Below are positions 1 through 64,000 of a DNA stretch of 64,000 bases, piece by piece. The notes below the pieces were generated by a model that did not search any database, was not told the DNA's origin, and saw only the letters and a program-made list of their open reading frames with translations. How positions within the stretch are numbered: position 1 is the stretch's first letter; each line of letters opens with the position of its first letter. The stretch comes from an uncultured Chloroflexia bacterium (lineage in GTDB: Bacteria; Chloroflexota; Dehalococcoidia; DSTF01; JALHUB01): positions 1,728,001 to 1,792,000 of the forward strand of contig OY969814.1 of NCBI GenBank assembly GCA_963703345.1, given 5' to 3'. A program made the translations under genes and the position numbers.

Positions 1-365
1 AGGGCGTTCACGACGGGGACCGTCGCCGAGGCGGCGAGATCGACGAGCGTTTGCTGGGCGTAGGTGCGAGCGACGATGCCGTCTACGTAGCGACTGAGCA
101 CGCGCGCCACGTCCGCCACCGACTCGCGCTGGCCGAGGCCGACCTCGCTCTGGCCAAGGTAGATAGCCTGGCCGCCGAGCTGCTGCATCGCGACGTTGAA
201 GCTGACGTTCGTCCGCAGCGACGCCTTCTCGAACAGGAGCGCCAGGGTCTTGCCGTCGAGGAGGCGCGGATAGCCGTTGCGCTTCATCTCGACGGCGAGG
301 TCGACAATTCGGCGCAGCTCTTCGGGCGTCAGGTCAGCGATGGACAGCAGGTCGCGTCCGCGCAT
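1..365 (-). CDS. argF: Ornithine carbamoyltransferase, N-terminal part (runs off the window start)
   Basis: Not in the ORF track; manual minus-strand translation gives [24 protein letters not shown]...[14 protein letters not shown]...[25 protein letters not shown]...VPVVNAL, with the SxRT carbamoyl-phosphate motif; GATAGGAG RBS upstream. Confidence 0.9.
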
Positions 366-466
366 GATGGCTCCTATCTCAACCTGAGAAGTATAGCATA
401 GCGCCATTCCGGCAGACAGCGGGCGACCCGGCCTTGACCGTGAGTGGCCACAGATTGTAAGCTCGC

Positions 467-1096
467 TTGCGCGTCTCGCCTTTTCAGGGGAAAGGACTTC
501 CCGTGGTCGCCGGGCTGGAACGGAATCGCAGCGTCGTGCTCGCCGCGCTTTGCGCCGTCATCGTCGCCGGCCTCGTCATCCTCGTCCTGCAGCGGCGTAA
601 CGGACCCCGGCCCCTCGAGCTTCGCTTCGACGACCCCTCGCTCGGCGGCACGGCTATCGAGGTCTACGTTGCCGGCGCTGTCACCAATCCCGGCGTCTAC
701 ACGCTACATGACGGCGACCGCATCGCCGATGCCCTCGCGGCCGCCGGCGGCGCGACGGACCAGGCGGACGTGGCGTCGCTGAACCTGGCCGAGCGCGTCC
801 ATGACGAAGGTCAGGTGGTCGTGCGGAGTGTGGGCAGCGTCGCGGGGGCTTCCGTGACCGCGAGCGCGTCGCCCACGGCTGCGCCCCTCGTCGCCGGCGA
901 GAAGATCAACATCAACACGGCCAGCGCGGCGGAGCTAGACAAGCTGCCCGGCATAGGCACCGTCTACTCGCAGCGGATCGTCGAATCGCGACAAGCGATC
1001 GGGCCGTTCCGCAGCACGGACGAACTGGTCTCGCGAAAGCTGATACCCTCAGCAACCTACAACAAGATCAAGGACTCCATCACGGTGACGCCGTGA
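467..1096 (+). CDS. comEA: ComEA-family competence DNA-binding protein (TM + SLBB + helix-hairpin-helix); real start may be GTG 503
   Basis: [13 protein letters not shown] (SLBB), [19 protein letters not shown] (HhH); overlaps comEC start. Confidence 0.9.
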
Positions 1097-3561
1097 CGCT
1101 GGCCTATCTCGCCGCCGCCTGGTTCTTCGGGACCGTCGCTGCCGCTCTGGGTTGGGACGCGCGCTGGACGGCAGGCGCGGGAATGGCCGTCTGCGGCGTC
1201 GCCGTCGTCGCCAACCTCGTCCGCCGGCGACCGACCGGGGCGCTCCTCGTCCTCATTTGCGGCGGCCTGTTTGCCGGCGCCTTCTTCCGCTTCGATGCCG
1301 GCGGGACATCGCCGACAGATAGTGGCATCGCCGCCTTCAACGACGGCGCGGCGGTCACGTTCCAGGCCATCGCCGCGGATGACTCCGAGGAGCACGGCCG
1401 CACTATCTCGACGCGGCTGCGCGTGATGCAACTCCAGGCGGACAGCGGCGACCCGCGACCGATGAGCGGAGGCGTCCTGTTGTGGGAGCCGTCGACGTCG
1501 CCACGGCACCGCTACGGCGACGTGCTGGAGATCACGGGCAAGCTCACTTCGCCGAGCCCGCTGCCCAACTTCGACTACCCGCAATACCTGGCGCAACAGG
1601 GCATCGGCTCTGTCGCCGACTTCCCGACCGTGAAGGACATCGGCTCCAACAACGGGAACGCCGTGCTCCTGGCCGCCCATCGCCTGCGACGGGGCCTTTC
1701 GTCGGCGCTGGCGGAGGCCTTGCCGCAACCGCAGGCGGCGCTTGCGCAGGGGATTCTGCTGGGAGAGCGATCCGTGCTGCCGCAGGATCTGAAAGACGAC
1801 CTGAATGCAACCAGCACGTCGCACATCATCGCTCTTTCCGGCTACAACGTGACTCTTGTCGCCGGCTTCTGTATCGGCGCCCTCGCCTGGCTGATCGGAC
1901 GGCGACGGGCGGCGCTGCTGGCGCTCTTTGCCATCGGGGGCTATGTGCTGCTCACCGGCGTCTCGCCTAGCCTCCTGCGGGCAGCGATCATGGGCGGGCT
2001 CTACATCTTCGCGACGCTGCTGGGCCGGCCGAACAGCGGTCCGGCGCCCCTGCTGCTGGCCGGCGCGGTGATGGCGGTGCTGCAGCCGTCGGTGGTTACG
2101 GACGTGTCCTTCCAGCTCAGCTTCGCTGCGACGGCCGGTCTCATCGTGCTCGTGCCTTTGTTTCGCGAGCGGATCGTCGCCGCATCGCAGCGATTCGGCG
2201 GACTGCAGGCGCATCTCCAGCAAGGGCCTCTGAGCGCCCTGTTCGAGATCGCGGTGGTCACGGCCGCGGCTTCGTTGGCGTCGCTGCCGCTCATCGCGCT
2301 TCACTTCCAGCGAGTGTCGCTCGTCGCCCTGCCGGCGAACGTGGTCGTGCTGCCGTCGGTGCCATTCATCATGCTCAGCTCGATGCCGGTGGCGCTGGCG
2401 GGGCTCGTCTGGCAGCCGCTGGCGCACTTCCTCGGCTATTTCGCCTGGGCGGGCCTGACGTACATGACTACCAGCGTGCGACTCTTCGCGGCGCTGCCGT
2501 TCGCGTCGCTGGAGCTGAACCGCTTCAACGCCGAACAATGTGCGTTGGCGTACGGGTTGCTCGCTGCGCTAACGTGGCTGCTGAGCCGTCGACGGCCGGG
2601 AAGCGGGACTCTGCGTCGCATTCGACGTCCCCTCCAACGCGTCTTGGCGTTGCCGGCGCGTCCGCTGCGGGCCGTCCCGACAGTGTGGCTGGCCAGCGCC
2701 CTGGCGCTGCCGGCGCTACTCACCTGGACAGCCGTTTTCTCCGCGCCGAACGGACGGCTGACGGTCGAGACGCTCGACGTCGGGCAGGGCGACGCCATTC
2801 TCATCCGCACGCCGGACGGGCAGAAGCTGCTGATCGACGGCGGACCGGACGGAGCGGCCGTGGAGCGAGCGCTGGACGAAGAGCTGCCGTTTTGGGACCG
2901 CAGTCTGGACGTGGTGCTGTCCACGCACAGCGACGCCGACCACCTGACCGGCCTCATCACCGTCGTCCAGCGCTACGATGTCGGGCAGGTGATAGAAGCG
3001 CCGATTGAGACGGATACCGCGCTCGTCAACGAATGGAACAACCTGCTGAACGAGAAGGCGATTCCGCATCAGGAGGTCGAAGCGGGCGGTTGGGTCAACC
3101 TGGGACACGGCGCCCGCATTCAGGTGCTGGGCCCACCGCAGCCGCCGCTCTCAGGGACGAGCGCCGATACGAACAACAACTCGCTGGTGCTCAAGCTTAC
3201 GTGGGGGAGCGTCAGCTTCCTTCTTACGGGCGACATCCAGGGCCCCGGCGAGACGGCGCTTCTGAGCGAGCACGTTAACTTGCGGGCGACGGTGCTCAAG
3301 GTGCCGCACCACGGCTCCGCCTACTCGTCCGGGCAGGCGCTGATCGATGCCGTGCGTCCGGTTGTGTCCGTCATCTCCGTCGGCGCGGACAACCGCTTCG
3401 GCGAGCCGGCAGCTTCGACGCTTGCGCGTCTGGACGATAGCATCGTCTACCGGACGGACCAGCAGGGCGACGTCACGTTCTCGACCGACGGCGAACGGTT
3501 GTGGATCTCCAGCCAGCGGGACCCGCCGCCGCTGCCGTCGCGCTTCTCAGCAGCGAACTAG
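1093..3561 (+). CDS. comEC: ComEC/Rec2 DNA-uptake channel with metallo-beta-lactamase domain
   Basis: HIIALSGYNV, SLLRAAIMG, SFQLSF, LDVGQGDAILI, THSDADH, KVPHHGS motifs. Confidence 0.95.
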   Translation: MTLAYLAAAWFFGTVAAALGWDARWTAGAGMAVCGVAVVANLVRRRPTGALLVLICGGLFAGAFFRFDAGGTSPTDSGIAAFNDGAAVTFQAIAADDSEEHGRTISTRLRVMQLQADSGDPRPMSGGVLLWEPSTSPRHRYGDVLEITGKLTSPSPLPNFDYPQYLAQQGIGSVADFPTVKDIGSNNGNAVLLAAHRLRRGLSSALAEALPQPQAALAQGILLGERSVLPQDLKDDLNATSTSHIIALSGYNVTLVAGFCIGALAWLIGRRRAALLALFAIGGYVLLTGVSPSLLRAAIMGGLYIFATLLGRPNSGPAPLLLAGAVMAVLQPSVVTDVSFQLSFAATAGLIVLVPLFRERIVAASQRFGGLQAHLQQGPLSALFEIAVVTAAASLASLPLIALHFQRVSLVALPANVVVLPSVPFIMLSSMPVALAGLVWQPLAHFLGYFAWAGLTYMTTSVRLFAALPFASLELNRFNAEQCALAYGLLAALTWLLSRRRPGSGTLRRIRRPLQRVLALPARPLRAVPTVWLASALALPALLTWTAVFSAPNGRLTVETLDVGQGDAILIRTPDGQKLLIDGGPDGAAVERALDEELPFWDRSLDVVLSTHSDADHLTGLITVVQRYDVGQVIEAPIETDTALVNEWNNLLNEKAIPHQEVEAGGWVNLGHGARIQVLGPPQPPLSGTSADTNNNSLVLKLTWGSVSFLLTGDIQGPGETALLSEHVNLRATVLKVPHHGSAYSSGQALIDAVRPVVSVISVGADNRFGEPAASTLARLDDSIVYRTDQQGDVTFSTDGERLWISSQRDPPPLPSRFSAAN

Positions 3562-3615
3562 AGTGCTATACTCCCGTTGCCCTCCATCCCGAGTCGCTTA
3601 AGCGAAAGGAGCAGC

Positions 3616-4365
3616 ATGGAGAGACTAGACGGCCGCCGGCCTGACCAACTGCGACCGGTGCGCATCGTGCCCGGCTACCTGCCGAACGCCGAGGGCTCGG
3701 CGCTCATCGAGCAGGGAGGCACAGTCGTCCTTTGCGCCGTCAGCGTCGAGGACAGGCTGCCAGCGTTCCTGCGCGACAGAGGTGGCGGAGGCGGCTGGGT
3801 GACCGCCGAGTACGGAATGCTGCCCCGCTCCACGAACACGCGCATGGTGCGGGAAGCGACTGTCGGACGCGTCGGCGGACGAACGCATGAGATACAACGC
3901 CTGATCGGCCGGGCGCTGCGGGCGGTGACGCGGCTGGACGTACTCGGCGAGCGCACGTTCACCGTCGACTGCGATGTGATTCGGGCAGACGGCGGCACCC
4001 GCTGCGCCGCGATTACCGGCGCCTACGTCGCCCTTCGGCAGGCCTGCGAGAATATGCTGGCGCGTCGCACTCTCTCGACGATGCCGCTGCGCGACGCCCT
4101 CGCCGCCGTCAGCGTCGGCGTCGTTGGTGGCGTGGCGTTGCTCGACCTGACGTACGAGGAGGACTCGCGCGCCGAGGCCGACTTCAACGTGGCGCTCACC
4201 GCTTCGGGCGAGTTCGTCGAGGTACAGGGTTCCGCGGAGAGCGCGCCGTTCCCGCGGGCGAGGCTCGACGAGGTGCTGCGACTCGCCGGCAAGGGGATCG
4301 AGGAGCTGCTGTCGGCGCAAACGGAGGCGCTGGCGGCACTGAGCCTGCCACAGTCCGGCGAGTAG
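3616..4365 (+). CDS. rph: Ribonuclease PH
   Basis: RLDGRRPDQLRP, GWVTAEYGMLPRST, GRTHEIQRLIGRALR, ADGGTRCA; AAAGGAG RBS before ATG 3616. Confidence 0.95.
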   Translation: MERLDGRRPDQLRPVRIVPGYLPNAEGSALIEQGGTVVLCAVSVEDRLPAFLRDRGGGGGWVTAEYGMLPRSTNTRMVREATVGRVGGRTHEIQRLIGRALRAVTRLDVLGERTFTVDCDVIRADGGTRCAAITGAYVALRQACENMLARRTLSTMPLRDALAAVSVGVVGGVALLDLTYEEDSRAEADFNVALTASGEFVEVQGSAESAPFPRARLDEVLRLAGKGIEELLSAQTEALAALSLPQSGE

Positions 4366-4368
4366 GCG

Positions 4369-4692
4369 TCAGGCGTACTCTCCCAGCCGGATGCCCCCGA
4401 GCACGTGGATGTGGCCGTGCGCCTGCGTCTGAAGGGCGTCGAAGCCGAAGTTGGCCAGCAGACGGAAGCCGTTCGGACAGTGCTTCTCGCCCATCACCAT
4501 GGCCACCTCGGTTACGCGTCCCGGGTCGCGCCATAGCTCCTGCTGCGTCACGTGCCGTCGGGGCACGACGAGCAGCATCACGGGTACCCAGCGGAGCCGG
4601 TTGCGGAACACGACGACGTCATCGTCCTCGAAGACAATCTCCGCCGGCATCTTTCGGTCGATGATGTCGCAGAAAGCGCAGTTGTAGACCAT
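4369..4692 (-). CDS. HIT (histidine triad) family protein
   Basis: N-terminal CAFCDI, C-terminal HGHIHVLGG. Confidence 0.9.
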   Translation of the reverse strand: MVYNCAFCDIIDRKMPAEIVFEDDDVVVFRNRLRWVPVMLLVVPRRHVTQQELWRDPGRVTEVAMVMGEKHCPNGFRLLANFGFDALQTQAHGHIHVLGGIRLGEYA

Positions 4693-4786
4693 CAGCGGCT
4701 CCCCGGGTATGCTGGCCCTGGGTTCATTCTAGGTAGGGCCTTCGATTGCGGTCAATTCGCCCCATCGCGTCACGAACAGGAGCGAC

Positions 4787-6082
4787 GTGGCAGAAGTCCT
4801 TCCTTTTCGCGGCCTGCGCTACGCCGAAGCCGACCTCTCGGCGCTGATCTGCCCGCCATATGACGTGATATCGTCGGCGGAGCAGCGGGAGCTCTACGAA
4901 CGCAGTCCTCTGAACGTCGTGCGGCTGGAGTGCGGCGAATCGAAGCCGGACGGCGGGCCGTCGGACAATCGCTACACACGGGCGGCGGCGACGCTGCGGG
5001 AATGGCTGGACATGGGCGTTCTCCGACGCGACGAGTCGGAGTCGTTCTACGTCCACGACCAGCAGTTCGAGCACGACGGCCGGCTGCCGACGCGGCGGGG
5101 TCTGCTGGCGCGCGTCCGCCTCTACGATTGGAACGAGGGTCCGGTCCTGCCGCACGAGCACACCCTCAGGCGCCCGAAGGAAGACCGTCTGCACCTCTTG
5201 CGGGCGACGCGTCTCAACATCAGCCCCATCATGGCGCTTTTCCACGACGACGACGCGAGCGTGCGAGGGGCGGTCGAGGCGGCGGCCGGCGCGAAGACGC
5301 CTTTGGCGACGGCCAACGCGAACGGCGAGCAGCACAGTCTGCGGCGAATCTACGACGCAGGCGCTATTGAGTCGCTACGACGGCTTCTCAGTGACAAGAC
5401 CCTCTACGTCGTCGACGGCCACCACCGCTATGAGACGGCGCTGGCCTACCTGAAGGAGCAGCGCTCTAAGGCGCGCGCCTGGACGGGCGACGAACCGGAG
5501 AACTTCGCGCTGATGGCGCTCGTGGCCCGCGAAGACCGGGGTCTCCTGGTCCTACCGACCCATCGCCTGCTGAAAGATGTGCCGGTCCCAGGCGACTTCG
5601 TTGATCGGTTAAAGCGCTGCTTCGTGCTGGACGACGTCAGCGACGCTGGCGGCTGGACCGAGCTGCGATCGCTTCTCGCGGCGAGGAGCGAGGAGCGTCC
5701 GGCCTTCGCCCTGGCGATGGGCAGCCGGCGTCTGATCGCTCAGGTCCGCGATGATCGTCGCATAGCCGCCAGCATACCCGCGGATGCCTCGCCTTCCTGG
5801 CGCGCACTTGACGCGGCCGTGCTGCAGGAGATCGTGTTGCGCGGCATCCTCGGCATCGACCAGCAAAGCGCCGCCGCGGACGGATCGCTGGCATTCACGC
5901 ATGACGGCGACGAGGCGCTGCGACTCGTCGAATCGGGCGCGTACCGGCTAGCGTTCCTGCTGCGCCCGACGCCGCTGGAGCGCCTGCTCACGCTGGCGGA
6001 CGCCGGCGAGCGAATGCCACAAAAATCGACCTACTTCCTCCCCAAGCTGCCTGCGGGCCTCGTGATGAACCCCCTCGACTAG
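4787..6082 (+). CDS. DUF1015 family protein
   Basis: PFRGLRY, CPPYDVIS, VLPHEHT, VDGHHRYETA, MPQKSTYFLPKL motifs. Confidence 0.85.
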   Translation: MAEVLPFRGLRYAEADLSALICPPYDVISSAEQRELYERSPLNVVRLECGESKPDGGPSDNRYTRAAATLREWLDMGVLRRDESESFYVHDQQFEHDGRLPTRRGLLARVRLYDWNEGPVLPHEHTLRRPKEDRLHLLRATRLNISPIMALFHDDDASVRGAVEAAAGAKTPLATANANGEQHSLRRIYDAGAIESLRRLLSDKTLYVVDGHHRYETALAYLKEQRSKARAWTGDEPENFALMALVAREDRGLLVLPTHRLLKDVPVPGDFVDRLKRCFVLDDVSDAGGWTELRSLLAARSEERPAFALAMGSRRLIAQVRDDRRIAASIPADASPSWRALDAAVLQEIVLRGILGIDQQSAAADGSLAFTHDGDEALRLVESGAYRLAFLLRPTPLERLLTLADAGERMPQKSTYFLPKLPAGLVMNPLD

Positions 6083-6206
6083 GCGCGTCCCTCCGTCCTG
6101 CCGGCGGATGCGTGCAGGATTTGTGAAAGCTGCTGCGGAGCGTGGATTCCTTTCTCCCGGAGAGTGTAGAATAGGCTTATGGAAAGTGCTCCCGGGGAGG
6201 GGACGG

Positions 6207-6605
6207 ATGGCGGACCAACTCCAGCGCGAGATTGAAGACCTCCTCAACAAGCTGGACGACTTCATTCCTGAGCAGAAGGCGACGACCCGGTTGCGCAAGC
6301 GGCTCGGCGAACGGATCGGCAGTCTCGCGCGGCGGCTGGGGGCGGCTTTCTCGCGCGCGTCGCTGGGGCACTTGATGCTCGTGTCGCTCGTGCTCATATT
6401 CATTGCGTTTGCCTTCCGCTCCAGCGCCATTGGCCATTACGCTCTTTTCGCCGGGCTGGGCCTGCTGGCGCTGACCATCGTCATCTCCTTCGTGACGAAC
6501 CGGCGGGCGCCCGAAAAGCGCTGGCGGGGGCAGGTCGTCGACCTGTCGGGGCCAAGCATGGCCGACCGGCTGCAGGGCTGGTTCAAGAAGCGGCACAATC
6601 GTTGA
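6207..6605 (+). CDS. Small two-TM hypothetical membrane protein
   Basis: GGAGG-like RBS before ATG 6207; MADQLQREIEDLL..., two hydrophobic helices, C-terminal KRWRGQVVD. Confidence 0.65.
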   Translation: MADQLQREIEDLLNKLDDFIPEQKATTRLRKRLGERIGSLARRLGAAFSRASLGHLMLVSLVLIFIAFAFRSSAIGHYALFAGLGLLALTIVISFVTNRRAPEKRWRGQVVDLSGPSMADRLQGWFKKRHNR

Positions 6606-6704
6606 TTTCGCGCTTCCCGCATTATCGTCCGCCCGTCATTCCCTGCGACCTCTTGTGGCTGTGACGGCGCTGTAGTAACATCCAGCAGAGCCGGAGGCTG
6701 CCTC

Positions 6705-7379
6705 ATGAAGCTCGGGACTGCCCTCGTCTTTTTGCTGCTGCTCGCGCTGACGGCGTCGGCCTGCGGCGGCGGGAAGTCGTCCACAGCCCGCATCGATCCA
6801 GGCAAAGTGCCCACCGCCACGCTTCCGGCGAATCTGCCCGAACCGCTAATCATCAACGGCGTGCCGACGCGTGCGCCCCAGGTGAGCGGCTCGACGTACA
6901 CCGTCGTGTCCGGCGACTCGCTCTCCGCGATTGCCGACAAGCTGGGGACGACCGTCGAAGAGCTGATGGCGGCGAACGATCTGACGAGCAACGACCTCGC
7001 CGTCGGGCAGGTGCTGAAGATTCCCGCGAGCAGCAGCCCGACCAGCGAGGCGACCGCTTCGCCGACTGCAAGTCGCGCGAAGACGCCGACGCCGGGCGCG
7101 GAAACGCCGACAGAGGCACCGGCCGTGACAGCGACGCCAGGGGCGACCGCAACGAGAGCGGCAGGACAGACGGAGTACACCGTGAAGTCGGGCGATAACG
7201 CTAACGACATCGCGCTGCAGTTCGGGATCACGGTGGAGGAGCTAGCGGCGGCAAACCACACGACCGTCGAAGCCTTGCGCAGCCTGCAGGTCGGCGACGT
7301 GCTCATCATTCCCGCTGCCTCCGGCACGCCGGCGCCGGCGGAGACGCCTACGCCGCCGGAGGATACGCCCGTAGGGTAG
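6705..7379 (+). CDS. Lipoprotein with two LysM domains
   Basis: Lipobox LTASAC; YTVVSGDSLSAIA...LAVGQVLKIP and YTVKSGDNANDIA...LQVGDVLIIP; Pro/Thr linker. Confidence 0.9.
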   Translation: MKLGTALVFLLLLALTASACGGGKSSTARIDPGKVPTATLPANLPEPLIINGVPTRAPQVSGSTYTVVSGDSLSAIADKLGTTVEELMAANDLTSNDLAVGQVLKIPASSSPTSEATASPTASRAKTPTPGAETPTEAPAVTATPGATATRAAGQTEYTVKSGDNANDIALQFGITVEELAAANHTTVEALRSLQVGDVLIIPAASGTPAPAETPTPPEDTPVG

Positions 7380-7455
7380 CGATGCCCTTTGCAGCCCTCG
7401 TCGATATACAATACTGTCCTGTAGGCGAAGCCGGACTGCGTTAGGAGACGCGCGA

Positions 7456-9006
<1,551 letters not shown>

Positions 9007-9009
9007 TTG

Positions 9010-9327
9010 TTATTGTTTTCTAGAAACACGCGCTTTCCGAATCTGGGGAAGCGCGTTTTGCTTAATTGACCTGCGAATTATGCGGCGCGCCATCTCGTTG
9101 GAGGCGTCCTGAAGGGTGCCCGGACGGGCGGGCGGTCCGCCGCGTTTCCTCTGCTCAAGCATCTTGAGGAGGATGGGGCGCATAGCAGGGCTGGCAAGCA
9201 GGACCTCGGTGAGGGCGAGCAACTGTCGGGAGTGGCGCCCGGTCTTGAGGGCGTTCAGGTTGCCCTTAGGGGCACCTCTCCTACGCGAGCCTTCCGCAGC
9301 GGCGGGTCGTCTTCCTCCTTGTGGCAT
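9010..9327 (-). CDS. Small basic hypothetical protein with GAPxGNxNAxKxG motif
   Basis: GAPKGNLNALKTGRHS; basic composition. Confidence 0.55.
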   Translation of the reverse strand: MPQGGRRPAAAEGSRRRGAPKGNLNALKTGRHSRQLLALTEVLLASPAMRPILLKMLEQRKRGGPPARPGTLQDASNEMARRIIRRSIKQNALPQIRKARVSRKQ

Positions 9328-9417
9328 GGCGAGCTGATCGTAGCCGGTGAGTGGGGTTTTTCCAAGAGGGAAGTGGCACTGCTAACGCGTGGCAGCGAAA
9401 CTGGGCCGCGAACGCTC

Positions 9418-9446
9418 TTGACAGACCTCTCCCAGGCACATATGAT
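9418..9446 (+). promoter_or_regulatory. Sigma70-type promoter for the S74 surface-protein locus
   Basis: TTGACA (9418-9423), 17-nt spacer, TATGAT (9441-9446). Confidence 0.7.
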
Positions 9447-9641
9447 GCTAAAGCCCCAGCCACTGGCGTGTGGCCGCCTCCCTTGTATGTGACACGCAAG
9501 TAGGACGCTTGCGGGCCCGAGCCTCCCCCGCGGCCTCGGCGTAACAGCCGAGCCACTCGATTCCGCTTCCGTTCGCCGTATATTCGCGTCTTCGTTTCGT
9601 CGGCCGGCAATAGCAGGAGTTGGCCCAAAGGAGGTATCACC

Positions 9642-11210
9642 ATGTGGCATCCTAAGAGCGTCAGAATCATCGTTATCCCGATAGCGGCGTTGGCCGTCGG
9701 CCTCGCCCTGTGCGCGGCGACGTTAGTGATCGCCCTGGGAGTGCGCCCAGCGGCGGCAGGGCCGAACGCCAACCCGGGCGCGCCCAACCCGGGCCACGTC
9801 TGGACCGAAATCGAAGGCCACGGCATAGACTCAGCAGGCTGGTGGCTGGGCACGATCGCCAGCAATGCCCTGGAGCTGCGGGTGAACGGTGTCCGCGCCC
9901 TGCGCCTGGAACCCAACGCCACCAGCCCCAACGTCATCGGGGGCTACAGCGGGAATAGCGTTACTGCGGGCGCCTACGGGGCCACCATCAGCGGCGGCGG
10001 CTCCTCAGGCGCCGCGAATCAGGCGGAAGTCAACTACGCTACCGTCGGCGGGGGCCAGGCCAACACCGCCAGCGGTGGCTACGCCACCGTGCCTGGGGGC
10101 GTCAGCAACACGGCCGGCGGTTTCGCCGCCACCGTCGGCGGGGGCTATATCAACGCGGCCAGGAATGACTACTCCACCGTCGGCGGGGGCCATTCCAACA
10201 CGGCCAGCGGCAGCGACGCCACCATCGGCGGGGGCGCGGGCAACGGGGCCAGCGGCACCGACGCCACCATCGGCGGGGGCGATATCAACACGGCCGGAGA
10301 CGTCGCCGCCACCGTCGGCGGGGGCGAATCCAACACCGCCAACGGTGTCTTGGCCACCGTCGGCGGGGGCTATGCCAACACCGCCAGCAGCCAGGACGCC
10401 ACCGTCGGCGGGGGGCATTCCAACACGGCCAGCGGCGGGTTGGCGACCGTCGGCGGGGGCTATAGCAACATGGCCTCAGGCACCGAGGCCACCGTCGGCG
10501 GGGGCGTTAGCAACACGGCCAGCGGTAACCAGGCCACCGTGCCTGGGGGCTCGGCCAACACCGCGGCGGGAAACTACAGCTTCGCGGCGGGGTACAGAGC
10601 GCAAGCCAACCATCCGGGAGCGTTCGTCTGGGCGGATTCCACCGGCTCCTTCTTCCCGTCGTCGGCGGCTAACATGTTCCAGGTGCGCGCTTCGGGCGGC
10701 TACGGTTTCTACACCGACCCGTCCGCAACCACAGGCGTGTATTTGCTCGGTGGCAGTGGGTCCTGGTCGTCGTTCAGCAGCCGGGACGTGAAGGAGAACT
10801 TCACGCCGGTGGACGGCCAGGAGGTGCTGGCCAGCCTGGCCAACGTCCCCGTCTCTACCTGGAACTACAAGGCCCAGGACGCCTCGATCCGCCACATGGG
10901 GCCGGTAGCGCAGGACTTCTCCGCCGCCTTCGGCCTGGGCGAGAGCGACACGGGCATCAGCACCGTGGACGCCGACGGCGTGGCCATGGCGGGCATCCAG
11001 GGGCTGTACCAGCTCTCCCAGGAGCAGGCCAGCCGCATCCAGACGCTGGAGGCGCAGGTGACGGCGCTGGAAGGGGCAAACGGGACGAACAACAGCGCAT
11101 CGGCTGGACTGTTCTCCTCCGGCCTGAGCATCGGCTGGCTGCCTATCGGTGGACTGCTGCTGGCGGGCTTGGTCCTGGTACAGCGCCGCCGCGCGGGAGG
11201 CAAGCGATGA
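9642..11210 (+). CDS. Secreted Gly-rich repeat protein with Peptidase_S74 intramolecular chaperone and C-terminal TM anchor (copy 1)
   Basis: Signal peptide; 12 x 15-aa ATVGGGxxNTAxxxx repeats; FSSRDVKENF...WNYK...HMGPVAQDF S74 signature; coiled coil; TM + RRR; AAAGGAGG RBS. Confidence 0.85.
   Translation: MWHPKSVRIIVIPIAALAVGLALCAATLVIALGVRPAAAGPNANPGAPNPGHVWTEIEGHGIDSAGWWLGTIASNALELRVNGVRALRLEPNATSPNVIGGYSGNSVTAGAYGATISGGGSSGAANQAEVNYATVGGGQANTASGGYATVPGGVSNTAGGFAATVGGGYINAARNDYSTVGGGHSNTASGSDATIGGGAGNGASGTDATIGGGDINTAGDVAATVGGGESNTANGVLATVGGGYANTASSQDATVGGGHSNTASGGLATVGGGYSNMASGTEATVGGGVSNTASGNQATVPGGSANTAAGNYSFAAGYRAQANHPGAFVWADSTGSFFPSSAANMFQVRASGGYGFYTDPSATTGVYLLGGSGSWSSFSSRDVKENFTPVDGQEVLASLANVPVSTWNYKAQDASIRHMGPVAQDFSAAFGLGESDTGISTVDADGVAMAGIQGLYQLSQEQASRIQTLEAQVTALEGANGTNNSASAGLFSSGLSIGWLPIGGLLLAGLVLVQRRRAGGKR
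10038..10577 (+). repeat. Twelve 45-bp intragenic tandem repeats (core gccaccgtcggcgggggc)
   Basis: Read directly in DNA and protein. Confidence 0.85.
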
Positions 11211-11342
11211 GACGAGCAGCAGTATTCGCGGCCCTGCTCCTCGCTGTGCTGGCGGGCGCGTTCCGCCGCTTCCGTTCGCCGTATTCTCATCTTCGTTTCG
11301 TCGGCCGGCAAGAGCAGGAACTAGCACAAAGGAGGTATCACC

Positions 11343-12887
11343 ATGTGGCAGCCTAAGAGCGTCAGAGTCATCGTCATCACGGTAGCGGCGTTGGTCGTCG
11401 GTCTCGCCCTGTGCGCGGCGACGTTAGTCATCGCCCTGGGGGTGCGCCCAGCGGCGGCAGGACCGAACGCCAACCCGGGCGCGCCCAACCCGGGCCACCT
11501 ATGGACCGAAATCGAAGGTCACGGCACAGACGCGGCGGGCTGGTGGCTGGGCACGATCGCCAGCAATGCCCTGGAGCTGCGGGTGAACGGCGCCCGCGCC
11601 CTGCGCCTGGAGCCAAATGCCTTCGGCCCCAACGTCATCGGGGGCTACAACGGGAATAGCGTTACTGCGGGCGCCTACGGTGCCGCCATCGGCGGCGGTG
11701 GGACGAGCGGCAATACCAACCGCGTGACCGACGACTACGGCACGGTGGGAGGGGGCGTAAACAACCAGGCAGGCGACAACGGGGGCGGCGTCGGAAACTG
11801 CCCCGGCACCACCGTCGCCGGGGGCCAAAGCAACCAGGCCAGCAACATGTACTCCACCGTCGGCGGGGGCGAGAGCAACGCGGCCAGCGGTGGCTTCGCC
11901 ACCGTCGGCGGGGGCTGGGGCAACCACGCCCAGGGCGGGGACGCCACCGTCGCCGGGGGCCAAAGCAACCAGGCCAGCAACGTGTTCGACACCGTCGGCG
12001 GGGGCGAGACCAACACGGCCAGCGGTGGCTACGCCACCGTCGGCGGGGGCTGGCAGAACTGGGCCAGCGGCAGCGCCTCCACCGTCGGCGGGGGCTACGG
12101 AGACCGGGCCCCAGGCATCCAGGCCACGGTCGGCGGAGGCTACGGCAACAACGCCGGCGGTGCCTACGCCACCGTGCCGGGGGGCCGGAGCAACGCCGCG
12201 TCGGGAGACTACAGCTTCGCGGCGGGGTTCCAAGCGCAAGCCAACACTGCGGGAGATTTCGTCTGGGCGGATTCCACCGGCGCAGTTTTAGCCTCAAATT
12301 ACTCTGACCAGTTCTTGGTGCGCGCTTCGGGCGGCACCACCTTCTACTCCACCGCTGCCGCAGACGTAGGCGTGGCATTGTACTCTGGCGACGGCTCCTG
12401 GTCGTCGTTCAGCAGCCGGGACGTGAAGGACAACTTCACGCCGGTGGACGGCCAGCAGGTGCTGGCCAGCCTGGCCAACGTCCCCATCACCACCTGGAAC
12501 TACAAGGCCCAGGACGCCTCGATCCGCCATATGGGGCCCATGGCCCAGGATCTCTCCGCCGCCTTCGGCCTCGGTGAGGACAACCTCCACATCAACACCC
12601 TGGACGCCGACGGCGTGGCCCTGGCCGGCATCCAGGGGCTCTACCAGCTCTCCCAGGAGCAGGCGAGCCGCATCCAGGCCCTGGAGGACGAGAACGCTTC
12701 CCTCAAGCAAGGGCTTGACAGCCTGGAGACGCGGGTGACGGCGCTGGAAGGGGCAAACGGGACGAGCAACAGCGCATCGGCTGGACTGTTCTCCTCCGGC
12801 CTGAGCATCGGCTGGCTGCCTATCGGTGGACTGCTGGTGGCGGGCCTGGTCCTGGTGCAGCGCCGCCGCGCGGGAGGCAAGCGATGA
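11343..12887 (+). CDS. Paralogous secreted Gly-rich repeat / Peptidase_S74 protein (copy 2)
   Basis: N- and C-termini nearly identical to 9642-11210; 9 regular 15-aa repeats (11808-12212); FSSRDVKDNF...HMGPMAQDL. Confidence 0.85.
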   Translation: MWQPKSVRVIVITVAALVVGLALCAATLVIALGVRPAAAGPNANPGAPNPGHLWTEIEGHGTDAAGWWLGTIASNALELRVNGARALRLEPNAFGPNVIGGYNGNSVTAGAYGAAIGGGGTSGNTNRVTDDYGTVGGGVNNQAGDNGGGVGNCPGTTVAGGQSNQASNMYSTVGGGESNAASGGFATVGGGWGNHAQGGDATVAGGQSNQASNVFDTVGGGETNTASGGYATVGGGWQNWASGSASTVGGGYGDRAPGIQATVGGGYGNNAGGAYATVPGGRSNAASGDYSFAAGFQAQANTAGDFVWADSTGAVLASNYSDQFLVRASGGTTFYSTAAADVGVALYSGDGSWSSFSSRDVKDNFTPVDGQQVLASLANVPITTWNYKAQDASIRHMGPMAQDLSAAFGLGEDNLHINTLDADGVALAGIQGLYQLSQEQASRIQALEDENASLKQGLDSLETRVTALEGANGTSNSASAGLFSSGLSIGWLPIGGLLVAGLVLVQRRRAGGKR

Positions 12888-13549
12888 GACGAGCAGCATT
12901 ATTCGCGGCCCTGCTCCTCGCTGTGCTGGCGGGCGCGCTCCGTGGGTACTGGCCGCTGGGCAGTGGCTCTGTCTCGTCCGCGGGCGGGCTGACATGCAGT
13001 GTGAAGGGGTCATGTAATGGAGCAGGCGAGGTGGCGGTATTCCGGATGTCGGGGCTGGCCAACGCGCATGCGGGAACGGCGACCGTCTCGGGCTACCCTG
13101 ACGTGGTGTGTTGCAGCGGCGTGACGGGCCTGAGCAATAGCTGTAGCGGGAGCTACACCACGGTGCTGAGGCTATCGGCAACGGACAACGCGCACGTGGC
13201 CTCCAGCGAGCCCAGCTACACGACCCAGGCGTGCCTGTCGGCGACCGGCACGACAATTAGCTGCCAGTACGGCTCGAGCTGCGGCAGTGGTTACACTTGC
13301 CTGGCAACTATCTACAGCAGCACCAACGCGCACGTGGCGGACTGCGACGGCAGCAACGACTACGGGACGAAGGTCTGCTGCTCTGCCAGCGCCGTTGTCG
13401 CCGTCGGTGGTGTGGCGGAGCCTCCGGACGTAGCTGGATCGGCGAGCGGCTCCTCGTCCCCACCGTATGCGGCGCTGGCGGGAGCGGCGGCTGGGGTCGT
13501 CATGCTCGCGGCGGGCGGATGGTACGTTAGGAGGCGCCGGCAGATGTAG
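12884..13549 (+). CDS. Secreted Cys-rich protein with three NAH repeats and a C-terminal VGG-linker-TM-RRRR tail
   Basis: Signal peptide, 12 Cys, NAHA/NAHV/NAHV; ATGA overlap with upstream gene. Confidence 0.75.
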   Translation: MRRAALFAALLLAVLAGALRGYWPLGSGSVSSAGGLTCSVKGSCNGAGEVAVFRMSGLANAHAGTATVSGYPDVVCCSGVTGLSNSCSGSYTTVLRLSATDNAHVASSEPSYTTQACLSATGTTISCQYGSSCGSGYTCLATIYSSTNAHVADCDGSNDYGTKVCCSASAVVAVGGVAEPPDVAGSASGSSSPPYAALAGAAAGVVMLAAGGWYVRRRRQM

Positions 13550-13645
13550 GTCAGACCCGTCGCTGGTCTGCGGCGGTTTGGGCTAAGGGGGCGGCAGACG
13601 TATAATTGGCTCTGAAGCATCGAATTCCCCGCTCGGAGCCAATTC

Positions 13646-15574
13646 GTGGGAAAGAGCCTGACGCGGAAGATCATCGAGGAGCACCTCGTCGAGGGCGAGG
13701 CCGTCGCCGGCGGCGAGGTCGCGCTGCGCATCGACCAGACGCTGACGCAGGACGCGACGGGGACGATGGCCTACCTGCAGTTCGAGGCGATGGGCATCCC
13801 ACGCGTCCGCACGAAGCTGTCGGTCAGCTACGTCGACCACAACATGCTGCAGACGGGCTTCGAGAACTCGGACGATCACCGCTTCCTCCAGAGCTTCGCC
13901 GCCAAGCACGGGATCTATTTCTCGCGACCCGGAAACGGCATCTGCCACCAGGTGCACCTGGAGCGCTTCAGCGCGCCGGGCGAGACGCTGCTGGGCTCCG
14001 ACAGCCATACGCCGATGTGCGGCGGCGCGGGCATGCTGGCGATGGGCGCCGGCGGGCTGGACGTGGCGATGGCGATGGCCGGCGAGCCGTTCCGGCTGAT
14101 GATGCCGCGGGTGGTGCGAGTTGACCTGAAGGGCAGGCTGCCACCGTGGGTCCTGGCGAAGGATGTCATTCTGGAGATGCTGCGCCGTCTGAGCGTGAAG
14201 GGCGGCGTCGGCAAGGTCTTTGAGTACGCCGGCGAAGGTGCCGCCGCCCTCAGCGTACCCGGACGCGCGATCATCACGAACATGGGCGCCGAGCTGGGCG
14301 CTACAAGCTCTATCTTCCCAAGCGACGAACACACCCGCGAGTACCTGCGGGCGCAGAAGCGCGAGGATGCCTGGAAGCCGCTGTCGCCTGACGCGGACGC
14401 GCAGTACGACGAGGTGATGGAGCTGGACCTGTCGGCGCTGGAGCCGCTGATCGCCGTGCCTTCGAGCCCGGACGCCGTCGTGCCGGTGCGCGAGGTCGCG
14501 GGAATGGAGGTCGGTCAGGTCGTTATCGGAAGTTGCACCAACTCGTCGTACCTGGACCTGATGGCCGTCGCGGCGATCGTGAAGGGCAAGATGGTATCGC
14601 CGGCGGTCAACGCGTCGGTCAATCCGGGGACGCGGCAGGTGATGCTGATGCTGGCGGAGAACGGGGCCCTGGCGGACCTGATCGCGGCGGGCTTTCGGGT
14701 GCTGGAGTCGTCGTGCGGGCCGTGCATCGGGATGGGGCAGTCGCCGGCGACGGGCAGCGTGTCGCTGCGGACGTTCAATCGCAACTTCCCCGGTCGCAGC
14801 GGGACAATGGGCGACCGCGTGTATCTGTGCAGCCCGCTAGTCGCGGCGGCGTCGGCTATCAGCGGCGTCCTAACCGATCCGCGCGCCCTGGGCGAAGCGC
14901 CGCACGTCGTCGTGCCCGCAGAATTCAAGGTGGACGACCGCATGATTATCGCGCCGTCGAAGGAAGGCGAGCGCGTCGAGATCGTGCGCGGGCCGAACAT
15001 CAAGCCTCTCCCGCGCGGCGAGCCGTTGCCGGAGACGCTGCGGGCAAGCGTCGTCCTCAAGGTCGCGGACGATATCACGACGGACCACATCATGCCGGCG
15101 GGGTCGAAGCTGCTGCCGTTGCGGTCCAACATTCCGGCGATGGCGGAGCACGTCTTCGAGCAGGTCGACGCGGATTTCGCGCGTCGGGCGAAGGACGCGG
15201 GCAGCTCGGTTGTCGTCGGGGGCAGCAACTACGGACAGGGGTCGAGCCGCGAGCACGCCGCGCTGGCGCCGATGTACCTGGGGCTGCGCGCTGTGCTGGC
15301 GAAGTCGTTCGCGCGAATCCACCGCGCCAACCTGGTGAACGTGGGGATCCTGCCGCTCGTGTTCGTCGATGAGGGCGACTACGACCGCATCGAGCAGGGC
15401 GATGAGCTGGAGATACCGCACGCGCGCGCCGCCGTCGAGCGGGGCGAGACCGTACGGGTGCGCAATCGCACGCGGGGATACGAGTTCGAGGCGCGGCACG
15501 GGTTGTCGGCGCACCAGGCGCGGGTGCTGCTGGCGGGCGGCCGTTTGAGCTATGTGAAGTCGTTGCAGGGATAG
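13646..15574 (+). CDS. Aconitate hydratase (short ~640-aa type)
   Basis: DQTLTQDATG, GICHQVH, GSDSHT, IGSCTN, CGPCIGMG, NRNF, TTDHI, NYGQGSSREHAA. Confidence 0.9.
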   Translation: MGKSLTRKIIEEHLVEGEAVAGGEVALRIDQTLTQDATGTMAYLQFEAMGIPRVRTKLSVSYVDHNMLQTGFENSDDHRFLQSFAAKHGIYFSRPGNGICHQVHLERFSAPGETLLGSDSHTPMCGGAGMLAMGAGGLDVAMAMAGEPFRLMMPRVVRVDLKGRLPPWVLAKDVILEMLRRLSVKGGVGKVFEYAGEGAAALSVPGRAIITNMGAELGATSSIFPSDEHTREYLRAQKREDAWKPLSPDADAQYDEVMELDLSALEPLIAVPSSPDAVVPVREVAGMEVGQVVIGSCTNSSYLDLMAVAAIVKGKMVSPAVNASVNPGTRQVMLMLAENGALADLIAAGFRVLESSCGPCIGMGQSPATGSVSLRTFNRNFPGRSGTMGDRVYLCSPLVAAASAISGVLTDPRALGEAPHVVVPAEFKVDDRMIIAPSKEGERVEIVRGPNIKPLPRGEPLPETLRASVVLKVADDITTDHIMPAGSKLLPLRSNIPAMAEHVFEQVDADFARRAKDAGSSVVVGGSNYGQGSSREHAALAPMYLGLRAVLAKSFARIHRANLVNVGILPLVFVDEGDYDRIEQGDELEIPHARAAVERGETVRVRNRTRGYEFEARHGLSAHQARVLLAGGRLSYVKSLQG

Positions 15575-15633
15575 GGAAGACACCACGGGCGAGACGCCCG
15601 CTCTATGCGGATTCGATTTCTTCGTCTCATTAA

Positions 15634-16581
<948 letters not shown>

Positions 16582-16629
16582 CGGGTCCGCGCGACTGTGG
16601 ATTCGCCTGCGTTTGAGAAAGGTCTTCCT

Positions 16630-17475
16630 ATGAGAGAGGTGCACGTCGACAAGATAAGCGACAAGGTGGCGGAGCTCTTCGTCGATGCGGCGCACAACCT
16701 GCCGGAGGACGTGGTCGCGGCATTGGAGCGCGCCCGCGACAGCGAGGAGTCGCCGCTCGGACGGCAGGTGCTGGAGGAGATACTGGAGAACGCGAAGCTG
16801 GCCGCTGCGGAGATGATCCCGCTCTGTCAGGACACCGGCACGTCGGTCGTTTTCGTGGAAATCGGGCAGGAAGTGCACATCGCCGGCGGGGCGCTGGAGA
16901 AGGCGGTGAACCGCGGCGTCGCGAAGGCGTACACGGAAGGCTACCTGCGGAAGTCGATGGTGACGCAGCCGTTCTCCGTCCGCAAGAACAGCGGCGACAA
17001 CACACCCGCCGTCATACACGTCAACCTCGTGCCCGGCGATGCGTTCAAGCTCACGGTCATGCCGAAGGGCGGCGGCTGCGAGAACATGAGCCGCATGACC
17101 ATCCTTCTGCCCGGACAGGGGCGCGAGGGCATCGTGAACTTCGTGCTGCGGGCGGTGGAAGAGGCGAGCGGCAACCCATGTCCGCCGCTGGTCGTCGGCG
17201 TGGGCATCGGCGGGACGGCGGAGCACTGCATGCTGCTGGCGAAGAAGGCGATAACACGCCGCGTCGGCAGGCCGAACGGCGACGCAGAGACGGCGGACCT
17301 GGAGCGCGAGCTGCTGGAGAAGGTGAACGCGCTCGGGCTGGGCCCGCAGGCGGTCGGCGGCGTCAACACCGCGCTCGCCGTGCATGTCGAGAGCTTCCCG
17401 ACGCACATCACCGCGCTGCCGGTCGCCGTCAACATGCAATGTCACAGCGCTCGCGTGAAGGAAGCGGAGCTTTAG
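16630..17475 (+). CDS. Fe-S fumarate hydratase (class I, split), alpha subunit
   Basis: PLCQDTG, GDNTPAV, PKGGGCEN, NPCPP, QCHS. Confidence 0.9.
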   Translation: MREVHVDKISDKVAELFVDAAHNLPEDVVAALERARDSEESPLGRQVLEEILENAKLAAAEMIPLCQDTGTSVVFVEIGQEVHIAGGALEKAVNRGVAKAYTEGYLRKSMVTQPFSVRKNSGDNTPAVIHVNLVPGDAFKLTVMPKGGGCENMSRMTILLPGQGREGIVNFVLRAVEEASGNPCPPLVVGVGIGGTAEHCMLLAKKAITRRVGRPNGDAETADLERELLEKVNALGLGPQAVGGVNTALAVHVESFPTHITALPVAVNMQCHSARVKEAEL

Positions 17476-17486
17476 GGAGGAACAAC

Positions 17487-18101
17487 GTGAGCATTCCGAT
17501 ACGTCTGCCGCTTACCGACGAGGCGATCGCCGGACTGAAGGCCGGCGACCACGTGCGCTTGACCGGCGTTATCTACACCGCGCGCGACGCCGCCCACAAG
17601 CGGATCATCGAGGCGCTGGACAGGGGCGACGCGCTTCCCTTCGACATCCGCGGGCAGGTGATCTACTACGTCGGGCCGACGCCGCCGCGTCCCGGGCGCG
17701 TTATCGGCGCTGCGGGGCCGACGACGTCGATGCGCTTGAACCCGTACACCCCGCGGCTCCTCGAAGGCGGGCTCAGGGGCGCCATCGGCAAGGGCGGCCG
17801 CGACCGCACGGTGCGGGAGGCGTTCAAGAAGAACCGGGCTGTCTACTTCCTGGCGGTCGGCGGGACCGGGGCGCTGCTGTCGAAGCGGATCAAGAGCGCG
17901 GAGGTGGTGGCGTACGAAGACCTGGGCACCGAGGCGGTCCGGCGCCTGGAGGTGGAGGACTTCCCGGCCATCGTCGTCAACGACATCGAGGGGAACGACC
18001 TGCTGGAGCAGGGGAAGGCGCGCTACCGTCGTCGCGAGCGGCTGGGGAGCTACGCGCCGGTGGGCGAGAACGCGGAGGGGTCGAACGGCGGCGGCGCGTA
18101 A
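17487..18101 (+). CDS. Fe-S fumarate hydratase, beta subunit
   Basis: GGAGG RBS + GTG 17487; YTARDAAHKR, GPTTSMR, IGKG, DLGTEA. Confidence 0.9.
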   Translation: MSIPIRLPLTDEAIAGLKAGDHVRLTGVIYTARDAAHKRIIEALDRGDALPFDIRGQVIYYVGPTPPRPGRVIGAAGPTTSMRLNPYTPRLLEGGLRGAIGKGGRDRTVREAFKKNRAVYFLAVGGTGALLSKRIKSAEVVAYEDLGTEAVRRLEVEDFPAIVVNDIEGNDLLEQGKARYRRRERLGSYAPVGENAEGSNGGGA

Positions 18102-18115
18102 GCCAGCTTAGTAGC

Positions 18116-18403
18116 CTAAGTGGCTTGGCAGGGGAGATTTGCCGCCCGTTCAGGAGGCGCGAGGGTTGCCCGGCGCGGTGTCTTAAGGCGGATCACGTCC
18201 TCCCAGGAGTCGGAGCCGCTGGTCGGCTTTCTGCGTTGATAAATCTCAACATCGAAGGATTGAGCCAGCGACGCTGCAACGCAAATGGCCCTTTCTCTCG
18301 TCTCGACAAAGGGAAGCGCTTCGATATCGGACAAGGCTATCTCTCCATCCTGCATGAGGAGGAGTGCAGCCAATCTTGTGCTGATGGTCTCCAGGTCTTC
18401 CAT
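18116..18403 (-). CDS. Small hypothetical protein
   Basis: 95-aa ORF with GGAGG RBS directly downstream of the protease gene; lower GC by eye. Confidence 0.6.
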   Translation of the reverse strand: MEDLETISTRLAALLLMQDGEIALSDIEALPFVETRERAICVAASLAQSFDVEIYQRRKPTSGSDSWEDVIRLKTPRRATLAPPERAANLPCQAT

Positions 18404-18417
18404 GTGTCAGCGTCCTC

Positions 18418-19347
18418 CTAGCCAATCTGAGACGTTTGCTCAGGCTGCCTGAGGAGCGGGGGCAGCTTCTGCAGTAGTTCAGGTGGCAACTCTTTGATTC
18501 TCTTACTTATCTCTTTCTTCTTTTTGGCCTGCTCCAACTCTCTCTTCTTCAGAGTCAGGCGGTGAATCTTCCAGACGACCTCCAACTGATCACCCTCAAG
18601 CGGCTTGGCCTCTAAACCGATTGCCTGTGCTTCTTCCATATTAATGCAATAGCTGTGATCAGGGTAACCCTCGGTTAGCTGCTCAGCCACCTGCTTGGGG
18701 TCTCGGGAGGAGTGTTTGAGCATACGCGTGGAGAGGAGCTTCTCTAGATACTGTTTCCCCAGGTCGAGCGTCTTCTTGAAGCTGCCCAGCGTCAGGGGGA
18801 ACTGCAACCGTTGCATTAGGCCGTCCGCCAACTGCTTGTTGCCCTTTCGGTACTCTTCCCTTATCAAGGCCAGTGTGGATTCGATGTGCAGCGGCGAAAA
18901 GCTTTCGAGACGCTTCTCTAGGGCGTTCATCTGTGTTATTTGCGGATCTACGGGGCCCAGTTCGGCCACTGGAGTCATGAGGATGCAGTCGCCAGCGCAC
19001 ACGAGCAACGTCGCTGCGCTCTTTGCCCACCTGGGAACGATGAAGGTCAGCGATTGATCGCCGAACCGTCGGAAGAGCTGAGCCAAATTGTAAGCAGCGT
19101 CTATGTCTCCTCCTCCCGAGTCCACGAGCACGTTAAGATGATGGCAGTCGGCTGGATACCTGCTCTTAAGGTCATCATATACATCGTCCACAAGGCCCGA
19201 TCCAATCTCCGCGTTTGCCAGGAGGAGCGGGTAGCACGCCGCCGAGCGCAGCTCGCGCAACCGCTCAACCTCTCGTTCGATTTCTCGCTCGATTTGGCCG
19301 ACTGACGAACTGCTCTTTGCCGCATTCGCGTTTGGCATTGCGACCAC
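18418..19347 (-). CDS. SDH_sah / ClpP-class serine protease
   Basis: LVDSGGGDIDAA, VPRWAKSAATLL, ELGPVDPQ, YPDHSY; lower GC than flanks. Confidence 0.8.
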   Translation of the reverse strand: MVAMPNANAAKSSSSVGQIEREIEREVERLRELRSAACYPLLLANAEIGSGLVDDVYDDLKSRYPADCHHLNVLVDSGGGDIDAAYNLAQLFRRFGDQSLTFIVPRWAKSAATLLVCAGDCILMTPVAELGPVDPQITQMNALEKRLESFSPLHIESTLALIREEYRKGNKQLADGLMQRLQFPLTLGSFKKTLDLGKQYLEKLLSTRMLKHSSRDPKQVAEQLTEGYPDHSYCINMEEAQAIGLEAKPLEGDQLEVVWKIHRLTLKKRELEQAKKKKEISKRIKELPPELLQKLPPLLRQPEQTSQIG

Positions 19348-19432
19348 CTCCTAGGAAACGTCGACAGCCAGTATAGCGCTCAGGCGACCGCTTGCCAACA
19401 ATAGAACTGCACGTTTTGACCTAAGTGCGATG

Positions 19433-19861
19433 TCAGTCGATGAAGGACGCGAGGGCGATGATGCCGAACGCGAACGCGGCGAGCCCTACCAGCGACAGGC
19501 CAGCGGTGACGACTTTCTCGCCGACGCCGCGCAGTCCGTAGTCCATGGCGACGTTGCGCACGCCGTTCAGGCCGTGATAGAGGGCGAAGGACAGCAGCAG
19601 CAGGTCGATTACCCAGTAAGCCGGCGTTTCGAAGCGCTCGGCGACGTTGGAGAAGACGACGAGGCCGGGCAGGGCGCCGCTCTCGACCTTGGAGATGTTC
19701 ACGAGGTGGTTGATGACGATGTGCGTCGGCAGGAGAACGACGAGGCCGATGGCGGTCACGCGCTGCAGCAGCCACGCCCAGAAGCCGGAGCCGACGGCCT
19801 GCCAGGGGCCTTCAGCCATAGGCACCGTCGCCTCGTTCTGAGTCTCCGTCGCTTCCGTCAC
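19433..19861 (-). CDS. sdhD: Succinate dehydrogenase hydrophobic anchor subunit
   Basis: WLLQRVTA, HGLNGVRNVAMDY; GTG start at 19861 after GGGGAG. Confidence 0.85.
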   Translation of the reverse strand: MTEATETQNEATVPMAEGPWQAVGSGFWAWLLQRVTAIGLVVLLPTHIVINHLVNISKVESGALPGLVVFSNVAERFETPAYWVIDLLLLSFALYHGLNGVRNVAMDYGLRGVGEKVVTAGLSLVGLAAFAFGIIALASFID

Positions 19862-19878
19862 GATTCTCCCCACGTCCC

Positions 19879-20250
19879 CTAGAGAAGATTTCGCACGGCA
19901 ATAACCGTGCCGATGAATACGCTCACCGCCAGCGCGAACGACAGCCAGAAGAGCGCCTTCTGGAACCGCAGACCGACCGCGAAGTCGAGCAGGATGAGCC
20001 GCAGGCCGTTCAGGCCGTGGAACGCCACAACGCCGACAAGGCCGGCGTCGAGCACGAGGAAGGGCGTCTTCTCGAAGTTCGAGAGCAGCTTGTCGAAGGA
20101 GCCCTCGCCGCGCACCGCCGTGCCGATAACGATGAGGTGGGTGACCAGGTAGAGCGTCAGGAACAGGCCGGAAAGGCGCTGGAGGGCCCACGCCGCAGTG
20201 CCCGTGCGCATGGCCCTGGCCTGAAACTGCGCGTCTGCCGGCTTGTACAT
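19879..20250 (-). CDS. sdhC: Succinate dehydrogenase cytochrome b subunit
   Basis: WALQRLSG, HGLNGLRLILLD; three TM helices. Confidence 0.85.
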   Translation of the reverse strand: MYKPADAQFQARAMRTGTAAWALQRLSGLFLTLYLVTHLIVIGTAVRGEGSFDKLLSNFEKTPFLVLDAGLVGVVAFHGLNGLRLILLDFAVGLRFQKALFWLSFALAVSVFIGTVIAVRNLL

Positions 20251-20269
20251 CTGTCCTTCCTTCGAGCCC

Positions 20270-20992
20270 CTAGCGGAGCAAGTGCAGGCGCTTCAAGAGC
20301 GCCAGCTTCTTGAGGTTCTGGATAGCTTCCGTTGGGTTAACGCCCTTGGGACACCACTCGGTGCAACTGAAGATGGTGTGGCAGCGCCAGAGAGCGTGCT
20401 CGTCGGCGAGGCGCGACAGGCGCTGCGCTCGGGCGTCGTCACGCGGGTCGTGGCAGAAGCGATAGGCCTTGGCCAGCGCCGCCGGACCGAGATAGCGGTC
20501 GTCGATGGCGACGATTGGGCAGGCGGAGTAGCAGACGCCGCACTGAATGCAGGCGGCGAACTGCGACAGCTTCGTTGAGCGCGCCGCTTCGACGAGGTAC
20601 TCGCGGGCGGGCGCGCGCTTCGCCGGGTCGGTTGCGAGCCAGGGCGTGATGGCGCGGATCTTCTCGTAGAAGGGGCCCATGTCGGCGACGAGGTCCTTCA
20701 GCGTCGGAAGGCTGGCCAGCGGCTCGAGCGTGACCGGCCGGCCATGCGAGACGTCGACTATCTTCGTCTTGCAGGCGAGGCGCGACTCGCCGTTGACGCG
20801 CATCGCGCAGGAGCCGCAGATGGCGCTGCGGCAGGCGCAGCGGAACGCGAGCGAGCCGTCGAGCTGCTCCCGCGTCGCCAGCAGCGTGTCGAGCACGGTG
20901 GCCGACTGTGGCATGTCGATGGTAAAGAGCTCGTACTCGGCCTTGCCGTCGGAAGTCGGGTCGTAGCGGCGTACGCGGATCTTCGCTTCCAC
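20270..20992 (-). CDS. sdhB: Succinate dehydrogenase iron-sulfur subunit
   Basis: CRSAICGSC, CIQCGVCYSAC, CHTIFSCTEWCP; GTG start overlaps sdhA stop. Confidence 0.93.
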   Translation of the reverse strand: MEAKIRVRRYDPTSDGKAEYELFTIDMPQSATVLDTLLATREQLDGSLAFRCACRSAICGSCAMRVNGESRLACKTKIVDVSHGRPVTLEPLASLPTLKDLVADMGPFYEKIRAITPWLATDPAKRAPAREYLVEAARSTKLSQFAACIQCGVCYSACPIVAIDDRYLGPAALAKAYRFCHDPRDDARAQRLSRLADEHALWRCHTIFSCTEWCPKGVNPTEAIQNLKKLALLKRLHLLR

Positions 20993-22659
20993 TAGTAGAC
21001 CCTCTTCTCCGGCTCCCAGCGCGTCTTCGTGACGGGGGCGTATTCGAGCCGAGGCTCCGCGTCGGTCTGGAAGGCGAGCGTGTGCTTCATCCAGGCGGCG
21101 TCGTCGCGCTCCGGGAAGTCCCGCCGCGAGTGGGCGCCGCGGCTCTCCTCGCGCTGAAGAGCGCCGAGCGCTATCACTTCCGCCAGGTCGAGCATGAAGC
21201 CAAGCTCGACGACCGACAGGAGCTCGAAGTTGAAGACCTTGCCCTTGTTCCGCACCGGCACTCTCGTCCAGCTTTCCCGGAGCTCGCGCACACGGCTCAG
21301 AGTATCCGCGATCCCTTCTTTCGTGCGGAAGATGCCGACACCCCTGTTCATCGCCCCGGCCATTTCGCCGCGGATGGCGGCCATGCTTTCGCCGTCGTTC
21401 GGGCGGGCGAGGAGCGCTGCCAGCGTTTCGGCGTCGCGTCGCACAAAGTCGGTGGAAGGCGACGGCGCGGGCTGCGAGGCGACGGAGGCGGCTGCCGCTT
21501 TGCCGGCGCGCCGTCCGAAGGTGATCGTCTCGAGAAGCGAGTTGCCGCCGAGCCGGTTGGCGCCGTGGACGCTGACGCAGGCGCACTCGCCGCAGGCGAA
21601 GAGACCATCCAGAGGCGTGGCGCCGTCGGCGTTTGTCTTGACGCCGCCCATGGCGTAGTGCATGCCGGGTCGAACGGGCACGGGCGCGGAGACGAAGTCG
21701 GTATTCGTGAGGTCGAGGGCAAGCTCGCGGATCTGGAAGAGGCGCTCGTTGATCTTCTTCGCGCCGAGGTGGCGCAGGTCGAGGAGGACGCAGCCGTCGA
21801 CGCCGCGGCCTTCGTCGATCTCCGTCTGCTCGGCGCGGGAGACGACGTCGCGGGCGGCGAGCTCCATCTTGTTCGGAGCGTAGCGGGCCAGGAAGCGCTC
21901 GCCCTCGGCGTTCAGCAGGTAGCCGCCTTCGCCGCGGGCGCCCTCGGTGATGAGGACGCCGCTCTCCTTGAGGGTCGTCGGGTGGAACTGCACGAACTCC
22001 ATGTCCATAAGCGGCACGCCGGCCCGATAGGCGAGGGCGTGGCCGTCGCCGGTGGAGATGAGGGAGTTGGAGGTCGGCGAATAGATGCGTCCCAGACCGC
22101 CGGCGGCAAGCACGACGGCTTTCGCGGGCAGGGCTTCGACGTCACCGGTGCGCATGTTCATGGCGATCACGCCGCAGCAGCACCCGCCTTCGACGATGAG
22201 CGACGTGACGAACCACTCGTCGTAGGTGCGGACGCTCAGCTTGAGGGTCTGCTCGTGGAGGACGTGCAGGAGCGCCTGGCCGGTGATGTCGGCGACGTAG
22301 CAGGTGCGAGGGAAGCCGGCGCCGCCGAAGGGCCGCTGGGCGATGCGCCCGTTGGGAAGGCGATCGAAGACGGCACCCATATGCTCGAGCTCGATGATGT
22401 CGTCGGGAGCTTCGCGGCACATGGCCTCGATGGCGTCCTGGTCGCCGAGGTAGTCGCTGCCCTTGACGGTGTCGTAGGCGTGGCTTTCCCAGGAGTCGTC
22501 GTCACCGACGGCGGCGTTGATGCCGCCCTGAGCGGCAACGGAGTGGGAGCGCAGGGGGTAGACTTTGCTGAGGAGCGCAACGTCGACGCCGGCGCGGGCC
22601 ACCTCGAGGGCGGCGCGCATTCCGGCCAGGCCGGCTCCGACGACGAGAACGTCATGCAT
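20992..22659 (-). CDS. sdhA: Succinate dehydrogenase flavoprotein subunit
   Basis: [16 protein letters not shown] (FAD His), [28 protein letters not shown]. Confidence 0.95.
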
Positions 22660-22830
22660 AGTCGTTCTGGCGTCCGGGTCGCGGAGCCGCCGGGCGATGC
22701 CTGTCGATGAGACGTGTGGGGCTTCACGACGCGGAACGTCCCCATGATAGGACAAACGCGCCTTTGAGGCGAGGCGCCCGTCGAGCGACGGAGCGGCGCA
22801 GCGCGACGAGGAGGAGCGCGTGGCTACAAG

Positions 22831-22945
22831 CTCCCCGAGCGCGTGTCTGAGACGCAGCTATAAGCAGCCCGGAGCGCGTGCCTGCAGGGCGTGGCCTCAA
22901 ACTCCCCGAGCGCGTGTCTGAGACGTAGCTATAAGCAGCCTGGAG
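22831..22945. repeat. Two 44-bp direct repeats (22831-22874, 22902-22945), period 71 bp
   Basis: ctccccgagcgcgtgtctgagacg(c/t)agctataagcagcc(c/t)ggag, 2 mismatches. Confidence 0.9.
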
Positions 22946-22946
22946 G

Positions 22947-23498
22947 TCAGGCAACGGAGCGGCGCAGGGCGACGAGCAGGAGGGCGGCTATCGATTTGGC
23001 GTCCTGGATTTCGCCGCTATCAACGAGGCGCAGGGCTTCTGTCCAGGATACGCCCAGCGCCCGCAGGTCGTCTTCGTCGCCGGTGTCCAGCGGCGCTTCT
23101 TCCAGGTCAGTCGCCAGGAAGAGGTGGATGTACTCGTTCGAGTAGCCGGGGCTGAGGAAGAAACCGCCCATTCGCTGGAGGGAGCGCGGTCGAAAGCCGG
23201 TCTCTTCACGCAACTCGCGTTCCGCGCACGCTTCCGGCGACTCGCCCTCATCGATTGTGCCGGCTGGCAGCTCCAGGAGGACGCGCCCCACAGGATGCCG
23301 GTACTGGCGCACGAGGAAGACGCAGTCGTGCTCGTCAACGGCAACGAGGAGGACGGCGCCGGGATGCTCGACGACTTCGCGGGTGGACTCACCGCGCGCG
23401 CTCTCCACGGTGTCGACGCGCACTTTCAGGAGGCGGCCGCTGAAGGGCCGCTCGCTGCGGAGGACGCGAGGCGGAGTCGGATCGGGCTGGTCGGGCAC
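22947..23498 (-). CDS. NUDIX hydrolase (ADP-ribose pyrophosphatase-like)
   Basis: Nudix box GTIDEGESPEACAERELREETG; RQYRHP, LSPG, IQDAKS. Confidence 0.9.
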   Translation of the reverse strand: MPDQPDPTPPRVLRSERPFSGRLLKVRVDTVESARGESTREVVEHPGAVLLVAVDEHDCVFLVRQYRHPVGRVLLELPAGTIDEGESPEACAERELREETGFRPRSLQRMGGFFLSPGYSNEYIHLFLATDLEEAPLDTGDEDDLRALGVSWTEALRLVDSGEIQDAKSIAALLLVALRRSVA

Positions 23499-23525
23499 GG
23501 GAACCTCCTTGTTCGGCAGCTCCGG

Positions 23526-23990
23526 CTAGATGTCCAGCACCATCGCCGTTTCGTCGCAGTTCATGAACTTGGGACAGCGGTAGCACTCGCTCCAGACCTT
23601 GCGGGAGAGCGTCATGGCGTCCGCCTGGGAGAAGCCGAGCTTCTGGAAGAAAGCCGGTTTCATGGTGAGGGCAAAGACGCGCTTCAAGCCCAACAAGCGC
23701 GCTTCATCGAGGCAGGCGCGAACGAGCAGCGAGCCGATGCCGAGCGACTGGCTCTCCTCGCGCACGGCGAGGGAGCGCACTTCCGCCAGGTCCTCCCAGT
23801 TGATGTGCAGGGCGGCACAACCCACGACTTCGCCCTCATGGCGGACGACGAAGAAGTCGCGCAGGGTCTCGAAGAGCTCAGCGGGAGCGCGCGGAAGCAT
23901 GTCGCCCCTACGGGCGAACTCGTTGACCAGCTCGCTCAGCCGCGCGATGTCGCCGACGGCTGCCTTCTTCACCCTGAAGCTTTCGGACAA
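23526..23990 (-). CDS. GNAT N-acetyltransferase, short ArgA-like
   Basis: MLPR, GCAALH, AEVRSLAV, GIGSLLV, C-terminal CxxCPKFxNCDE. Confidence 0.8.
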   Translation of the reverse strand: MSESFRVKKAAVGDIARLSELVNEFARRGDMLPRAPAELFETLRDFFVVRHEGEVVGCAALHINWEDLAEVRSLAVREESQSLGIGSLLVRACLDEARLLGLKRVFALTMKPAFFQKLGFSQADAMTLSRKVWSECYRCPKFMNCDETAMVLDI

Positions 23991-24014
23991 TCGTTTTCTC
24001 CTGTCTTTCGCCGC

Positions 24015-24914
24015 CTACGGCCCGTCCGCCGCGGGATCAGGCGCGCTTTCGTCCGCCTCGAAGCTGCGCCGCCAGCGCAGGCGCACGGCCACGCGCTCGT
24101 AGAAGCCCGGCGAGTCGGAGAAACGCAGGAAGCGCGCGATGTGCGGGCTAAGGCTGGCGCGCACGACTTCACCGGCACCGAGCTCGAAAGCGGGCTCGCC
24201 ATCGAGGCTGACGGAGGCGGCGTGGTCGGGGTCGAGGAAGAGATCGACGACGGAGGACCCGGGCAGGACGAGCGGGTTGGTCTGACCGAGATGGGGCGCA
24301 ACCGGGATGAGCACCATCTCCTTCGCCTGCGGATAGAGGATGGGTCCACCGATAGCCTGGGCGTAGGCGGTGCTCCCCGTGGCGCTGGCAACGATGACGC
24401 CGTCGGCGCGGTAGTCGGCGACGAGGGCGCCGTCGATGTAAGCGCTGATCAGGATCGTGCGGCCGAGGGCGGTGCGCCCGATGACGACATCGTTGAGGGC
24501 ATGAAGGTAGGGCTGCGCGCCCCTAAGGACGGGGCCATCGCGACCGGCGACGACCTGCACGTGCAGCATCGCTCTCTCCTCGACGTGCCAGCGGCCGGCG
24601 AGGACGTCCGGCAGGCGACGGAGCGAGTTGTCGCCGTCGCGCAACTCCGTCAGAAAGCCGAGGCGGCCCAGATTGATGCCGAGCAGCAGCACTTCGTGCG
24701 GGACGATAAGCCGCGCCGCGCGCAGCACTGTGCCGTCGCCGCCGATCGATATCAGGAGGTCCGTGCCCGGGACCTGCTTCTTCGCGTTCGCCTCGTCCCA
24801 GGCCTCGCTGGTCCAGACTTCGGCGACTTCGCGGGCGATGGCGGAGCGCAGGGTCTGCAACAGCTCGCCGGCCGCGGCCAGCTTCGAATGATAGATGATG
24901 CCGACCCTCTTCAT
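24015..24914 (-). CDS. nadK: NAD kinase
   Basis: GGDGT, GINLGRLGFL, LNDVVI, ADG, TGSTAY. Confidence 0.93.
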   Translation of the reverse strand: MKRVGIIYHSKLAAAGELLQTLRSAIAREVAEVWTSEAWDEANAKKQVPGTDLLISIGGDGTVLRAARLIVPHEVLLLGINLGRLGFLTELRDGDNSLRRLPDVLAGRWHVEERAMLHVQVVAGRDGPVLRGAQPYLHALNDVVIGRTALGRTILISAYIDGALVADYRADGVIVASATGSTAYAQAIGGPILYPQAKEMVLIPVAPHLGQTNPLVLPGSSVVDLFLDPDHAASVSLDGEPAFELGAGEVVRASLSPHIARFLRFSDSPGFYERVAVRLRWRRSFEADESAPDPAADGP

Positions 24915-24924
24915 CCGTCTGTCC

Positions 24925-25659
24925 TCATGTCGCCGGCGTGCTCCACAGAACGAAGAACTCCTTGTTGCCCGCCGGCCCGAGAAGGGACGACGTGGTCAGC
25001 CCCAGCAAACGCAACCCCTGCCCGGTCCCCCAGGCGACGTGCCGTCCGAGAACGGCGGCGTGGACCTGCGGGTCGCGCACGACGCCCTTCTTGCCGACCT
25101 CGCTTCGCTTCGCCTGGAACTGCGGCTTGACGAGGGCGACGATGCGGGCGCCGGGCTCGAGAAGCTTCATCACCGCCGGCATCACCTTCTCGAGCGAGAT
25201 GAAGGAGACGTCGATTGTGGAGACGCCTGCCTTCTCCGGCAGCGATTCCAGATATCTTATGTTAACACGCTCCAGGACCGAGACGCGCGCGTCTTGCCGC
25301 AGGCGAAAGTCGAGTTGCCCGTAGCCAACGTCGACGGCGTACACATGGGCGGCGCCCGCCTGCAGCAGGCAGTCGGTGAAGCCGCCGGTCGATGCGCCGA
25401 CGTCGACGGCGACGAGGCCTTCGATGTCCAGGCCGAATGCTTTCAGGGCACCGGCCAGCTTCTCGCCGCCGCGGCTGGCGTAGCGGTCGCCGGCAGCGAC
25501 TTCGACGGCGGCAGCGGCGTCGACGAGGGCGCCAGCCTTAGCGACAGGCCGTCCTTCGACAAGAACAGCGCCCGCCATGATGAGCGCGCGCGCTTTCTCG
25601 CGGCTCTCGACCAGGCCGCGCTGGACGAGAAGTATATCGAGACGGCTTTTCCCCGCCAC
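24925..25659 (-). CDS. tlyA: TlyA-family rRNA methyltransferase
   Basis: S4 domain RLDILLV..SREKA, YASRGGEKL, DVGASTGGFTD, DVSFISL, KPQF. Confidence 0.92.
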   Translation of the reverse strand: MAGKSRLDILLVQRGLVESREKARALIMAGAVLVEGRPVAKAGALVDAAAAVEVAAGDRYASRGGEKLAGALKAFGLDIEGLVAVDVGASTGGFTDCLLQAGAAHVYAVDVGYGQLDFRLRQDARVSVLERVNIRYLESLPEKAGVSTIDVSFISLEKVMPAVMKLLEPGARIVALVKPQFQAKRSEVGKKGVVRDPQVHAAVLGRHVAWGTGQGLRLLGLTTSSLLGPAGNKEFFVLWSTPAT

Positions 25660-25744
25660 ATCAGGAAGGATAGTGGCGGCCAAGAGGAGAGTCAAGGAAG
25701 GCGTCAATTGACCCGCCGGATCGGAGCCCGTATCATCGATAATC

Positions 25745-26734
25745 ATGGCAGATAGCGAACCGTTCGCCTCCGAGGGCGCCGCACCCATTCCGGCCGGCGC
25801 TTCGTTGACGGGCCTGAGCAGCGCGGGCGCCCTCTCCACCCTCGGCAACGTCATCGTATCGATGCGGCCGAAGCAGTGGACGAAGAATATCCTCGTCTTC
25901 ATGGCGTTCATCTTCTCGCTGGGCGAGACGTGGCATGTGAGCGAGCCGTCGGGCTGGCTGCCGCTGGTCGGCAAGACGGCGGCGACGTTCGCGCTCTTCT
26001 GCATGGTCTGCGGCGCGGACTACCTGATCAACGACGTCCGCGACCGCGAGAGCGACCAGCTTCACCCCAAGAAGCGAACGCGTCCCATCGCGTCGGGGCG
26101 ATTGTCGACGCGGACGGCGGTCATCGCGGCTGTTGCGCTGATGGCGATGGGCCTGGCGGGCGGATTCGCGCTGGAGTGGCGGGTCGGCGCGGTCATCGGC
26201 GGCTACATCGTCATCATGGTGGCGTACTCATACTACCTCAAGCACATGGTGCTGCTGGACCTGATGACTATCGCCGGCGGCTTCGTGATGCGGGCGATGG
26301 CGGGCGCGTTCGTCATCAACGTGCCGATTTCGCCGTGGCTGTACGTGGTGACAGCGCTGGGTGCCCTGTTCCTGGCGATCAACAAGCGTCGGGCGGAGAT
26401 CGTGCTGCTGAAGGACGACGCTAACCAGCACCGTCCGACGCTGGAGGAGTACACGCCGGCGTTGCTGGACCAGATGGCGTCGATAGTGACGGCGTCGACG
26501 CTGGTGGCGTACGGGCTGTACACGTTCACGGCGACGGCGCTGCCGGCCAACCACTCGATGATGCTGACGATACCGTTCGTGCTGTACGGGATCTTTCGCT
26601 ATCTGTACTTGGTGCACGTGCGCGGCGAGGGCGGGAGTCCGGAGGAGGTGCTGCTGAAGGACGCACCGTTGATGGTGGACATTCTGCTGTGGGTAGCAGT
26701 GTCGGGGATACTGCTGGCGGTAGCGAGGGAGTAG
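25745..26734 (+). CDS. UbiA-family decaprenyl-phosphate phosphoribosyltransferase-like protein
   Basis: MRPKQWTKN, YLINDVRDRESDQLHPKKRTRPIASG, YSYYLKH, KRRAE, TIPFVLYGIFRYL. Confidence 0.85.
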   Translation: MADSEPFASEGAAPIPAGASLTGLSSAGALSTLGNVIVSMRPKQWTKNILVFMAFIFSLGETWHVSEPSGWLPLVGKTAATFALFCMVCGADYLINDVRDRESDQLHPKKRTRPIASGRLSTRTAVIAAVALMAMGLAGGFALEWRVGAVIGGYIVIMVAYSYYLKHMVLLDLMTIAGGFVMRAMAGAFVINVPISPWLYVVTALGALFLAINKRRAEIVLLKDDANQHRPTLEEYTPALLDQMASIVTASTLVAYGLYTFTATALPANHSMMLTIPFVLYGIFRYLYLVHVRGEGGSPEEVLLKDAPLMVDILLWVAVSGILLAVARE

Positions 26735-26762
26735 ACTCGCGATCGTCCACGCCATGAAGACG

Positions 26763-26789
26763 GCCGAGGCTGGAAAGCCTCGGCTACGT
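26763..26789. repeat. REP-like palindrome (GTAG + hairpin on minus strand); possible terminator between convergent genes
   Basis: gccgaggct-ggaa-agcctcggc perfect 9-bp stem followed by tacgt; related copy at 34758-34803. Confidence 0.6.
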
Positions 26790-26892
26790 TTGTGCTTGGA
26801 GCGATTCCGGGAGGCGTCTCGAACGTCGAAAAATGCGCGAGGCCGATCCGCCAGGGGCGGACCGGCCCCTTTGCAATAGCCTGGATTGGCGG

Positions 26893-28197
26893 CTAGGCGG
26901 ACTCTTCTTCGGGTGGTTCTATCGCCTCGACGGTCTGGCCGGACTCGGTGATCATCACCGGCCGCTTGTGCCCGCTGATCGTCTCGCCGCCGACGACGCA
27001 TTTCTTGATGTCGCCGCGCGAGGGAATCTCGTACATTACGTCGAGCAGCGTGTCTTCGAGGACGGTGCGCAGGCCACGGGCGCCGGTGCGGTGTCGAATG
27101 GCCTGCTCGGCGCAGGCGCCAAGCGCTTCGTCGGTGAAGACGAGCTCGACGCCGTCGAAGGCAAAGAAGCGCTGGAACTGCTTGACGAGCGCGTTTTTCG
27201 GCTCGCTAAGGATGCGCACGAGCTCCGGCTGGCCGAGCGAGCTGAGGCTCACGACCATGGGCAGGCGGCCGACGAACTCGGGGATGAGACCGTAGTGCAG
27301 GAGGTCGTCGTGCGTGGTGTGCTTGAGCAGCTCGTCGGTGAGCTCCTGGCCGGTCTTCGTCTGACGGAAGTCGGTCGTGAAGCCCATGGACTTGCGCGTC
27401 TTGCCGATGCGCTTGTCGACGACGCGCTCCAGCCCTTCGAAGGCGCCGCCGCAGATGAACAGGATGTTCGTGGTATTGATTTGGATGAAGTCCTGGTGCG
27501 GGTGCTTGCGACCGCCCTGCGGCGGCACGTTGGCGATCGTGCCCTCGATTATCTTGAGTAGCGCCTGCTGCACGCCTTCGCCGGAGACGTCGCGGGTGAT
27601 TGACGGGTTGTCGCTCTTGCGGGCGATCTTGTCGATCTCGTCGATGTAGACGATGCCGCGTTCGGCCCGCTGGATGTCGTAGTCCGACGACTGGATGAGG
27701 TGCAGGAGGATGTTCTCGACGTCCTCACCGACGTAGCCGGCCTCGGTCAGGGCCGTGGCGTCGGCTATGGTGAAGGGGACGTCGAGGATGCGCGCCAGCG
27801 TGCGGGCAAGGAGCGTCTTGCCGGTGCCGGTGGGCCCGACGAGCAGGATGTTCGTCTTCTCCAACTCGACGCCGTCTACCGCCGTCTGGCGGGCGGCGCC
27901 GATGCGCTTGTAGTGGTTGTAGACGGCAACGCTGAGGACTTTCTTGGCCTGCTCCTGCCCTATCACCCACTCGCCTAGCTGGTCATAGATGAATTTGGGC
28001 GGCGGTACGCGTTGCGCCTTTGTTTTCGCCTTTACGGGACCGGCGACCTCTTCGTCGATGATCTCGCGGCAGAGCTCGACGCATTCGTCACAGATGTAGA
28101 CGGCGCCGGGCCCGGCGATGAGGCGTTTTACTTGATCTTGGTTTTTTCCACAGAAGGAGCAGTGATACTGTACTCTGCTGCTCCGGCCAGTCGGCAT
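26893..28197 (-). CDS. clpX: ATP-dependent Clp protease ATP-binding subunit ClpX
   Basis: CSFCGK..ICDEC zinc finger, [33 protein letters not shown]. Confidence 0.97.
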
Positions 28198-28246
28198 TTT
28201 CGACCTCGTATTCGCGACCTATGGGGCCGCGTCCAACCACTCAAAC

Positions 28247-28843
28247 CTAAAGCGGTGGTTTCTCCAGAATCTCGTCAACGATACCATACTCTTTCGCCTG
28301 CTGGGCATCCATGAAGAAGTCGCGGTCGGAGTCGCGGGCGATTCGCTCGGTCGACTGTCCAGTGTGCTTCGACAGGATGTCGCGGATGATCTGCTGCTCG
28401 CGCAGGATCTCCTTGGCGTGAATCTCAATGTCCGCGGCCTGACCGCGCACGCCGCCGGCCGCCTGGTGCATGTGAATCGTTGAGTTCGGCAGGGCGTAGC
28501 GCTTGCCGGGTTTGCCAGCGGCCAGGAGTATGGTCGCAAAGCTGGCCGACATGCCGACGCAGATGGTCGACACGTCAGGTCGAACGAGCTGCATGGTGTC
28601 GTAGATCGCCAGTCCGGCGGGCACGACGCCTCCAGGCGAATGGATGTACATGCTGACGTCGCGGTCCGGGTCTTCGCGCTCCAAATAGAGGAGCTGGGCG
28701 ATCATCAGGTTGGCGATCTGGTCGTCGATGGGCGTACCGAGGAAGATGATCCGCTCCTTGAGGAGGAGGGAGTAGATATCGAAGGCACGTTCGCCACGGG
28801 CGCCGCTCTCGATTACCATGGGTATCAGACTGTCGATTCTCAT
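28247..28843 (-). CDS. clpP: Clp protease proteolytic subunit
   Basis: [35 protein letters not shown]. Confidence 0.97.
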
Positions 28844-28922
28844 GCTTTTGCTCCTAGGGGCCCTGGGTGCGAGGCGGCATTCGTAACTTCAAACGTCGGG
28901 AGTGCAGCCATCATTACAGGGC

Positions 28923-30251
28923 TCATTCGCTATCCGTTTCTTCGGCCTGGTTGCTCTCCTCCGCTGTCTCGGGCGTTTTGTCGCTGGAGACGAGCTCGAC
29001 GAGTGTGTCCCAGGTCTTTCGCGTGAGAAGGGACCGTCGAATGGCATCGCGGCCGTCAGGGGTCCCGAACATTCGCCGGAACTGGTCGGCCTGCGTTCCC
29101 GCAGCAGAGATCACTCGCTCTGCCTCCTCGGTGACTTCTTTTTCATCGACGTCTATATTTTCGACTTCGGCCACCTGGGACAACAGTAGTGAATGTCTAA
29201 CTCTGCGCTCCGCAGTCTCACGCAACTGCCTGCGCAGCTCTTCTTCAGATTTGCCGATGCGCTGGAGGTACTGCTCCATGCCGCTCTCGCCGCGAGGGCC
29301 GAGCTGCTCGCGCAGGAGGTGGTCTATCTCCTTGTCCAGAAGGACCGGCGGGTATTCGATCTGCGCCGACTCGGCCATGGTGATGAGTATCTGCTCCTGG
29401 TAGCGCTCCAGCTCCGCCTGTTCTTCGGCCTTGCGCAGGTCGTCGGCGAGGCGCTGGCGCAGGGCGGCGATGCTATCGAATCCCTCGCCCACCTGGCGGG
29501 CAAAGACGACGTCGAGCTCGGGAAGCTGCTCTTCCTTCACTTCGCGGACGGCGACGCGGCAGTGACACTGTTTGGCGCCAAGCTTGCGCTCCGGGAAATC
29601 GGCGGGAAGCGGTAGCTCGACTTCCTTCTCGGCACCCTTGTTCAGTCCAACGATCTCTTCGGCGAGGCCAGGCAGGAAGACGGGGCGGTCCTTCTGAAGC
29701 TGGAACTCGATGTCTGAGCGGTCGAAGAGGGCGCGGCCGTCGACGGCGCCTTTCACGTCCGCGGTGATGACATCGCCCCAATCGGCGGGCCGCGTCACGG
29801 GCTGGAGGTTGGCGTAACGATGGCGAAGCTGGTCGAGCGCCTCGTCGACGCGCTCTTCGGGCACGACAACGGGGTCGCGCGGGAGCCACATCCGGTGGTA
29901 GTCGCCGAGCTCAACGGTTGGGCGAATGGGGACGGTCGCTTTCATTACGAGCGGATCCGTGCTGACCATTTCGACCTGCGGGAGCTCGATAGCGTCGATG
30001 TCCTCCTGCTCGATGGCTTCGCGATAGACCTCGGGAATGAGGCGATCGAGCGCTTCCTGAAGGAGCGTGTCATGGCCGACCTGGCGTTCGAGCATTGAGC
30101 GCGGGGCTTTGCCGCGCCGGAAGCCGGGCACGTTGGTGCGCTGGACCATACGCCGGTAAGCCGCGTCGAGCGACTTTTCGAGCCGCTCAGGCTCTACCTC
30201 AATCTCCAGCACAACTTGGCTCTGGGGAATGCGTTCCGTGGAAACCTTCAC
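28923..30251 (-). CDS. tig: Trigger factor
   Basis: VPGFRRGKAP signature; tig-clpP-clpX synteny. Confidence 0.95.
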   Translation of the reverse strand: MKVSTERIPQSQVVLEIEVEPERLEKSLDAAYRRMVQRTNVPGFRRGKAPRSMLERQVGHDTLLQEALDRLIPEVYREAIEQEDIDAIELPQVEMVSTDPLVMKATVPIRPTVELGDYHRMWLPRDPVVVPEERVDEALDQLRHRYANLQPVTRPADWGDVITADVKGAVDGRALFDRSDIEFQLQKDRPVFLPGLAEEIVGLNKGAEKEVELPLPADFPERKLGAKQCHCRVAVREVKEEQLPELDVVFARQVGEGFDSIAALRQRLADDLRKAEEQAELERYQEQILITMAESAQIEYPPVLLDKEIDHLLREQLGPRGESGMEQYLQRIGKSEEELRRQLRETAERRVRHSLLLSQVAEVENIDVDEKEVTEEAERVISAAGTQADQFRRMFGTPDGRDAIRRSLLTRKTWDTLVELVSSDKTPETAEESNQAEETDSE

Positions 30252-30387
30252 TTAGACCTCGGAATCCAATTATAGCATGCGGTGAGAGGGTAGGGAAGCT
30301 GGTGGCAGTTCCGCGCGCGGACTGACGCCAGGCCGCCGCAAGCCGGGGGCTCGGCCAGCGACCGCGAGGGCAAATCCGAGGCTAGCC

Positions 30388-31065
30388 CTACTGGTCAGCG
30401 CAGAAGAGGACCTCGACGCCCGACGGGTCGCTCTGGAAGCGCAGCCACTCGACGCTCTGGTCGGCGGGCAACTCGAAGCCGAGAACGCCCTGCGCCGTCG
30501 CCCCTACGCTGATGTTCTCGAGGAAACTCCCGTCCGTCGCGCCGACGGCGTCCAGGTTCTTGGGGAAATACTCCTTCCCGTCCCAGGTGTGGAGGCGAAC
30601 GTTGAGCGCCTCAAGGTCGGCGTGGCCGGTGTTCTCGGCCGTCACCCCGATGGCGACGTAGCGTTTGCCGGAGGGAGCAGCGCCGTCGTCCGAAGAAGGA
30701 ATCGCGGGATCTTTGATTGTCCTGATGGTCACCTGGGTGCCGACAGATTCGTTGTTTATCTGCCCCGACGAGGAACCCGCCGCATACAATGCCTCGATTG
30801 CACTCATCGACGTGCCGCCTCTCACAACTCCAACGACATCGAAAAGAACCACGCACGAAGCCATAGCGGCGACGTAGATGAAGGCCAGGATCAGGGCGGC
30901 AAGCAGGATGGCGCGGACCATTGCGCTGACCCTGCCGGCGTTGGGATCGATATGCGTCAGGCGGTCGAGGATGGTCTCCCGCTTGTCGCGGTACTCTTCC
31001 TCCGATATCGTCCCGCTTGTTCGCAGCTCCTCCAGCGCGCGCAGCCGTTTCGTTATGTCTGGCAT
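30388..31065 (-). CDS. Membrane protein with SHOCT and DUF4352-like Ig domain
   Basis: LRALEELRTSGTISEEEY (SHOCT), TM helix, PSGKRYVAIGVTAENTG...GVLGFELP. Confidence 0.7.
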   Translation of the reverse strand: MPDITKRLRALEELRTSGTISEEEYRDKRETILDRLTHIDPNAGRVSAMVRAILLAALILAFIYVAAMASCVVLFDVVGVVRGGTSMSAIEALYAAGSSSGQINNESVGTQVTIRTIKDPAIPSSDDGAAPSGKRYVAIGVTAENTGHADLEALNVRLHTWDGKEYFPKNLDAVGATDGSFLENISVGATAQGVLGFELPADQSVEWLRFQSDPSGVEVLFCADQ

Positions 31066-31165
31066 GTCACCTCCATGCGCCGTCGCCAGACGCGGCTATG
31101 AACCTACGACTCTGTCGTGCCGAGCCAGGTCATGCTAAGAGCAACCGGGAGGTTTGTCAAGCTAC

Positions 31166-32134
31166 CTAACGGGCGTGAGGCGTCAGAATGTCGGTGAGGG
31201 CGTCGCCGAGGAGGTTGAAGGCGAAGATGAGGGCAGCGACGACAACGCCGGGCACGAGCAGGAGGCTTGCGTGGGCGTTGAGACTCCGAATGGAGCCGCC
31301 TTCGAAAAGCATGGTCCCGAAGCTGGGCGTCGGCGGGTGGATGCCCACGCCGAACCAGCTCAGCGCTATCTCCGTGCCGGCGATGGCGCCAAGCGAAGCG
31401 GAGAAGCCGACGATTACGATGTTCGCGACGTTGGGCAGCAGATGGCGGAAGATGATCCGCCAGGTCGAGGCGCCCATGGCGCGGGCGGCGGTCACGTACT
31501 CGCTCTCGCGCAGCGCCAGCACCTGCGAGCGGATGAGCCGCGCCGGCGCGACCCAGGCGAACAGTGACAGGGCAGCGAACACGACGAAGTAGTCAGGGAA
31601 GCCGTCGATGCGCAGCCCCTTCTCGATCGCTCCCAGCCAGCCCCAGCCGCGCACGCGCTCTCCCAGCGTGGCGTTGATCATGATGAGCATCGGCAGGCCG
31701 GGCAGGGCGAAGAAGACGTCGCCGAGGCGCATTATCGCCGTGTCGACGCGCCCGCCCGCGTAGCCCGCCAGCAGGCCGAGGCCGACCGCCAGCACGAGCC
31801 CGCCGGTGACGAGTGTGCAGACCGTTATGACGACGGTCGTGCGAGAGGCCCAGATAACACGACTTAGCACGTCCCGTCCCAACTCGTCGGTGCCGAAGGG
31901 ATGCGCCAGCGAAGGGCCTTTCGTGACGTAGTCTAGGTTAGTAGCGCGGTAGCTGTGCGGGGCCACAATGGGCGCGAAGATGCCGCAGAAATAGAAGACG
32001 GCGATGAACAGGAGACAGGCGACGGCGACCTTCTTGCGCAGGAGACGTCGCAGGGCGAGGGCCAGCGGGCCGCGCGCCGGCCGCTCGGCTTCGAGGCCTT
32101 CTTCGAGGTAAGGGCTAGAACTGCTGCCGCTCAT
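31166..32134 (-). CDS. Oligopeptide/dipeptide ABC permease (OppC/DppC-like)
   Basis: HPFGTDELGRD, EYVTAARAMGAS, RHLLPN, FNLLGDAL. Confidence 0.9.
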   Translation of the reverse strand: MSGSSSSPYLEEGLEAERPARGPLALALRRLLRKKVAVACLLFIAVFYFCGIFAPIVAPHSYRATNLDYVTKGPSLAHPFGTDELGRDVLSRVIWASRTTVVITVCTLVTGGLVLAVGLGLLAGYAGGRVDTAIMRLGDVFFALPGLPMLIMINATLGERVRGWGWLGAIEKGLRIDGFPDYFVVFAALSLFAWVAPARLIRSQVLALRESEYVTAARAMGASTWRIIFRHLLPNVANIVIVGFSASLGAIAGTEIALSWFGVGIHPPTPSFGTMLFEGGSIRSLNAHASLLLVPGVVVAALIFAFNLLGDALTDILTPHAR

Positions 32135-33065
32135 AGCGCACCCGCGGGTCGATCAGCGTGTAGGCGATGTCGATGGCGATGTTGGCGACGACGAAGGCGA
32201 CCGCCAGGATGACCGTAAGCGCCAGAATAACGTTGTAGTCGCGGCTCTGGACAGAATTGAAGGCGAACTGGCCTATTCCCGGCACGCCCAGGAGCGTCTC
32301 GGCGAAGAAGGCACCTTCCACCAGCGTCGCCAGAGAGATGCCGATGACGGTGATGAGCGGCAGCAAGGAGTTGCGCACGACGTGCCGGCTGATGACTCTG
32401 AACTCGCTCAACCCCTTGGCGCGGGCGGTGGTGACGTAGTCCTCCCTCAACACGGACAAGGTCGTCGCCCGGGTGAGGCGGGCCACACCGGCGATTCCCG
32501 GCAGGGAGAGCGCCAGCGCCGGCATGACGATGCGCTTGTCGAAGATACCGCCCCAGCCGGAGGCGGGCAACCAGTGCAGCTTGAGCGTGAACACGAGGAG
32601 CATGACGGGCACGGCTACTACCACCGGAATGGACTGGAAGAACAGGAAGACGCTGATCGAGAAGGGGTCGGTCCATTTGCCCTGGCGAAGGGCGGCGAAC
32701 ACGCCAACAGGCACGCCCACGGCGAAGACGATGAGCAGCGCCACGAGCCCCAACTGCGCCGAGCGCCAGACCTTGGGAAAGATAACCTCGGAGACGTCAC
32801 GGTTGCGGTAGATCAGGCTTTCGCCCAGGTTGCCGTGCGCCAGGTTCTTCAGGTAGATGGCGTACTGCTCGAAGAACGGCTTGTCGAGTCCTTCCGCATG
32901 GCGGACGCGCTCCCAAGCAGCGGGGTCGCTGTACTGGCCCTGGATGACACGAATCGGGTCGCCCGGGCCGAAGCGCACGACGGCGAAGGCGATGAACGTG
33001 ACGGCGAGGAGGATGACAGGCGCCCAGAGAAGTCGCCGGACTATGTAGGGGAGAAGCCCTTGCAT
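32115..33065 (-). CDS. Oligopeptide/dipeptide ABC permease (OppB/DppB-like)
   Basis: PGDP, GNLGES, DYVTTARAKGL, IDPRVRY. Confidence 0.9.
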   Translation of the reverse strand: MQGLLPYIVRRLLWAPVILLAVTFIAFAVVRFGPGDPIRVIQGQYSDPAAWERVRHAEGLDKPFFEQYAIYLKNLAHGNLGESLIYRNRDVSEVIFPKVWRSAQLGLVALLIVFAVGVPVGVFAALRQGKWTDPFSISVFLFFQSIPVVVAVPVMLLVFTLKLHWLPASGWGGIFDKRIVMPALALSLPGIAGVARLTRATTLSVLREDYVTTARAKGLSEFRVISRHVVRNSLLPLITVIGISLATLVEGAFFAETLLGVPGIGQFAFNSVQSRDYNVILALTVILAVAFVVANIAIDIAYTLIDPRVRYERQQF

Positions 33066-33092
33066 CGCCTAACGCTCCCGCCGCTGTCGCGT

Positions 33093-34713
33093 CTAAGTTT
33101 CGATCGTCACGTATCGCAGGTAGGGCATGACGATCGGCGGCAGGAAGAAATTCTTCACGTAGGGTTTCACAACCACGTTGTCGCGGGCGTTGTAGAGCGG
33201 TATCCAGGGTGCGTCGCCCACGATTATCTGTTCGGCCTGCTGGTAGAGGGCCATGCGCTTGCTTGTATCCTGCTCCGTTCGCGCCTGAAGGAGCAGATTG
33301 TTGAACGTCCGGGTTGTTGTAGTGCGAAGTGTTCTGGTGACTCTGGCTGTAGAAGAGAATGTCGAGAACGTCCTCGGGATCGGGGTAGTCCATCACCCAG
33401 CCGGCGGTGAACATCTGGTACTGCCCCTTGTCGAGGTCCTGCCAGAAGGTGGCCTGCTCGGTCTGCTGGATCTCCACTTCGACGCCGAGATTCTGCTTCC
33501 ACATCTCGACCATCGCCTGGACGTCGTTGCCCGCGCTGGCGCCGGCGCCCACTTCGCTTATGGTGATCTTGGGCAGGCCCGAGGCCCCGCCGTAGCGAGA
33601 TTCGGCCAGCAACTGCTTCGCCTTGTCCGGATCGTACGGTTGAGCGGTCACGGTTGAAGTGTAGCCGGGCACGCCCGCCGGCATGACACCGGTGGCGGCC
33701 GACATCATGTCCTTGAGGACGACGTCGACGATCTTCTGGCGATCGATGGCGAGCCCGAAGGCCTGGCGCACCTTCACGTCGTCGAAAGGCGCCTTCTGGG
33801 TGTTGAAGCCGATGTACCAGACGGACATCTCGTCGGCGGAAACGTACTCGCTGTGGAGGGGATCGTTAGGGTCGCGCACACGGTCGATGTCATTGGAGCT
33901 GACGCCAGCCACGTCGACCTCGTCGTCCTGGTACTGAGTCATTTGGGAGCCGCCGGAGAGGAGGAATTGGACCGTTTTCAGAGCCGGCACGCCGAGGTGA
34001 TAGCGCGGGTTGGCTTCCAGGGTCATGCTCTCGCCCAGCTTCCATTCCTTCACCTGGAAGGGGCCGGTGCCGCGCGGTTTCTTCAGCCAGTTCGTGGGGT
34101 CGCTTTCCACCTGCGTGCGGTCGACGACGAAGGCCGTGGGCGAGGCCATCTTATCGATGAAGAAGGGCTTGGCGGCGTCGATCGTTATGCGCAGCGTAAA
34201 GTCGTCCACGGCTTCGATGCCGCTAATCGATTTCGCGTTGCCGTTGATCATGTCCGTGGCGCCGACGATGTCGCCGAGGTAGGCTTCGGCGACGGTTGAG
34301 GCGGTAGCCGGGTCGGCGGCGCGCTCGATCGAGTACTTGAAATCGGCGGCGGTAACCTGGCGGTAGGTCTGCTGAAATACGACATCGTTGCGTAGGTGGA
34401 ATGTGTAGACCGTGCCGTCGGCGCTGATGTCCCAGCTCTTGGCGATGTCGGGCGCGATCTTGAGGTCTTTATCCAGGGTTACGAGGCCGCCGAAGATCTC
34501 GACGATGTAGCTGGCGGAGGTGGCGTCGGTGGCGATGGCCGGGTCGAGGGTGAGCGGGTCGCTGCCAGTGAGGCGAAGGGTGGGACCGGAGCCGGAGCCG
34601 CCGGCGCTGTTGCCTGCGCTCTGGCTGCTATTTCCGCCGCCGCCGCAACCTGTGACAGCGGCAACAAGCGCGAGTCCTGACAGTAACGCCGCAACAGCAA
34701 GCAGCCTCTTCAT
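33093..34713 (-). pseudogene. Family-5 solute-binding lipoprotein (OppA-like) with a +1 frameshift near 33303-33307 (pseudogene or assembly error)
   Basis: Lipobox VTGC, TLDPA, SWDISADGTVYTF, GTGPF; after NNPD the homologous text (NNLLLQARTEQDTSKRMALYQQAEQIIVGDAPWIPLY...YVTIET*) continues in another frame, stop at 33093-33095. Confidence 0.8.
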
Positions 34714-34820
34714 CGCTTCGGTCTCCTTACTACCGATCTCCGGTCATCGAACCTATCGCCGAGGCTGGAAAGCCATGCTTGCGCAGGCAGGCCCCGGCTA
34801 CGTCTCCTTGTTTCTTGACT

Positions 34821-36665
34821 CTACTGAAGATCGGCCTGCGGCGCTCCCTCCACAGGGGCGATCACCTCCGTTTGCTTCGTAATGGCTATGCCGAGCTCTT
34901 CCAGTTGCTTCGGCGATACGGGTGACGGCGCGCCCATCATCGGGTCGTAGGCGCTTTGCGTCTTCGGGAAAGCGATGACTTCGCGGATGTTGGGCGCGCC
35001 AGTCAGGAACGCGACGATGCGGTCGAGGCCGGCGGCGATTCCGCCGTGGGGCGGCGCGCCGTACTCGAAGGCTTCGAGCATGTGGCCGAAGCGATACTGC
35101 GCCTCTCCGCGCGCGATGCCCAGCAGGTCGAACACCTTCTCCTGGACTTCGCGGCGGTGGATCCTGATGCTGCCGCCGGCGCCCTCCATGCCGTTAATGA
35201 CGAAGTCGTAGGCTTTGCTGCGCGCCTTCCCTGGATCGCTTTCCAGGAGCGCCACGTCCTCGTCTTTCGGCGCGGTGAACGGGTGATGGACGCTGTCCCA
35301 GCGCTGCTCGCTCTCGCTCCAATCGAACAGCGGGAAGTCGACGACGAAGCAGCAGGCGGCGGTCTGCGGGTCGGCAAGCTCGAGACGGGCGGCCATCTCG
35401 CGTCGCAGGGCGTCGAGGGCGGCGCTGGCGATCTTCGGCTGATCGGCGACGATGATGAGCAGGTCGCCGCGCCTGGCGTCGGTGCGCTGCGCGAGCCCCT
35501 TTATCAGCTCGAGGCTGAGGTGGCTGTGCATCGGCGAGCGCACATCCTCCATCGTGAGGCCGTCGATGGGCCCTTCGCCGAGGAGGGCGACGGAGATGAG
35601 TCCTTTGCCGCCCTGGTCTTCGACAAACTGCGTCAGGCTGTCGACGTCGCGGCGGGTGAAGACGGAGGCGCCCGGAGCGGCAAAGCCGCGTATCTGGCCG
35701 CCGGCGGCAATGACGTCGCGGAAGACGGCGAAGTCGCAGGTTGGGCCCAGGTCGGTCACGTCGGCGAGCTCCATGCCGTAGCGGATGTCGGGCTTGTCGG
35801 TGCCGAAGCGACGCATTACGTCGTCGTAGGCGAAGCGCGGGAAGGGCACTGGACTGAGCTTGATGTCGGGTCGCAGCTCGCGAATCATGCCGGCGAACAG
35901 CTCTTCGATGAGGTCCAGGATGTCTTTCTGGTCTATGAAGCTCATCTCCATGTCGAGCTGCGTGAACTCGGCCTGGCGGTCGGCGCGAAAGTCTTCGTCG
36001 CGGAAGCAGCGGGCTATCTGGTAGTACTTTTCGAAGCCGGCGACCATCAGCAACTGCTTGAGCTGCTGCGGCGACTGCGGCAAGGCGTAGAAGTTACCGG
36101 GATAGACACGGCTGGGCACGAGGTAGTCGCGGGCGCCCTCCGGCGTGCTCTTGGTCAGGATGGGCGTCTCGATGTCGTAGAAGCCGCGGGCGTCGAGGAA
36201 GTCACGGATGTACTTGGTGACGCGATGTCGCATGCGGAAGCGGTCGTGGACGGTGATTCGGCGCAGGTCGAGGTAGCGATAGCGCAGCCGCAACAGGTCG
36301 TCGACTTCGACTTCTTCATTTATGTAGAACGGGGGCGTCTTGGCGACGTTCAAAACGCTCGCCTCGCGGGCGACGACTTCGACTTCGCCGGTTGGGAGGG
36401 CTGCGTTCTCGGTGCCGGCGGGCCGCGGCGAGACTGTGCCGCGCACCTGGAGGACGTATTCGTTTCGCACCTCGCCGGCGGCTTCGTGGGCTTCGGGAGC
36501 GGTCTTGGGGTTGAAGACGACCTGGACGAGGCCGCGGGTGTCGCGCAGGTCGATGAAGATGAGACGGCCGTGGTCCCTCCGGCGATGCACCCAGCCGGCG
36601 AGCAGCACTTCCTGGCCGCTGTCCTCTTTGCGGAGGTCGCCGCAGTAGTGTGTCTTATGGTGCAC
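34821..36665 (-). CDS. aspS: Aspartate-tRNA ligase (probably non-discriminating)
   Basis: GWVHRRRDHG, STPEGARDYLVPSR, YALPQSPQ, ARCFRDED, GAPPHGG; GTG start after GAGGAG. Confidence 0.97.
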   Translation of the reverse strand: MHHKTHYCGDLRKEDSGQEVLLAGWVHRRRDHGRLIFIDLRDTRGLVQVVFNPKTAPEAHEAAGEVRNEYVLQVRGTVSPRPAGTENAALPTGEVEVVAREASVLNVAKTPPFYINEEVEVDDLLRLRYRYLDLRRITVHDRFRMRHRVTKYIRDFLDARGFYDIETPILTKSTPEGARDYLVPSRVYPGNFYALPQSPQQLKQLLMVAGFEKYYQIARCFRDEDFRADRQAEFTQLDMEMSFIDQKDILDLIEELFAGMIRELRPDIKLSPVPFPRFAYDDVMRRFGTDKPDIRYGMELADVTDLGPTCDFAVFRDVIAAGGQIRGFAAPGASVFTRRDVDSLTQFVEDQGGKGLISVALLGEGPIDGLTMEDVRSPMHSHLSLELIKGLAQRTDARRGDLLIIVADQPKIASAALDALRREMAARLELADPQTAACCFVVDFPLFDWSESEQRWDSVHHPFTAPKDEDVALLESDPGKARSKAYDFVINGMEGAGGSIRIHRREVQEKVFDLLGIARGEAQYRFGHMLEAFEYGAPPHGGIAAGLDRIVAFLTGAPNIREVIAFPKTQSAYDPMMGAPSPVSPKQLEELGIAITKQTEVIAPVEGAPQADLQ

Positions 36666-36901
36666 TTTTTCTCCTCGAGGCGGTTGTTTTGCGCTTGCGT
36701 TAGAGTGTCGCATGGGGAGAGCGGCCAAGTCAATCTGGGGGGAGGGGAACAGGGCCACGCGGGAGGGCGGGTGGGAAGATCGTCGCAGATGTTACGAGAA
36801 GCGGCAGCGAGCAGCGCCGGCAGCGCCGGCAGCGTCAACCGCTATTCGGCGGCCGCCTGCCCGTGGAACGCGGCGGCAGCGGGTGCTACGATCGGACAGA
36901 G

Positions 36902-38080
36902 ATGAGCGAGTGTCGAAGCATCTACGTCCACATCCCGTTCTGTCGCAGTAAGTGCGCCTACTGCGACTTCAACTCGTATGCGAGACAGGCACGCCTCATT
37001 CCCAGCTACGTCGACGCCCTGCTGCGCGAGGCGGCGTTTTGGGCGGAGACAGGCGCCGTCGGAGGCGTCGACACGCTGTACGTCGGTGGCGGGACGCCCA
37101 GCCTGTTGCCGGGGGAAGCGGCGGAACGCCTCCTCGCCGGCCTGCGACGTCTCTTCACCGTCGCCGGCGACGCGGAGATAACGTTCGAGGCGAACCCGGA
37201 GAGCGCGGCAGCCGACCACCTGCGAGCGCTCCGTGGCATCGGCGTCAATCGCCTCAGCCTCGGCGTCCAGAGCTTCGACGACGGGGAGTTGCGCCTGCTC
37301 GGCCGCATCCACGACGTCGCGACGGCAGAGACGGCGTTCCGGGCCGCGCGGGAGGCCGGATTCGAATCTGTCAACCTGGACCTGATCTTCGGGCTGCCGG
37401 GGCAGGCGCTGTCAGGGTGGCAGCAGTCGCTGGAGAAGGCGGTCGAGCTGTCGCCGGAGCACCTGTCGCTGTACGCGCTGACGCTGGAAGAGGGGACGCC
37501 GCTGGCCCGCCGCGTCGCGAAGGGCGAATGCGCGGAGCCGGACGACGATGAGCAGGCGGAGATGTACGCCTGGAGCAGCGGGCGGCTGGCCGTCGCCGGC
37601 TACGAGCAGTACGAGATATCGAACTGGGCGAGGTCCGGCCACCGCTGCCGGCACAACCTGACTTACTGGCGCTGCGAGCCATACCTGGGCCTGGGCGCGG
37701 GCGCTCACTCGTACCTCAGCGAATGGCGATTCGCGAACGTGAAGTCGCCGCGACGCTACGTCTCGGCAATCGAGAGGGTTGGCGCGTACGCGGTCGATTC
37801 GATGGGCGGGCCGGCGAAGCTGCCGCAGGTGGAGTCGGCGGAGCGGCTGGACGCGGCGACCGCGCTGGCGGACGCGATCATCCTCGGTCTGCGACTGAAC
37901 GACGGCGTATCACTCGCGGCGGTGGGCCGTCGCTTCGGCGTGGACGTCGGCGAGCGGTATCGCGGCGAGATTGCCTATCTGACGGATGTAGGCTTGCTGG
38001 AGGCGGTCGACGGGCGAACGCGGTTGACGGCGCGCGGCCGGCTTCTCGGCAACGAGGTTTTTCAGCGCTTCCTGCCCTAG
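36902..38080 (+). CDS. hemW: Radical SAM heme chaperone HemW
   Basis: [38 protein letters not shown]. Confidence 0.9.
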
Positions 38081-39132
38081 GCGAAGGCCTGCGGCGAGAC
38101 CGTCAGCCCGTGCAGCGACTTCACGGCTGACAGCACCTTGTCGATCTCACAGGCGGGCCTCTCAGGCGCCTTGCCGAACGGATCGGGCGTCGGCGCATCG
38201 CCCAGCAGCACTTCCAGGCACGTCCGCACGGACCACGCCTCGGCCAGCAGGTGGTAGCCGCCCTCCAGGACGCACACCAGGCGCCCCTCGCAGTGCTCCG
38301 CCGCTTTCCGGCGTAGAAACGACATCATCTCGCCGTAGCCGGCGACGCTCAGCGTCATGCTGGCCAGCGGGTCGTCGAAGTGGCCGTCGTAGCCGGCGGA
38401 GACGAGGATCAGCTGCGGCGCGTAGCGGTCGAGCAGCGGCTCTAGCGCTTCGCTGAAGACGCGTCGGTACTCGTCGTCGCCACAGCCGGCGGGAAGCGGC
38501 ACGTTGACGTTCAGACCGCGGCCCGCGCCGGCGCCCGTCTCCTCCAGGTGGCCGGTGCCCGGGTAGTAGGGGTACTGGTGCGTGGAGAAGTAGAGGACGG
38601 CGCCGTCCTCGTAGAAGGCGGCCTGAGTGCCGTTGCCGTGATGGATGTCGAAGTCGACGATGGCGACGCGTTCGATGCCGCGCCGTCTGATGGCGTGGCG
38701 GGCGGCGATGGCGACGTTGTTGAACAGGCAGAAGCCCATCGCGGCGTCCGGCATGGCGTGGTGTCCGGGCGGTCGCACGAGGCAGAAGGCGCTGTCGACG
38801 GCGCGGTCGAGGACGGCATCGGTCGCCTCGATGCAGCCGCCGCCGGCGCGCAGGGCGACGTCGTAGGAGCGCGGCGAGATGTAGGTGTCGGGGTCGGCCC
38901 AGGCGCCGCCGTGCTGCGCCATGTCGCGAATGGAGGCGATGTAGCGCTCGGAATGCACCATCGCGACCTCCTCGACGGTGGCGTCGCGGGCGGCCAGGGG
39001 GACGAGGCGGGCGGTGAGGCCGGCTTCGGTAAGGACGTGCATGATTGCGGTGAGCCGGAGGGCGCTTTCGGGGTGGGCGCCGGTGTCGTGCCAGAGGTAG
39101 AGGGGATCGTAGACCAGGCCGACGTTCGTCAA
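38077..39132 (-). CDS. Histone deacetylase-family (Zn-dependent) amidohydrolase
   Basis: [36 protein letters not shown]; TTG start after GGGAGG. Confidence 0.92.
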
Positions 39133-39331
39133 GATGTTGCGCCTCCCGCTAGGTCGCGTGCCCAATACAAGAATAAGACTTCCGCGGTGTAGATGCCACT
39201 TCCGGGCATAAGCGTAGGGAAACCGACGGAGAAGCGTCGGCTAAGCGTCAAGCAACGAGACGTCGAAGCCGCTAGAGTGGGGTGAGAGCCAGATGATCTT
39301 GGGCAAGTGTCTTGCGGTTTACGTACGCGCC

Positions 39332-39359
39332 TTGACAAGCGTCACGCAAAGGCTATGCT
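39332..39359 (+). promoter_or_regulatory. Sigma70-type promoter
   Basis: TTGACA, 16-nt spacer, TATGCT, upstream of AAGGAGG and ATG 39400. Confidence 0.6.
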
Positions 39360-39399
39360 CGGATACTAGGGGAATAAGGTGAACAAGGAGGCACCTTTG

Positions 39400-40137
39400 A
39401 TGAAACGAATGCTCCGGCCGAAGACCCTCTCGATTGTTTTCGTCGTCGTCGCGGCCATAGCCGTTGGCGTAGGCATAGCCTGGGTGTTGGCCAGACCCAG
39501 CGATAGCGCGACCTCCCAGAGCAGAGGCCCAAACGTCCCTGACTTCTCGAACATCCCCCTGACGCCACCGTTTGCGATCCCAACAGCGCTTGCTACACCC
39601 CTGTCCCCCGAACAGCGAAGCTTGGAGCCGCCGCCGGGAGACCTGCCCACGCCTAACCCGGCAGCGCGAAATGCGGCTATACCGAACACCCGAAACGTGC
39701 CTGAGGGGTGGAAAGTGTATGACAACCCAAAATTCCAGTACACTTTCGCGCTCCCGCCTGACTGGCAGACGGACATGAAGCCCGAAGGAGGCTATTTCAC
39801 GGTCAGCAATCCTGCTGCCGTAGCGTCCAACACGGGGGGCACGGTCGTTCCCGGAGTCGTGGGCGGAGTTTTCGTTGGGGAACTCCGAATTGCGGCTGAC
39901 GCGTCGGCGGTTGATCATCTGTCTCAGCCCAACACTTCGTTTGGTCCATATCCAGGGGTAGTCTGGGAGAGTCTGAGTGAGGCAGACAAGGAGTACGGCG
40001 GCGCAAACACCGTGCACTTTGCATTCGCCAGGGGCGATCTCGTGTTCGATGGGCGACTGAACTTCCGCGTGGAGGGGTATTCGGCCTCCAGCGTGGAGGT
40101 TGCCTACCAGATCTTCAATAGCATCACTCCATACTGA
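39400..40137 (+). CDS. Membrane-anchored/secreted protein, Pro-rich linker + PsbP-like domain
   Basis: N-terminal TM, Pro-rich stretch, WKVYDNPKFQYTFALPPDW motif; lower GC. Confidence 0.6.
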   Translation: MKRMLRPKTLSIVFVVVAAIAVGVGIAWVLARPSDSATSQSRGPNVPDFSNIPLTPPFAIPTALATPLSPEQRSLEPPPGDLPTPNPAARNAAIPNTRNVPEGWKVYDNPKFQYTFALPPDWQTDMKPEGGYFTVSNPAAVASNTGGTVVPGVVGGVFVGELRIAADASAVDHLSQPNTSFGPYPGVVWESLSEADKEYGGANTVHFAFARGDLVFDGRLNFRVEGYSASSVEVAYQIFNSITPY

Positions 40138-40211
40138 CGGAGAACCACGATGTTGCGAAGGATCGCCCGCTGATGCCGATGTGACGCTTCGTCGATTCTG
40201 AGAAGCTGAGT

Positions 40212-40895
40212 CTAGCCGGCGGCGAGCTTCTGCGTCTCCTGGAGGTAGGTGATGACGGCCAGCACCCGCGGGTGAATCGACGGGTCACGGCTGGAGACGA
40301 CCTGGCTGAAGATGGCGTTGATGTGGTTCTCCACCGATTTCTCTTCCAGCACGAGCGCCCGTCCGATGGCGCCGTTGCTGTAGCCCTTCGCCATCAGGTG
40401 CAGGACGTCCATCTGGCGGGGCGTCAGCCGGCCAAGGCGAGGGCCATGGGCGTCGTTTCGGCCGGAGAGGATGGCGGGATCGAGGACGACGAGTCCGGCG
40501 GCGGCGGCTTCGATGGCGCGCACGAGGCCCGTGGCGTCGGCAAGCGATTGCTTGATGATGTACGACCAGCCGGGCGTGTTCGGCGGCGGGTTCGTCGAGA
40601 GGTACTCGCGGTCGGTCTCGGCGGCGAGGACGACGATGCCTATGTGCGGCCACTCGGTCTTGACGGCGTGTACGGCGGCGAGCGCCTGGGTGTTGCCGTC
40701 GAGGCGGACGTTGACGAGGAGGACGTTGGGCTGGAGCGAGACGCACAGGCCGCGAAGATCGTCCTTGCTCGTCGCGGTGCCTGCGACCTCCATATGCGGC
40801 TGAGTCGACAGGGCCAGGCGGAGCATGTCACGCCAGAGGCCCTCGTCCTCGACGATTAGTAGACGCAGCCTGTCGCCGTTGAGCTGTCCTTGCAT
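40212..40895 (-). CDS. NarL/LuxR-family response regulator with atypical receiver (phospho-Asp replaced by Asn)
   Basis: LLIVEDE...PNVLLVNVRL; LTPRQMDVLHLMAKGYSNGAIGRAL..EKSVENHINAIF HTH. Confidence 0.88.
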   Translation of the reverse strand: MQGQLNGDRLRLLIVEDEGLWRDMLRLALSTQPHMEVAGTATSKDDLRGLCVSLQPNVLLVNVRLDGNTQALAAVHAVKTEWPHIGIVVLAAETDREYLSTNPPPNTPGWSYIIKQSLADATGLVRAIEAAAAGLVVLDPAILSGRNDAHGPRLGRLTPRQMDVLHLMAKGYSNGAIGRALVLEEKSVENHINAIFSQVVSSRDPSIHPRVLAVITYLQETQKLAAG

Positions 40896-41134
40896 GCGCT
40901 CAGACCAGTCTCCTGAAAAGCTTCCTGCCTTCGCGGCAGAGGAATCGACGCCTGCCGTAGGATGTCCTTCCATCGATAGAGCCCGAGTCTGTTATCGGGC
41001 AGAGGACATGTATCTTTAGGGCTAAGGGACCGATTCCGACGTTGAGCCGAAAATCGCTCCTTTTCCCCTAGGCAAGCTCCCTTAAGACGAGCAGTTTCCC
41101 CGGAAACGATTCAGGTTCGTTTGGATTCAGCCGT

Positions 41135-41346
41135 GGGTGCCAGCACCCAGGTCAAATTGGGTACGGGCACCATGCTGTTCTCTCTCAGGGAGGACGAAAA
41201 AACCAGCGGCAAGGAAAAGGATTTCTGGTCCTGAACGCCGCCGGCGCCGTGTCTTCAAGAGATACGACGAATCGGCGAAGGACAGCGGAATCGAGAGTCG
41301 AGACGCTGGCAAACAGGACGCCGTGGCGGACCAGAGAATCCCGCCA
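41135..41346 (+). promoter_or_regulatory. Putative structured 5' leader RNA of the archaellin gene
   Basis: Several nested stems identified by eye (see findings). Confidence 0.45.
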
Positions 41347-41375
41347 TTAGCAAGCAATAACAGGGAGGCAAGCGA

Positions 41376-41963
41376 ATGAAGACATTAATGAGGCTCTTTG
41401 GGAGAGCCACTCACGGGGAGGATGGCATCACCGGCCTGGAGACGGCCATCATCCTGATCGCGTTCGTAGTGGTGGCGACTGTCTTTGCGTTCGTCGTGCT
41501 GAGCACAGGTCTGTTCAGTTCTGAGCGAGGCAAAGAGGCGGTCTACTCCGGACTCGCGAAAACCGAGGGTTCGCTGGAGTTGAGGGGCAGTGTCATCGCC
41601 AACACCGACGGCACGATCGTGGATAATATCGTCTTCGACCTGGCCAACGCGGCCGCCGGCGAGCCCGTCAACCTCGATCCCGCCGCTACGAGCAACAAGA
41701 TGGTCATCGCCTACCGCGACGCCAGTACCAACATCCCCAGCATCGACTGGAGCGTCACCTGGCTGGTGCCAGCAACGCCGGTAGCGAACCAGGGCAACCT
41801 GCTGTCGGAAGGTAAGCTGGCGGAGATAAAAGTCGACGTCACCGCCCAGAACCTGGGGCCCAACCAGCCTTTCGTCATCGAGGTGAAGCCACCGCTCGGC
41901 GGCACGATGGTGATCGCCAGGACCACGCCGGCAGGACTGGACACGGTGGTCGACCTGCACTAG
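41376..41963 (+). CDS. arlB: Archaellin (archaeal flagellin) with class III signal peptide
   Basis: ...GEDG|ITGLETAIILIAFVVVATVFAF: canonical archaellin N-terminus with +5 Glu; C-terminal FVIEVKPPLGG..IARTTP; GGGAGG RBS. Confidence 0.93.
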   Translation: MKTLMRLFGRATHGEDGITGLETAIILIAFVVVATVFAFVVLSTGLFSSERGKEAVYSGLAKTEGSLELRGSVIANTDGTIVDNIVFDLANAAAGEPVNLDPAATSNKMVIAYRDASTNIPSIDWSVTWLVPATPVANQGNLLSEGKLAEIKVDVTAQNLGPNQPFVIEVKPPLGGTMVIARTTPAGLDTVVDLH

Positions 41964-42052
41964 CAAGAGTTCATTGCCGCGAAGGCGGCGCGGCGACGCC
42001 AAAGTGAGGGGTCGCAGCCGGAAAAGCGCCGTCATGGCAGGGAGGCAGAAGC

Positions 42053-42841
42053 ATGGAACTCAACGCAAAGATCGCTTCTCTTGAGGACGAGGTGAAACTC
42101 CTCAAGGGAGAAGTCAAACTAATACTGAGCGAGATCCGCACGGCGATACTTGGCCAGGACAATCCCTTCGCGGAGCCTGGCCAAGGATTGCGTCTGGACC
42201 CGAGCGCTCTCGACTCGCGGCCGCCGATAAAGGTCGTGCGGGTGTCGAACGAGGCGCCTGAGGCCGAAGAGGAAGCCGAGGCGGCCACGGCGCTGCCCGA
42301 GGATGTCTGGGAGAACGAGCCGGAGGAACCGACTCCCATGCCGGAGCCGGTGGCGATGGAGAAGCCGCCGGAAGCGCGGCAGGTGGAGGAACCTCCCCCG
42401 GTCGCGAAACCGGCCATGAGCTACCCGACACCGCCGCCGCTGGTCCCGCCGCCGAAGCCGATCGCCGTTCGTCCGATTGAAGCGGCGGTCGCGCCGAAGC
42501 CGCAGGCGGTGCCGCCTCAGCCGGTCGGAAGGCCGCATTGGAGCCTGATAACGATCGCCGGTCTGGCTGTCTGGGCTGAGGAGGCCATCAAGCAGATCGG
42601 CGTGAAGCGGCTTCGCATTCTCCTGGACCTGTGCGAGTTCACGGGCGATCTCTCCCCGGACGCGAAGGAGGCGCTGCTCAAGGTATCGACTCTGGCGCAC
42701 GCGACGTTGGAGAGGAAGACGCCGCCCTCAACGAACGAGTGCCTGGTAGTGCTCTGCCAGCTCGACGCGCTTCTGCGGGGAGAGCAGCCGGCCAGCCTCA
42801 GTCTGCATGGCCCGGCTGAAAAGTGGCAGCAAACGGCCTAG
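42053..42841 (+). CDS. ArlC/D/E (FlaCDE)-like archaellum accessory protein
   Basis: N-terminal coiled coil ending ...NPF, acidic Pro/Glu linker, C-terminal helical domain (W..EAIKQIG..RLRILLD...GDLS); position between arlB and arlG. Confidence 0.65.
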   Translation: MELNAKIASLEDEVKLLKGEVKLILSEIRTAILGQDNPFAEPGQGLRLDPSALDSRPPIKVVRVSNEAPEAEEEAEAATALPEDVWENEPEEPTPMPEPVAMEKPPEARQVEEPPPVAKPAMSYPTPPPLVPPPKPIAVRPIEAAVAPKPQAVPPQPVGRPHWSLITIAGLAVWAEEAIKQIGVKRLRILLDLCEFTGDLSPDAKEALLKVSTLAHATLERKTPPSTNECLVVLCQLDALLRGEQPASLSLHGPAEKWQQTA

Positions 42842-42894
42842 GAGGGCCAACAGATCCGTCCCCCTAGGATGACGGAGCAAGAGGGGGTGCCGCC

Positions 42895-43371
42895 ATAGAA
42901 AAGGCCATTACCACTATCCTGCTAACCGTGGCGGGAATCGTAGCCGTCGTAGCGGTCGTCAACGCGGTGTTGCCCAGCGTCGACCGGACGAGCGGCGCCC
43001 TGACCTCCACGGCCAGCGTCATCGACGACCGGCTGGGCAGCCAGGTCGAAATCGTCCATGCCACCGGCGAGAACGGCGCTACCGTTGCCGACGTGTGGGC
43101 GAAGAACGTCGGCTCAACCATCATCGACCCGCTGGACAGGATAGACATCTTCTTCGGGCCGGAGGGGCAGTTCGTCCGCATCCCATACGGCGGCGCCAGT
43201 TGCAGCGCGCCTTGCTGGGAGTACAGCCTCGAGAACGACACGAAGTGGAAGCCGACCGCGACGTTGCACATCGTGATCCATCTCGGCGACGCGCTTCAAT
43301 CGAACACTGTCTATTACGCCAAGGTCGTCGCGCCAAACGGGTCGAGCGACGCGAAGTTCTTCACCGTGTAG
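42895..43371 (+). CDS. arlG: Archaellum stator protein ArlG (FlaG); apparent ATA start, first canonical start is GTG 42928
   Basis: N-terminal hydrophobic helix, WAKNVGS motif, archaellin-like beta domain, APNG near C-terminus; arlG-F-H-I-J order. Confidence 0.75.
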   Translation: MEKAITTILLTVAGIVAVVAVVNAVLPSVDRTSGALTSTASVIDDRLGSQVEIVHATGENGATVADVWAKNVGSTIIDPLDRIDIFFGPEGQFVRIPYGGASCSAPCWEYSLENDTKWKPTATLHIVIHLGDALQSNTVYYAKVVAPNGSSDAKFFTV

Positions 43372-43383
43372 GGGCGAGAAGGT

Positions 43384-43890
43384 ATGGAAACGAGCATTCC
43401 CGCCCTTCTCATCGCCGCCATTATGATGATCACCACCGTAGTCATGGCGAGGAGCGGCTACAGCTCCGTCGACCGGTTGGGACAGTCGTGGCAGGGGATG
43501 GAGCAGCGCCTGGAAGAGCGCGTACGGACGCAACTGACGGCGGTGAGCTCGCAGGTGGACAGCAGTCACGCCAACATTACGCTGCAGTTACGCAACGACG
43601 GCCAGACGACGGTGGCGGACTTCGCGCGGATGGACGTGGTGGTGCAGTACCTGTCGGAATCGGGGACGCGCTACGCCCACTGGATACCGTTCACGTCAGG
43701 GGCGCTCCAATCGAACACGTGGCGGGTGGCGTCCATCGCCAACGACACTTTTGAACCGGGCGTCCTGAACCCCGGCGAAATCTTGCAACTGGAGATAAGA
43801 ATCAATCCGCCGATGGGACCCGGCACGAACGGCTGGGTCATTGTATCAACCGAGAACGGCGTCACCGTTTCCGCGGACGTGACAGGATAG
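43384..43890 (+). CDS. arlF: Archaellum stator protein ArlF (FlaF)
   Basis: N-terminal TM, LRNDGQT, LNPGE, STENGV motifs. Confidence 0.75.
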   Translation: METSIPALLIAAIMMITTVVMARSGYSSVDRLGQSWQGMEQRLEERVRTQLTAVSSQVDSSHANITLQLRNDGQTTVADFARMDVVVQYLSESGTRYAHWIPFTSGALQSNTWRVASIANDTFEPGVLNPGEILQLEIRINPPMGPGTNGWVIVSTENGVTVSADVTG

Positions 43891-43901
43891 GAGCCAGAAC
43901 C

Positions 43902-44618
43902 ATGTACCAGGCAGCTTACGGCGAGCCGAGACGGATGGTGGCGACGGGCAACCCGGAGGTGGACAAAAAGATCGGCGGCGGCATACCGGTGGGATCGCTG
44001 TCGCTCATCGAAGGGCAGTCGGACTCCGGCAAGAGCGTGCTCCTGCAGCAGCTTGTCTGGGGCGCGCTATCGGAGAACTTCCGCGTCGCCTACTACACGA
44101 CGGAGAACACTACGCGGAGCCTGCTGCGACAGATGGAGAGCCTGGGGATGAACATCATGGACCACTTTCTCCTGGGCAGGCTCAACATTTACGTCGTGCC
44201 CTCAGCGATGTCGGCGGACGAATCGCTGACGTTCTTCAGCCGGTTGCTGGACCACGTTTCGCGGCAGGCGAGCTACGACATCATCGCTATGGACTCGCTT
44301 ACCTCATACGTGTCGCACGTGCCGGAGCGCGACACGCTGACCTTCTTCAACGCGCTGAAGAAGATCTGCGACGAGAACAAGACCCTGCTGATAACCCTGC
44401 ACGCCTACGCCTTCGACGAATCAATGTTTATCCGCATTCGGTCGATCTGCGACGCCCACCTGCGACTGCGGATCGAGGAGGTGGGCGACCAGCTCGTCAA
44501 GGTTCTGGAAGTTGCCAAGGTGCGCGGCGCCGAGAAGACGACGGGGAACGTCGTCAGCTTCGAGGTCGAGCCCGGCATGGGAATGAGGATAGTGCCGATT
44601 ACAAAAGCAAAAGCCTGA
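43902..44618 (+). CDS. arlH: Archaellum KaiC/RecA-like protein ArlH (FlaH)
   Basis: EVDKKIGGGIP, Walker A GQSDSGKS, YYTTE, MDSLT, FEVEPGMG. Confidence 0.9.
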   Translation: MYQAAYGEPRRMVATGNPEVDKKIGGGIPVGSLSLIEGQSDSGKSVLLQQLVWGALSENFRVAYYTTENTTRSLLRQMESLGMNIMDHFLLGRLNIYVVPSAMSADESLTFFSRLLDHVSRQASYDIIAMDSLTSYVSHVPERDTLTFFNALKKICDENKTLLITLHAYAFDESMFIRIRSICDAHLRLRIEEVGDQLVKVLEVAKVRGAEKTTGNVVSFEVEPGMGMRIVPITKAKA

Positions 44619-44619
44619 T

Positions 44620-46362
44620 ATGCCGAACCTGCTGCCCTTTCCCTGCGAGAACGTCGTCGACGACCACAAGAACGGCGCCGGCGACTGTGCTCTGAAGAAG
44701 CTTGTCTCCAAGGAGCTGCTGGAGCGCGCCGAGGCTTCGCCGCACCTGATGGACTACCTCCACATGGTGCCGATGGCGCTAGTCGGCGTACCCGACTTCT
44801 ATCCAGAGATCAGCCGCAAGCTGGGCGAGCTGGAGCATCCTAATTTGATCTATCCGGTCGGCGACGACATGTTCGTCCACATCTTCCCGGACACGGAAGA
44901 CCCCCGCAACTACTATCTGGCGGTCGAGCCGCCGGTGGGAATGGATGTCGAGGAACTGCTGCGGGAGGTGGAGCGACGGCTGCTGGACTACGTCGACATT
45001 CTGGCGCTGGCCCAGACGGAGGAGGAGAGGGCGCAGGCGCTTTGCGATGCCGTGGAGCAGTGCTGCACGGTAAAGGGCGGCGGGCATGCCGCCAACGGCG
45101 AGAAGAAGCACGGCGGGCACTTCCCCTTCGGCGGCGGCGGCCATGAAGCGCGAGTGCCGGTCACGCAGCGGGAGCTGAACATCATCAAGTATACGATTCT
45201 GCGCGACAAGATAGGCATGGGGGCGCTGGAGCCGCTGATCAAGGACTCGAACATTGAGGACATCAGTTGCAGCGGTATCGGTGCTGTCTTCGTCGAGCAC
45301 AAGATCTTCAAGGGGCTGAAGAGCAGCATTATGTTCCACACGCACGAGGAGCTGGACGACTTTGTGCTGCGTCTGTCGGAGAACATCAGGAAGCCGGTCA
45401 CGTTCAAGAACCCGATCGTGGACGCGGCCCTGAACGACGGCTCCCGTATCAACATCGTCTACGGCGGTGAGGTGTCGAAGCGGGGCAGCAACTTCACCAT
45501 CCGTAAGTTCGCCGAGACGCCGATCAGCATAGTCGACCTCATCAACTTCGGCGCCCTCGATCACAAGATGGCGGCCTACCTGGCGATCATCGTCGGCGAT
45601 GGGCTCAACCTGTGGGTCTCCGGCGAGACGGCGTCCGGCAAGACAACGCTGCTCAATGCGATAACGACCTTCATTCGCCCGGACGCCAAGATCGTGACGA
45701 TTGAGGACACGCCGGAGCTGCAGGTGCCACACAAGAACTGGATCCGCGAAGTCGTGCGCATGTCCGGCGACACGACGCAGGGCGCCTCCGTCGACATGTT
45801 CGGCCTGCTCAAGGCGGCTCTGCGGCAGCGGCCCAACGCCATCCTCGTCGGCGAGATCCGCGGCGAGGAGGGCGCCGTCGCCTTCCAGGCGAAGCAGACG
45901 GGCCACCAGGTGATGTCGACATTCCACGCCTCGACCGTCGAGAAGCTGATCCAGCGTGTCACCGGCAACCCGATCAACGTGCCCAAGCCCTACATCGACA
46001 ACCTCAACGTCGTGGTGATCTGCAGCGCCGTCCGGCTGCCGTCCGGGAAGCTGGGGAGGCGCATCCTGAGCATCAACGAAATTATTGGCTATGACCTGTC
46101 GTCGGACTCGTTCTCCTTTGTCGAAGCGTTCCGCTGGAATCCGGCAGACGACGTGTTCGAGTTCACGGGCAACATGAACAGCTACCTGCTGGAGAACCGC
46201 GTGGCGCCGCGGCGCGGACTAACGCCGAAGGACAAGCGTAAGATCTACCTGGAGCTAGATAAGAAGGCGGCGATTCTAGAGAAGCTGCAGCAACAGGGTA
46301 TCGTGAACTTCTATGATCTCTATCAACTCCTTGCTAAGGCGCAACGCGAAGGACTCTTCTAG
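44620..46362 (+). CDS. arlI: Archaellum motor ATPase ArlI (FlaI)
   Basis: IEDISCSG, GSRINIVY, FTIRKF, GETASGKTT, IEDTPE, LRQRP..ILVGEIRG, TGH..STFHA. Confidence 0.92.
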   Translation: MPNLLPFPCENVVDDHKNGAGDCALKKLVSKELLERAEASPHLMDYLHMVPMALVGVPDFYPEISRKLGELEHPNLIYPVGDDMFVHIFPDTEDPRNYYLAVEPPVGMDVEELLREVERRLLDYVDILALAQTEEERAQALCDAVEQCCTVKGGGHAANGEKKHGGHFPFGGGGHEARVPVTQRELNIIKYTILRDKIGMGALEPLIKDSNIEDISCSGIGAVFVEHKIFKGLKSSIMFHTHEELDDFVLRLSENIRKPVTFKNPIVDAALNDGSRINIVYGGEVSKRGSNFTIRKFAETPISIVDLINFGALDHKMAAYLAIIVGDGLNLWVSGETASGKTTLLNAITTFIRPDAKIVTIEDTPELQVPHKNWIREVVRMSGDTTQGASVDMFGLLKAALRQRPNAILVGEIRGEEGAVAFQAKQTGHQVMSTFHASTVEKLIQRVTGNPINVPKPYIDNLNVVVICSAVRLPSGKLGRRILSINEIIGYDLSSDSFSFVEAFRWNPADDVFEFTGNMNSYLLENRVAPRRGLTPKDKRKIYLELDKKAAILEKLQQQGIVNFYDLYQLLAKAQREGLF

Positions 46363-47869
46363 CGAGGTCGCGAAGGAGCGCGACAAGCTAGATAAGCCGG
46401 CCCGTTTTTTCGGTCGGCAGCCCCTGGCGTTCGACCTAGTGACGCAGCTCACCTACATGTCCGCCATTGCGACGGCTGGTATCTCGCGCGCGCAGCTCTT
46501 CGAGCACACCGCCAACCTCAGCTACAGCACGTCGGTCCTGTTCCGCCGCATTCACTGGGCAGCGCAGCGACTGAACTACGACTACGCGCAGGCCTGCGAA
46601 GTCGTCGCGGAGACGCTTGCCGACGAGAACATGCGCAGCCTGCTGCTACGCTTCGCCAGCGCCCTCGCTTCCGGCGAAGGCGAGGCGCCCTTCCTGGCGC
46701 GGGAGATGGAGGTGCAGCTCGAACTGTACGGCAAGCAATACGAACGCGACCTGGAGACGCTGCAACGGTGGACGGACGCCTACGTGGCGTTGATGGTGTC
46801 GGCGGCGCTGATCGTGGTCATCTCGCTCGTCTCGATGATGATTTACAGCATGGGCGCCGGCCTCATCGTTGGACTGGCGGTTGTGGTCATCGCGACCACC
46901 TTCATCGGCTCGTATATCGTCTACACGGTGGCGCCACTGGAGGTGAAGGCCTGCACGCTGGCCGAGTTCTCGCACGAACGGCATTTCGCCGCCCTACTCG
47001 CCAGATATGTGCTGCCGGTGGGACTGGCAGCAAGCGCCGGCGTGATGCTATTGGGGTTCGGCATAGCGATAGCGTTCATAACGATGTCGATCTTCCTCCT
47101 GCCGGTGGGCGTGCTGGCGTTCCGCGAGGACTTGCAGATCGACCGGCGGGACCGGGACGTGGCCAGCGTGCTGCGGGCGATGGGCAGCATGGTCGCGGCG
47201 ATGGGCAGCACTGTCAGCGAGGCGCTGACGCGGCTCAACCGCCGCTCTCTCGGCTCGCTGGAGCCGCAGGTGAAGCGACTGCACGTCCGGCTGCGCAACG
47301 GGCTGCGGTCGGACCTGTCGTGGTCACGGTTTGCGGCGGAGTCGGGCAGCGAGATGGTGACTCGCAGCGTGCGCATCTTCTGGGACGGACTGCGGCTGGG
47401 CGGCGACGCGGATCGCATCAGCTACCTGGCGTCGATGCTGGCAATGAAGGTCTCCCTCCTGCGGGCGAGCCGCAAACTGGTGTCTTCGACCTTCACGTTC
47501 ATCATGATCCCACTCCACGTGGCGCTGCTGTCGATCCTGCTGTTCGTGTCACAGGTGCTGGTCATATTCGGGGCGAAGATGATGGAGGTACAGGCCCAGG
47601 GGATGGACACCAGCGTCGCCAATGACGCCAGCGTATCGACGACCTTGCTTTTCAGCGCGCCCAACATGGATTTCGTCCGCTCGTTCATCGTCGCCGTCAT
47701 ACTGGTCTTGACGCTGGCCAACACTTTCGCGCCGTACGCGGCATCGGGAGGTCATCCCTATAAGCTGTGTCTCTATGGCTCCGTCATGTGCTTTTTGTCC
47801 GGCGTGGCGATGCTGGTGATCCCGGCCGTCGTGCAGGCCCTTTTCGCCAGCGTCTCAGCACCGATCTAA
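46313..47869 (+). CDS. arlJ: Archaellum membrane platform protein ArlJ (FlaJ); start uncertain
   Basis: LTYMSAIATAG, LLRFASALASGE, Y...LETLQRWTDAY, multiple TMs, second cytoplasmic domain, GGH near the C-terminus. Confidence 0.88.
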   Translation: MISINSLLRRNAKDSSSEVAKERDKLDKPARFFGRQPLAFDLVTQLTYMSAIATAGISRAQLFEHTANLSYSTSVLFRRIHWAAQRLNYDYAQACEVVAETLADENMRSLLLRFASALASGEGEAPFLAREMEVQLELYGKQYERDLETLQRWTDAYVALMVSAALIVVISLVSMMIYSMGAGLIVGLAVVVIATTFIGSYIVYTVAPLEVKACTLAEFSHERHFAALLARYVLPVGLAASAGVMLLGFGIAIAFITMSIFLLPVGVLAFREDLQIDRRDRDVASVLRAMGSMVAAMGSTVSEALTRLNRRSLGSLEPQVKRLHVRLRNGLRSDLSWSRFAAESGSEMVTRSVRIFWDGLRLGGDADRISYLASMLAMKVSLLRASRKLVSSTFTFIMIPLHVALLSILLFVSQVLVIFGAKMMEVQAQGMDTSVANDASVSTTLLFSAPNMDFVRSFIVAVILVLTLANTFAPYAASGGHPYKLCLYGSVMCFLSGVAMLVIPAVVQALFASVSAPI

Positions 47870-47884
47870 TAGTTGGAGGTTCCG

Positions 47885-48238
47885 ATGAAGCTCATACCAT
47901 TCCTAAGGTTTGGCGGCAGTCACGTCGGAGAGGATGACGTGCCTAACGCGCCCCTGCCCGTCGATCCACTGGAGGCGCCGACGGACGAAGAGCAGGAAGA
48001 GGAAGAGGAAGAGGAAGAAGAGAAGCCGGAGGAGGAGAAGCCGGCGGAAGAGGCGTCGCTTGGCGGCGACGATGACATGCTGAAGATCTTCACGGCGGTG
48101 GACGAGGAGTTCGTGGACAACACCGGCCTCACCTCGGACATGGAGGAGGTATCGGCGGATGACTTGCTCGAGGAGGCACGGGCGCTTGGGCGGGTCCTCG
48201 GCGTGCAAGTTGTCCACGAGGAGGAGCAGGCAGTCTAG
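47885..48238 (+). CDS. Small highly acidic hypothetical protein
   Basis: GGAGG RBS; poly-Glu tract; 15 nt after arlJ. Confidence 0.65.
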   Translation: MKLIPFLRFGGSHVGEDDVPNAPLPVDPLEAPTDEEQEEEEEEEEEKPEEEKPAEEASLGGDDDMLKIFTAVDEEFVDNTGLTSDMEEVSADDLLEEARALGRVLGVQVVHEEEQAV

Positions 48239-48250
48239 CGGGAGGCCTGG

Positions 48251-49249
48251 ATGAACGCCCGCCTTCGCATCGTCGCTCCCTGCTCGCTGGCGATTGCGGT
48301 GAGCCTGGCAGCAGCGTCGGTTGTGGCGGCGCACGAGCGACTGCCGGCAGCGGTGAACGTCTCCCCGCCACAGGAAGTGGCGACATCCACTGTCGCCCCG
48401 CCACCGGAGGCCACTCCGACGCCAACGCTGGGCGACGTCGAGGCAGCGCCCGCGAGTAGCGGCGGAGGCGAACCGCGGTTGTTGCCGGTCCCAGCGGAAG
48501 CGCAACCGTCGACGAACGCGCAGGTGCTGGCGGGCCCCGGCACGCTCCTTCAACAGGCGCCCACGCCGCGACCGCATCGCCCGACCATCGTCCTCGACCC
48601 GGGGCACGGCCGCGGCGACCCGGGAGCGGTGCATCATCTGCCCGACGGCAGCGTGGACCTGACGGAGGCGGAGGCAAACCTGGACATCGCGGAGAAGCTG
48701 CGTCATTTCCTCGAGGCGAAGGGATACGACGTTTACGTGACGCGCTCAGGATTCGGCAAGCCGCTGGCCGCGGGGCCGCTTTCGCAGTCGCTGATCTCGC
48801 GCGACCTGATGGACCGCGTCCGTCTCGCGGCGGCGGTCGACGGCGACGTATTCATATCGATTCACAACAACGGCTCGCCGCATCCGGCGCAGTCGGGCAC
48901 GGAGATATGGTATTGCGGCCAGCATCGATTCGGTACGGAAAGCGCCCGTCTGGCAGAGCTCATCCTCGACGCTGCCGTGCAGGGGCTGAAGGACTACGGC
49001 TATGAGACGGTACGGCGCGGTACGCAGGAGGACTCGACGGTGCATGATTCGCCGGGCTTCTGCCAGTTCCTCGTCACGCGCGAGGTGCAAATGCCGGCGG
49101 TCCTCACGGAAATCCTCTTCCTGACGAATGACGCCGACGCGGCGGTGCTCAAGGACCCGGTGGCGAGAGAGGCGGTCGCGGACCGGGTAGCGCAGGCAAT
49201 CGATACCTTCCTCCGCGAACGAGGCTCCGCGCCTCAGCAGCCCAACTGA
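48251..49249 (+). CDS. Secreted N-acetylmuramoyl-L-alanine amidase (Amidase_3)
   Basis: Signal peptide, Pro/Thr linker, IVLDPGHG, EAEANL, VYVTR, FISIHNN, AVLTEILF Zn-amidase motifs; GGGAGG RBS. Confidence 0.9.
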   Translation: MNARLRIVAPCSLAIAVSLAAASVVAAHERLPAAVNVSPPQEVATSTVAPPPEATPTPTLGDVEAAPASSGGGEPRLLPVPAEAQPSTNAQVLAGPGTLLQQAPTPRPHRPTIVLDPGHGRGDPGAVHHLPDGSVDLTEAEANLDIAEKLRHFLEAKGYDVYVTRSGFGKPLAAGPLSQSLISRDLMDRVRLAAAVDGDVFISIHNNGSPHPAQSGTEIWYCGQHRFGTESARLAELILDAAVQGLKDYGYETVRRGTQEDSTVHDSPGFCQFLVTREVQMPAVLTEILFLTNDADAAVLKDPVAREAVADRVAQAIDTFLRERGSAPQQPN

Positions 49250-49258
49250 CGAAAGGCG

Positions 49259-50335
49259 TTAGTGCGTCAAAGCGATCCGTAGCGGCGCCAGGGGTGTGTC
49301 ATCGACGCCTACGAGGTTGACTTCGTTGACATTCAGGCGCGCGCGATCGAAGAAGATGCCGTAGACGCGTTGACCGGCAGAAGCTCCGCGGTCCCAGGAA
49401 GCGAGGTAAAGCGAAGTGAGGCCCAGGATCCGCGCGCTCCCGTCGTGCGGAGATGAGACGATGGGCACGACGATGAGTCGCCCGACGCCGCCGTCGCCGC
49501 TGCCGCGCACGCATTCAGTGCGAGGCGGTTGGGCGTAGGGATCGAAGCCGGTCACATGTCCGGCGCCTGCTCCTCCATCAGGGGCGAAAGTCACGTCACA
49601 CCACTCGTTGCCGAGGTAGTCGGCCGTTCCGTCCCCTGACTCGAACTGATAGTGGACTATCAAGGCGCGGAGCGTCGCTTGATCGGCTTCGTTGCCGGGC
49701 GGCAGCAGGTGAACGACGTCGCCGGCAGACCAGATGCCGGTCTCTTCCTTTCGGCAACCGGCGGCCACCATCTGCTCGTAGGCGGCAACGCCACCGCCGG
49801 CCAGGTCGAGCGGGACCAGTGTGCCGCCGTCGCCGGAGTGGTCAGCGAGGTTGAAGGAGTAGACGCGTCCGGGCACGAAGCCGAAGTCGTCGCTGCCCTG
49901 CGCTGAGGATGCGGCGACGATGCCGAAGGGACAGACCGGCGCGCCTTTCGCCCCCACGACCTGCGCCGTCGCCGACCTTTCGATGGAAGAAACCCCCGGC
50001 AAGCCGAAGTAGTGCAGGAGCAACGTGCTGTGGTCAACGCGGGCGGTCGCAGTAACGGTATCGAGGATGCCGTCCGGGTGCTGAACAGGGCGCCAGTCGG
50101 CGAAGGTGCAGCATTCGGCGGTGGAGAGGCCGCGTTGGTTGTTCTCCAGCCAGTGATTGGCAGCGGTAAGGGCGTCGGCTTGGCTGCCGTTGATGCTAAG
50201 CTGGCGGGCAGCGGCCGTGGCCATGCCCTCCGCCTCCCACTGCGCCTTGCCGATGCGCGCGAAGTAGATGGCGAGGTCGAACATCAAGGCCGCGATGACG
50301 ACGGTGGCCATGAGCAGGAGAGCACCCTTGACCAT
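49259..50335 (-). CDS. TadG-like (Tad/Flp pilus accessory) protein
   Basis: N-terminus resembles the Tad motif (hydrophobic helix, D, Q..AE..A.AAA); Cys-containing extracellular domain. Confidence 0.55.
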   Translation of the reverse strand: MVKGALLLMATVVIAALMFDLAIYFARIGKAQWEAEGMATAAARQLSINGSQADALTAANHWLENNQRGLSTAECCTFADWRPVQHPDGILDTVTATARVDHSTLLLHYFGLPGVSSIERSATAQVVGAKGAPVCPFGIVAASSAQGSDDFGFVPGRVYSFNLADHSGDGGTLVPLDLAGGGVAAYEQMVAAGCRKEETGIWSAGDVVHLLPPGNEADQATLRALIVHYQFESGDGTADYLGNEWCDVTFAPDGGAGAGHVTGFDPYAQPPRTECVRGSGDGGVGRLIVVPIVSSPHDGSARILGLTSLYLASWDRGASAGQRVYGIFFDRARLNVNEVNLVGVDDTPLAPLRIALTH

Positions 50336-50545
50336 GGTTGCCGGACTGCTTCACCCGGAGAAGGCAGCACGAGCCGGCGGGGGCGACATCGTGACGTCGC
50401 ACCCATGGTTAGAGTCGTCCAAAAGGCGGATTCCTGTTGGGGGACGCCACCGGCTTTCTGAAGGCCGCTGAGGGATTCATGCCGTGCTATGCGCCTGTCG
50501 TCGGCGGCGACTGGCGTCAGGGTTTGGCGGTGATAGAATGAGGCA

Positions 50546-53104
50546 ATGCGAGAAAGCGCGGAGGCACGGGACTCGAGCGGAGGCGCGTCATCGGCCCCGG
50601 CGCCGCTGCGCTGGCTGGCGCTGCTGGCGGCGGCAAGCTGGCTGGGCTATCTCATCTGTAGCGGCGTGCCGCAGGTCCAGCCGGAGGTCTTTCGCGCGAC
50701 GATCGCTTTCCAGGCCGTCGCGCTGGCGCCAGCGATTCTCTACGCCGCATACCTTCTCTTCAGACGCCGACTGCCCGGCGGCTCCGGGCTGGACTGGCCG
50801 TTGCTCCTCCTGCTGGCGGCGTACGGCGTCGCGACCGTCGCTTCCATCGCCTGGAGGGTCAGCCTGGAGAGCACGCTCATCTTCCTGCTGGCGATCCTCG
50901 TCTTCTACGCGCTGAGCGACCTCGACCTGCTGGACGCGACCGGCCTGCAGGCGGCGTTCATGCTCGCGGCTTCCGCGGCGGCGGTCTGGGCGTTGTGGAT
51001 CGTCTTCGGCGACTATCGCGATTGGCTGAGCTTCGCGCAGTCAACCTCCGGCGGCTTCCACATCGGCGATCTGATCCCGCCGACGGTACCGAAGGTGCAC
51101 GACGTGAGCGACCACCCGAACATACTGGGCATGACGCTGGTGCTGGCGATGCCCTTCTACGTCCTGGCCGTCTACCGCAGGGCATCCTTGTTGCTGCGCA
51201 TCTTCTGGGGAGTCATGCTCTTCGCGGCGCTCTGGGCCGTCTTCCTCACCCTGTCGCGCGGCGCCTGGATAGGGGCGGCCGTGGCCGTCGCGCTAACAGT
51301 CGCCGGCGTCGGGGCTGTTCGCGGTTCCTGGTCGGTCCAAAAGCTTCGACGGCCTTTCGGGCAGAGACTGCGCGAAAGGCCGTCGCTCGCGGTGGCGGGC
51401 GGCGTCCTGGCGCTGCTCGTCGTCGCCCTGGCGGTCGCGGTGCTCGCGGCGCGCTGGAACGTGCGACCGCAGTGGCTTTTCCGCGAGTCGCTCTCGCCGC
51501 GGCATGACGTGTTCGACGCCGGCGTCAGCATCTTCCGCGACCACCTGCTCTTCGGCGGCGGCCCGGGCACGTTTGCGCTGCTCTATCCCCAGTACAGCGG
51601 CGAGTTCCCGATCCACGCCATCCACGCGCACAACGGCTTCCTGCAGTTGGCCGACGACACGGGCATGGTGGGGCTGGCGGCGCTGGCGGCGCTCCTCGTG
51701 ACGCTGGGCTGGATGATCTGGCGGAGCTATCGCCGCGGGAACGTGGAGCAGCGGCTGCTGGCGGTTACGTGCGCGGCGGCGCTGATCGGTTTCGCCGTGC
51801 ACAATCTCGCCGACGCGGCGAACATCTGGAAGGCGACGCTCGTCGCCGTGGCGGCGGTTACGGCCATCGTCGTAAAGAACTACTGCTCGCTGGCGCCGCG
51901 CGCCGAGGCGAAGGCGATACGCTTGCCTCCCTGGGCCGGTCGCCTGCGCTCGCTGCTGCCGCGCGGCCTGCTGGTGGTCGCCTTCGTCGCCCTGCCGCTC
52001 GTCTGGCTGCGCATTGACGTCGCTCATCGCCACTACTCGCACAGCCTCAGCCAGCTCGGGATGGGACACATCGCGCAGGCGATCAGCGAGGGGCAGCAGG
52101 CGGTGGATGAGGACCCTGATTTCGCGATCTATCAGTTGCAGCTTGGCGTCGCGGAGGGAACGGCCGTGATGCAGGGAGAGTTGACTTCGCCGGAGCCGGC
52201 GATCGCCAGCCTGAAACGAGGGCTGGAGCTCGAGCCGCGAAGCGCCATCGGCTACGCCAACCTGGCGCGGATGTTCGTCGTCGCCGGGCGCAACAGCGAG
52301 GCGCGCGACGCCGCGCTCCAGGCGCGTCGCTACGCCGGCGCCGACGCGACGGTGCTTCTGGCGGCCGCCGGCGTCCTGGAAGACGTGGGCGCGCCGGAGG
52401 CCGTGCCGACCTACGGCATGGCGCTCTCGCGGATGCCGTCGCTTGGTGATTCGCAGTTCTGGCAGGGAAGCGACTTCCGCCGCTCCCACTACAAGGAGAT
52501 CGTCGGGAACTCACTCATCTCACTCAGCCCCTGCGCGACGGGGACGCTTGTTGCGCGGGCCGGCAACGGCGGCTCCCAGGCGACGACGCTGGGGCTCGCG
52601 GAGCTGCGGGACGGCTGCCGCGACGCCGTCGCCGCCGACCCGGCCAGCCTGGACGCGCGCGTCAACCTGGCGGAGATATCGATGGCGCTGAATGACTACC
52701 AGACCGCCTACGACCTGCTGAGCTACGTGACGAGCCGTCAGCCGGACCTGGCGCGGGCGCGCACCGTCATGGGCGAGTGGTACGCAGCGCAAGGCGACGT
52801 CACCCGAGCGCGCGCTGAATGGACGACGGGCGGTCAGCTCGGCGAGGCGGAGTCGCTGCTATTGCTGGGCGATTCGTATCCGGCGAAGCAGGTGCCGCCG
52901 GAGGTCGTGAAGCGTCTAGGCGAACTGGCGCCCGCCGTCGCGGAGGGGCCGCGCGACTATCTGATCGGCTACCTGTACTATCGAATGCGTTTCTCGCGGG
53001 AGTCGTCGCCTATCATACTGCTGCCGGGCGAGTGGCAGGACGCGATCCCGGGCCTGTACGACCGGATACAGCAGGCGCTCGCGCGCTGGCAGCCGGCCGG
53101 CTAG
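50546..53104 (+). CDS. O-antigen ligase (Wzy_C)-like polytopic membrane protein with C-terminal TPR-like region
   Basis: HPNILG, TLSRGAWIG, HLLFGGGPGTF, HAHNGFLQ..DTG..GL; TPR-like helices. Confidence 0.8.
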   Translation: MRESAEARDSSGGASSAPAPLRWLALLAAASWLGYLICSGVPQVQPEVFRATIAFQAVALAPAILYAAYLLFRRRLPGGSGLDWPLLLLLAAYGVATVASIAWRVSLESTLIFLLAILVFYALSDLDLLDATGLQAAFMLAASAAAVWALWIVFGDYRDWLSFAQSTSGGFHIGDLIPPTVPKVHDVSDHPNILGMTLVLAMPFYVLAVYRRASLLLRIFWGVMLFAALWAVFLTLSRGAWIGAAVAVALTVAGVGAVRGSWSVQKLRRPFGQRLRERPSLAVAGGVLALLVVALAVAVLAARWNVRPQWLFRESLSPRHDVFDAGVSIFRDHLLFGGGPGTFALLYPQYSGEFPIHAIHAHNGFLQLADDTGMVGLAALAALLVTLGWMIWRSYRRGNVEQRLLAVTCAAALIGFAVHNLADAANIWKATLVAVAAVTAIVVKNYCSLAPRAEAKAIRLPPWAGRLRSLLPRGLLVVAFVALPLVWLRIDVAHRHYSHSLSQLGMGHIAQAISEGQQAVDEDPDFAIYQLQLGVAEGTAVMQGELTSPEPAIASLKRGLELEPRSAIGYANLARMFVVAGRNSEARDAALQARRYAGADATVLLAAAGVLEDVGAPEAVPTYGMALSRMPSLGDSQFWQGSDFRRSHYKEIVGNSLISLSPCATGTLVARAGNGGSQATTLGLAELRDGCRDAVAADPASLDARVNLAEISMALNDYQTAYDLLSYVTSRQPDLARARTVMGEWYAAQGDVTRARAEWTTGGQLGEAESLLLLGDSYPAKQVPPEVVKRLGELAPAVAEGPRDYLIGYLYYRMRFSRESSPIILLPGEWQDAIPGLYDRIQQALARWQPAG

Positions 53105-53276
53105 CGCCCCTGGCGAATCGCCGTCTTTTTACAAACTGTTTGCGCAACGTTGACCCCCCGTGCCCCCGGCGGCGGCCGGATTCGATTGACCGGCAGTCGG
53201 CCGCCACCATATGATCTTTACTAGGTTGGATTCGCGCTCTGTGGGGCGCAGGGCCGACCTGCCAGGAGACTTCTTG

Positions 53277-54014
53277 ATGACAACTTCTCAGGAGAAGGAA
53301 CGCGTGGAGACGACGACGCCAGCGACCGACTTCATCGTCGAGGCGAAGGACGTGGCCAAGACGTACGACACGGGCCGGATTCAGGTGCGGGCGCTGCGGG
53401 GCGTGAACCTCTCGGTCAAGCGGGCGGAGATAATCGCCATCATGGGGCCGTCCGGCTGCGGCAAGACCACTCTGCTCAACTGCCTCAGCGGCCTGGACAG
53501 CATCGACTCCGGGACAATCCTCGTCGACGGCTCCGACATCAACCGGCTATCGGATAACCAGAAGACAAGCTTCCGCGCGCGACGCATGGGCTTCGTGTTT
53601 CAGTTTTACAACCTGCTGCCCGTGCTGTCGGCTATCGAGAACGTGGAGCTGCCGTTGCTGGTCTCGGGCACAAACGCCAGGGAGGCGCGGCGACGGGCGC
53701 ATGCGGCGCTGGAGCAGGTGCATCTGACGGACTGGGCGCACCACCGGCCGGCGGAGCTTTCCGGCGGCCAGCGCCAGCGGGTAACCGTGGCACGAGCGCT
53801 GGTCAACGACCCCGCGATCGTCTGGGGCGACGAGCCGACGGGCGACCTGGACAGCACGAACGCGCAGGAGATCATGGACCTCATTTGCGACCTGAACGCG
53901 CAACGCGGCCAGACCTTCGTCCTGGTGACCCACGACGCCAAGATAGCCGCCCGCACGAATCGCACCGTCTTCATGGTCGACGGCCTCATCGTCGACGAGA
54001 AGCTGAACGCCTGA
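53277..54014 (+). CDS. ABC transporter ATP-binding protein (LolD/MacB type)
   Basis: [34 protein letters not shown]. Confidence 0.93.
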
Positions 54015-54051
54015 TGCCTCGAAAGACCGTCGCGGTCGCCCAGGAGACACA

Positions 54052-57000
54052 GTGAAAAGCCTCTTCGGCATCCCCATGAACGACGTCATGTTCGCCTTGC
54101 TGGCGCTGCTGGGCATTTCGCTGGGCGCCCTGGGGCTCATCGTTCTCCGCAACCGGGTGATGTTCCGCATCGGCGTGCGCAACATACCGCGGCGCGTCGC
54201 GCAGACCGTGCTGATCGTCATCGGTCTTATGTTAAGTACGACCATTATCTCGGCCGCCTTCACGACAGGCGACACGGTGGACCACAGCATAACGAAGATG
54301 GTCTACGATTCGATGGGACATGTAGACGAGACGATCCAGCGCGGCCAGAAGCCGAGCGAGAACGGCGCCGGTGACCGCGGGAACGCCCCTGTCGAAACGC
54401 GCAGGGAAGCCGTGCCGCAATCGCTGACAGCGGACCTGGAGCAGAAGTTCCAGGGCGACTCAGAGATCAGCGGCTTCCTGCCGCTAATCACCGAGCCTGT
54501 CGCGGTATCGAACCCGACGACGAAGCTGCATACGCCACAAGGCGTCATCAACGGGCTCGACGCGTCCCGGCTCGGCGCTTTCCCAGACGTCGTCAACACG
54601 AACGGCAAGCCGGTGGACGTCGGCGCGCTGGCAGACGACGAGATCCTGGTGAACAAGAGCATGGCGGACAAGATCGACGCCGTGCCCGGGCAGACCATCG
54701 ACGTCTACTATCAGAACCAGCAGTTCAGCTTCCGGGTGGCGGCGATCGTCAAGGATTGCGTTCTCACTGGGGCCATCGCGTATCCGAATCTGGGGCTGTC
54801 AACACGGCTAGACACACTGCAGAAGCTCTTCAACCGTCCAAACGAAATCGACTATATCGCCGTCGGCAATCACGGCGGCGTACAGGGCGCGACGCAGTAT
54901 TCCGACAGCGTGACGGCCAAGCTGGAGAGCGCGCTCAAGAACACGCAGTACAGCGTCGATCCCCTCAAGGCGAACGGCGTTCATACGGCGGAGCTGGCGG
55001 GCAACATGCTGATGACGTTCTTCATGGTGCTAGGGCTGTTCTCCATCGGCGCGGGCATCCTGCTGACGGTCATGATCTTCGTCATGCTGGCGGCGGAACG
55101 GAAGACGGAGATGGGCATCAGCCGGGCCGTCGGCATGAAGCGTCGGCACCTTATCGAGGCGTTCGTGTCGGAGGGAATGGGCTACAATCTGCTTTCGGCG
55201 CTGGTCGGCGTGACGCTGGGCGTGCTCGTCGCCACGCTGATCGCCGGCGCAATGACGATCCTTCTCGGGCAATACGTGAGCATCGAGTCGGCGGTCACGG
55301 CGCGGAGCCTCATCATTTCGTACTCGCTCGGCGTGACGCTTTGCTTCATCACCGTCATGTTCTCGTCGTGGCGGGTCAGCAACCTGAACATCGTGCGGGC
55401 GATTCGCGACCTGCCGGAGCCGGAGAAGCGGCCGGGTTGGCGCTCGCTGGTCTTCGGCATAGCGTTGGTGCTATTCGGCGGCCTGTTCATGCTCGGCGCG
55501 CTGTCATCGAAACAGGCGGCGCTCTGGACGATGGGCATTTCGTTCATTCTCATCGGCGCGGCCCTAGTCGGCCGTTATCTGCACGCGCCGGAGAGACCGA
55601 TATTCACGGCCGTGGGGATAGCGATCCTTCTCTACTGGGCGCTGGGGGCGGGCGGGCGGCTTCCGGGCCCGGACCTGCACGGCGGCATGGAGCTGTTCTT
55701 CATAAGCGGCATTATGATGGTGGCGGCGGCGACGTTCGTCGTCATGTACAACGCGCACTTGCTGCTCAACCTGCTGGCGCTCGGCGGCAGGCGGATGGGA
55801 CGCGTCTTCCCGTCGATAAAGACGGCCATCGCTTACCCGCTGGCAAGCAAGTTCCGCACCGGCATGACGATGGCGATGATAGCGCTCGTCGTCTTCTCTC
55901 TGACAATGATGTCGGTGATGAACGGCAACTTCGACCGGGCGTTTCTGACGCAGGAGGCGCGCGGCGGCTGGGACATCCTGGTGACCGAGAACCCTTCGAA
56001 CCCCATCGGCGACCTGAAGCAGGCGCTGAACGGCTCCAACGTCGACACGTCGAAGTTCGAGGCCGTGGGGAGGATCGCCGTTGCTGGAAGCTCAGGCAAC
56101 CGGCTGCAGCAGGCGTCGGATAGCGGCAAAGCGCTGACGGACCTGCCGGTCTACCGAGTGGGCGGCATGGACCCGTCGTTCTTGACGCAGAGCAGCATCA
56201 AGCTGCAGTCGCGGGCGACAGGATACGACAGCGACGCGGCAGTCTGGGCGGCGGTGGCGAAAGACCCGTCGCTGGCGATCATCGATGACTTCGCGGCCGG
56301 CGGCAGCGGTTATTCGATGGGCGAAGGCGGCTTCAAGCTCAGCGGCGTCGATCCGGGCAGCACGACCTTTGACCCGATTTCGTTGAGTATTGTCAACGCA
56401 TCGACGCGTGGGACGACGCCGATCAAGGTTATCGGCGTGATGGCGATTGGGCCCAGCAACAACTTCTTCGGCCTCTACACCAACGCCAGCGTGGTGGACG
56501 GGGAGCCGGGCGGCCCTGCCTACAACGAATACTACGTGCGGCTCGCGCCCGGGCAGGACTCGAAGGCGACGGCCAAGGCTATTGAGGCGGCGCTGTTCAC
56601 GAAGGGTGCCCAGGCGGTCTCGCTGCAGGCGCAGATGAACGACCAGATGTCGCTGTCGAAGGGCTTCTTCTATTTGATGGAGGGCTTCATGGGGCTGGGA
56701 CTGGTGGTTGGAATAGCGGCCGTGGGCGTGATAGCCTTCCGCACGGTCGTCGAGAGGCGGCAGCAGATCGGCATGCTGCGGGCCATCGGCTACAGCCGCG
56801 GGCAGGTGGCGTTGAGCTTCCTGCTGGAGTCGTCGTTCGTAACGCTGCTTGGCATCCTGACCGGCCTGGGGCTCGGCATCATGCTTTCGTACTTCCTGCT
56901 GACGAGCAAGACGATGTCGGACATGGGGCTTCACGGCTTCTACGTCCCCTGGCTGGAGATCATACCCATCTGCTTCATCGCCTATGTCGCCGCGCTGATC

Positions 57001-57066
57001 ATGACGTATATTCCGTCGCGGCAGGCGGCGAGGATTCCCATCGCTGAAGCGCTGAGATACGAGTGA
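54052..57066 (+). CDS. ABC transporter permease with duplicated FtsX/MacB domains
   Basis: ERKTEMGISRAVG and ERRQQIGMLRAIG; ends IAEALRYE. Confidence 0.88.
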   Translation: MKSLFGIPMNDVMFALLALLGISLGALGLIVLRNRVMFRIGVRNIPRRVAQTVLIVIGLMLSTTIISAAFTTGDTVDHSITKMVYDSMGHVDETIQRGQKPSENGAGDRGNAPVETRREAVPQSLTADLEQKFQGDSEISGFLPLITEPVAVSNPTTKLHTPQGVINGLDASRLGAFPDVVNTNGKPVDVGALADDEILVNKSMADKIDAVPGQTIDVYYQNQQFSFRVAAIVKDCVLTGAIAYPNLGLSTRLDTLQKLFNRPNEIDYIAVGNHGGVQGATQYSDSVTAKLESALKNTQYSVDPLKANGVHTAELAGNMLMTFFMVLGLFSIGAGILLTVMIFVMLAAERKTEMGISRAVGMKRRHLIEAFVSEGMGYNLLSALVGVTLGVLVATLIAGAMTILLGQYVSIESAVTARSLIISYSLGVTLCFITVMFSSWRVSNLNIVRAIRDLPEPEKRPGWRSLVFGIALVLFGGLFMLGALSSKQAALWTMGISFILIGAALVGRYLHAPERPIFTAVGIAILLYWALGAGGRLPGPDLHGGMELFFISGIMMVAAATFVVMYNAHLLLNLLALGGRRMGRVFPSIKTAIAYPLASKFRTGMTMAMIALVVFSLTMMSVMNGNFDRAFLTQEARGGWDILVTENPSNPIGDLKQALNGSNVDTSKFEAVGRIAVAGSSGNRLQQASDSGKALTDLPVYRVGGMDPSFLTQSSIKLQSRATGYDSDAAVWAAVAKDPSLAIIDDFAAGGSGYSMGEGGFKLSGVDPGSTTFDPISLSIVNASTRGTTPIKVIGVMAIGPSNNFFGLYTNASVVDGEPGGPAYNEYYVRLAPGQDSKATAKAIEAALFTKGAQAVSLQAQMNDQMSLSKGFFYLMEGFMGLGLVVGIAAVGVIAFRTVVERRQQIGMLRAIGYSRGQVALSFLLESSFVTLLGILTGLGLGIMLSYFLLTSKTMSDMGLHGFYVPWLEIIPICFIAYVAALIMTYIPSRQAARIPIAEALRYE

Positions 57067-57095
57067 CGGACGGCTACGGCTGAGACCGTCGCTGA

Positions 57096-58103
57096 ATGGA
57101 GTCAGCGGCAGTGCACCGAATCCGCGAAGCCACGCCAAACGACAACGACGCGCTGCTTGAACTGGAGCGCAACTCGCCCCTCGATCTAGGCGACACGATA
57201 CTCTCGTTCGAACGGGCGCCCAACTATTTCGCGCACCAGGAGATGCAAGAGCACGGGCGCGTGCTCGTGGCCGAGGAAGACGGGCGGCTGGTAGGGGTTG
57301 TCGCGGGCGCGTGGCACGACGTGGTCATCAGCGGCCAGCGGCATCGACTCCTCTACGTCCACCAGGGCCGTGTTCTGCCCGAATACCGACGGCGGCACGT
57401 CGCCACCAACCTGGTCGTGCAACAGATTGTCCTCGCCGAGGAAGCCAACTTCGAAGCGCCCTACTGGCTGATCAGCCCCGAAAACGACACTTCGCTGGCA
57501 TTCAACCGGCGGGCGAGAGTGGAGAGCTGGCCCGTGGACGGGCGATTGGACGCCTTCGACATCGCCGCAAGGCGCGAGGCGGAACGCGAAGTCGGCAGCG
57601 TCGGGCCCAGCGACTTGCCGCGGGTAGTGGAGCTGGTCAACGAGACTCACGCTGGTCGCGAGATGTTCCTGCCCTACACGATGGCCAGCCTCGCAAAACG
57701 GCTCAGCTTGAGCCCAACATACGGCTGGCAGCACTGGCGAGGTTATCGGTCAAAGGGCGCGCTGGTGGCGGTGGCCGGCGCATGGGACTTCGGACGGTCG
57801 CTGCGGGTCACTGAGCGAGAGAAGGCCACCGGCAGTGAACGCGTGGCGCTGCCGGCCTACGTACTTGACTACGGCTATGCCGCGGGCGCCGAGGAGGCGA
57901 TGGTGGAGGTGTTCATGGCGCTGATGGCAATGGTAGCCGAATGCCAAAGGGACCGGCTTTCGATAGCGCTGCCGATGGAGAGCCGCCTCTTCTCGCTGAT
58001 GGCGGGCCTGCCCCACTTTACGACGCTCCTCCAGATACTGACGCCTCGCATTCCTGCGCCGGAATTGAGGGGCTCGGTATACCTCGATCCCGTCTACGTC
58101 TGA
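57096..58103 (+). CDS. GNAT-family acetyltransferase
   Basis: IREATPND, VAEEDGRLVG, VLPEYRRRHVA. Confidence 0.75.
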   Translation: MESAAVHRIREATPNDNDALLELERNSPLDLGDTILSFERAPNYFAHQEMQEHGRVLVAEEDGRLVGVVAGAWHDVVISGQRHRLLYVHQGRVLPEYRRRHVATNLVVQQIVLAEEANFEAPYWLISPENDTSLAFNRRARVESWPVDGRLDAFDIAARREAEREVGSVGPSDLPRVVELVNETHAGREMFLPYTMASLAKRLSLSPTYGWQHWRGYRSKGALVAVAGAWDFGRSLRVTEREKATGSERVALPAYVLDYGYAAGAEEAMVEVFMALMAMVAECQRDRLSIALPMESRLFSLMAGLPHFTTLLQILTPRIPAPELRGSVYLDPVYV

Positions 58104-58185
58104 CCGCCTTCGGGCGCGCTTGATCGCCGCCGCCAATCTCGGCTATGCTCGCGGCACGAATGTCGTCAGTATAGGAGTGCGCTCC

Positions 58186-59289
58186 ATGGGTCACCGCGCG
58201 CCTCGACTGGTCGTCTGGCTTGCCGTCGCCGCCCTCTGCCTTGTCGTGACGGGCTGCAGCTCCGGCGAGAGCAAGGAGTCGAACGATTCGACGGCCCAGC
58301 CAACCGCAGTCAGCGCTCAGAACGCCGTCTTCCCGACAAGTGACTGGCAGACTTCTTCGCCCGAAGCGGAGGGAATGGATGCGGCGCGCCTGGACGAGAT
58401 AGATCCGTACTGCGTCGAGCACGGCTGTCGGGCGGTGGTCGTCCTGCGGCACGGGCGGATCGTCTGGGAGCGCTACTGGGGCGGCTGGAACGAGACCTCG
58501 ACGGACAATAGCTGGTCGATGGCGAAGAGTGTGACCAGCGCCCTGGTGGGAATCGCCATCGGCGAGGGCAAGATTAAGGGTGTCGATGAGAGCGCATCGG
58601 ACTTCATACCGGAGTGGCGCAACGACGTTCGCCAGAAGATAACGATTGGGGACCTGCTATCGATGGAGTCGGGCCTAACGTGGAGTATGACGTACGATCC
58701 GGTGTCCGGCGATACCGTCAACATGCTGGAGCAGAACGACCAGGTGGGCTACGCCGTCAATCGCTACCAGTACCGCGAGCCCGGCACCGACTGGTACTAC
58801 TCCGATGGAGACGCGGAGGTCTTGTCGGGCACCATCAAGGCGGCAACGGGCATGGATGTCGCGCAGTACGCGCAGGAGAAGCTGTTCGGGCCGATAGGCT
58901 TCCACGTCAGCGAGTGGTCGAAGGACAACGTTGGCCACAGCACGACCTTCTGCTGCATCTTCAGCACAGCGCGAGATTTCGCCCGCTTCGGTTATCTCTT
59001 CCTGCGCGACGGTCAGTGGGCGGGAGAGCAGGTGGTGCCGGCCGACTGGGTGGCGCGCTCGACGCAGGCGTCGCAGATCGAGAACACGAACTACGGCTAC
59101 TTCTGGTGGCTGTGGCAGTTCGCGGGGCTGCCGAAGGGCTCGTACGAAGCGATGGGCTTCGCGACGAAGCGCATCTACGTCATCCCTAGCCTCGATATCG
59201 TCGCCGTGCGCCTGGGCGACGCGGACGACGCCGCCTGGAGCGACGACTCGTTCCTGAAGCCGATTGTGGACGCGACTAAGGGCGGTTGA
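58186..59289 (+). CDS. Serine hydrolase (class C beta-lactamase-like) lipoprotein
   Basis: Lipobox VTGC; SMAKS (SxxK), LLSMESG, WYYSD, ARDFARFG. Confidence 0.85.
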   Translation: MGHRAPRLVVWLAVAALCLVVTGCSSGESKESNDSTAQPTAVSAQNAVFPTSDWQTSSPEAEGMDAARLDEIDPYCVEHGCRAVVVLRHGRIVWERYWGGWNETSTDNSWSMAKSVTSALVGIAIGEGKIKGVDESASDFIPEWRNDVRQKITIGDLLSMESGLTWSMTYDPVSGDTVNMLEQNDQVGYAVNRYQYREPGTDWYYSDGDAEVLSGTIKAATGMDVAQYAQEKLFGPIGFHVSEWSKDNVGHSTTFCCIFSTARDFARFGYLFLRDGQWAGEQVVPADWVARSTQASQIENTNYGYFWWLWQFAGLPKGSYEAMGFATKRIYVIPSLDIVAVRLGDADDAAWSDDSFLKPIVDATKGG

Positions 59290-59336
59290 CCCTTCGACTT
59301 GCCTTCCTTCAGATGTGGCGCATACGCCGCTAGTGC

Positions 59337-59366
59337 TTGACGACCTCGAAAAACGGCTGCTATACT
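59337..59366 (+). promoter_or_regulatory. Promoter of the tRNA cluster
   Basis: TTGACG, 18-nt spacer, extended -10 TGcTATACT, 11 nt before tRNA-Trp. Confidence 0.65.
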
Positions 59367-59377
59367 CCTCCTGATCT

Positions 59378-59453
59378 AGGAGTGTAGCTCAGTTGGGAGA
59401 GCAGCGGTCTCCAAAACCGCCGGTCGGGGGTTCGAGTCCCTCCACTCCTGCCA
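59378..59453 (+). tRNA. tRNA-Trp (CCA)
   Basis: AGGAGTG/CACTCCT acceptor stem, gcggt-ctCCAaa-accgc anticodon arm, GGTTCGAGTCC, 3' CCA. Confidence 0.96.
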
Positions 59454-59509
59454 TTGAGCATTCGCGTTCGGGGCAAGGTTGCTCCGGACAGGTGGGCAAT
59501 TGCGCTCGG

Positions 59510-59594
59510 GCCGAGGTGGTGGAACTGGCAGACACGCGGTCTTGAGGGGGCCGTGCCTTCGGGCGTAGGGGTTCAAATCCCCTCCTCGGCACCA
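59510..59594 (+). tRNA. tRNA-Leu (GAG)
   Basis: GCCGAGG/CCTCGGC acceptor, cggtc-ttGAGgg-ggccg, long variable arm, 3' ACCA. Confidence 0.95.
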
Positions 59595-59625
59595 GGACTG
59601 AGCGGGACGGGCGAAGCGAGATTGG

Positions 59626-59699
59626 GGCGACGTAGCCAAGTGGCAAGGCAGGGGTCTGCAAAACCCCCATCACCGGTTCGAATCCGGTCGTCGCCTCCA
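59626..59699 (+). tRNA. tRNA-Cys (GCA)
   Basis: GGCGACG/CGTCGCC acceptor, ggggt-ctGCAaa-acccc, U73 discriminator + CCA. Confidence 0.96.
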
Positions 59700-59752
59700 G
59701 CACGATGTGAAGGCTCAGGACTTTCGGGTTCTGAGCATTGTCATGTTTGGGC

Positions 59753-59838
59753 GCCGGGGTGGCGAAACGGTATACGCGGCGGACTTAAAATCCGCTGGCC
59801 TCACGGCCGTGTGGGTTCGAGTCCCACCCCCGGCACCA
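59753..59838 (+). tRNA. tRNA-Leu (TAA)
   Basis: GCCGGGG/CCCCGGC acceptor, gcgga-ctTAAaa-tccgc, variable arm, 3' ACCA. Confidence 0.95.
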
Positions 59839-59860
59839 GCAAATTCGACAGAGCGGGACG

Positions 59861-61357
59861 ATGACTACTGAGACGAAAAAGGCGGTTGAGTACGAGACGG
59901 TAATCGGGCTGGAGGTGCATGTGCAGCTCCGCACCCGCAGCAAGATGTACTGTCGCTGCAGCGCCGACTACGCGAACACGCCGCCGAACACGCACGTCTG
60001 CCCGGTCTGCCTCGGCATGCCAGGCGTACTGCCCGTCATCAACCAGCAGGCGGTCGAGTTCACGATAATGACGGCGCTGGCGCTCGACTGCGAGATCCCG
60101 GAGCACGCCAAGTTCGACCGCAAGAACTACCCCTATCCCGACCTGATGAAGGGCTACCAGATATCGCAGTACGATATGCCATTCTCGCGCAACGGGCGGC
60201 TGGAGGTCGAGGCGGACGGCAAGCGAAGCGTGATCGGCATCACCCGCGTGCACCTGGAGGAGGACGTTGCCAAGCTGATGCACCGTCAGAACGAGGCCGG
60301 CGAGACGTACAGCCTGGTCGACGTCAACCGCGCCGGCGTCCCGCTGATGGAGATCGTCTCTGAGCCGGACATCCGCTCGCCCGAGGAGGCGCGCCAGTAC
60401 CTGATGAAGCTACGCCAGATCCTCCGCTACATCGGCGTGAGCGAGGCGAATATGGAGGAGGGCAGCTTCCGCTGCGATGCCAACATCAGCCTGCGACCGG
60501 CCGGCACGACGGAGCTCGGGCCGAAGGTCGAGGTCAAGAACATGAACAGCTTCCGGGCGGTGTTCCGGGCGCTGAGCTTCGAGGTGGAACGTCAGCGAGA
60601 CGTGCTTGCGGCCGGTGGAACGCCGGTGCAGGAGACGCGCGGCTGGGTGGAGGAGAAGGGTGAGACGGTCTCGCAGCGCACGAAGGAATACGCGCACGAC
60701 TATCGCTACTTCCCGGAGCCTGACCTGCCGCCGCTGCGACTGGAGCGCGAGTACGTCGAGAAGATACGGTCGTCGCTGCCGGAGCTGCCGGACGCGAAGG
60801 AGCGCCGCTTCATCGGCGAGTACGGCCTCAGCGAGTACGAGGCGCACCTGCTGACGGAGACGCGGGCCCGCGCCGACTTCTTCGAGGCCTGCCTTTCGTC
60901 GTCGCCGGCGGGCGCTGACGCGGAGGCGATGAAGCAACGGGCGAAGACGGTCAGCAACTGGATGCTGGGCGATTTCGCCAGGCTGCTGAACCAGGCCGGG
61001 ATCGACGTCGATGAGTCGAAGGTTGAGCCGCGCCACTTGTGTGATATGATAGGCTTAATCGAGCAGGGCGCTCTCAGTGGCAAGAGCGCCAAGGCCGTCT
61101 TCGAAGAGATGTTCAAGACCGGCAAAGCACCGGCGGAGGTGGTGCGCGAGCTGGGCCTCACCCAGATCAGCGGCGAAGAGGAGATAGCGGCTGTCGTCGA
61201 CAAGGTGCTGGCGGCAAACCCCAAAGCTGTGGAAGACTATCAAAGCGGTAAGGCGGAGGCTGCCAAGTTCCTCATTGGTCAGATCATGAGGGAGACGCGC
61301 GGCCGCGCCAACCCGGCGGTTGTCACGGAGCTTCTACGAGAGAAGCTGAAGTCCTGA
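59861..61357 (+). CDS. gatB: Asp/Glu-tRNA amidotransferase subunit B
   Basis: VIGLEVHVQL, CPVCLGMPG, FDRKNY, HLEED, NMEEGSFRCDAN, DYRYFPEPDL. Confidence 0.97.
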   Translation: MTTETKKAVEYETVIGLEVHVQLRTRSKMYCRCSADYANTPPNTHVCPVCLGMPGVLPVINQQAVEFTIMTALALDCEIPEHAKFDRKNYPYPDLMKGYQISQYDMPFSRNGRLEVEADGKRSVIGITRVHLEEDVAKLMHRQNEAGETYSLVDVNRAGVPLMEIVSEPDIRSPEEARQYLMKLRQILRYIGVSEANMEEGSFRCDANISLRPAGTTELGPKVEVKNMNSFRAVFRALSFEVERQRDVLAAGGTPVQETRGWVEEKGETVSQRTKEYAHDYRYFPEPDLPPLRLEREYVEKIRSSLPELPDAKERRFIGEYGLSEYEAHLLTETRARADFFEACLSSSPAGADAEAMKQRAKTVSNWMLGDFARLLNQAGIDVDESKVEPRHLCDMIGLIEQGALSGKSAKAVFEEMFKTGKAPAEVVRELGLTQISGEEEIAAVVDKVLAANPKAVEDYQSGKAEAAKFLIGQIMRETRGRANPAVVTELLREKLKS

Positions 61358-61396
61358 TGTCCTTCGTCCCTCCTGTTAGCTAATGATTGGCGATAA

Positions 61397-62725
61397 ATGA
61401 GGGCAATCCGAGAGAGCAACCTGATCAAGTGGCTCTACCTGGGCATTAACATCAAGCGCTGGCTCTTGCTGATGGCCCTGGGGGTCGCGGCGATGGGCCT
61501 CGGCTTCTCCTACCTCCTGCGCGAAGTCTACGTTTCCTACACCTTCCCCGAATCAGTCTACTACATCACCCTCCAGTTCATGCCGCGCTGGTTCAGGGGC
61601 ATGATGTTCATCGGCGCCAGCGGCGGACTCATCCTCGTCGCGTTCTGGCGGCTGAACAACTCGCTGCTGTCAGCGCTTGTGCGCCGGAGCGGCGACGAGA
61701 GCCTCGTCAACATCCTCTACAGCAATCGCTACCTGGCGAGAGGTCCGAAGGTCGTCGCTGTCGGCGGCGGCACGGGCCTGTCGACGTTGCTGCGCGGGCT
61801 GAAGGAGTACTCCGGCAACCTGACCGCAGTGGTGACCGTGGCGGACGACGGCGGCAGCTCGGGCAGACTGCGCCGCGAGCTGGGCATCCTGCCGCCGGGC
61901 GACGTGCGCAACTGCATCGCCGCCCTCGCGGACGCCGAGCCGCTGATGACGAAGCTCTTCCAGTACCGCTTCAGCGAGGGTTCGGGGCTAGAGGGACACA
62001 GCTTCGGCAACCTGTTCATCGTCGCCATGTCCGGCGTCACGGGCAACTTCGAGGAGGCCGTGCGCGAGACGAGCCGCGTCCTCGCCGTGCGCGGGAACAT
62101 CCTTCCCTCCACGCTGGCGAACGTCACGCTCTCCGCCCACACGGAGGATGAGGAGATCATTCACGGCGAGTCGAACATAACCGACTCGCCGAGCCGCATC
62201 CGCGAGGTCTATCTGCAGCCGGCGAACGTGGAAGCGAATCCGGATGCCGTCCGGGCGATACTGAACGCCGACATGATCGTCGTTGGGCCGGGCAGCCTGT
62301 TCACGAGCGTCATGCCCAACCTTCTCGTCGAAGGGATACGGCAGGCAATCCAGGCTTCGCCCGCGCTCAAGGTTTACGTCTGCAACGTGGCGACGCAGCG
62401 CGGCGAGACCGATTCCTTCGCCGTCAGCGACCACTTTGAAGTGCTCCGACGCCACATGGACGGCCATCTCTTCCACTACGTGCTGGCGAACAGCAACGTG
62501 CGCGGCCGTCTGCCGGAGAAAGCGCGGTCGCAGGCGGTCCTCGTCGACAAGACTGCTCTCGACGGCGCTCGCGTCATAACCGCAGACGTCGTAAGCGAGG
62601 ACAACCGCTATCACCACGACCCCAAGAAGCTGGCCGACACGCTCGTTCACCTCTACTACGAGCGCAACCAGGTCGAGCAGCTCATCGACAAGGCCGCAAC
62701 CGAGAGCGTGATGAGCGCGGGGTAG
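61397..62725 (+). CDS. YvcK/GlmR (CofD-family) protein with N-terminal membrane region
   Basis: GGGTGLSTLLRGLK, VADDGGSSG, PPGDVRNC, GHSFGNL, GPGSLFTS, HDPKKLA. Confidence 0.9.
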   Translation: MRAIRESNLIKWLYLGINIKRWLLLMALGVAAMGLGFSYLLREVYVSYTFPESVYYITLQFMPRWFRGMMFIGASGGLILVAFWRLNNSLLSALVRRSGDESLVNILYSNRYLARGPKVVAVGGGTGLSTLLRGLKEYSGNLTAVVTVADDGGSSGRLRRELGILPPGDVRNCIAALADAEPLMTKLFQYRFSEGSGLEGHSFGNLFIVAMSGVTGNFEEAVRETSRVLAVRGNILPSTLANVTLSAHTEDEEIIHGESNITDSPSRIREVYLQPANVEANPDAVRAILNADMIVVGPGSLFTSVMPNLLVEGIRQAIQASPALKVYVCNVATQRGETDSFAVSDHFEVLRRHMDGHLFHYVLANSNVRGRLPEKARSQAVLVDKTALDGARVITADVVSEDNRYHHDPKKLADTLVHLYYERNQVEQLIDKAATESVMSAG

Positions 62726-62761
62726 CGCCTACGCCGAGGATGGGTTAGATTAGTGGGTGCT

Positions 62762-63001
62762 ATGAATCTGAGCCTGTTCCTCGCGGCAGTCGGGCTGACG
62801 TACATCAACTACATACAGATCATCATATCCACGGTCCTGACGGTGGTGATCCTTCTTCAGGTTCGCGGATCGGGTTTCGGCGAGTTGGGCACGCAATCCG
62901 TGTTCCGCACGCGTCGTGGCGTCGAGAAGACGCTCTTCCAGTTGACGATCGTCCTGGCGGCGGTGTTCATCCTCGTCTCCATGTGGAGCGTCACTTCCTG
63001 A
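62762..63001 (+). CDS. secG: Preprotein translocase subunit SecG
   Basis: Two TMs flanking ILLQVRGSG..G...FRTRRGVEKTLF. Confidence 0.88.
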   Translation: MNLSLFLAAVGLTYINYIQIIISTVLTVVILLQVRGSGFGELGTQSVFRTRRGVEKTLFQLTIVLAAVFILVSMWSVTS

Positions 63002-63081
63002 GGCAACGGCTGAACAGCATGCCGGCGAAGGCTGTTTCGCCGCTTCTCAGAGGTTAACCAGCGAGTGAAGGCCGAGGTCGA

Positions 63082-64000
63082 ATGGCAAGCAGGCCTCGGC
63101 TCCGATGTCTTTCAGCGCCCTTCTCCGGTCGCTGGTCCCTCGAAATGCGGGTCCTCGACGTGACAAGCATAGCGCGCTCGCGATGGCTCCTGCCGGTGAT
63201 CGTGGCGTCCGGAGTGATCGTCCTCTCCGTGCTCTGGTACCAGACCTCGCGCTCGTCGCACATGAGCGCCTCCCTTCCCGTCGCCACCCACAAAGAAGGC
63301 GTGGCCGGTAGCTTCAGCCGCATCAACCCGCTCTATAGCTCGTCAAATGAAGTCGACGCCGACCTGACGACGCTCATCTTTTCCGGCGTAACGCGCCTGG
63401 GGCCGGACGGCCAGGTGCTGCCGGACCTGGCGGAGAGCTGGGACGTCAGCGGCGACGGCCTTACCTACACGTTCCACCTGCGTCAGAACGTGTCCTGGCA
63501 TGACGGCGAGCCGTTCACGGCCGACGACGTCATCTTCACGTACGACGCGCTTCGGGACCCCGACTTCCAGGGCCAACCGGCACAAGCGGAGCTATTTCAC
63601 AACATAACCGTCACGAAGGTGGACGACGCGACGGTGCAGATCCGGCTGACGCAGCCGTTCGCGCCGCTGCTGGCGCATCTGACCGTCGGTATCCTGCCGT
63701 CGCACCTGCTGCAGGGACAGGACGCGGAGGCGCTGTACTCCAGCCCCTTCAACCAGCAGCCCGTCGGCACGGGGCCGTTCCGGCTGACCGACCTGTCGCC
63801 GCAGCGGGCGGTGCTGGAGGCAAACACCGGCTACTATCTGGGCGGCCCCTATCTGCGGCGCTTCGAGTTCCGGTTCTATCAGGATGAGCCTTCGCTCTTG
63901 AAGGCCTTGAAGGCCGGCGAGGTGCAGAGCGCCTTCTTCCGCTCGCCACTGAACGCCGATGACAGCCAGTACCTGCAGACCGACGCGAATCTGCAGTTGC
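63082..64000 (+). CDS. Family-5 solute-binding protein, partial (runs off the window end); start 63082 or 63145
   Basis: Manual translation: EGVAG..RINPL, LPDLAESWDVSGDGLTYTFHLR, WHDGEPFTADDVIFT, PVGTGPF. Confidence 0.88.
   Translation, partial: MASRPRLRCLSAPFSGRWSLEMRVLDVTSIARSRWLLPVIVASGVIVLSVLWYQTSRSSHMSASLPVATHKEGVAGSFSRINPLYSSSNEVDADLTTLIFSGVTRLGPDGQVLPDLAESWDVSGDGLTYTFHLRQNVSWHDGEPFTADDVIFTYDALRDPDFQGQPAQAELFHNITVTKVDDATVQIRLTQPFAPLLAHLTVGILPSHLLQGQDAEALYSSPFNQQPVGTGPFRLTDLSPQRAVLEANTGYYLGGPYLRRFEFRFYQDEPSLLKALKAGEVQSAFFRSPLNADDSQYLQTDANLQL

Follow-up and report, generated by a model that had tools for sequence, protein, structure and literature searches.

How is an archaellum fitted to a bacterial envelope and a bacterial transcription system? 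That bacteria possess archaella is no longer news, since their presence in Chloroflexota was published in 2025 (PMC12488501), in 243 Chloroflexota genomes and much as an earlier note on this DNA had stated, and swimming has been shown for the arl2 archaellum of Litorilinea aerophila (PMC12488501; PMC13319060). The aspect that appears new lies in the host-side parts, and for these we analyzed a stretch of 64,000 nucleotides (the window) from a Dehalococcoidia chromosome, together with the remainder of its genome and its relatives.

An intact arl2-type operon

The earlier note had placed an archaellum core cluster at positions 41376-47869, and the seven arl open reading frames are present there, co-oriented and with motifs intact. 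Of the "euryarchaeal-like order" ascribed to them the co-orientation held, but the arrangement is that of arl2 loci (arlB, arlCDE-like, arlG, arlF, arlH, arlI, arlJ), with G before F as in Archaeoglobus and Sulfolobus and not as in Haloferax and Pyrococcus (PMC12488501). The operon extends beyond 47869 to 49249, adding one gene for an acidic protein and another for a secreted hydrolase of peptidoglycan:

41376..41963, + strand: arlB, archaellin of 195 aa; signal peptide of class III with cleavage predicted at G17/I18
42053..42841, + strand: arlCDE-like gene, 262 aa; coiled coil at the N terminus (ending NPF), Pro/Glu linker, helical C-domain
42895..43371, + strand: arlG, stator protein of 158 aa; predicted ATA start after a strong Shine-Dalgarno; profile matches FlaG 5tug
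43384..43890, + strand: arlF, stator protein of 168 aa; weak PF22201 match; profile matches FlaF 4p94
43902..44618, + strand: arlH, KaiC-like ATP-binding protein; NF052589 and NF004723 above cut-off
44620..46362, + strand: arlI, motor ATPase with intact Walker A, Asp box, Walker B and His box
46313..47869, + strand: arlJ, membrane platform (NF004703); ATG 50 nt within arlI
47885..48238, + strand: conserved acidic protein of 117 aa without a family name; helix motif at the C terminus
48251..49249, + strand: N-acetylmuramoyl-L-alanine amidase (Amidase_3; PF01520, 131 bits > 27); N-terminal signal/anchor, Pro-rich linker

Three core proteins lie above their profile cut-offs, namely ArlB (PF01917, 80.8 bits, cut-off 29.5; TIGR02537, 26.1 > 20), ArlH (NF052589, 218.9, cut-off 215; NF004723, 285 > 194) and ArlI (NF058587, 648 bits, cut-off 550; PDB 4ii7, E 3e-125), and the alignment of ArlB to its best PDB match (9i5h, E 6.7e-47) begins at the residue of predicted cleavage. 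ArlJ, with at least six hydrophobic helices, finds its best family in NF004703 over its whole length (424 bits, E 7.5e-127), yet below the cut-off of 570. As single sequences ArlG and ArlF also stay below NCBIfam cut-offs (23-25 bits vs 110), and profiles of their homologues match FlaG (E 8.6e-16) and FlaF (E 1.2e-12) proteins of solved structure. In both Chloroflexota and Methanomicrobia, homologues of the arlCDE-like gene sit in the same slot; its relation to PF04659 is weak (best E 0.0017, with a match in 3 of 42 homologues; atlas lead 0.86), FlaD/FlaE naming occurs in 2 of 120 among the homologues listed, and its profile had no relevant match among PDB sequences.

All ten genes are under purifying selection (dN/dS 0.05-0.33 vs three relatives), and the locus resembles the host in G+C content (61-64%), as the earlier note had judged, and in codon use. 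An Rfam scan of the window returned tRNAs only. The ATG of arlJ inside arlI likely reflects translational coupling; within the order it is kept in 29/29 loci with arlJ following arlI and is lost (TAC) in 13/13 with another arrangement.

The predicted start of arlG is ATA at 42895 and not the GTG at 42928 assigned before. Such ATA or ATC starts occur in 34/40 loci of the order and in 39 of 70 bacterial loci, every one with a Shine-Dalgarno, compared with none among controls from arlF (0/54), orf2 (0/39) and arlI (0/33). A canonical codon lies no more than 12 codons downstream in 30 of these 39 genes, and automatic gene calling shortens arlG in genomes of this kind. Genome-wide use of ATA/ATC starts was rejected, the codons standing behind 19/284 and 32/479 Shine-Dalgarno sites vs a 6.0% baseline, with no enrichment. 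Only infC, and perhaps ftsW, resembles arlG in this respect; an ATA start considered for the PilD N-domain gene proved to be the end of the upstream gene.

The acidic protein belongs to a cluster of 53 ORFs immediately 3' of arlJ, and 10 similar ORFs lie in archaeal loci (profile-profile comparison, 54%, E 1.3e-4). Neither Pfam nor NCBIfam gave a relevant match, the ESM Atlas gave no named family, and a predicted complex with ArlI and ArlH scored 0.06. Its layout of anchor, linker and C-terminal motif presumably resembles that of crenarchaeal ArlX. We predict its gene to be an eighth motor-associated one.

A peptidoglycan hydrolase within the operon

Aligned to CwlV, the amidase retains the zinc ligands His, Glu and His as well as the catalytic Glu. 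It is the only PF01520 (Amidase_3) protein in the genome and may therefore also serve cell separation. A hydrolase, whether amidase, M23 or lytic transglycosylase, fills this slot in 41/41 informative genomes of the order (26 intact amidases, 10 M23 and 5 SLT with or without M23); the 10 M23 genes show an amidase-like remnant by eye, with a profile match in 2, and slot hydrolases share a similar N-terminal anchor except in family f4. Where arlHI has split off in f4, the hydrolase remains with arlJ (12/12); in f2 (five genomes) it has relocated upstream of arlB; and in f5 a full-length hydrolase gene is found in 5/5 ArlI-positive genomes and 0/8 others. Loss of peptidoglycan does not explain the f2 loci lacking a hydrolase after arlJ, as murC is present and the hydrolase stands upstream of arlB. 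Across the order murC is above cut-off in 54/61 genomes, and this genome has a full dcw cluster and a transglycosylase. The amidase is likely to make an opening in the wall for the archaellum. Among 68 loci that lie outside the order no comparable hydrolase was found, which means that archaella there can do without it; in Salmonella, FlgJ hydrolase activity is reported as helpful yet dispensable (PMC13584718).

A predicted sigma-28 and LuxR switch

Upstream of arlB lie four further features:

40212..40895, - strand: divergent NarL/LuxR-type response regulator (Pfam Response_reg and GerE); predicted operon activator
40992..41018, - strand: sigma-28 (FliA/WhiG)-type promoter directed toward the regulator, TAAA-N15-CCCGATAA
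41135..41172, no strand: two palindrome copies, GGGTGC-NN-GCACCC (41135-41148, perfect; 41159-41172); predicted regulator operator
41174..41200, + strand: predicted activator-dependent sigma-28-type operon promoter; weak -35, GACGAAAA -10

The sigma70 promoters of the earlier note did not reappear: a sigma-70-type scan of 40.8-50.6 kb found none, with 1.3 expected, and the conserved promoter there is of sigma-28 type. The genome encodes a FliA/WhiG sigma factor at C1:187234 (TIGR02479, 201.8 > 189.6), as do 52/61 genomes including ones without archaella, and TAAA-N15-GCCGATAA-type boxes are conserved. Both boxes of the regulator promoter are kept, with a variable spacer, in 10 of 11 aligned loci (comparison sites, E. 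coli FliA; PMC4183435), and loci with arlHI split off carry a 15-nt-spaced sigma-28-type promoter before arlH in 13/13 cases, 8 of them with at most two mismatches, as against 0/19 operon-internal controls. No clear sigma-28 promoter precedes the f3 and f4 regulators, and the seven matches genome-wide are barely above shuffles (1-5). These promoters are likely used by the flagellar-type sigma factor, as their motifs and conservation suggest.

An orthologue of the regulator occurs in 26/61 genomes; the phospho-acceptor Asp that close relatives have is replaced by Asn here and by Gly in family f4. The copy at 41135-41148 is the only perfect palindrome match genome-wide; palindromes lie upstream of arlB in 19/21 regulator-positive vs 0/13 regulator-negative loci and in 12/12 orphan arlB copies. 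This genome has such a second, orphan archaellin gene elsewhere, and the 14-bp palindrome is upstream of both archaellin genes, the loci being 266 kb apart. Operon and orphan arlB copies alike have nnCGAnA 21 nt past the palindrome. Regulator, palindrome and hydrolase type largely track two or three locus lineages in the ArlI tree, so these counts represent few independent events.

It is conceivable, if unlikely, that the archaellum is a real swimming organelle and the added parts are passengers, a housekeeping cell-separation amidase kept by synteny and motifs belonging to other regulators. The sole Amidase_3 in the genome, the nonindependence of the relatives and the absence of a hydrolase from loci outside the order would fit such a reading, but the slot has kept a hydrolase while its chemistry changed twice and the locus was rearranged twice, the hydrolase was not found in ArlI-negative f5 genomes, and the palindrome accompanies both distant archaellin loci.

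The rest of the genome

A scan suggested by the earlier note located the genome's one prepilin peptidase, a class III signal peptidase with both Asp motifs (PF01478, 57 > 26.5, at C1:1855267), PilD being reduced to an N-domain and a standalone peptidase domain. The PibD-type peptidase PF06847 and AglB/STT3 were not found in the genome. An adjacent O-antigen-ligase/TPR gene, beside the locus in close relatives only, is not claimed as an archaellin glycosyltransferase. Neither flagellin nor CheW, MCP or CheF was found in the 95.85% complete genome; with no sign of the last three, control is likely on/off transcription and not chemotactic steering.

The same chemosensory gap, with CheW in only 9/61 genomes of the order, could point to a filament that serves chiefly in adhesion or undirected dispersal and not to a rotating swimming organelle, and SAR202 isolates with arl operons were reported to show no filaments (PMC12488501). 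We regard this as quite improbable: the genes specific to rotation (arlF, arlG, arlH) are undamaged and under constraint, swimming occurs in L. aerophila (PMC12488501) even though a chemosensory system was not detected in this species (10.64898/2026.05.11.724246), and two Tad loci and one type IVa pilus locus elsewhere in the genome are already available for adhesion.

Identity and integrity of the locus

Identity with a Tad pilus, named beforehand as a refuting outcome, or with a type IVa pilus was excluded by the ATPase, which scores 648 bits on ArlI vs 154 < 373 on TIGR03819 (TadA) and 61 < 676 on TIGR02538, and falls with ArlIs, outside the organism's own TadA, PilB and PilT, in a quick LG+G4 tree with long outgroups that was not used for donor or transfer direction. 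Among the flanking genes called bacterial before, tig, clpX, comEC and aspS passed NCBIfam cut-offs, clpP passed a subfamily cut-off only (below TIGR00493), and secG had no match at E 1e-12. It is extremely improbable, and already largely refuted, that the locus stems from chimeric assembly or is a silent archaeal island in decay, for although the genome is metagenome-derived and no single contig in three sequencing runs compared spans the locus, a contig from another run joins regulator and arlB, five further assemblies (L001-L004 and L041) show synteny on both flanks, ArlI is above cut-off in 41/61 genomes of the order, codon use is host-like and dN/dS is under 0.35, which upholds the old, assimilated transfer of the earlier note.

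Proposed mechanism and significance

We consider it probable that the locus is an intact arl2-type archaellum operon, likely producing an ATP-driven swimming filament, to which the lineage added a likely wall-opening hydrolase and a predicted sigma-28/LuxR switch. As these families are known to act, the standalone A24 peptidase would process ArlB at G17/I18; assembly and rotation of the filament would fall to ArlI, ArlJ and ArlH, with ArlG and ArlF bracing it. The FliA/WhiG sigma factor would transcribe the regulator, which may bind the palindromes and switch on the operon as well as the second archaellin gene far from it; the amidase encoded by the last gene would cut the wall locally, letting filament and stator through, and the ATA start may hold ArlG scarce.

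More tentatively, as a proposal that we hold plausible without leaning toward it, the order may have domesticated an archaeal motor in the style of a flagellum, with sigma-28 and a LuxR/operator pair transcribing archaellin and motor genes, a dedicated and repeatedly swapped hydrolase cutting a port, an AUA/AUC start, gained and lost at least six times, rationing ArlG, and the acidic protein, having arrived with the operon from archaea, as a missing part of the arl2 core. Literature searches returned no account of how this order integrated the archaellum or of how any bacterium regulates one, and for peptidoglycan-making Chloroflexota without PilO/PilN (~200/244 genomes) motor anchoring is stated to be unknown (PMC13319060). 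The locus offers testable candidates for both questions, an in-operon hydrolase for the wall and a sigma-28 and LuxR circuit with an exact operator for regulation, and clearly illustrates the fitting of a cross-domain machine to an envelope and a transcription system that are foreign to it.

Comparison with known systems

Tad and type IVa pili share an ATPase superfamily with ArlI. The arl2 loci of Methanomicrobia (Methanophagales/ANME-1, Methanosarcinales) have ArlI 49-54% identical, the same gene order, a homologous arlCDE-like gene and a similar acidic ORF after arlJ; those examined differ in having no wall hydrolase, a canonical arlG start and no palindrome, and neither AglB/STT3 nor a PibD-type peptidase turned up in the bacterium. 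A hydrolase in a motility operon and motility genes with TAAA-N15-GCCGATAA-type promoters recall flagellar FlgJ/SltF-like hydrolases and the FliA regulon, but the motor here belongs to a type IV filament system that is unrelated and was acquired horizontally, its hydrolases are Amidase_3, M23 or SLT and not FlgJ homologues, and no flagellin was found. With the L. aerophila-type archaellum of Chloroflexota the locus shares the gene order (arlB, arlCDE or arlCDE-like, arlG, arlF, arlH, arlI, arlJ), an off-locus peptidase, the lack of flagellin and CheF, and the presence of peptidoglycan genes. Unlike that type, it has no PilN/PilO-LysM beside it and carries a peptidoglycan hydrolase in that slot, together with a divergent LuxR regulator, a palindromic operator, sigma-28-type promoters, an ATA arlG start, an orphan second archaellin, and a PilD split into an N-domain and a standalone peptidase domain.

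Archaellum core and host genome

The archaellum core cluster claimed in the earlier note was borne out by seven arl ORFs located in the window, all in one orientation and backed by family and profile matches; its extent had been put too short, as the acidic ORF and amidase continue the operon beyond these core genes.

40212..40895 (-), divergent NarL/LuxR-type response regulator
41135..41172, palindrome copies before arlB
41376..47869 (+), arlB, arlCDE-like, arlG, arlF, arlH, arlI and arlJ
47885..48238, acidic ORF of the operon
48251..49249, amidase of the operon

ArlB scored 80.8 bits against PF01917, and its top PDB match was 9i5h (E 6.7e-47), presumably the L. aerophila filament, with the alignment beginning at the predicted cleavage site. 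ArlH (218.9, cut-off 215) and ArlI (648, cut-off 550) exceeded their NCBIfam equivalog cut-offs, and ArlJ matched its family over the whole length at 424, below the cut-off of 570. ArlG and ArlF were identified by profile matches to the solved FlaG and FlaF structures, respectively. The second ORF, with weak PF04659 matches, is homologous to the gene occupying the equivalent slot in Methanomicrobia and, from this homology, these matches and its position, is likely ArlCDE-like. A rapidly built tree with 123 rows placed the ArlI of the window within a set of 119 ArlI rows (support 98) and separated it from the TadA, PilB and PilT of its own genome, so that the proposed phylogenetic check came out in favor of an archaellum ATPase. 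The root of this tree is unreliable, and the archaeal origin is therefore taken from PMC12488501. At window positions 45892-45894 ArlI carries Lys, as do 4 of 42 homologues, the other 38 having Met.

The host genome is a single contig of 2.28 Mb (completeness 95.85%, contamination 0.59%), and the left flank (aspS-hemN-deacetylase-luxR) and right-flank genes are both syntenic in five loci (L001-L004, L041), upholding the earlier view that the contig is not chimeric. The nearest ArlI proteins (81-93%) come from records labelled Dehalococcoidia or Chloroflexia, and ArlI is above cut-off in 41 of the 61 genomes of the order, the host's own counted (the unpublished G045 is counted in the 61-genome tallies alone). 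In codon adaptation, locus genes range from the 15th to the 74th percentile of the genome, with dN/dS of 0.05-0.33 against three relatives. One locus (L123) is apparently decaying, with arlF, arlH and arlI fragmented and no arlB match. Records labelled Desulfobacteraceae, Limnocylindria and Halobacteria (L012, L029 and L071) also carry ArlI loci, whose ArlI cluster with Dehalococcoidales, Anaerolineae and Methanophagales sequences, respectively, possibly through misbinning or additional transfers.

A wall hydrolase beside the locus

The acidic ORF (117 aa) starts fifteen bases past arlJ and belongs to a cluster of 53 related ORFs following arlJ across Chloroflexota; at E 1e-10, its profile matches 224 clusters. 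A similar ORF occurs in 10 of 14 archaeal loci, with modest agreement between the Chloroflexota and archaeal profiles (54%, E 1.3e-4). All versions share a C-terminal helix motif, and some have an N-terminal membrane helix.

Twelve bases further begins a secreted Amidase_3 gene with its catalytic residues present. A hydrolase adjoins the locus in all 41 genomes of the order with sufficient DNA, as an intact amidase (26), an M23 endopeptidase behind an amidase-like remnant (10) or a lytic transglycosylase with or without M23 (5); this count omits as uninformative G022, G056 and G059, whose contigs are short or cover one side only, and G030, in which the arlJ part could not be placed. In family f4, arlJ lies upstream of the hydrolase in 12/12 loci, 10 of them retrieved around the amidase match itself. 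Five f2 genomes have the hydrolase relocated upstream of arlB, three with the acidic gene alongside, and in f5 a full-length hydrolase gene is present in all 5 ArlI-positive genomes and in 0/8 others, some of them incomplete. No such gene was found in 68 loci from outside the order, where PilD-PilN-PilO or an Ig-fold protein occupies the slot; the slot after the acidic gene thus holds three different envelope fittings across lineages. A large IPT/TIG Ig-fold protein follows the acidic gene in some Dehalococcoidia (L006-L008, L017-L021, L025, L042), and PilD, PilN and PilO-LysM follow it in L023 and other Anaerolineae loci.

Peptidoglycan synthesis genes are present in the host, and we infer that the hydrolase may open the wall locally. 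Against a role of this kind count its being the sole Amidase_3 copy in the genome and the finding that FlgJ activity in Salmonella is helpful but dispensable (PMC13584718).

Proposed regulation by a sigma-28-type promoter and a palindrome

A sigma-28-type promoter resembling E. coli FliA sites (PMC4183435) faces the divergent LuxR regulator, with both boxes conserved and a variable spacer in 10 of 11 aligned loci, and a FliA/WhiG sigma factor is above cut-off in the host genome. Where arlHI are split off in f4, a 15-nt-spaced site precedes arlH in 13/13 loci (at most 2 mismatches in 8) and in 0/19 operon-internal controls, which independently supports sigma-28-type control; such a site also precedes an arlB in 7 of 14 regulator-negative loci. 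Against this control stand the seven genome-wide matches, near shuffled counts of 1-5, the FliA/WhiG factor in relatives without an archaellum, the failure to find a clear sigma-28 promoter at f3/f4 regulators, and regulatory traits whose distribution tracks no more than two or three lineages of the locus.

A perfect match to the palindrome GGGTGC-NN-GCACCC occurs just once in the genome, at 41135, and the palindrome precedes arlB in 19/21 regulator-positive versus 0/13 regulator-negative loci. It also precedes 12/12 orphan archaellins, where a -10-like box follows after 21 nt, and 0/8 copies in regulator-negative genera, against a chance expectation of about 0.02 per 450 nt. A 7-2-7 layout is that of NarL-type sites.

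The genome, without flagellin, has two FliA/WhiG-like factors (G000:C1:187234 and 1612232), and 5 of its 7 sigma-28-type sites are intergenic, some facing signalling-type genes. In f4 (L093-L116, L124-L136) the split arlHI carry their own sigma-28-type promoter, often with a second acidic gene, apart from the remaining arlB-CDE-G-F-J-acidic-amidase.

Translation of arlG and arlJ

From the upstream stop to codon 12, arlG contains no ATG, GTG or TTG; an ATA lies six bases past a strong Shine-Dalgarno, aligned with the ATG column of homologues. ATA or ATC occupies this start in 39 of 70 distinct bacterial loci (34/40 within the order, all six exceptions in one genus, and 5/30 outside), compared with 0/54 for arlF, 0/39 for the arlCDE-like gene and 0/33 for arlI. 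All 39 have a Shine-Dalgarno, 37 lack a canonical start upstream and 9 lack one until codon 12; mapped onto the 55 loci of the ArlI tree, this start must have changed at least six times. Because such codons yield 1-2% of AUG output in E. coli (10.1101/063800), ArlG is likely held at a low level. The arlJ ATG lies inside arlI, and this start is retained in 29/29 order loci with arlJ next (7 as TTG) and absent in 13/13 where arlJ does not follow, a pattern that points to translational coupling. Elsewhere in the host, infC (C1 about 1515946) appears to begin at ATA and ftsW (C1 about 2058791) may do so too, both with a strong Shine-Dalgarno.

The rest of the genome

A second, orphan archaellin (G000:C1:1503351-1503938; L080:8352-8939) lies 266 kb from the operon, is 82% identical to ArlB and is preceded by the operon's palindrome; orphan copies occur in 12 genomes of the family. 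The genome also holds one type IVa pilus locus and two Tad loci. Its one A24 peptidase (C1:1855267, L081) has both aspartate motifs. In three genera the PilD of the type IVa locus (C1:1369970, L082) retains just the N-domain, and two other genera keep the full-length protein; the host copy lacks its ATG. The single standalone peptidase would have to serve the archaellum, the type IVa pilus and both Tad systems. A scan of the host genome found no flagellin, CheW, MCP, CheF, STT3/AglB or PibD-type peptidase. Three further features were seen in the window.

9642-12884 (+), tandem paralogous pair (522/514 aa) with signal-like N-termini, the first without an NCBIfam match
49259-50335 (-), 358-aa gene convergent with the amidase, N-terminus TadG-like by eye, no match in Pfam or NCBIfam
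50546-53104 (+), membrane protein combining O-antigen-ligase (Wzy_C) and TPR parts, a candidate for O-glycosylation that adjoins the archaellum locus in close relatives only

Comparison with known systems

Tandem arlI genes occur in 13 loci, mostly labelled Dehalococcoidales (L012, L013, L014, L016, L022, L027, L035, L036, L037, L045, L054, L072, L075). The 24 tandem copies in the tree form a single clade (support 100), with Walker A retained in the copies displayed, and assembly and rotation may be divided between them. Archaeal type IV filament systems retain one ATPase according to PMC13705601, and PMC12488501 mentions arlF duplication only. Two genomes (L121, L122) have a divergent second arlI distant from the main locus, with arlH alongside in L121.

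Our search of the literature outside subscription papers found no report of these add-ons, though locus figures may show the genes unlabelled. The core is an already known system; what would make this locus new is its bacterial fittings, namely the wall hydrolase, sigma-28/LuxR control and the near-cognate arlG start, whose functional steps are proposed here from comparative evidence, with the hydrolase likened to those of flagella in its putative local opening of the wall.

What the first reader, a model, noticed from the sequence alone, without database searches (positions are those of the whole stretch)
48251..49249. Peptidoglycan amidase appended to the archaellum operon: a possible bacterial cell-wall adaptation
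Seen: a secreted Amidase_3 gene with intact Zn ligands follows arlJ and the acidic ORF on the same strand, with gaps of only 15 and 12 nt and no obvious terminator. Known: archaea lack murein, ArlF/ArlG anchor to the S-layer, and bacterial trans-envelope machines recruit dedicated PG hydrolases (e.g. FlgJ). Inference: this amidase opens the wall for the archaellum, a bacteria-specific module I do not recognise as described.
Basis: partly seen in the sequence, partly recalled or inferred. Interest (0 to 1): 0.72.

Follow-up and report, generated by a model that had tools for sequence, protein, structure and literature searches.

The report
Wall-cutting enzyme in bacterial archaellum operon
A walled bacterium that carries the genes of the archaeal swimming motor ends that gene cluster with a cell-wall amidase whose catalytic residues are intact, and nearly all walled relatives examined keep an interchangeable wall-acting gene beside the cluster, so it likely lets the motor pass through the bacterial wall.

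Summary
Confirmed. A catalytically intact Amidase_3 gene (48251-49249) follows arlJ and an acidic ORF with 15 and 12 nt gaps. The host is a Dehalococcoidia with core peptidoglycan genes and no PilN/PilO hit. The link is not chance: 62 of 68 arlJ-positive genomes of the order carry a wall-enzyme gene beside the cluster, and the six misses are cut by contig ends. The gene keeps its anchor and linker but swaps catalysts: active amidase (43), dead amidase plus M23 (14), SLT with or without M23 (5). It stays with the cluster through two rearrangements and was not found in arlJ-negative relatives. Outside the order, 9 of 11 walled archaellated genomes have an adjacent LysM or M23-like gene, against 0 of 35 loci in murD-negative genomes. 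Best reading: a dedicated, likely membrane-tethered enzyme that locally opens the wall for the archaellum (0.6). Anchoring and motility-coupled cell separation remain open. No transcript, activity or binding was shown. I did not find it in print; a 2026 paper names this as an open question. This scan reported the same module earlier on other genomes.

The parts
40212..40973 (-). LuxR/NarL-type response regulator, divergent from arlB; candidate regulator of the cluster
   Evidence: Pfam Response_reg (below cut-off) and GerE; a homologue lies within the fetched arl loci of 19 genomes of families f1-f3
41376..41963 (+). arlB archaellin
   Evidence: Pfam Arch_flagellin E 1.8e-22
42053..42841 (+). 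conserved ORF between arlB and arlG, labelled ArlCDE-like by position (label inferred, no family hit)
   Evidence: no Pfam or NCBIfam hit; homologues in most loci; PMC12488501 reports arlCDE homologues in Chloroflexota clusters
42928..43371 (+). arlG stator protein (G before F, arl2 order; start codon may lie slightly upstream)
   Evidence: Pfam Arch_flagellin E 3e-7; name from position
43384..43890 (+). arlF stator protein
   Evidence: Pfam Arch_flagellin, and FlaF_Ig-like below cut-off
43902..44618 (+). arlH
   Evidence: NCBIfam FlaH and ArlH over cut-off
44620..46362 (+). arlI motor ATPase
   Evidence: NCBIfam NF058587, 648 bits, cut-off 550
46313..47869 (+). arlJ platform protein
   Evidence: NCBIfam ArlJ models E 7.5e-127, below their cut-offs
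47885..48238 (+). acidic ORF (117 aa) with a conserved C-terminal motif (D-L-L-x-x-F ... L-x-D-V ... L-L-x-E); general accessory of Dehalococcoidia arl loci, fused to TM-LysM(-M23) in other families
   Evidence: dN/dS 0.09-0.34
48251..49249 (+). N-acetylmuramoyl-L-alanine amidase gene (332 aa), the only Amidase_3 hit in the genome
48269..48325 (+). hydrophobic helix, residues 7-25: signal peptide or membrane anchor, no lipobox
   Evidence: KD 2.25; helix 2-28 in the model
48326..48580 (+). Pro/Ala/Ser/Thr/Glu/Gln-rich linker (about 84 aa, low pLDDT), holding a short motif at residues about 77-88 (x-x-P-x-E-A-x-P) shared with dead-amidase and SLT forms
48587..49204 (+). Amidase_3 domain: H119 (48605), E139 (48665), H205 (48863), E287 (49109); subfamily-specific Cys pair C222/C271

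Best explanation
The last gene of this archaellum cluster encodes an Amidase_3 with all four active-site residues, which likely sits tethered outside the membrane on a long flexible linker and would cut stem peptides from peptidoglycan locally, so that the filament and ArlG/ArlF stator can cross the wall. Shown: the gene, its residues, purifying selection, host peptidoglycan genes, conserved linkage and exchange of catalytic domains in one slot. Inferred: co-transcription, topology, enzyme activity, and recruitment to the motor. The likeliest recruiter is the acidic ORF, because other families fuse its motif to a membrane helix followed by LysM and M23. By analogy with FlgJ, the enzyme may raise the efficiency of assembly without being essential.
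For: (1) 43 of 68 arlJ-positive genomes of the order have Amidase_3 0.7-1.1 kb after arlJ on the same strand. (2) Of the rest, 14 carry the same gene as dead amidase plus M23 (29% identity over 331 columns to the window protein, E 2e-16). Five more carry SLT, four of them with M23. Every form keeps at least one apparently live wall-cutting domain. (3) The gene stays with arlJ when arlH/arlI move away (f3) and moves with the acidic ORF to upstream of arlB (f5), while the first gene read more than 1.15 kb past arlJ falls into 21 clusters in 44 loci. (4) The dead-amidase form is in 14 of 93 genomes, all arlJ-positive. The SLT form is in 6 of 6 arlJ-positive and 0 of 10 arlJ-negative f4 genomes. 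(5) The 11 unlinked amidases in the tree form a separate branch (99/95), lack the W-x-C motif and are mostly lipoproteins. (6) All 93 genomes have PBPs, but 39 have no Pfam Amidase_3 hit, so a live Amidase_3 is not needed for division in this order. (7) Outside the order, 9 of 11 murD/PBP-positive genomes have an adjacent LysM or M23-like gene, against 0 of 35 loci in 34 murD-negative genomes. (8) dN/dS of the catalytic domain is 0.07-0.20, like arlJ at 0.08-0.16.
Against: All evidence is comparative. In family f25 (3 genomes) the adjacent gene carries LysM only, with no cutting domain found, so hydrolysis next to arl is not universal. The M23 motif in the dead-amidase forms is H-x4-D (HPLGID), one residue longer than the canonical HxxxD (canonical motif recalled), so its activity is not certain. 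G073 (96% complete, arlJ-positive) gave no dead-amidase hit anywhere, and locus L147 shows nothing within 3.3 kb after the acidic ORF (wall status unknown). Co-loss of neighbouring genes is expected from one deletion or one missing contig. Absence in wall-less genomes is expected under any wall-related role. Kin are not independent. [quoted passage not shown]
Confidence: 0.6

Rival explanations
1. The gene is mainly a wall anchor: its outer domain binds peptidoglycan and holds the motor still against torque, replacing the S-layer grip of ArlF; cutting is secondary.
For: LysM-only forms in f25; a dead amidase fold retained in 14 genomes; acid-TM-LysM-M23 fusions; PilO-LysM proposed as the anchor in Litorilinea (PMC13319060, Discussion); no PilN or PilO Pfam hit in this genome.
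Against: The window protein has no recognised binding domain. Its catalytic residues are intact in all 21 linked copies checked. Where the amidase is dead an M23 is added, and f4 uses SLT: a cutting domain is kept in every form in this order.
Confidence: 0.18
2. It is an autolysin co-expressed with motility genes that separates cells or loosens the wall generally when cells turn motile, as the sigma-D-controlled autolysins do in Bacillus subtilis; it does not act at the motor.
For: Explains operon linkage, co-loss and exchangeable catalysts equally well. Sigma-D drives autolysin and flagellar genes together (PMC13277317, passages). Litorilinea filaments shorten as they become motile (PMC13319060, Discussion). 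It is the only Amidase_3 in this genome.
Against: It does not explain fusion of the arl-associated acidic motif to TM-LysM-M23 in five loci and to TM-LysM in one, nor why the acidic ORF and the enzyme move together in f5.
Confidence: 0.16
3. A housekeeping amidase that happens to lie next to the arl cluster and is inherited with it.
For: It is the single Amidase_3 of the genome; nearby genes such as the convergent ORF are also conserved among close f1 relatives.
Against: Linkage survives two rearrangements while the next gene changes. No slot-type gene was found in the arlJ-negative genomes examined. A separate lipoprotein amidase lineage exists elsewhere in the order.
Confidence: 0.04

Closest known systems
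Chloroflexota archaellum with PilN and PilO-LysM (Litorilinea aerophila; PMC12488501 passages, PMC13319060 Discussion and supplementary tables 4-5, first third each)
   Same: Same arl2-type cluster (arlB, CDE-like, G, F, H, I, J) in a walled bacterium, with a wall-related accessory next to it.
   Different: Here there is no PilN/PilO hit, and the accessory is a hydrolase. Neither paper's main text contains 'amidase'; their supplements do not place one at arl loci.
Machine-dedicated wall hydrolases: FlgJ (PMC13584718 abstract), TagX of Acinetobacter T6SS (PMC5061870 abstract), EssH of T7SSb (PMC13059805, search listing only); SltF, VirB1, TcpG (recalled)
   Same: A hydrolase gene inside the cluster of a trans-envelope machine; TagX is membrane-associated; unrelated catalytic folds fill the role in different lineages.
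   Different: The machine is an archaeal-origin type IV filament; the catalyst is Amidase_3; no sequence or fold relation to those enzymes was tested or is claimed.
Amidase_3 enzymes CwlV (1jwq), CwlD (7rag), LytH (7tj4), AmiA (8c2o), AmiC (4bin)
   Same: Fold (TM 0.87-0.91 by target to CwlV, CwlD, LytH) and Zn/catalytic residues.
   Different: Only 21-29% identity; below the CwlD equivalog cut-off (95.7 of 221.6 bits); no AMIN or CWB2 domain; a Cys pair specific to the arl-linked subfamily; the stretch that holds the AmiA regulatory insert is about 27 residues shorter (inferred from alignment ends).
Sigma-D-controlled autolysins of Bacillus subtilis (LytC and others; PMC13277317 passages)
   Same: Amidase tied to a motility programme.
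   Different: The lyt genes are not inside the flagellar structural operon (recalled); here the gene is the last cistron of the cluster and is paired with an arl-associated acidic protein.

Membership tests
Amidase_3 (PF01520) N-acetylmuramoyl-L-alanine amidases | Profile match over the curated cut-off | tested here: met
   131 bits against cut-off 27, profile 1-173 of 174
Amidase_3 (PF01520) N-acetylmuramoyl-L-alanine amidases | Zn ligands His, Glu, His and catalytic Glu | tested here: met
   H119, E139, H205, E287; first three invariant in 91 aligned proteins, E287 at least 90%
Amidase_3 (PF01520) N-acetylmuramoyl-L-alanine amidases | Amidase fold | tested here: met
   Foldseek E 2.5e-16, TM 0.91 to 1jwq
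Amidase_3 (PF01520) N-acetylmuramoyl-L-alanine amidases | Hydrolysis of the MurNAc-L-Ala bond | not testable with these tools
   needs an enzyme assay
CwlD germination amidase (TIGR02883) | Score over the equivalog cut-off | tested here: not met
   95.7 against 221.55 bits
Chloroflexota archaellum (arl2 type) | arlB, arlG-arlF order, arlH, arlI, arlJ in one locus | tested here: met
   arlJ is below the archaeal equivalog cut-offs, at E 7.5e-127
Chloroflexota archaellum (arl2 type) | No bacterial flagellum in the same genome | tested here: met
   no Flagellin_N hit in a 95.9% complete single contig; one family only
Chloroflexota archaellum (arl2 type) | Class III signal peptidase elsewhere in the genome | not tested
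   not searched in G000
PilN/PilO-LysM anchor of Litorilinea | pilN and pilO homologues near the arl locus | tested here: not met
   no PF04350 or PF05137 hit genome-wide; these profiles rang in only 2-3 of 14 control genomes, so divergent copies could be missed
Machine-dedicated peptidoglycan hydrolases (FlgJ, TagX type; functional class) | Encoded in, and co-inherited with, the machine's gene cluster in walled hosts | tested here: met
   62 of 68
Machine-dedicated peptidoglycan hydrolases (FlgJ, TagX type; functional class) | Exported to the wall side | tested here: inconclusive
   hydrophobic N-terminal helix in all linked copies with a readable start; no signal-peptide predictor was available
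Machine-dedicated peptidoglycan hydrolases (FlgJ, TagX type; functional class) | Binds or localises to the machine; needed for its assembly | not testable with these tools

The most novel reading that the evidence does not exclude
The acidic ORF and the wall enzyme are two halves of one trans-membrane adaptor: the acidic motif docks on the archaellum motor in the cytoplasm, and the outer module cuts and grips peptidoglycan, taking over the job that the S-layer does for ArlF in archaea. Walled Dehalococcoidia would have built this adaptor repeatedly from amidase, M23, SLT and LysM parts, making it the step that let an archaeal rotary motor work in a murein wall.
Probability: 0.33. Interest if true: 0.82.

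Novelty: new variant of a known kind. Interest (0 to 1): 0.66.

Why it matters
PMC13319060 (2026) states that how peptidoglycan-making Chloroflexota without PilO and PilN anchor their archaella is unknown. This locus gives named genes and point mutants to test for a whole order and for three further families. It also shows one gene slot filled by three unrelated wall-cutting folds, a clear case of a horizontally acquired machine recruiting host enzymes. The principle, a dedicated hydrolase for a trans-envelope machine, is old; its use for an archaellum was not found in the papers searched. I know of no cultured carrier, which limits direct testing.

Tried and rejected
RNA evidence: no RNA holder listed; this is no evidence either way. 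Phylum-wide sample: 7 of 401 genomes had arlJ, all in this class, so Anaerolineae loci were not reached and nothing is claimed for them. The search for related loci gave 6 loci, two duplicating loci already counted; three new ones have acid-TM-LysM-M23 and one shows nothing. The acidic ORF has no Pfam or NCBIfam hit, the Atlas hits were below 0.9 and unnamed, and the profile search gave only Dehalococcoidia/Chloroflexi names among the few named hits; an archaeal homologue is neither shown nor excluded. Rejected: that the acidic ORF is wall-specific, since it also follows arlJ in most murD-negative loci. Rejected: my first reading that 25 arlJ-positive genomes lack the gene; the Pfam amidase search missed dead-amidase and SLT forms. 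The fold search of the dead-amidase+M23 model listed only M23/LytM-type matches and one phage ejectosome chain in the rows shown, so the dead domain's amidase fold rests on sequence and on predicted secondary structure. The tree does not resolve where the dead forms join (long branch). The promoter scan was uninformative.

Full report
What is there. The window is part of a single-contig, 95.9% complete 2.28-Mb genome; named homologues are Dehalococcoidia. On the + strand lie arlB, a CDE-like ORF, arlG, arlF, arlH, arlI, arlJ, an acidic 117-aa ORF and the amidase. The gaps after arlJ are 15 and 12 nt, each with a Shine-Dalgarno-like site, and the amidase stop is 9 nt from a convergent gene. The protein has a hydrophobic helix (7-25), a low-complexity linker of about 84 residues and an Amidase_3 domain (113-318) with H119, E139, H205 and E287. 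The model matches CwlV, CwlD and LytH at TM 0.87-0.91. It is the genome's only Amidase_3 hit. The host has a dcw cluster and an mreB-mrdA cluster: murB, C, D, E, F, mraY, ftsW, ddl, ftsZ, mrdA and mreB pass NCBIfam cut-offs (murA, murG and murJ were not checked). No flagellin, PilN or PilO hit was found.

Synteny in the order. Of 93 genomes, 68 have arlJ, 54 have a Pfam Amidase_3 hit and all 93 have a PBP. In 43 of the 68 the amidase domain starts 705-1115 bp after arlJ on the same strand (f1 13 of 17, f2 1 of 2, f3 29 of 31, f4 0 of 6, f5 0 of 12). Reading the apparent exceptions changed the picture. Five f1/f2 genomes have, in the same position, a protein with the same anchor and linker, an amidase domain that has lost its three Zn ligands, and a C-terminal M23 domain. 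Five f4 genomes have the same type of N-terminus and linker motif followed by SLT, in four cases plus M23; the SLT Glu-Ser motif is present in 5 of 5. Nine f5 genomes have the dead-amidase+M23 gene upstream of arlB, preceded by the acidic ORF where the local profile detects it (the copy in G087 is in two frames). The total is 62 of 68. The six misses (G014, G015, G063, G073, G077, G078) are all cut by a contig end on the relevant side. G014 and G063 hold the expected gene on another contig. G073 is a possible true exception. In f3, arlH and arlI have left the cluster, but the amidase stays behind arlJ. The first gene read more than 1.15 kb past arlJ falls into 21 sequence clusters in 44 loci; for the f5 loci this gene is not next to the enzyme.

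Is it a housekeeping gene? The dead-amidase form occurs in 14 of 93 genomes, all arlJ-positive. The SLT form occurs in 6 of 6 arlJ-positive and 0 of 10 arlJ-negative f4 genomes, with the split running inside three genera (only f4 was searched). Five arlJ-negative genomes have an Amidase_3: three fall in the unlinked branch, one is of another type, and G025 was not examined. G025 is an unpublished genome; it enters only the tallies of 93 and of 25 arlJ-negative genomes, and no sequence claim rests on it. The tree (45 rows: 21 of the 43 linked, 12 of the 14 dead, 12 of the 18 unlinked hits) puts 11 unlinked amidases on one starred branch. Linked and dead forms share W-x-C and a second Cys, and the 11 lack W-x-C. 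Most unlinked ones have a lipobox and a short linker. The catalytic domain has dN/dS 0.07-0.20 in 9 pairs, like arlJ. Caveats: adjacent genes are lost together by one deletion or one missing contig, and kin are not independent.

Outside the order. A sample of 301 class genomes gave 45 further arlJ-positive genomes with 46 loci, all fetched. Eleven have murD and several PBPs; 34 lack murD, and 33 of these also lack PBPs. Of the 11, two (f52) end the cluster with acidic motif-TM-LysM-M23 in one polypeptide, three (f25) with TM-LysM, and four (f45) have a divergent M23-like gene just before arlB. The f45 genes gave no Pfam hit and rest on motifs and on a local profile seeded with two of them. The two misses are cut upstream. 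None of the 35 loci in murD-negative genomes has such a gene, by local profiles (seeded from walled loci) and, for 55 of the 148 unlabelled ORFs of 29 loci, by Pfam; some of these loci are also cut short. The chance of one such gene in a 7-kb flank is about 0.03 in this genome. The acidic ORF follows arlJ with or without a wall, so it is a general accessory.

How it likely works. Inferred: the protein is exported and likely stays tethered; its linker lets the domain reach the wall; removing stem peptides removes cross-links locally, which would make room for the filament and stator. M23 and SLT would do the same by other bonds. The fusions place the acidic motif before a membrane helix and the wall domains after it, which suggests that the acidic protein is the cytoplasmic link to the motor. 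In this genome the two parts are separate genes, and how they would meet is not shown. Against a strict need for cutting: the LysM-only forms, the H-x4-D variant of the M23 motif, and the flagellar precedents in which hydrolysis helps but is not required (PMC13584718, PMC12153297). Anchoring (0.18) and motility-coupled cell separation (0.16) stay open; hitch-hiking is unlikely (0.04).

What is known. The bacterial archaellum itself is published (PMC12488501; passages and a term search of supplements, one image-only file not searchable). PMC13319060 (passages, whole Discussion, a methods passage, first third of supplementary tables 4 and 5, term search of supplements) proposes PilN/PilO-LysM for Litorilinea and says the mechanism in PilN/PilO-lacking members is unknown. 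'Amidase' occurs 0 times in either main text; in the supplements it occurs only in a Litorilinea proteomics table. Searches: archaellum + Chloroflexota + peptidoglycan (9 papers); archaellum/amidase/Dehalococcoidia, at least two terms (29 papers, 20 listed, none of those with all three); archaella/Chloroflexi/M23/cell wall hydrolase (1 review). Figures, subscription papers and the two bioRxiv versions were not seen; a locus diagram could show the gene. Other papers seen: PMC13584718 and PMC5061870 (abstracts), PMC12153297 and PMC13277317 (passages), PMC13059805 (listing).

Earlier notes of this scan, looked up after the analysis above, describe the same module in other genomes. They agree, but they are not independent evidence.

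Verdict: real, conserved and far beyond chance. It works like a machine-dedicated wall hydrolase and is a true Amidase_3 by sequence and fold. It is a new variant of a known kind; the mechanism is untested. Interest 0.66.

Noticed in passing
arlJ-positive genomes outside the order: [quoted passage not shown] The genome sets differ, but that count may be too high.
   Followed up: partly
G000:C1:1503351-1503935 (L154:5352-5939): A second, lone archaellin 82% identical to arlB, 266 kb from the cluster, after a suf-type cluster (label from sequence reading).
   Followed up: no
window:40212-40973 (-): LuxR-type response regulator, divergent from arlB; a homologue lies in the arl loci of 19 f1-f3 genomes; candidate regulator of the archaellum.
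   Followed up: partly
L123, L125, L172 and other f3 loci: In family f3, arlH and arlI have left the cluster; in three loci they lie divergently about 2.4 kb upstream of arlB, in the others outside the stretch fetched.
   Followed up: partly
window:49259-50335 (-): 358-aa ORF with an N-terminal hydrophobic segment that looks like a TadG-type pseudopilin (recalled resemblance, no Pfam hit); convergent on the amidase in nine close f1 relatives.
   Followed up: no
L084:4953-6017:-, L089:4941-6047:-, L082:10235-11149:+, L083:5198-6022:-, L101:680-1423:-: In f45 the acidic motif ends a membrane protein with an unknown domain between two hydrophobic segments; no Pfam hit.
   Followed up: partly
L073:3570-5204:-, L074:3573-5162:-, L098:3632-5200:-, L099:11296-12873:+: In wall-less family f16 the slot after the acidic ORF holds an exported IPT/TIG-Ig protein of 520-600 aa, a candidate for anchoring to a protein surface layer.
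   Followed up: no
L097:12784-14307:-, L102:1289-3103:+: AglB/STT3-like oligosaccharyltransferase genes upstream of arl clusters in family f44, and DUF5658 genes beside several wall-less arl loci.
   Followed up: no
L051:4718-5155:-, L052:5079-5516:-, L054:4946-5383:-, L055:10433-10870:+: A 145-aa membrane protein (GOLD-like Pfam hit in the one copy scanned) follows the SLT gene on the same strand in four f4 loci.
   Followed up: no
L057/L133 (G089): No arlB or CDE-like hit lies between the dead-amidase+M23 gene and arlG, and arlH and arlI appear in pieces: possibly a decaying or mis-assembled cluster.
   Followed up: no
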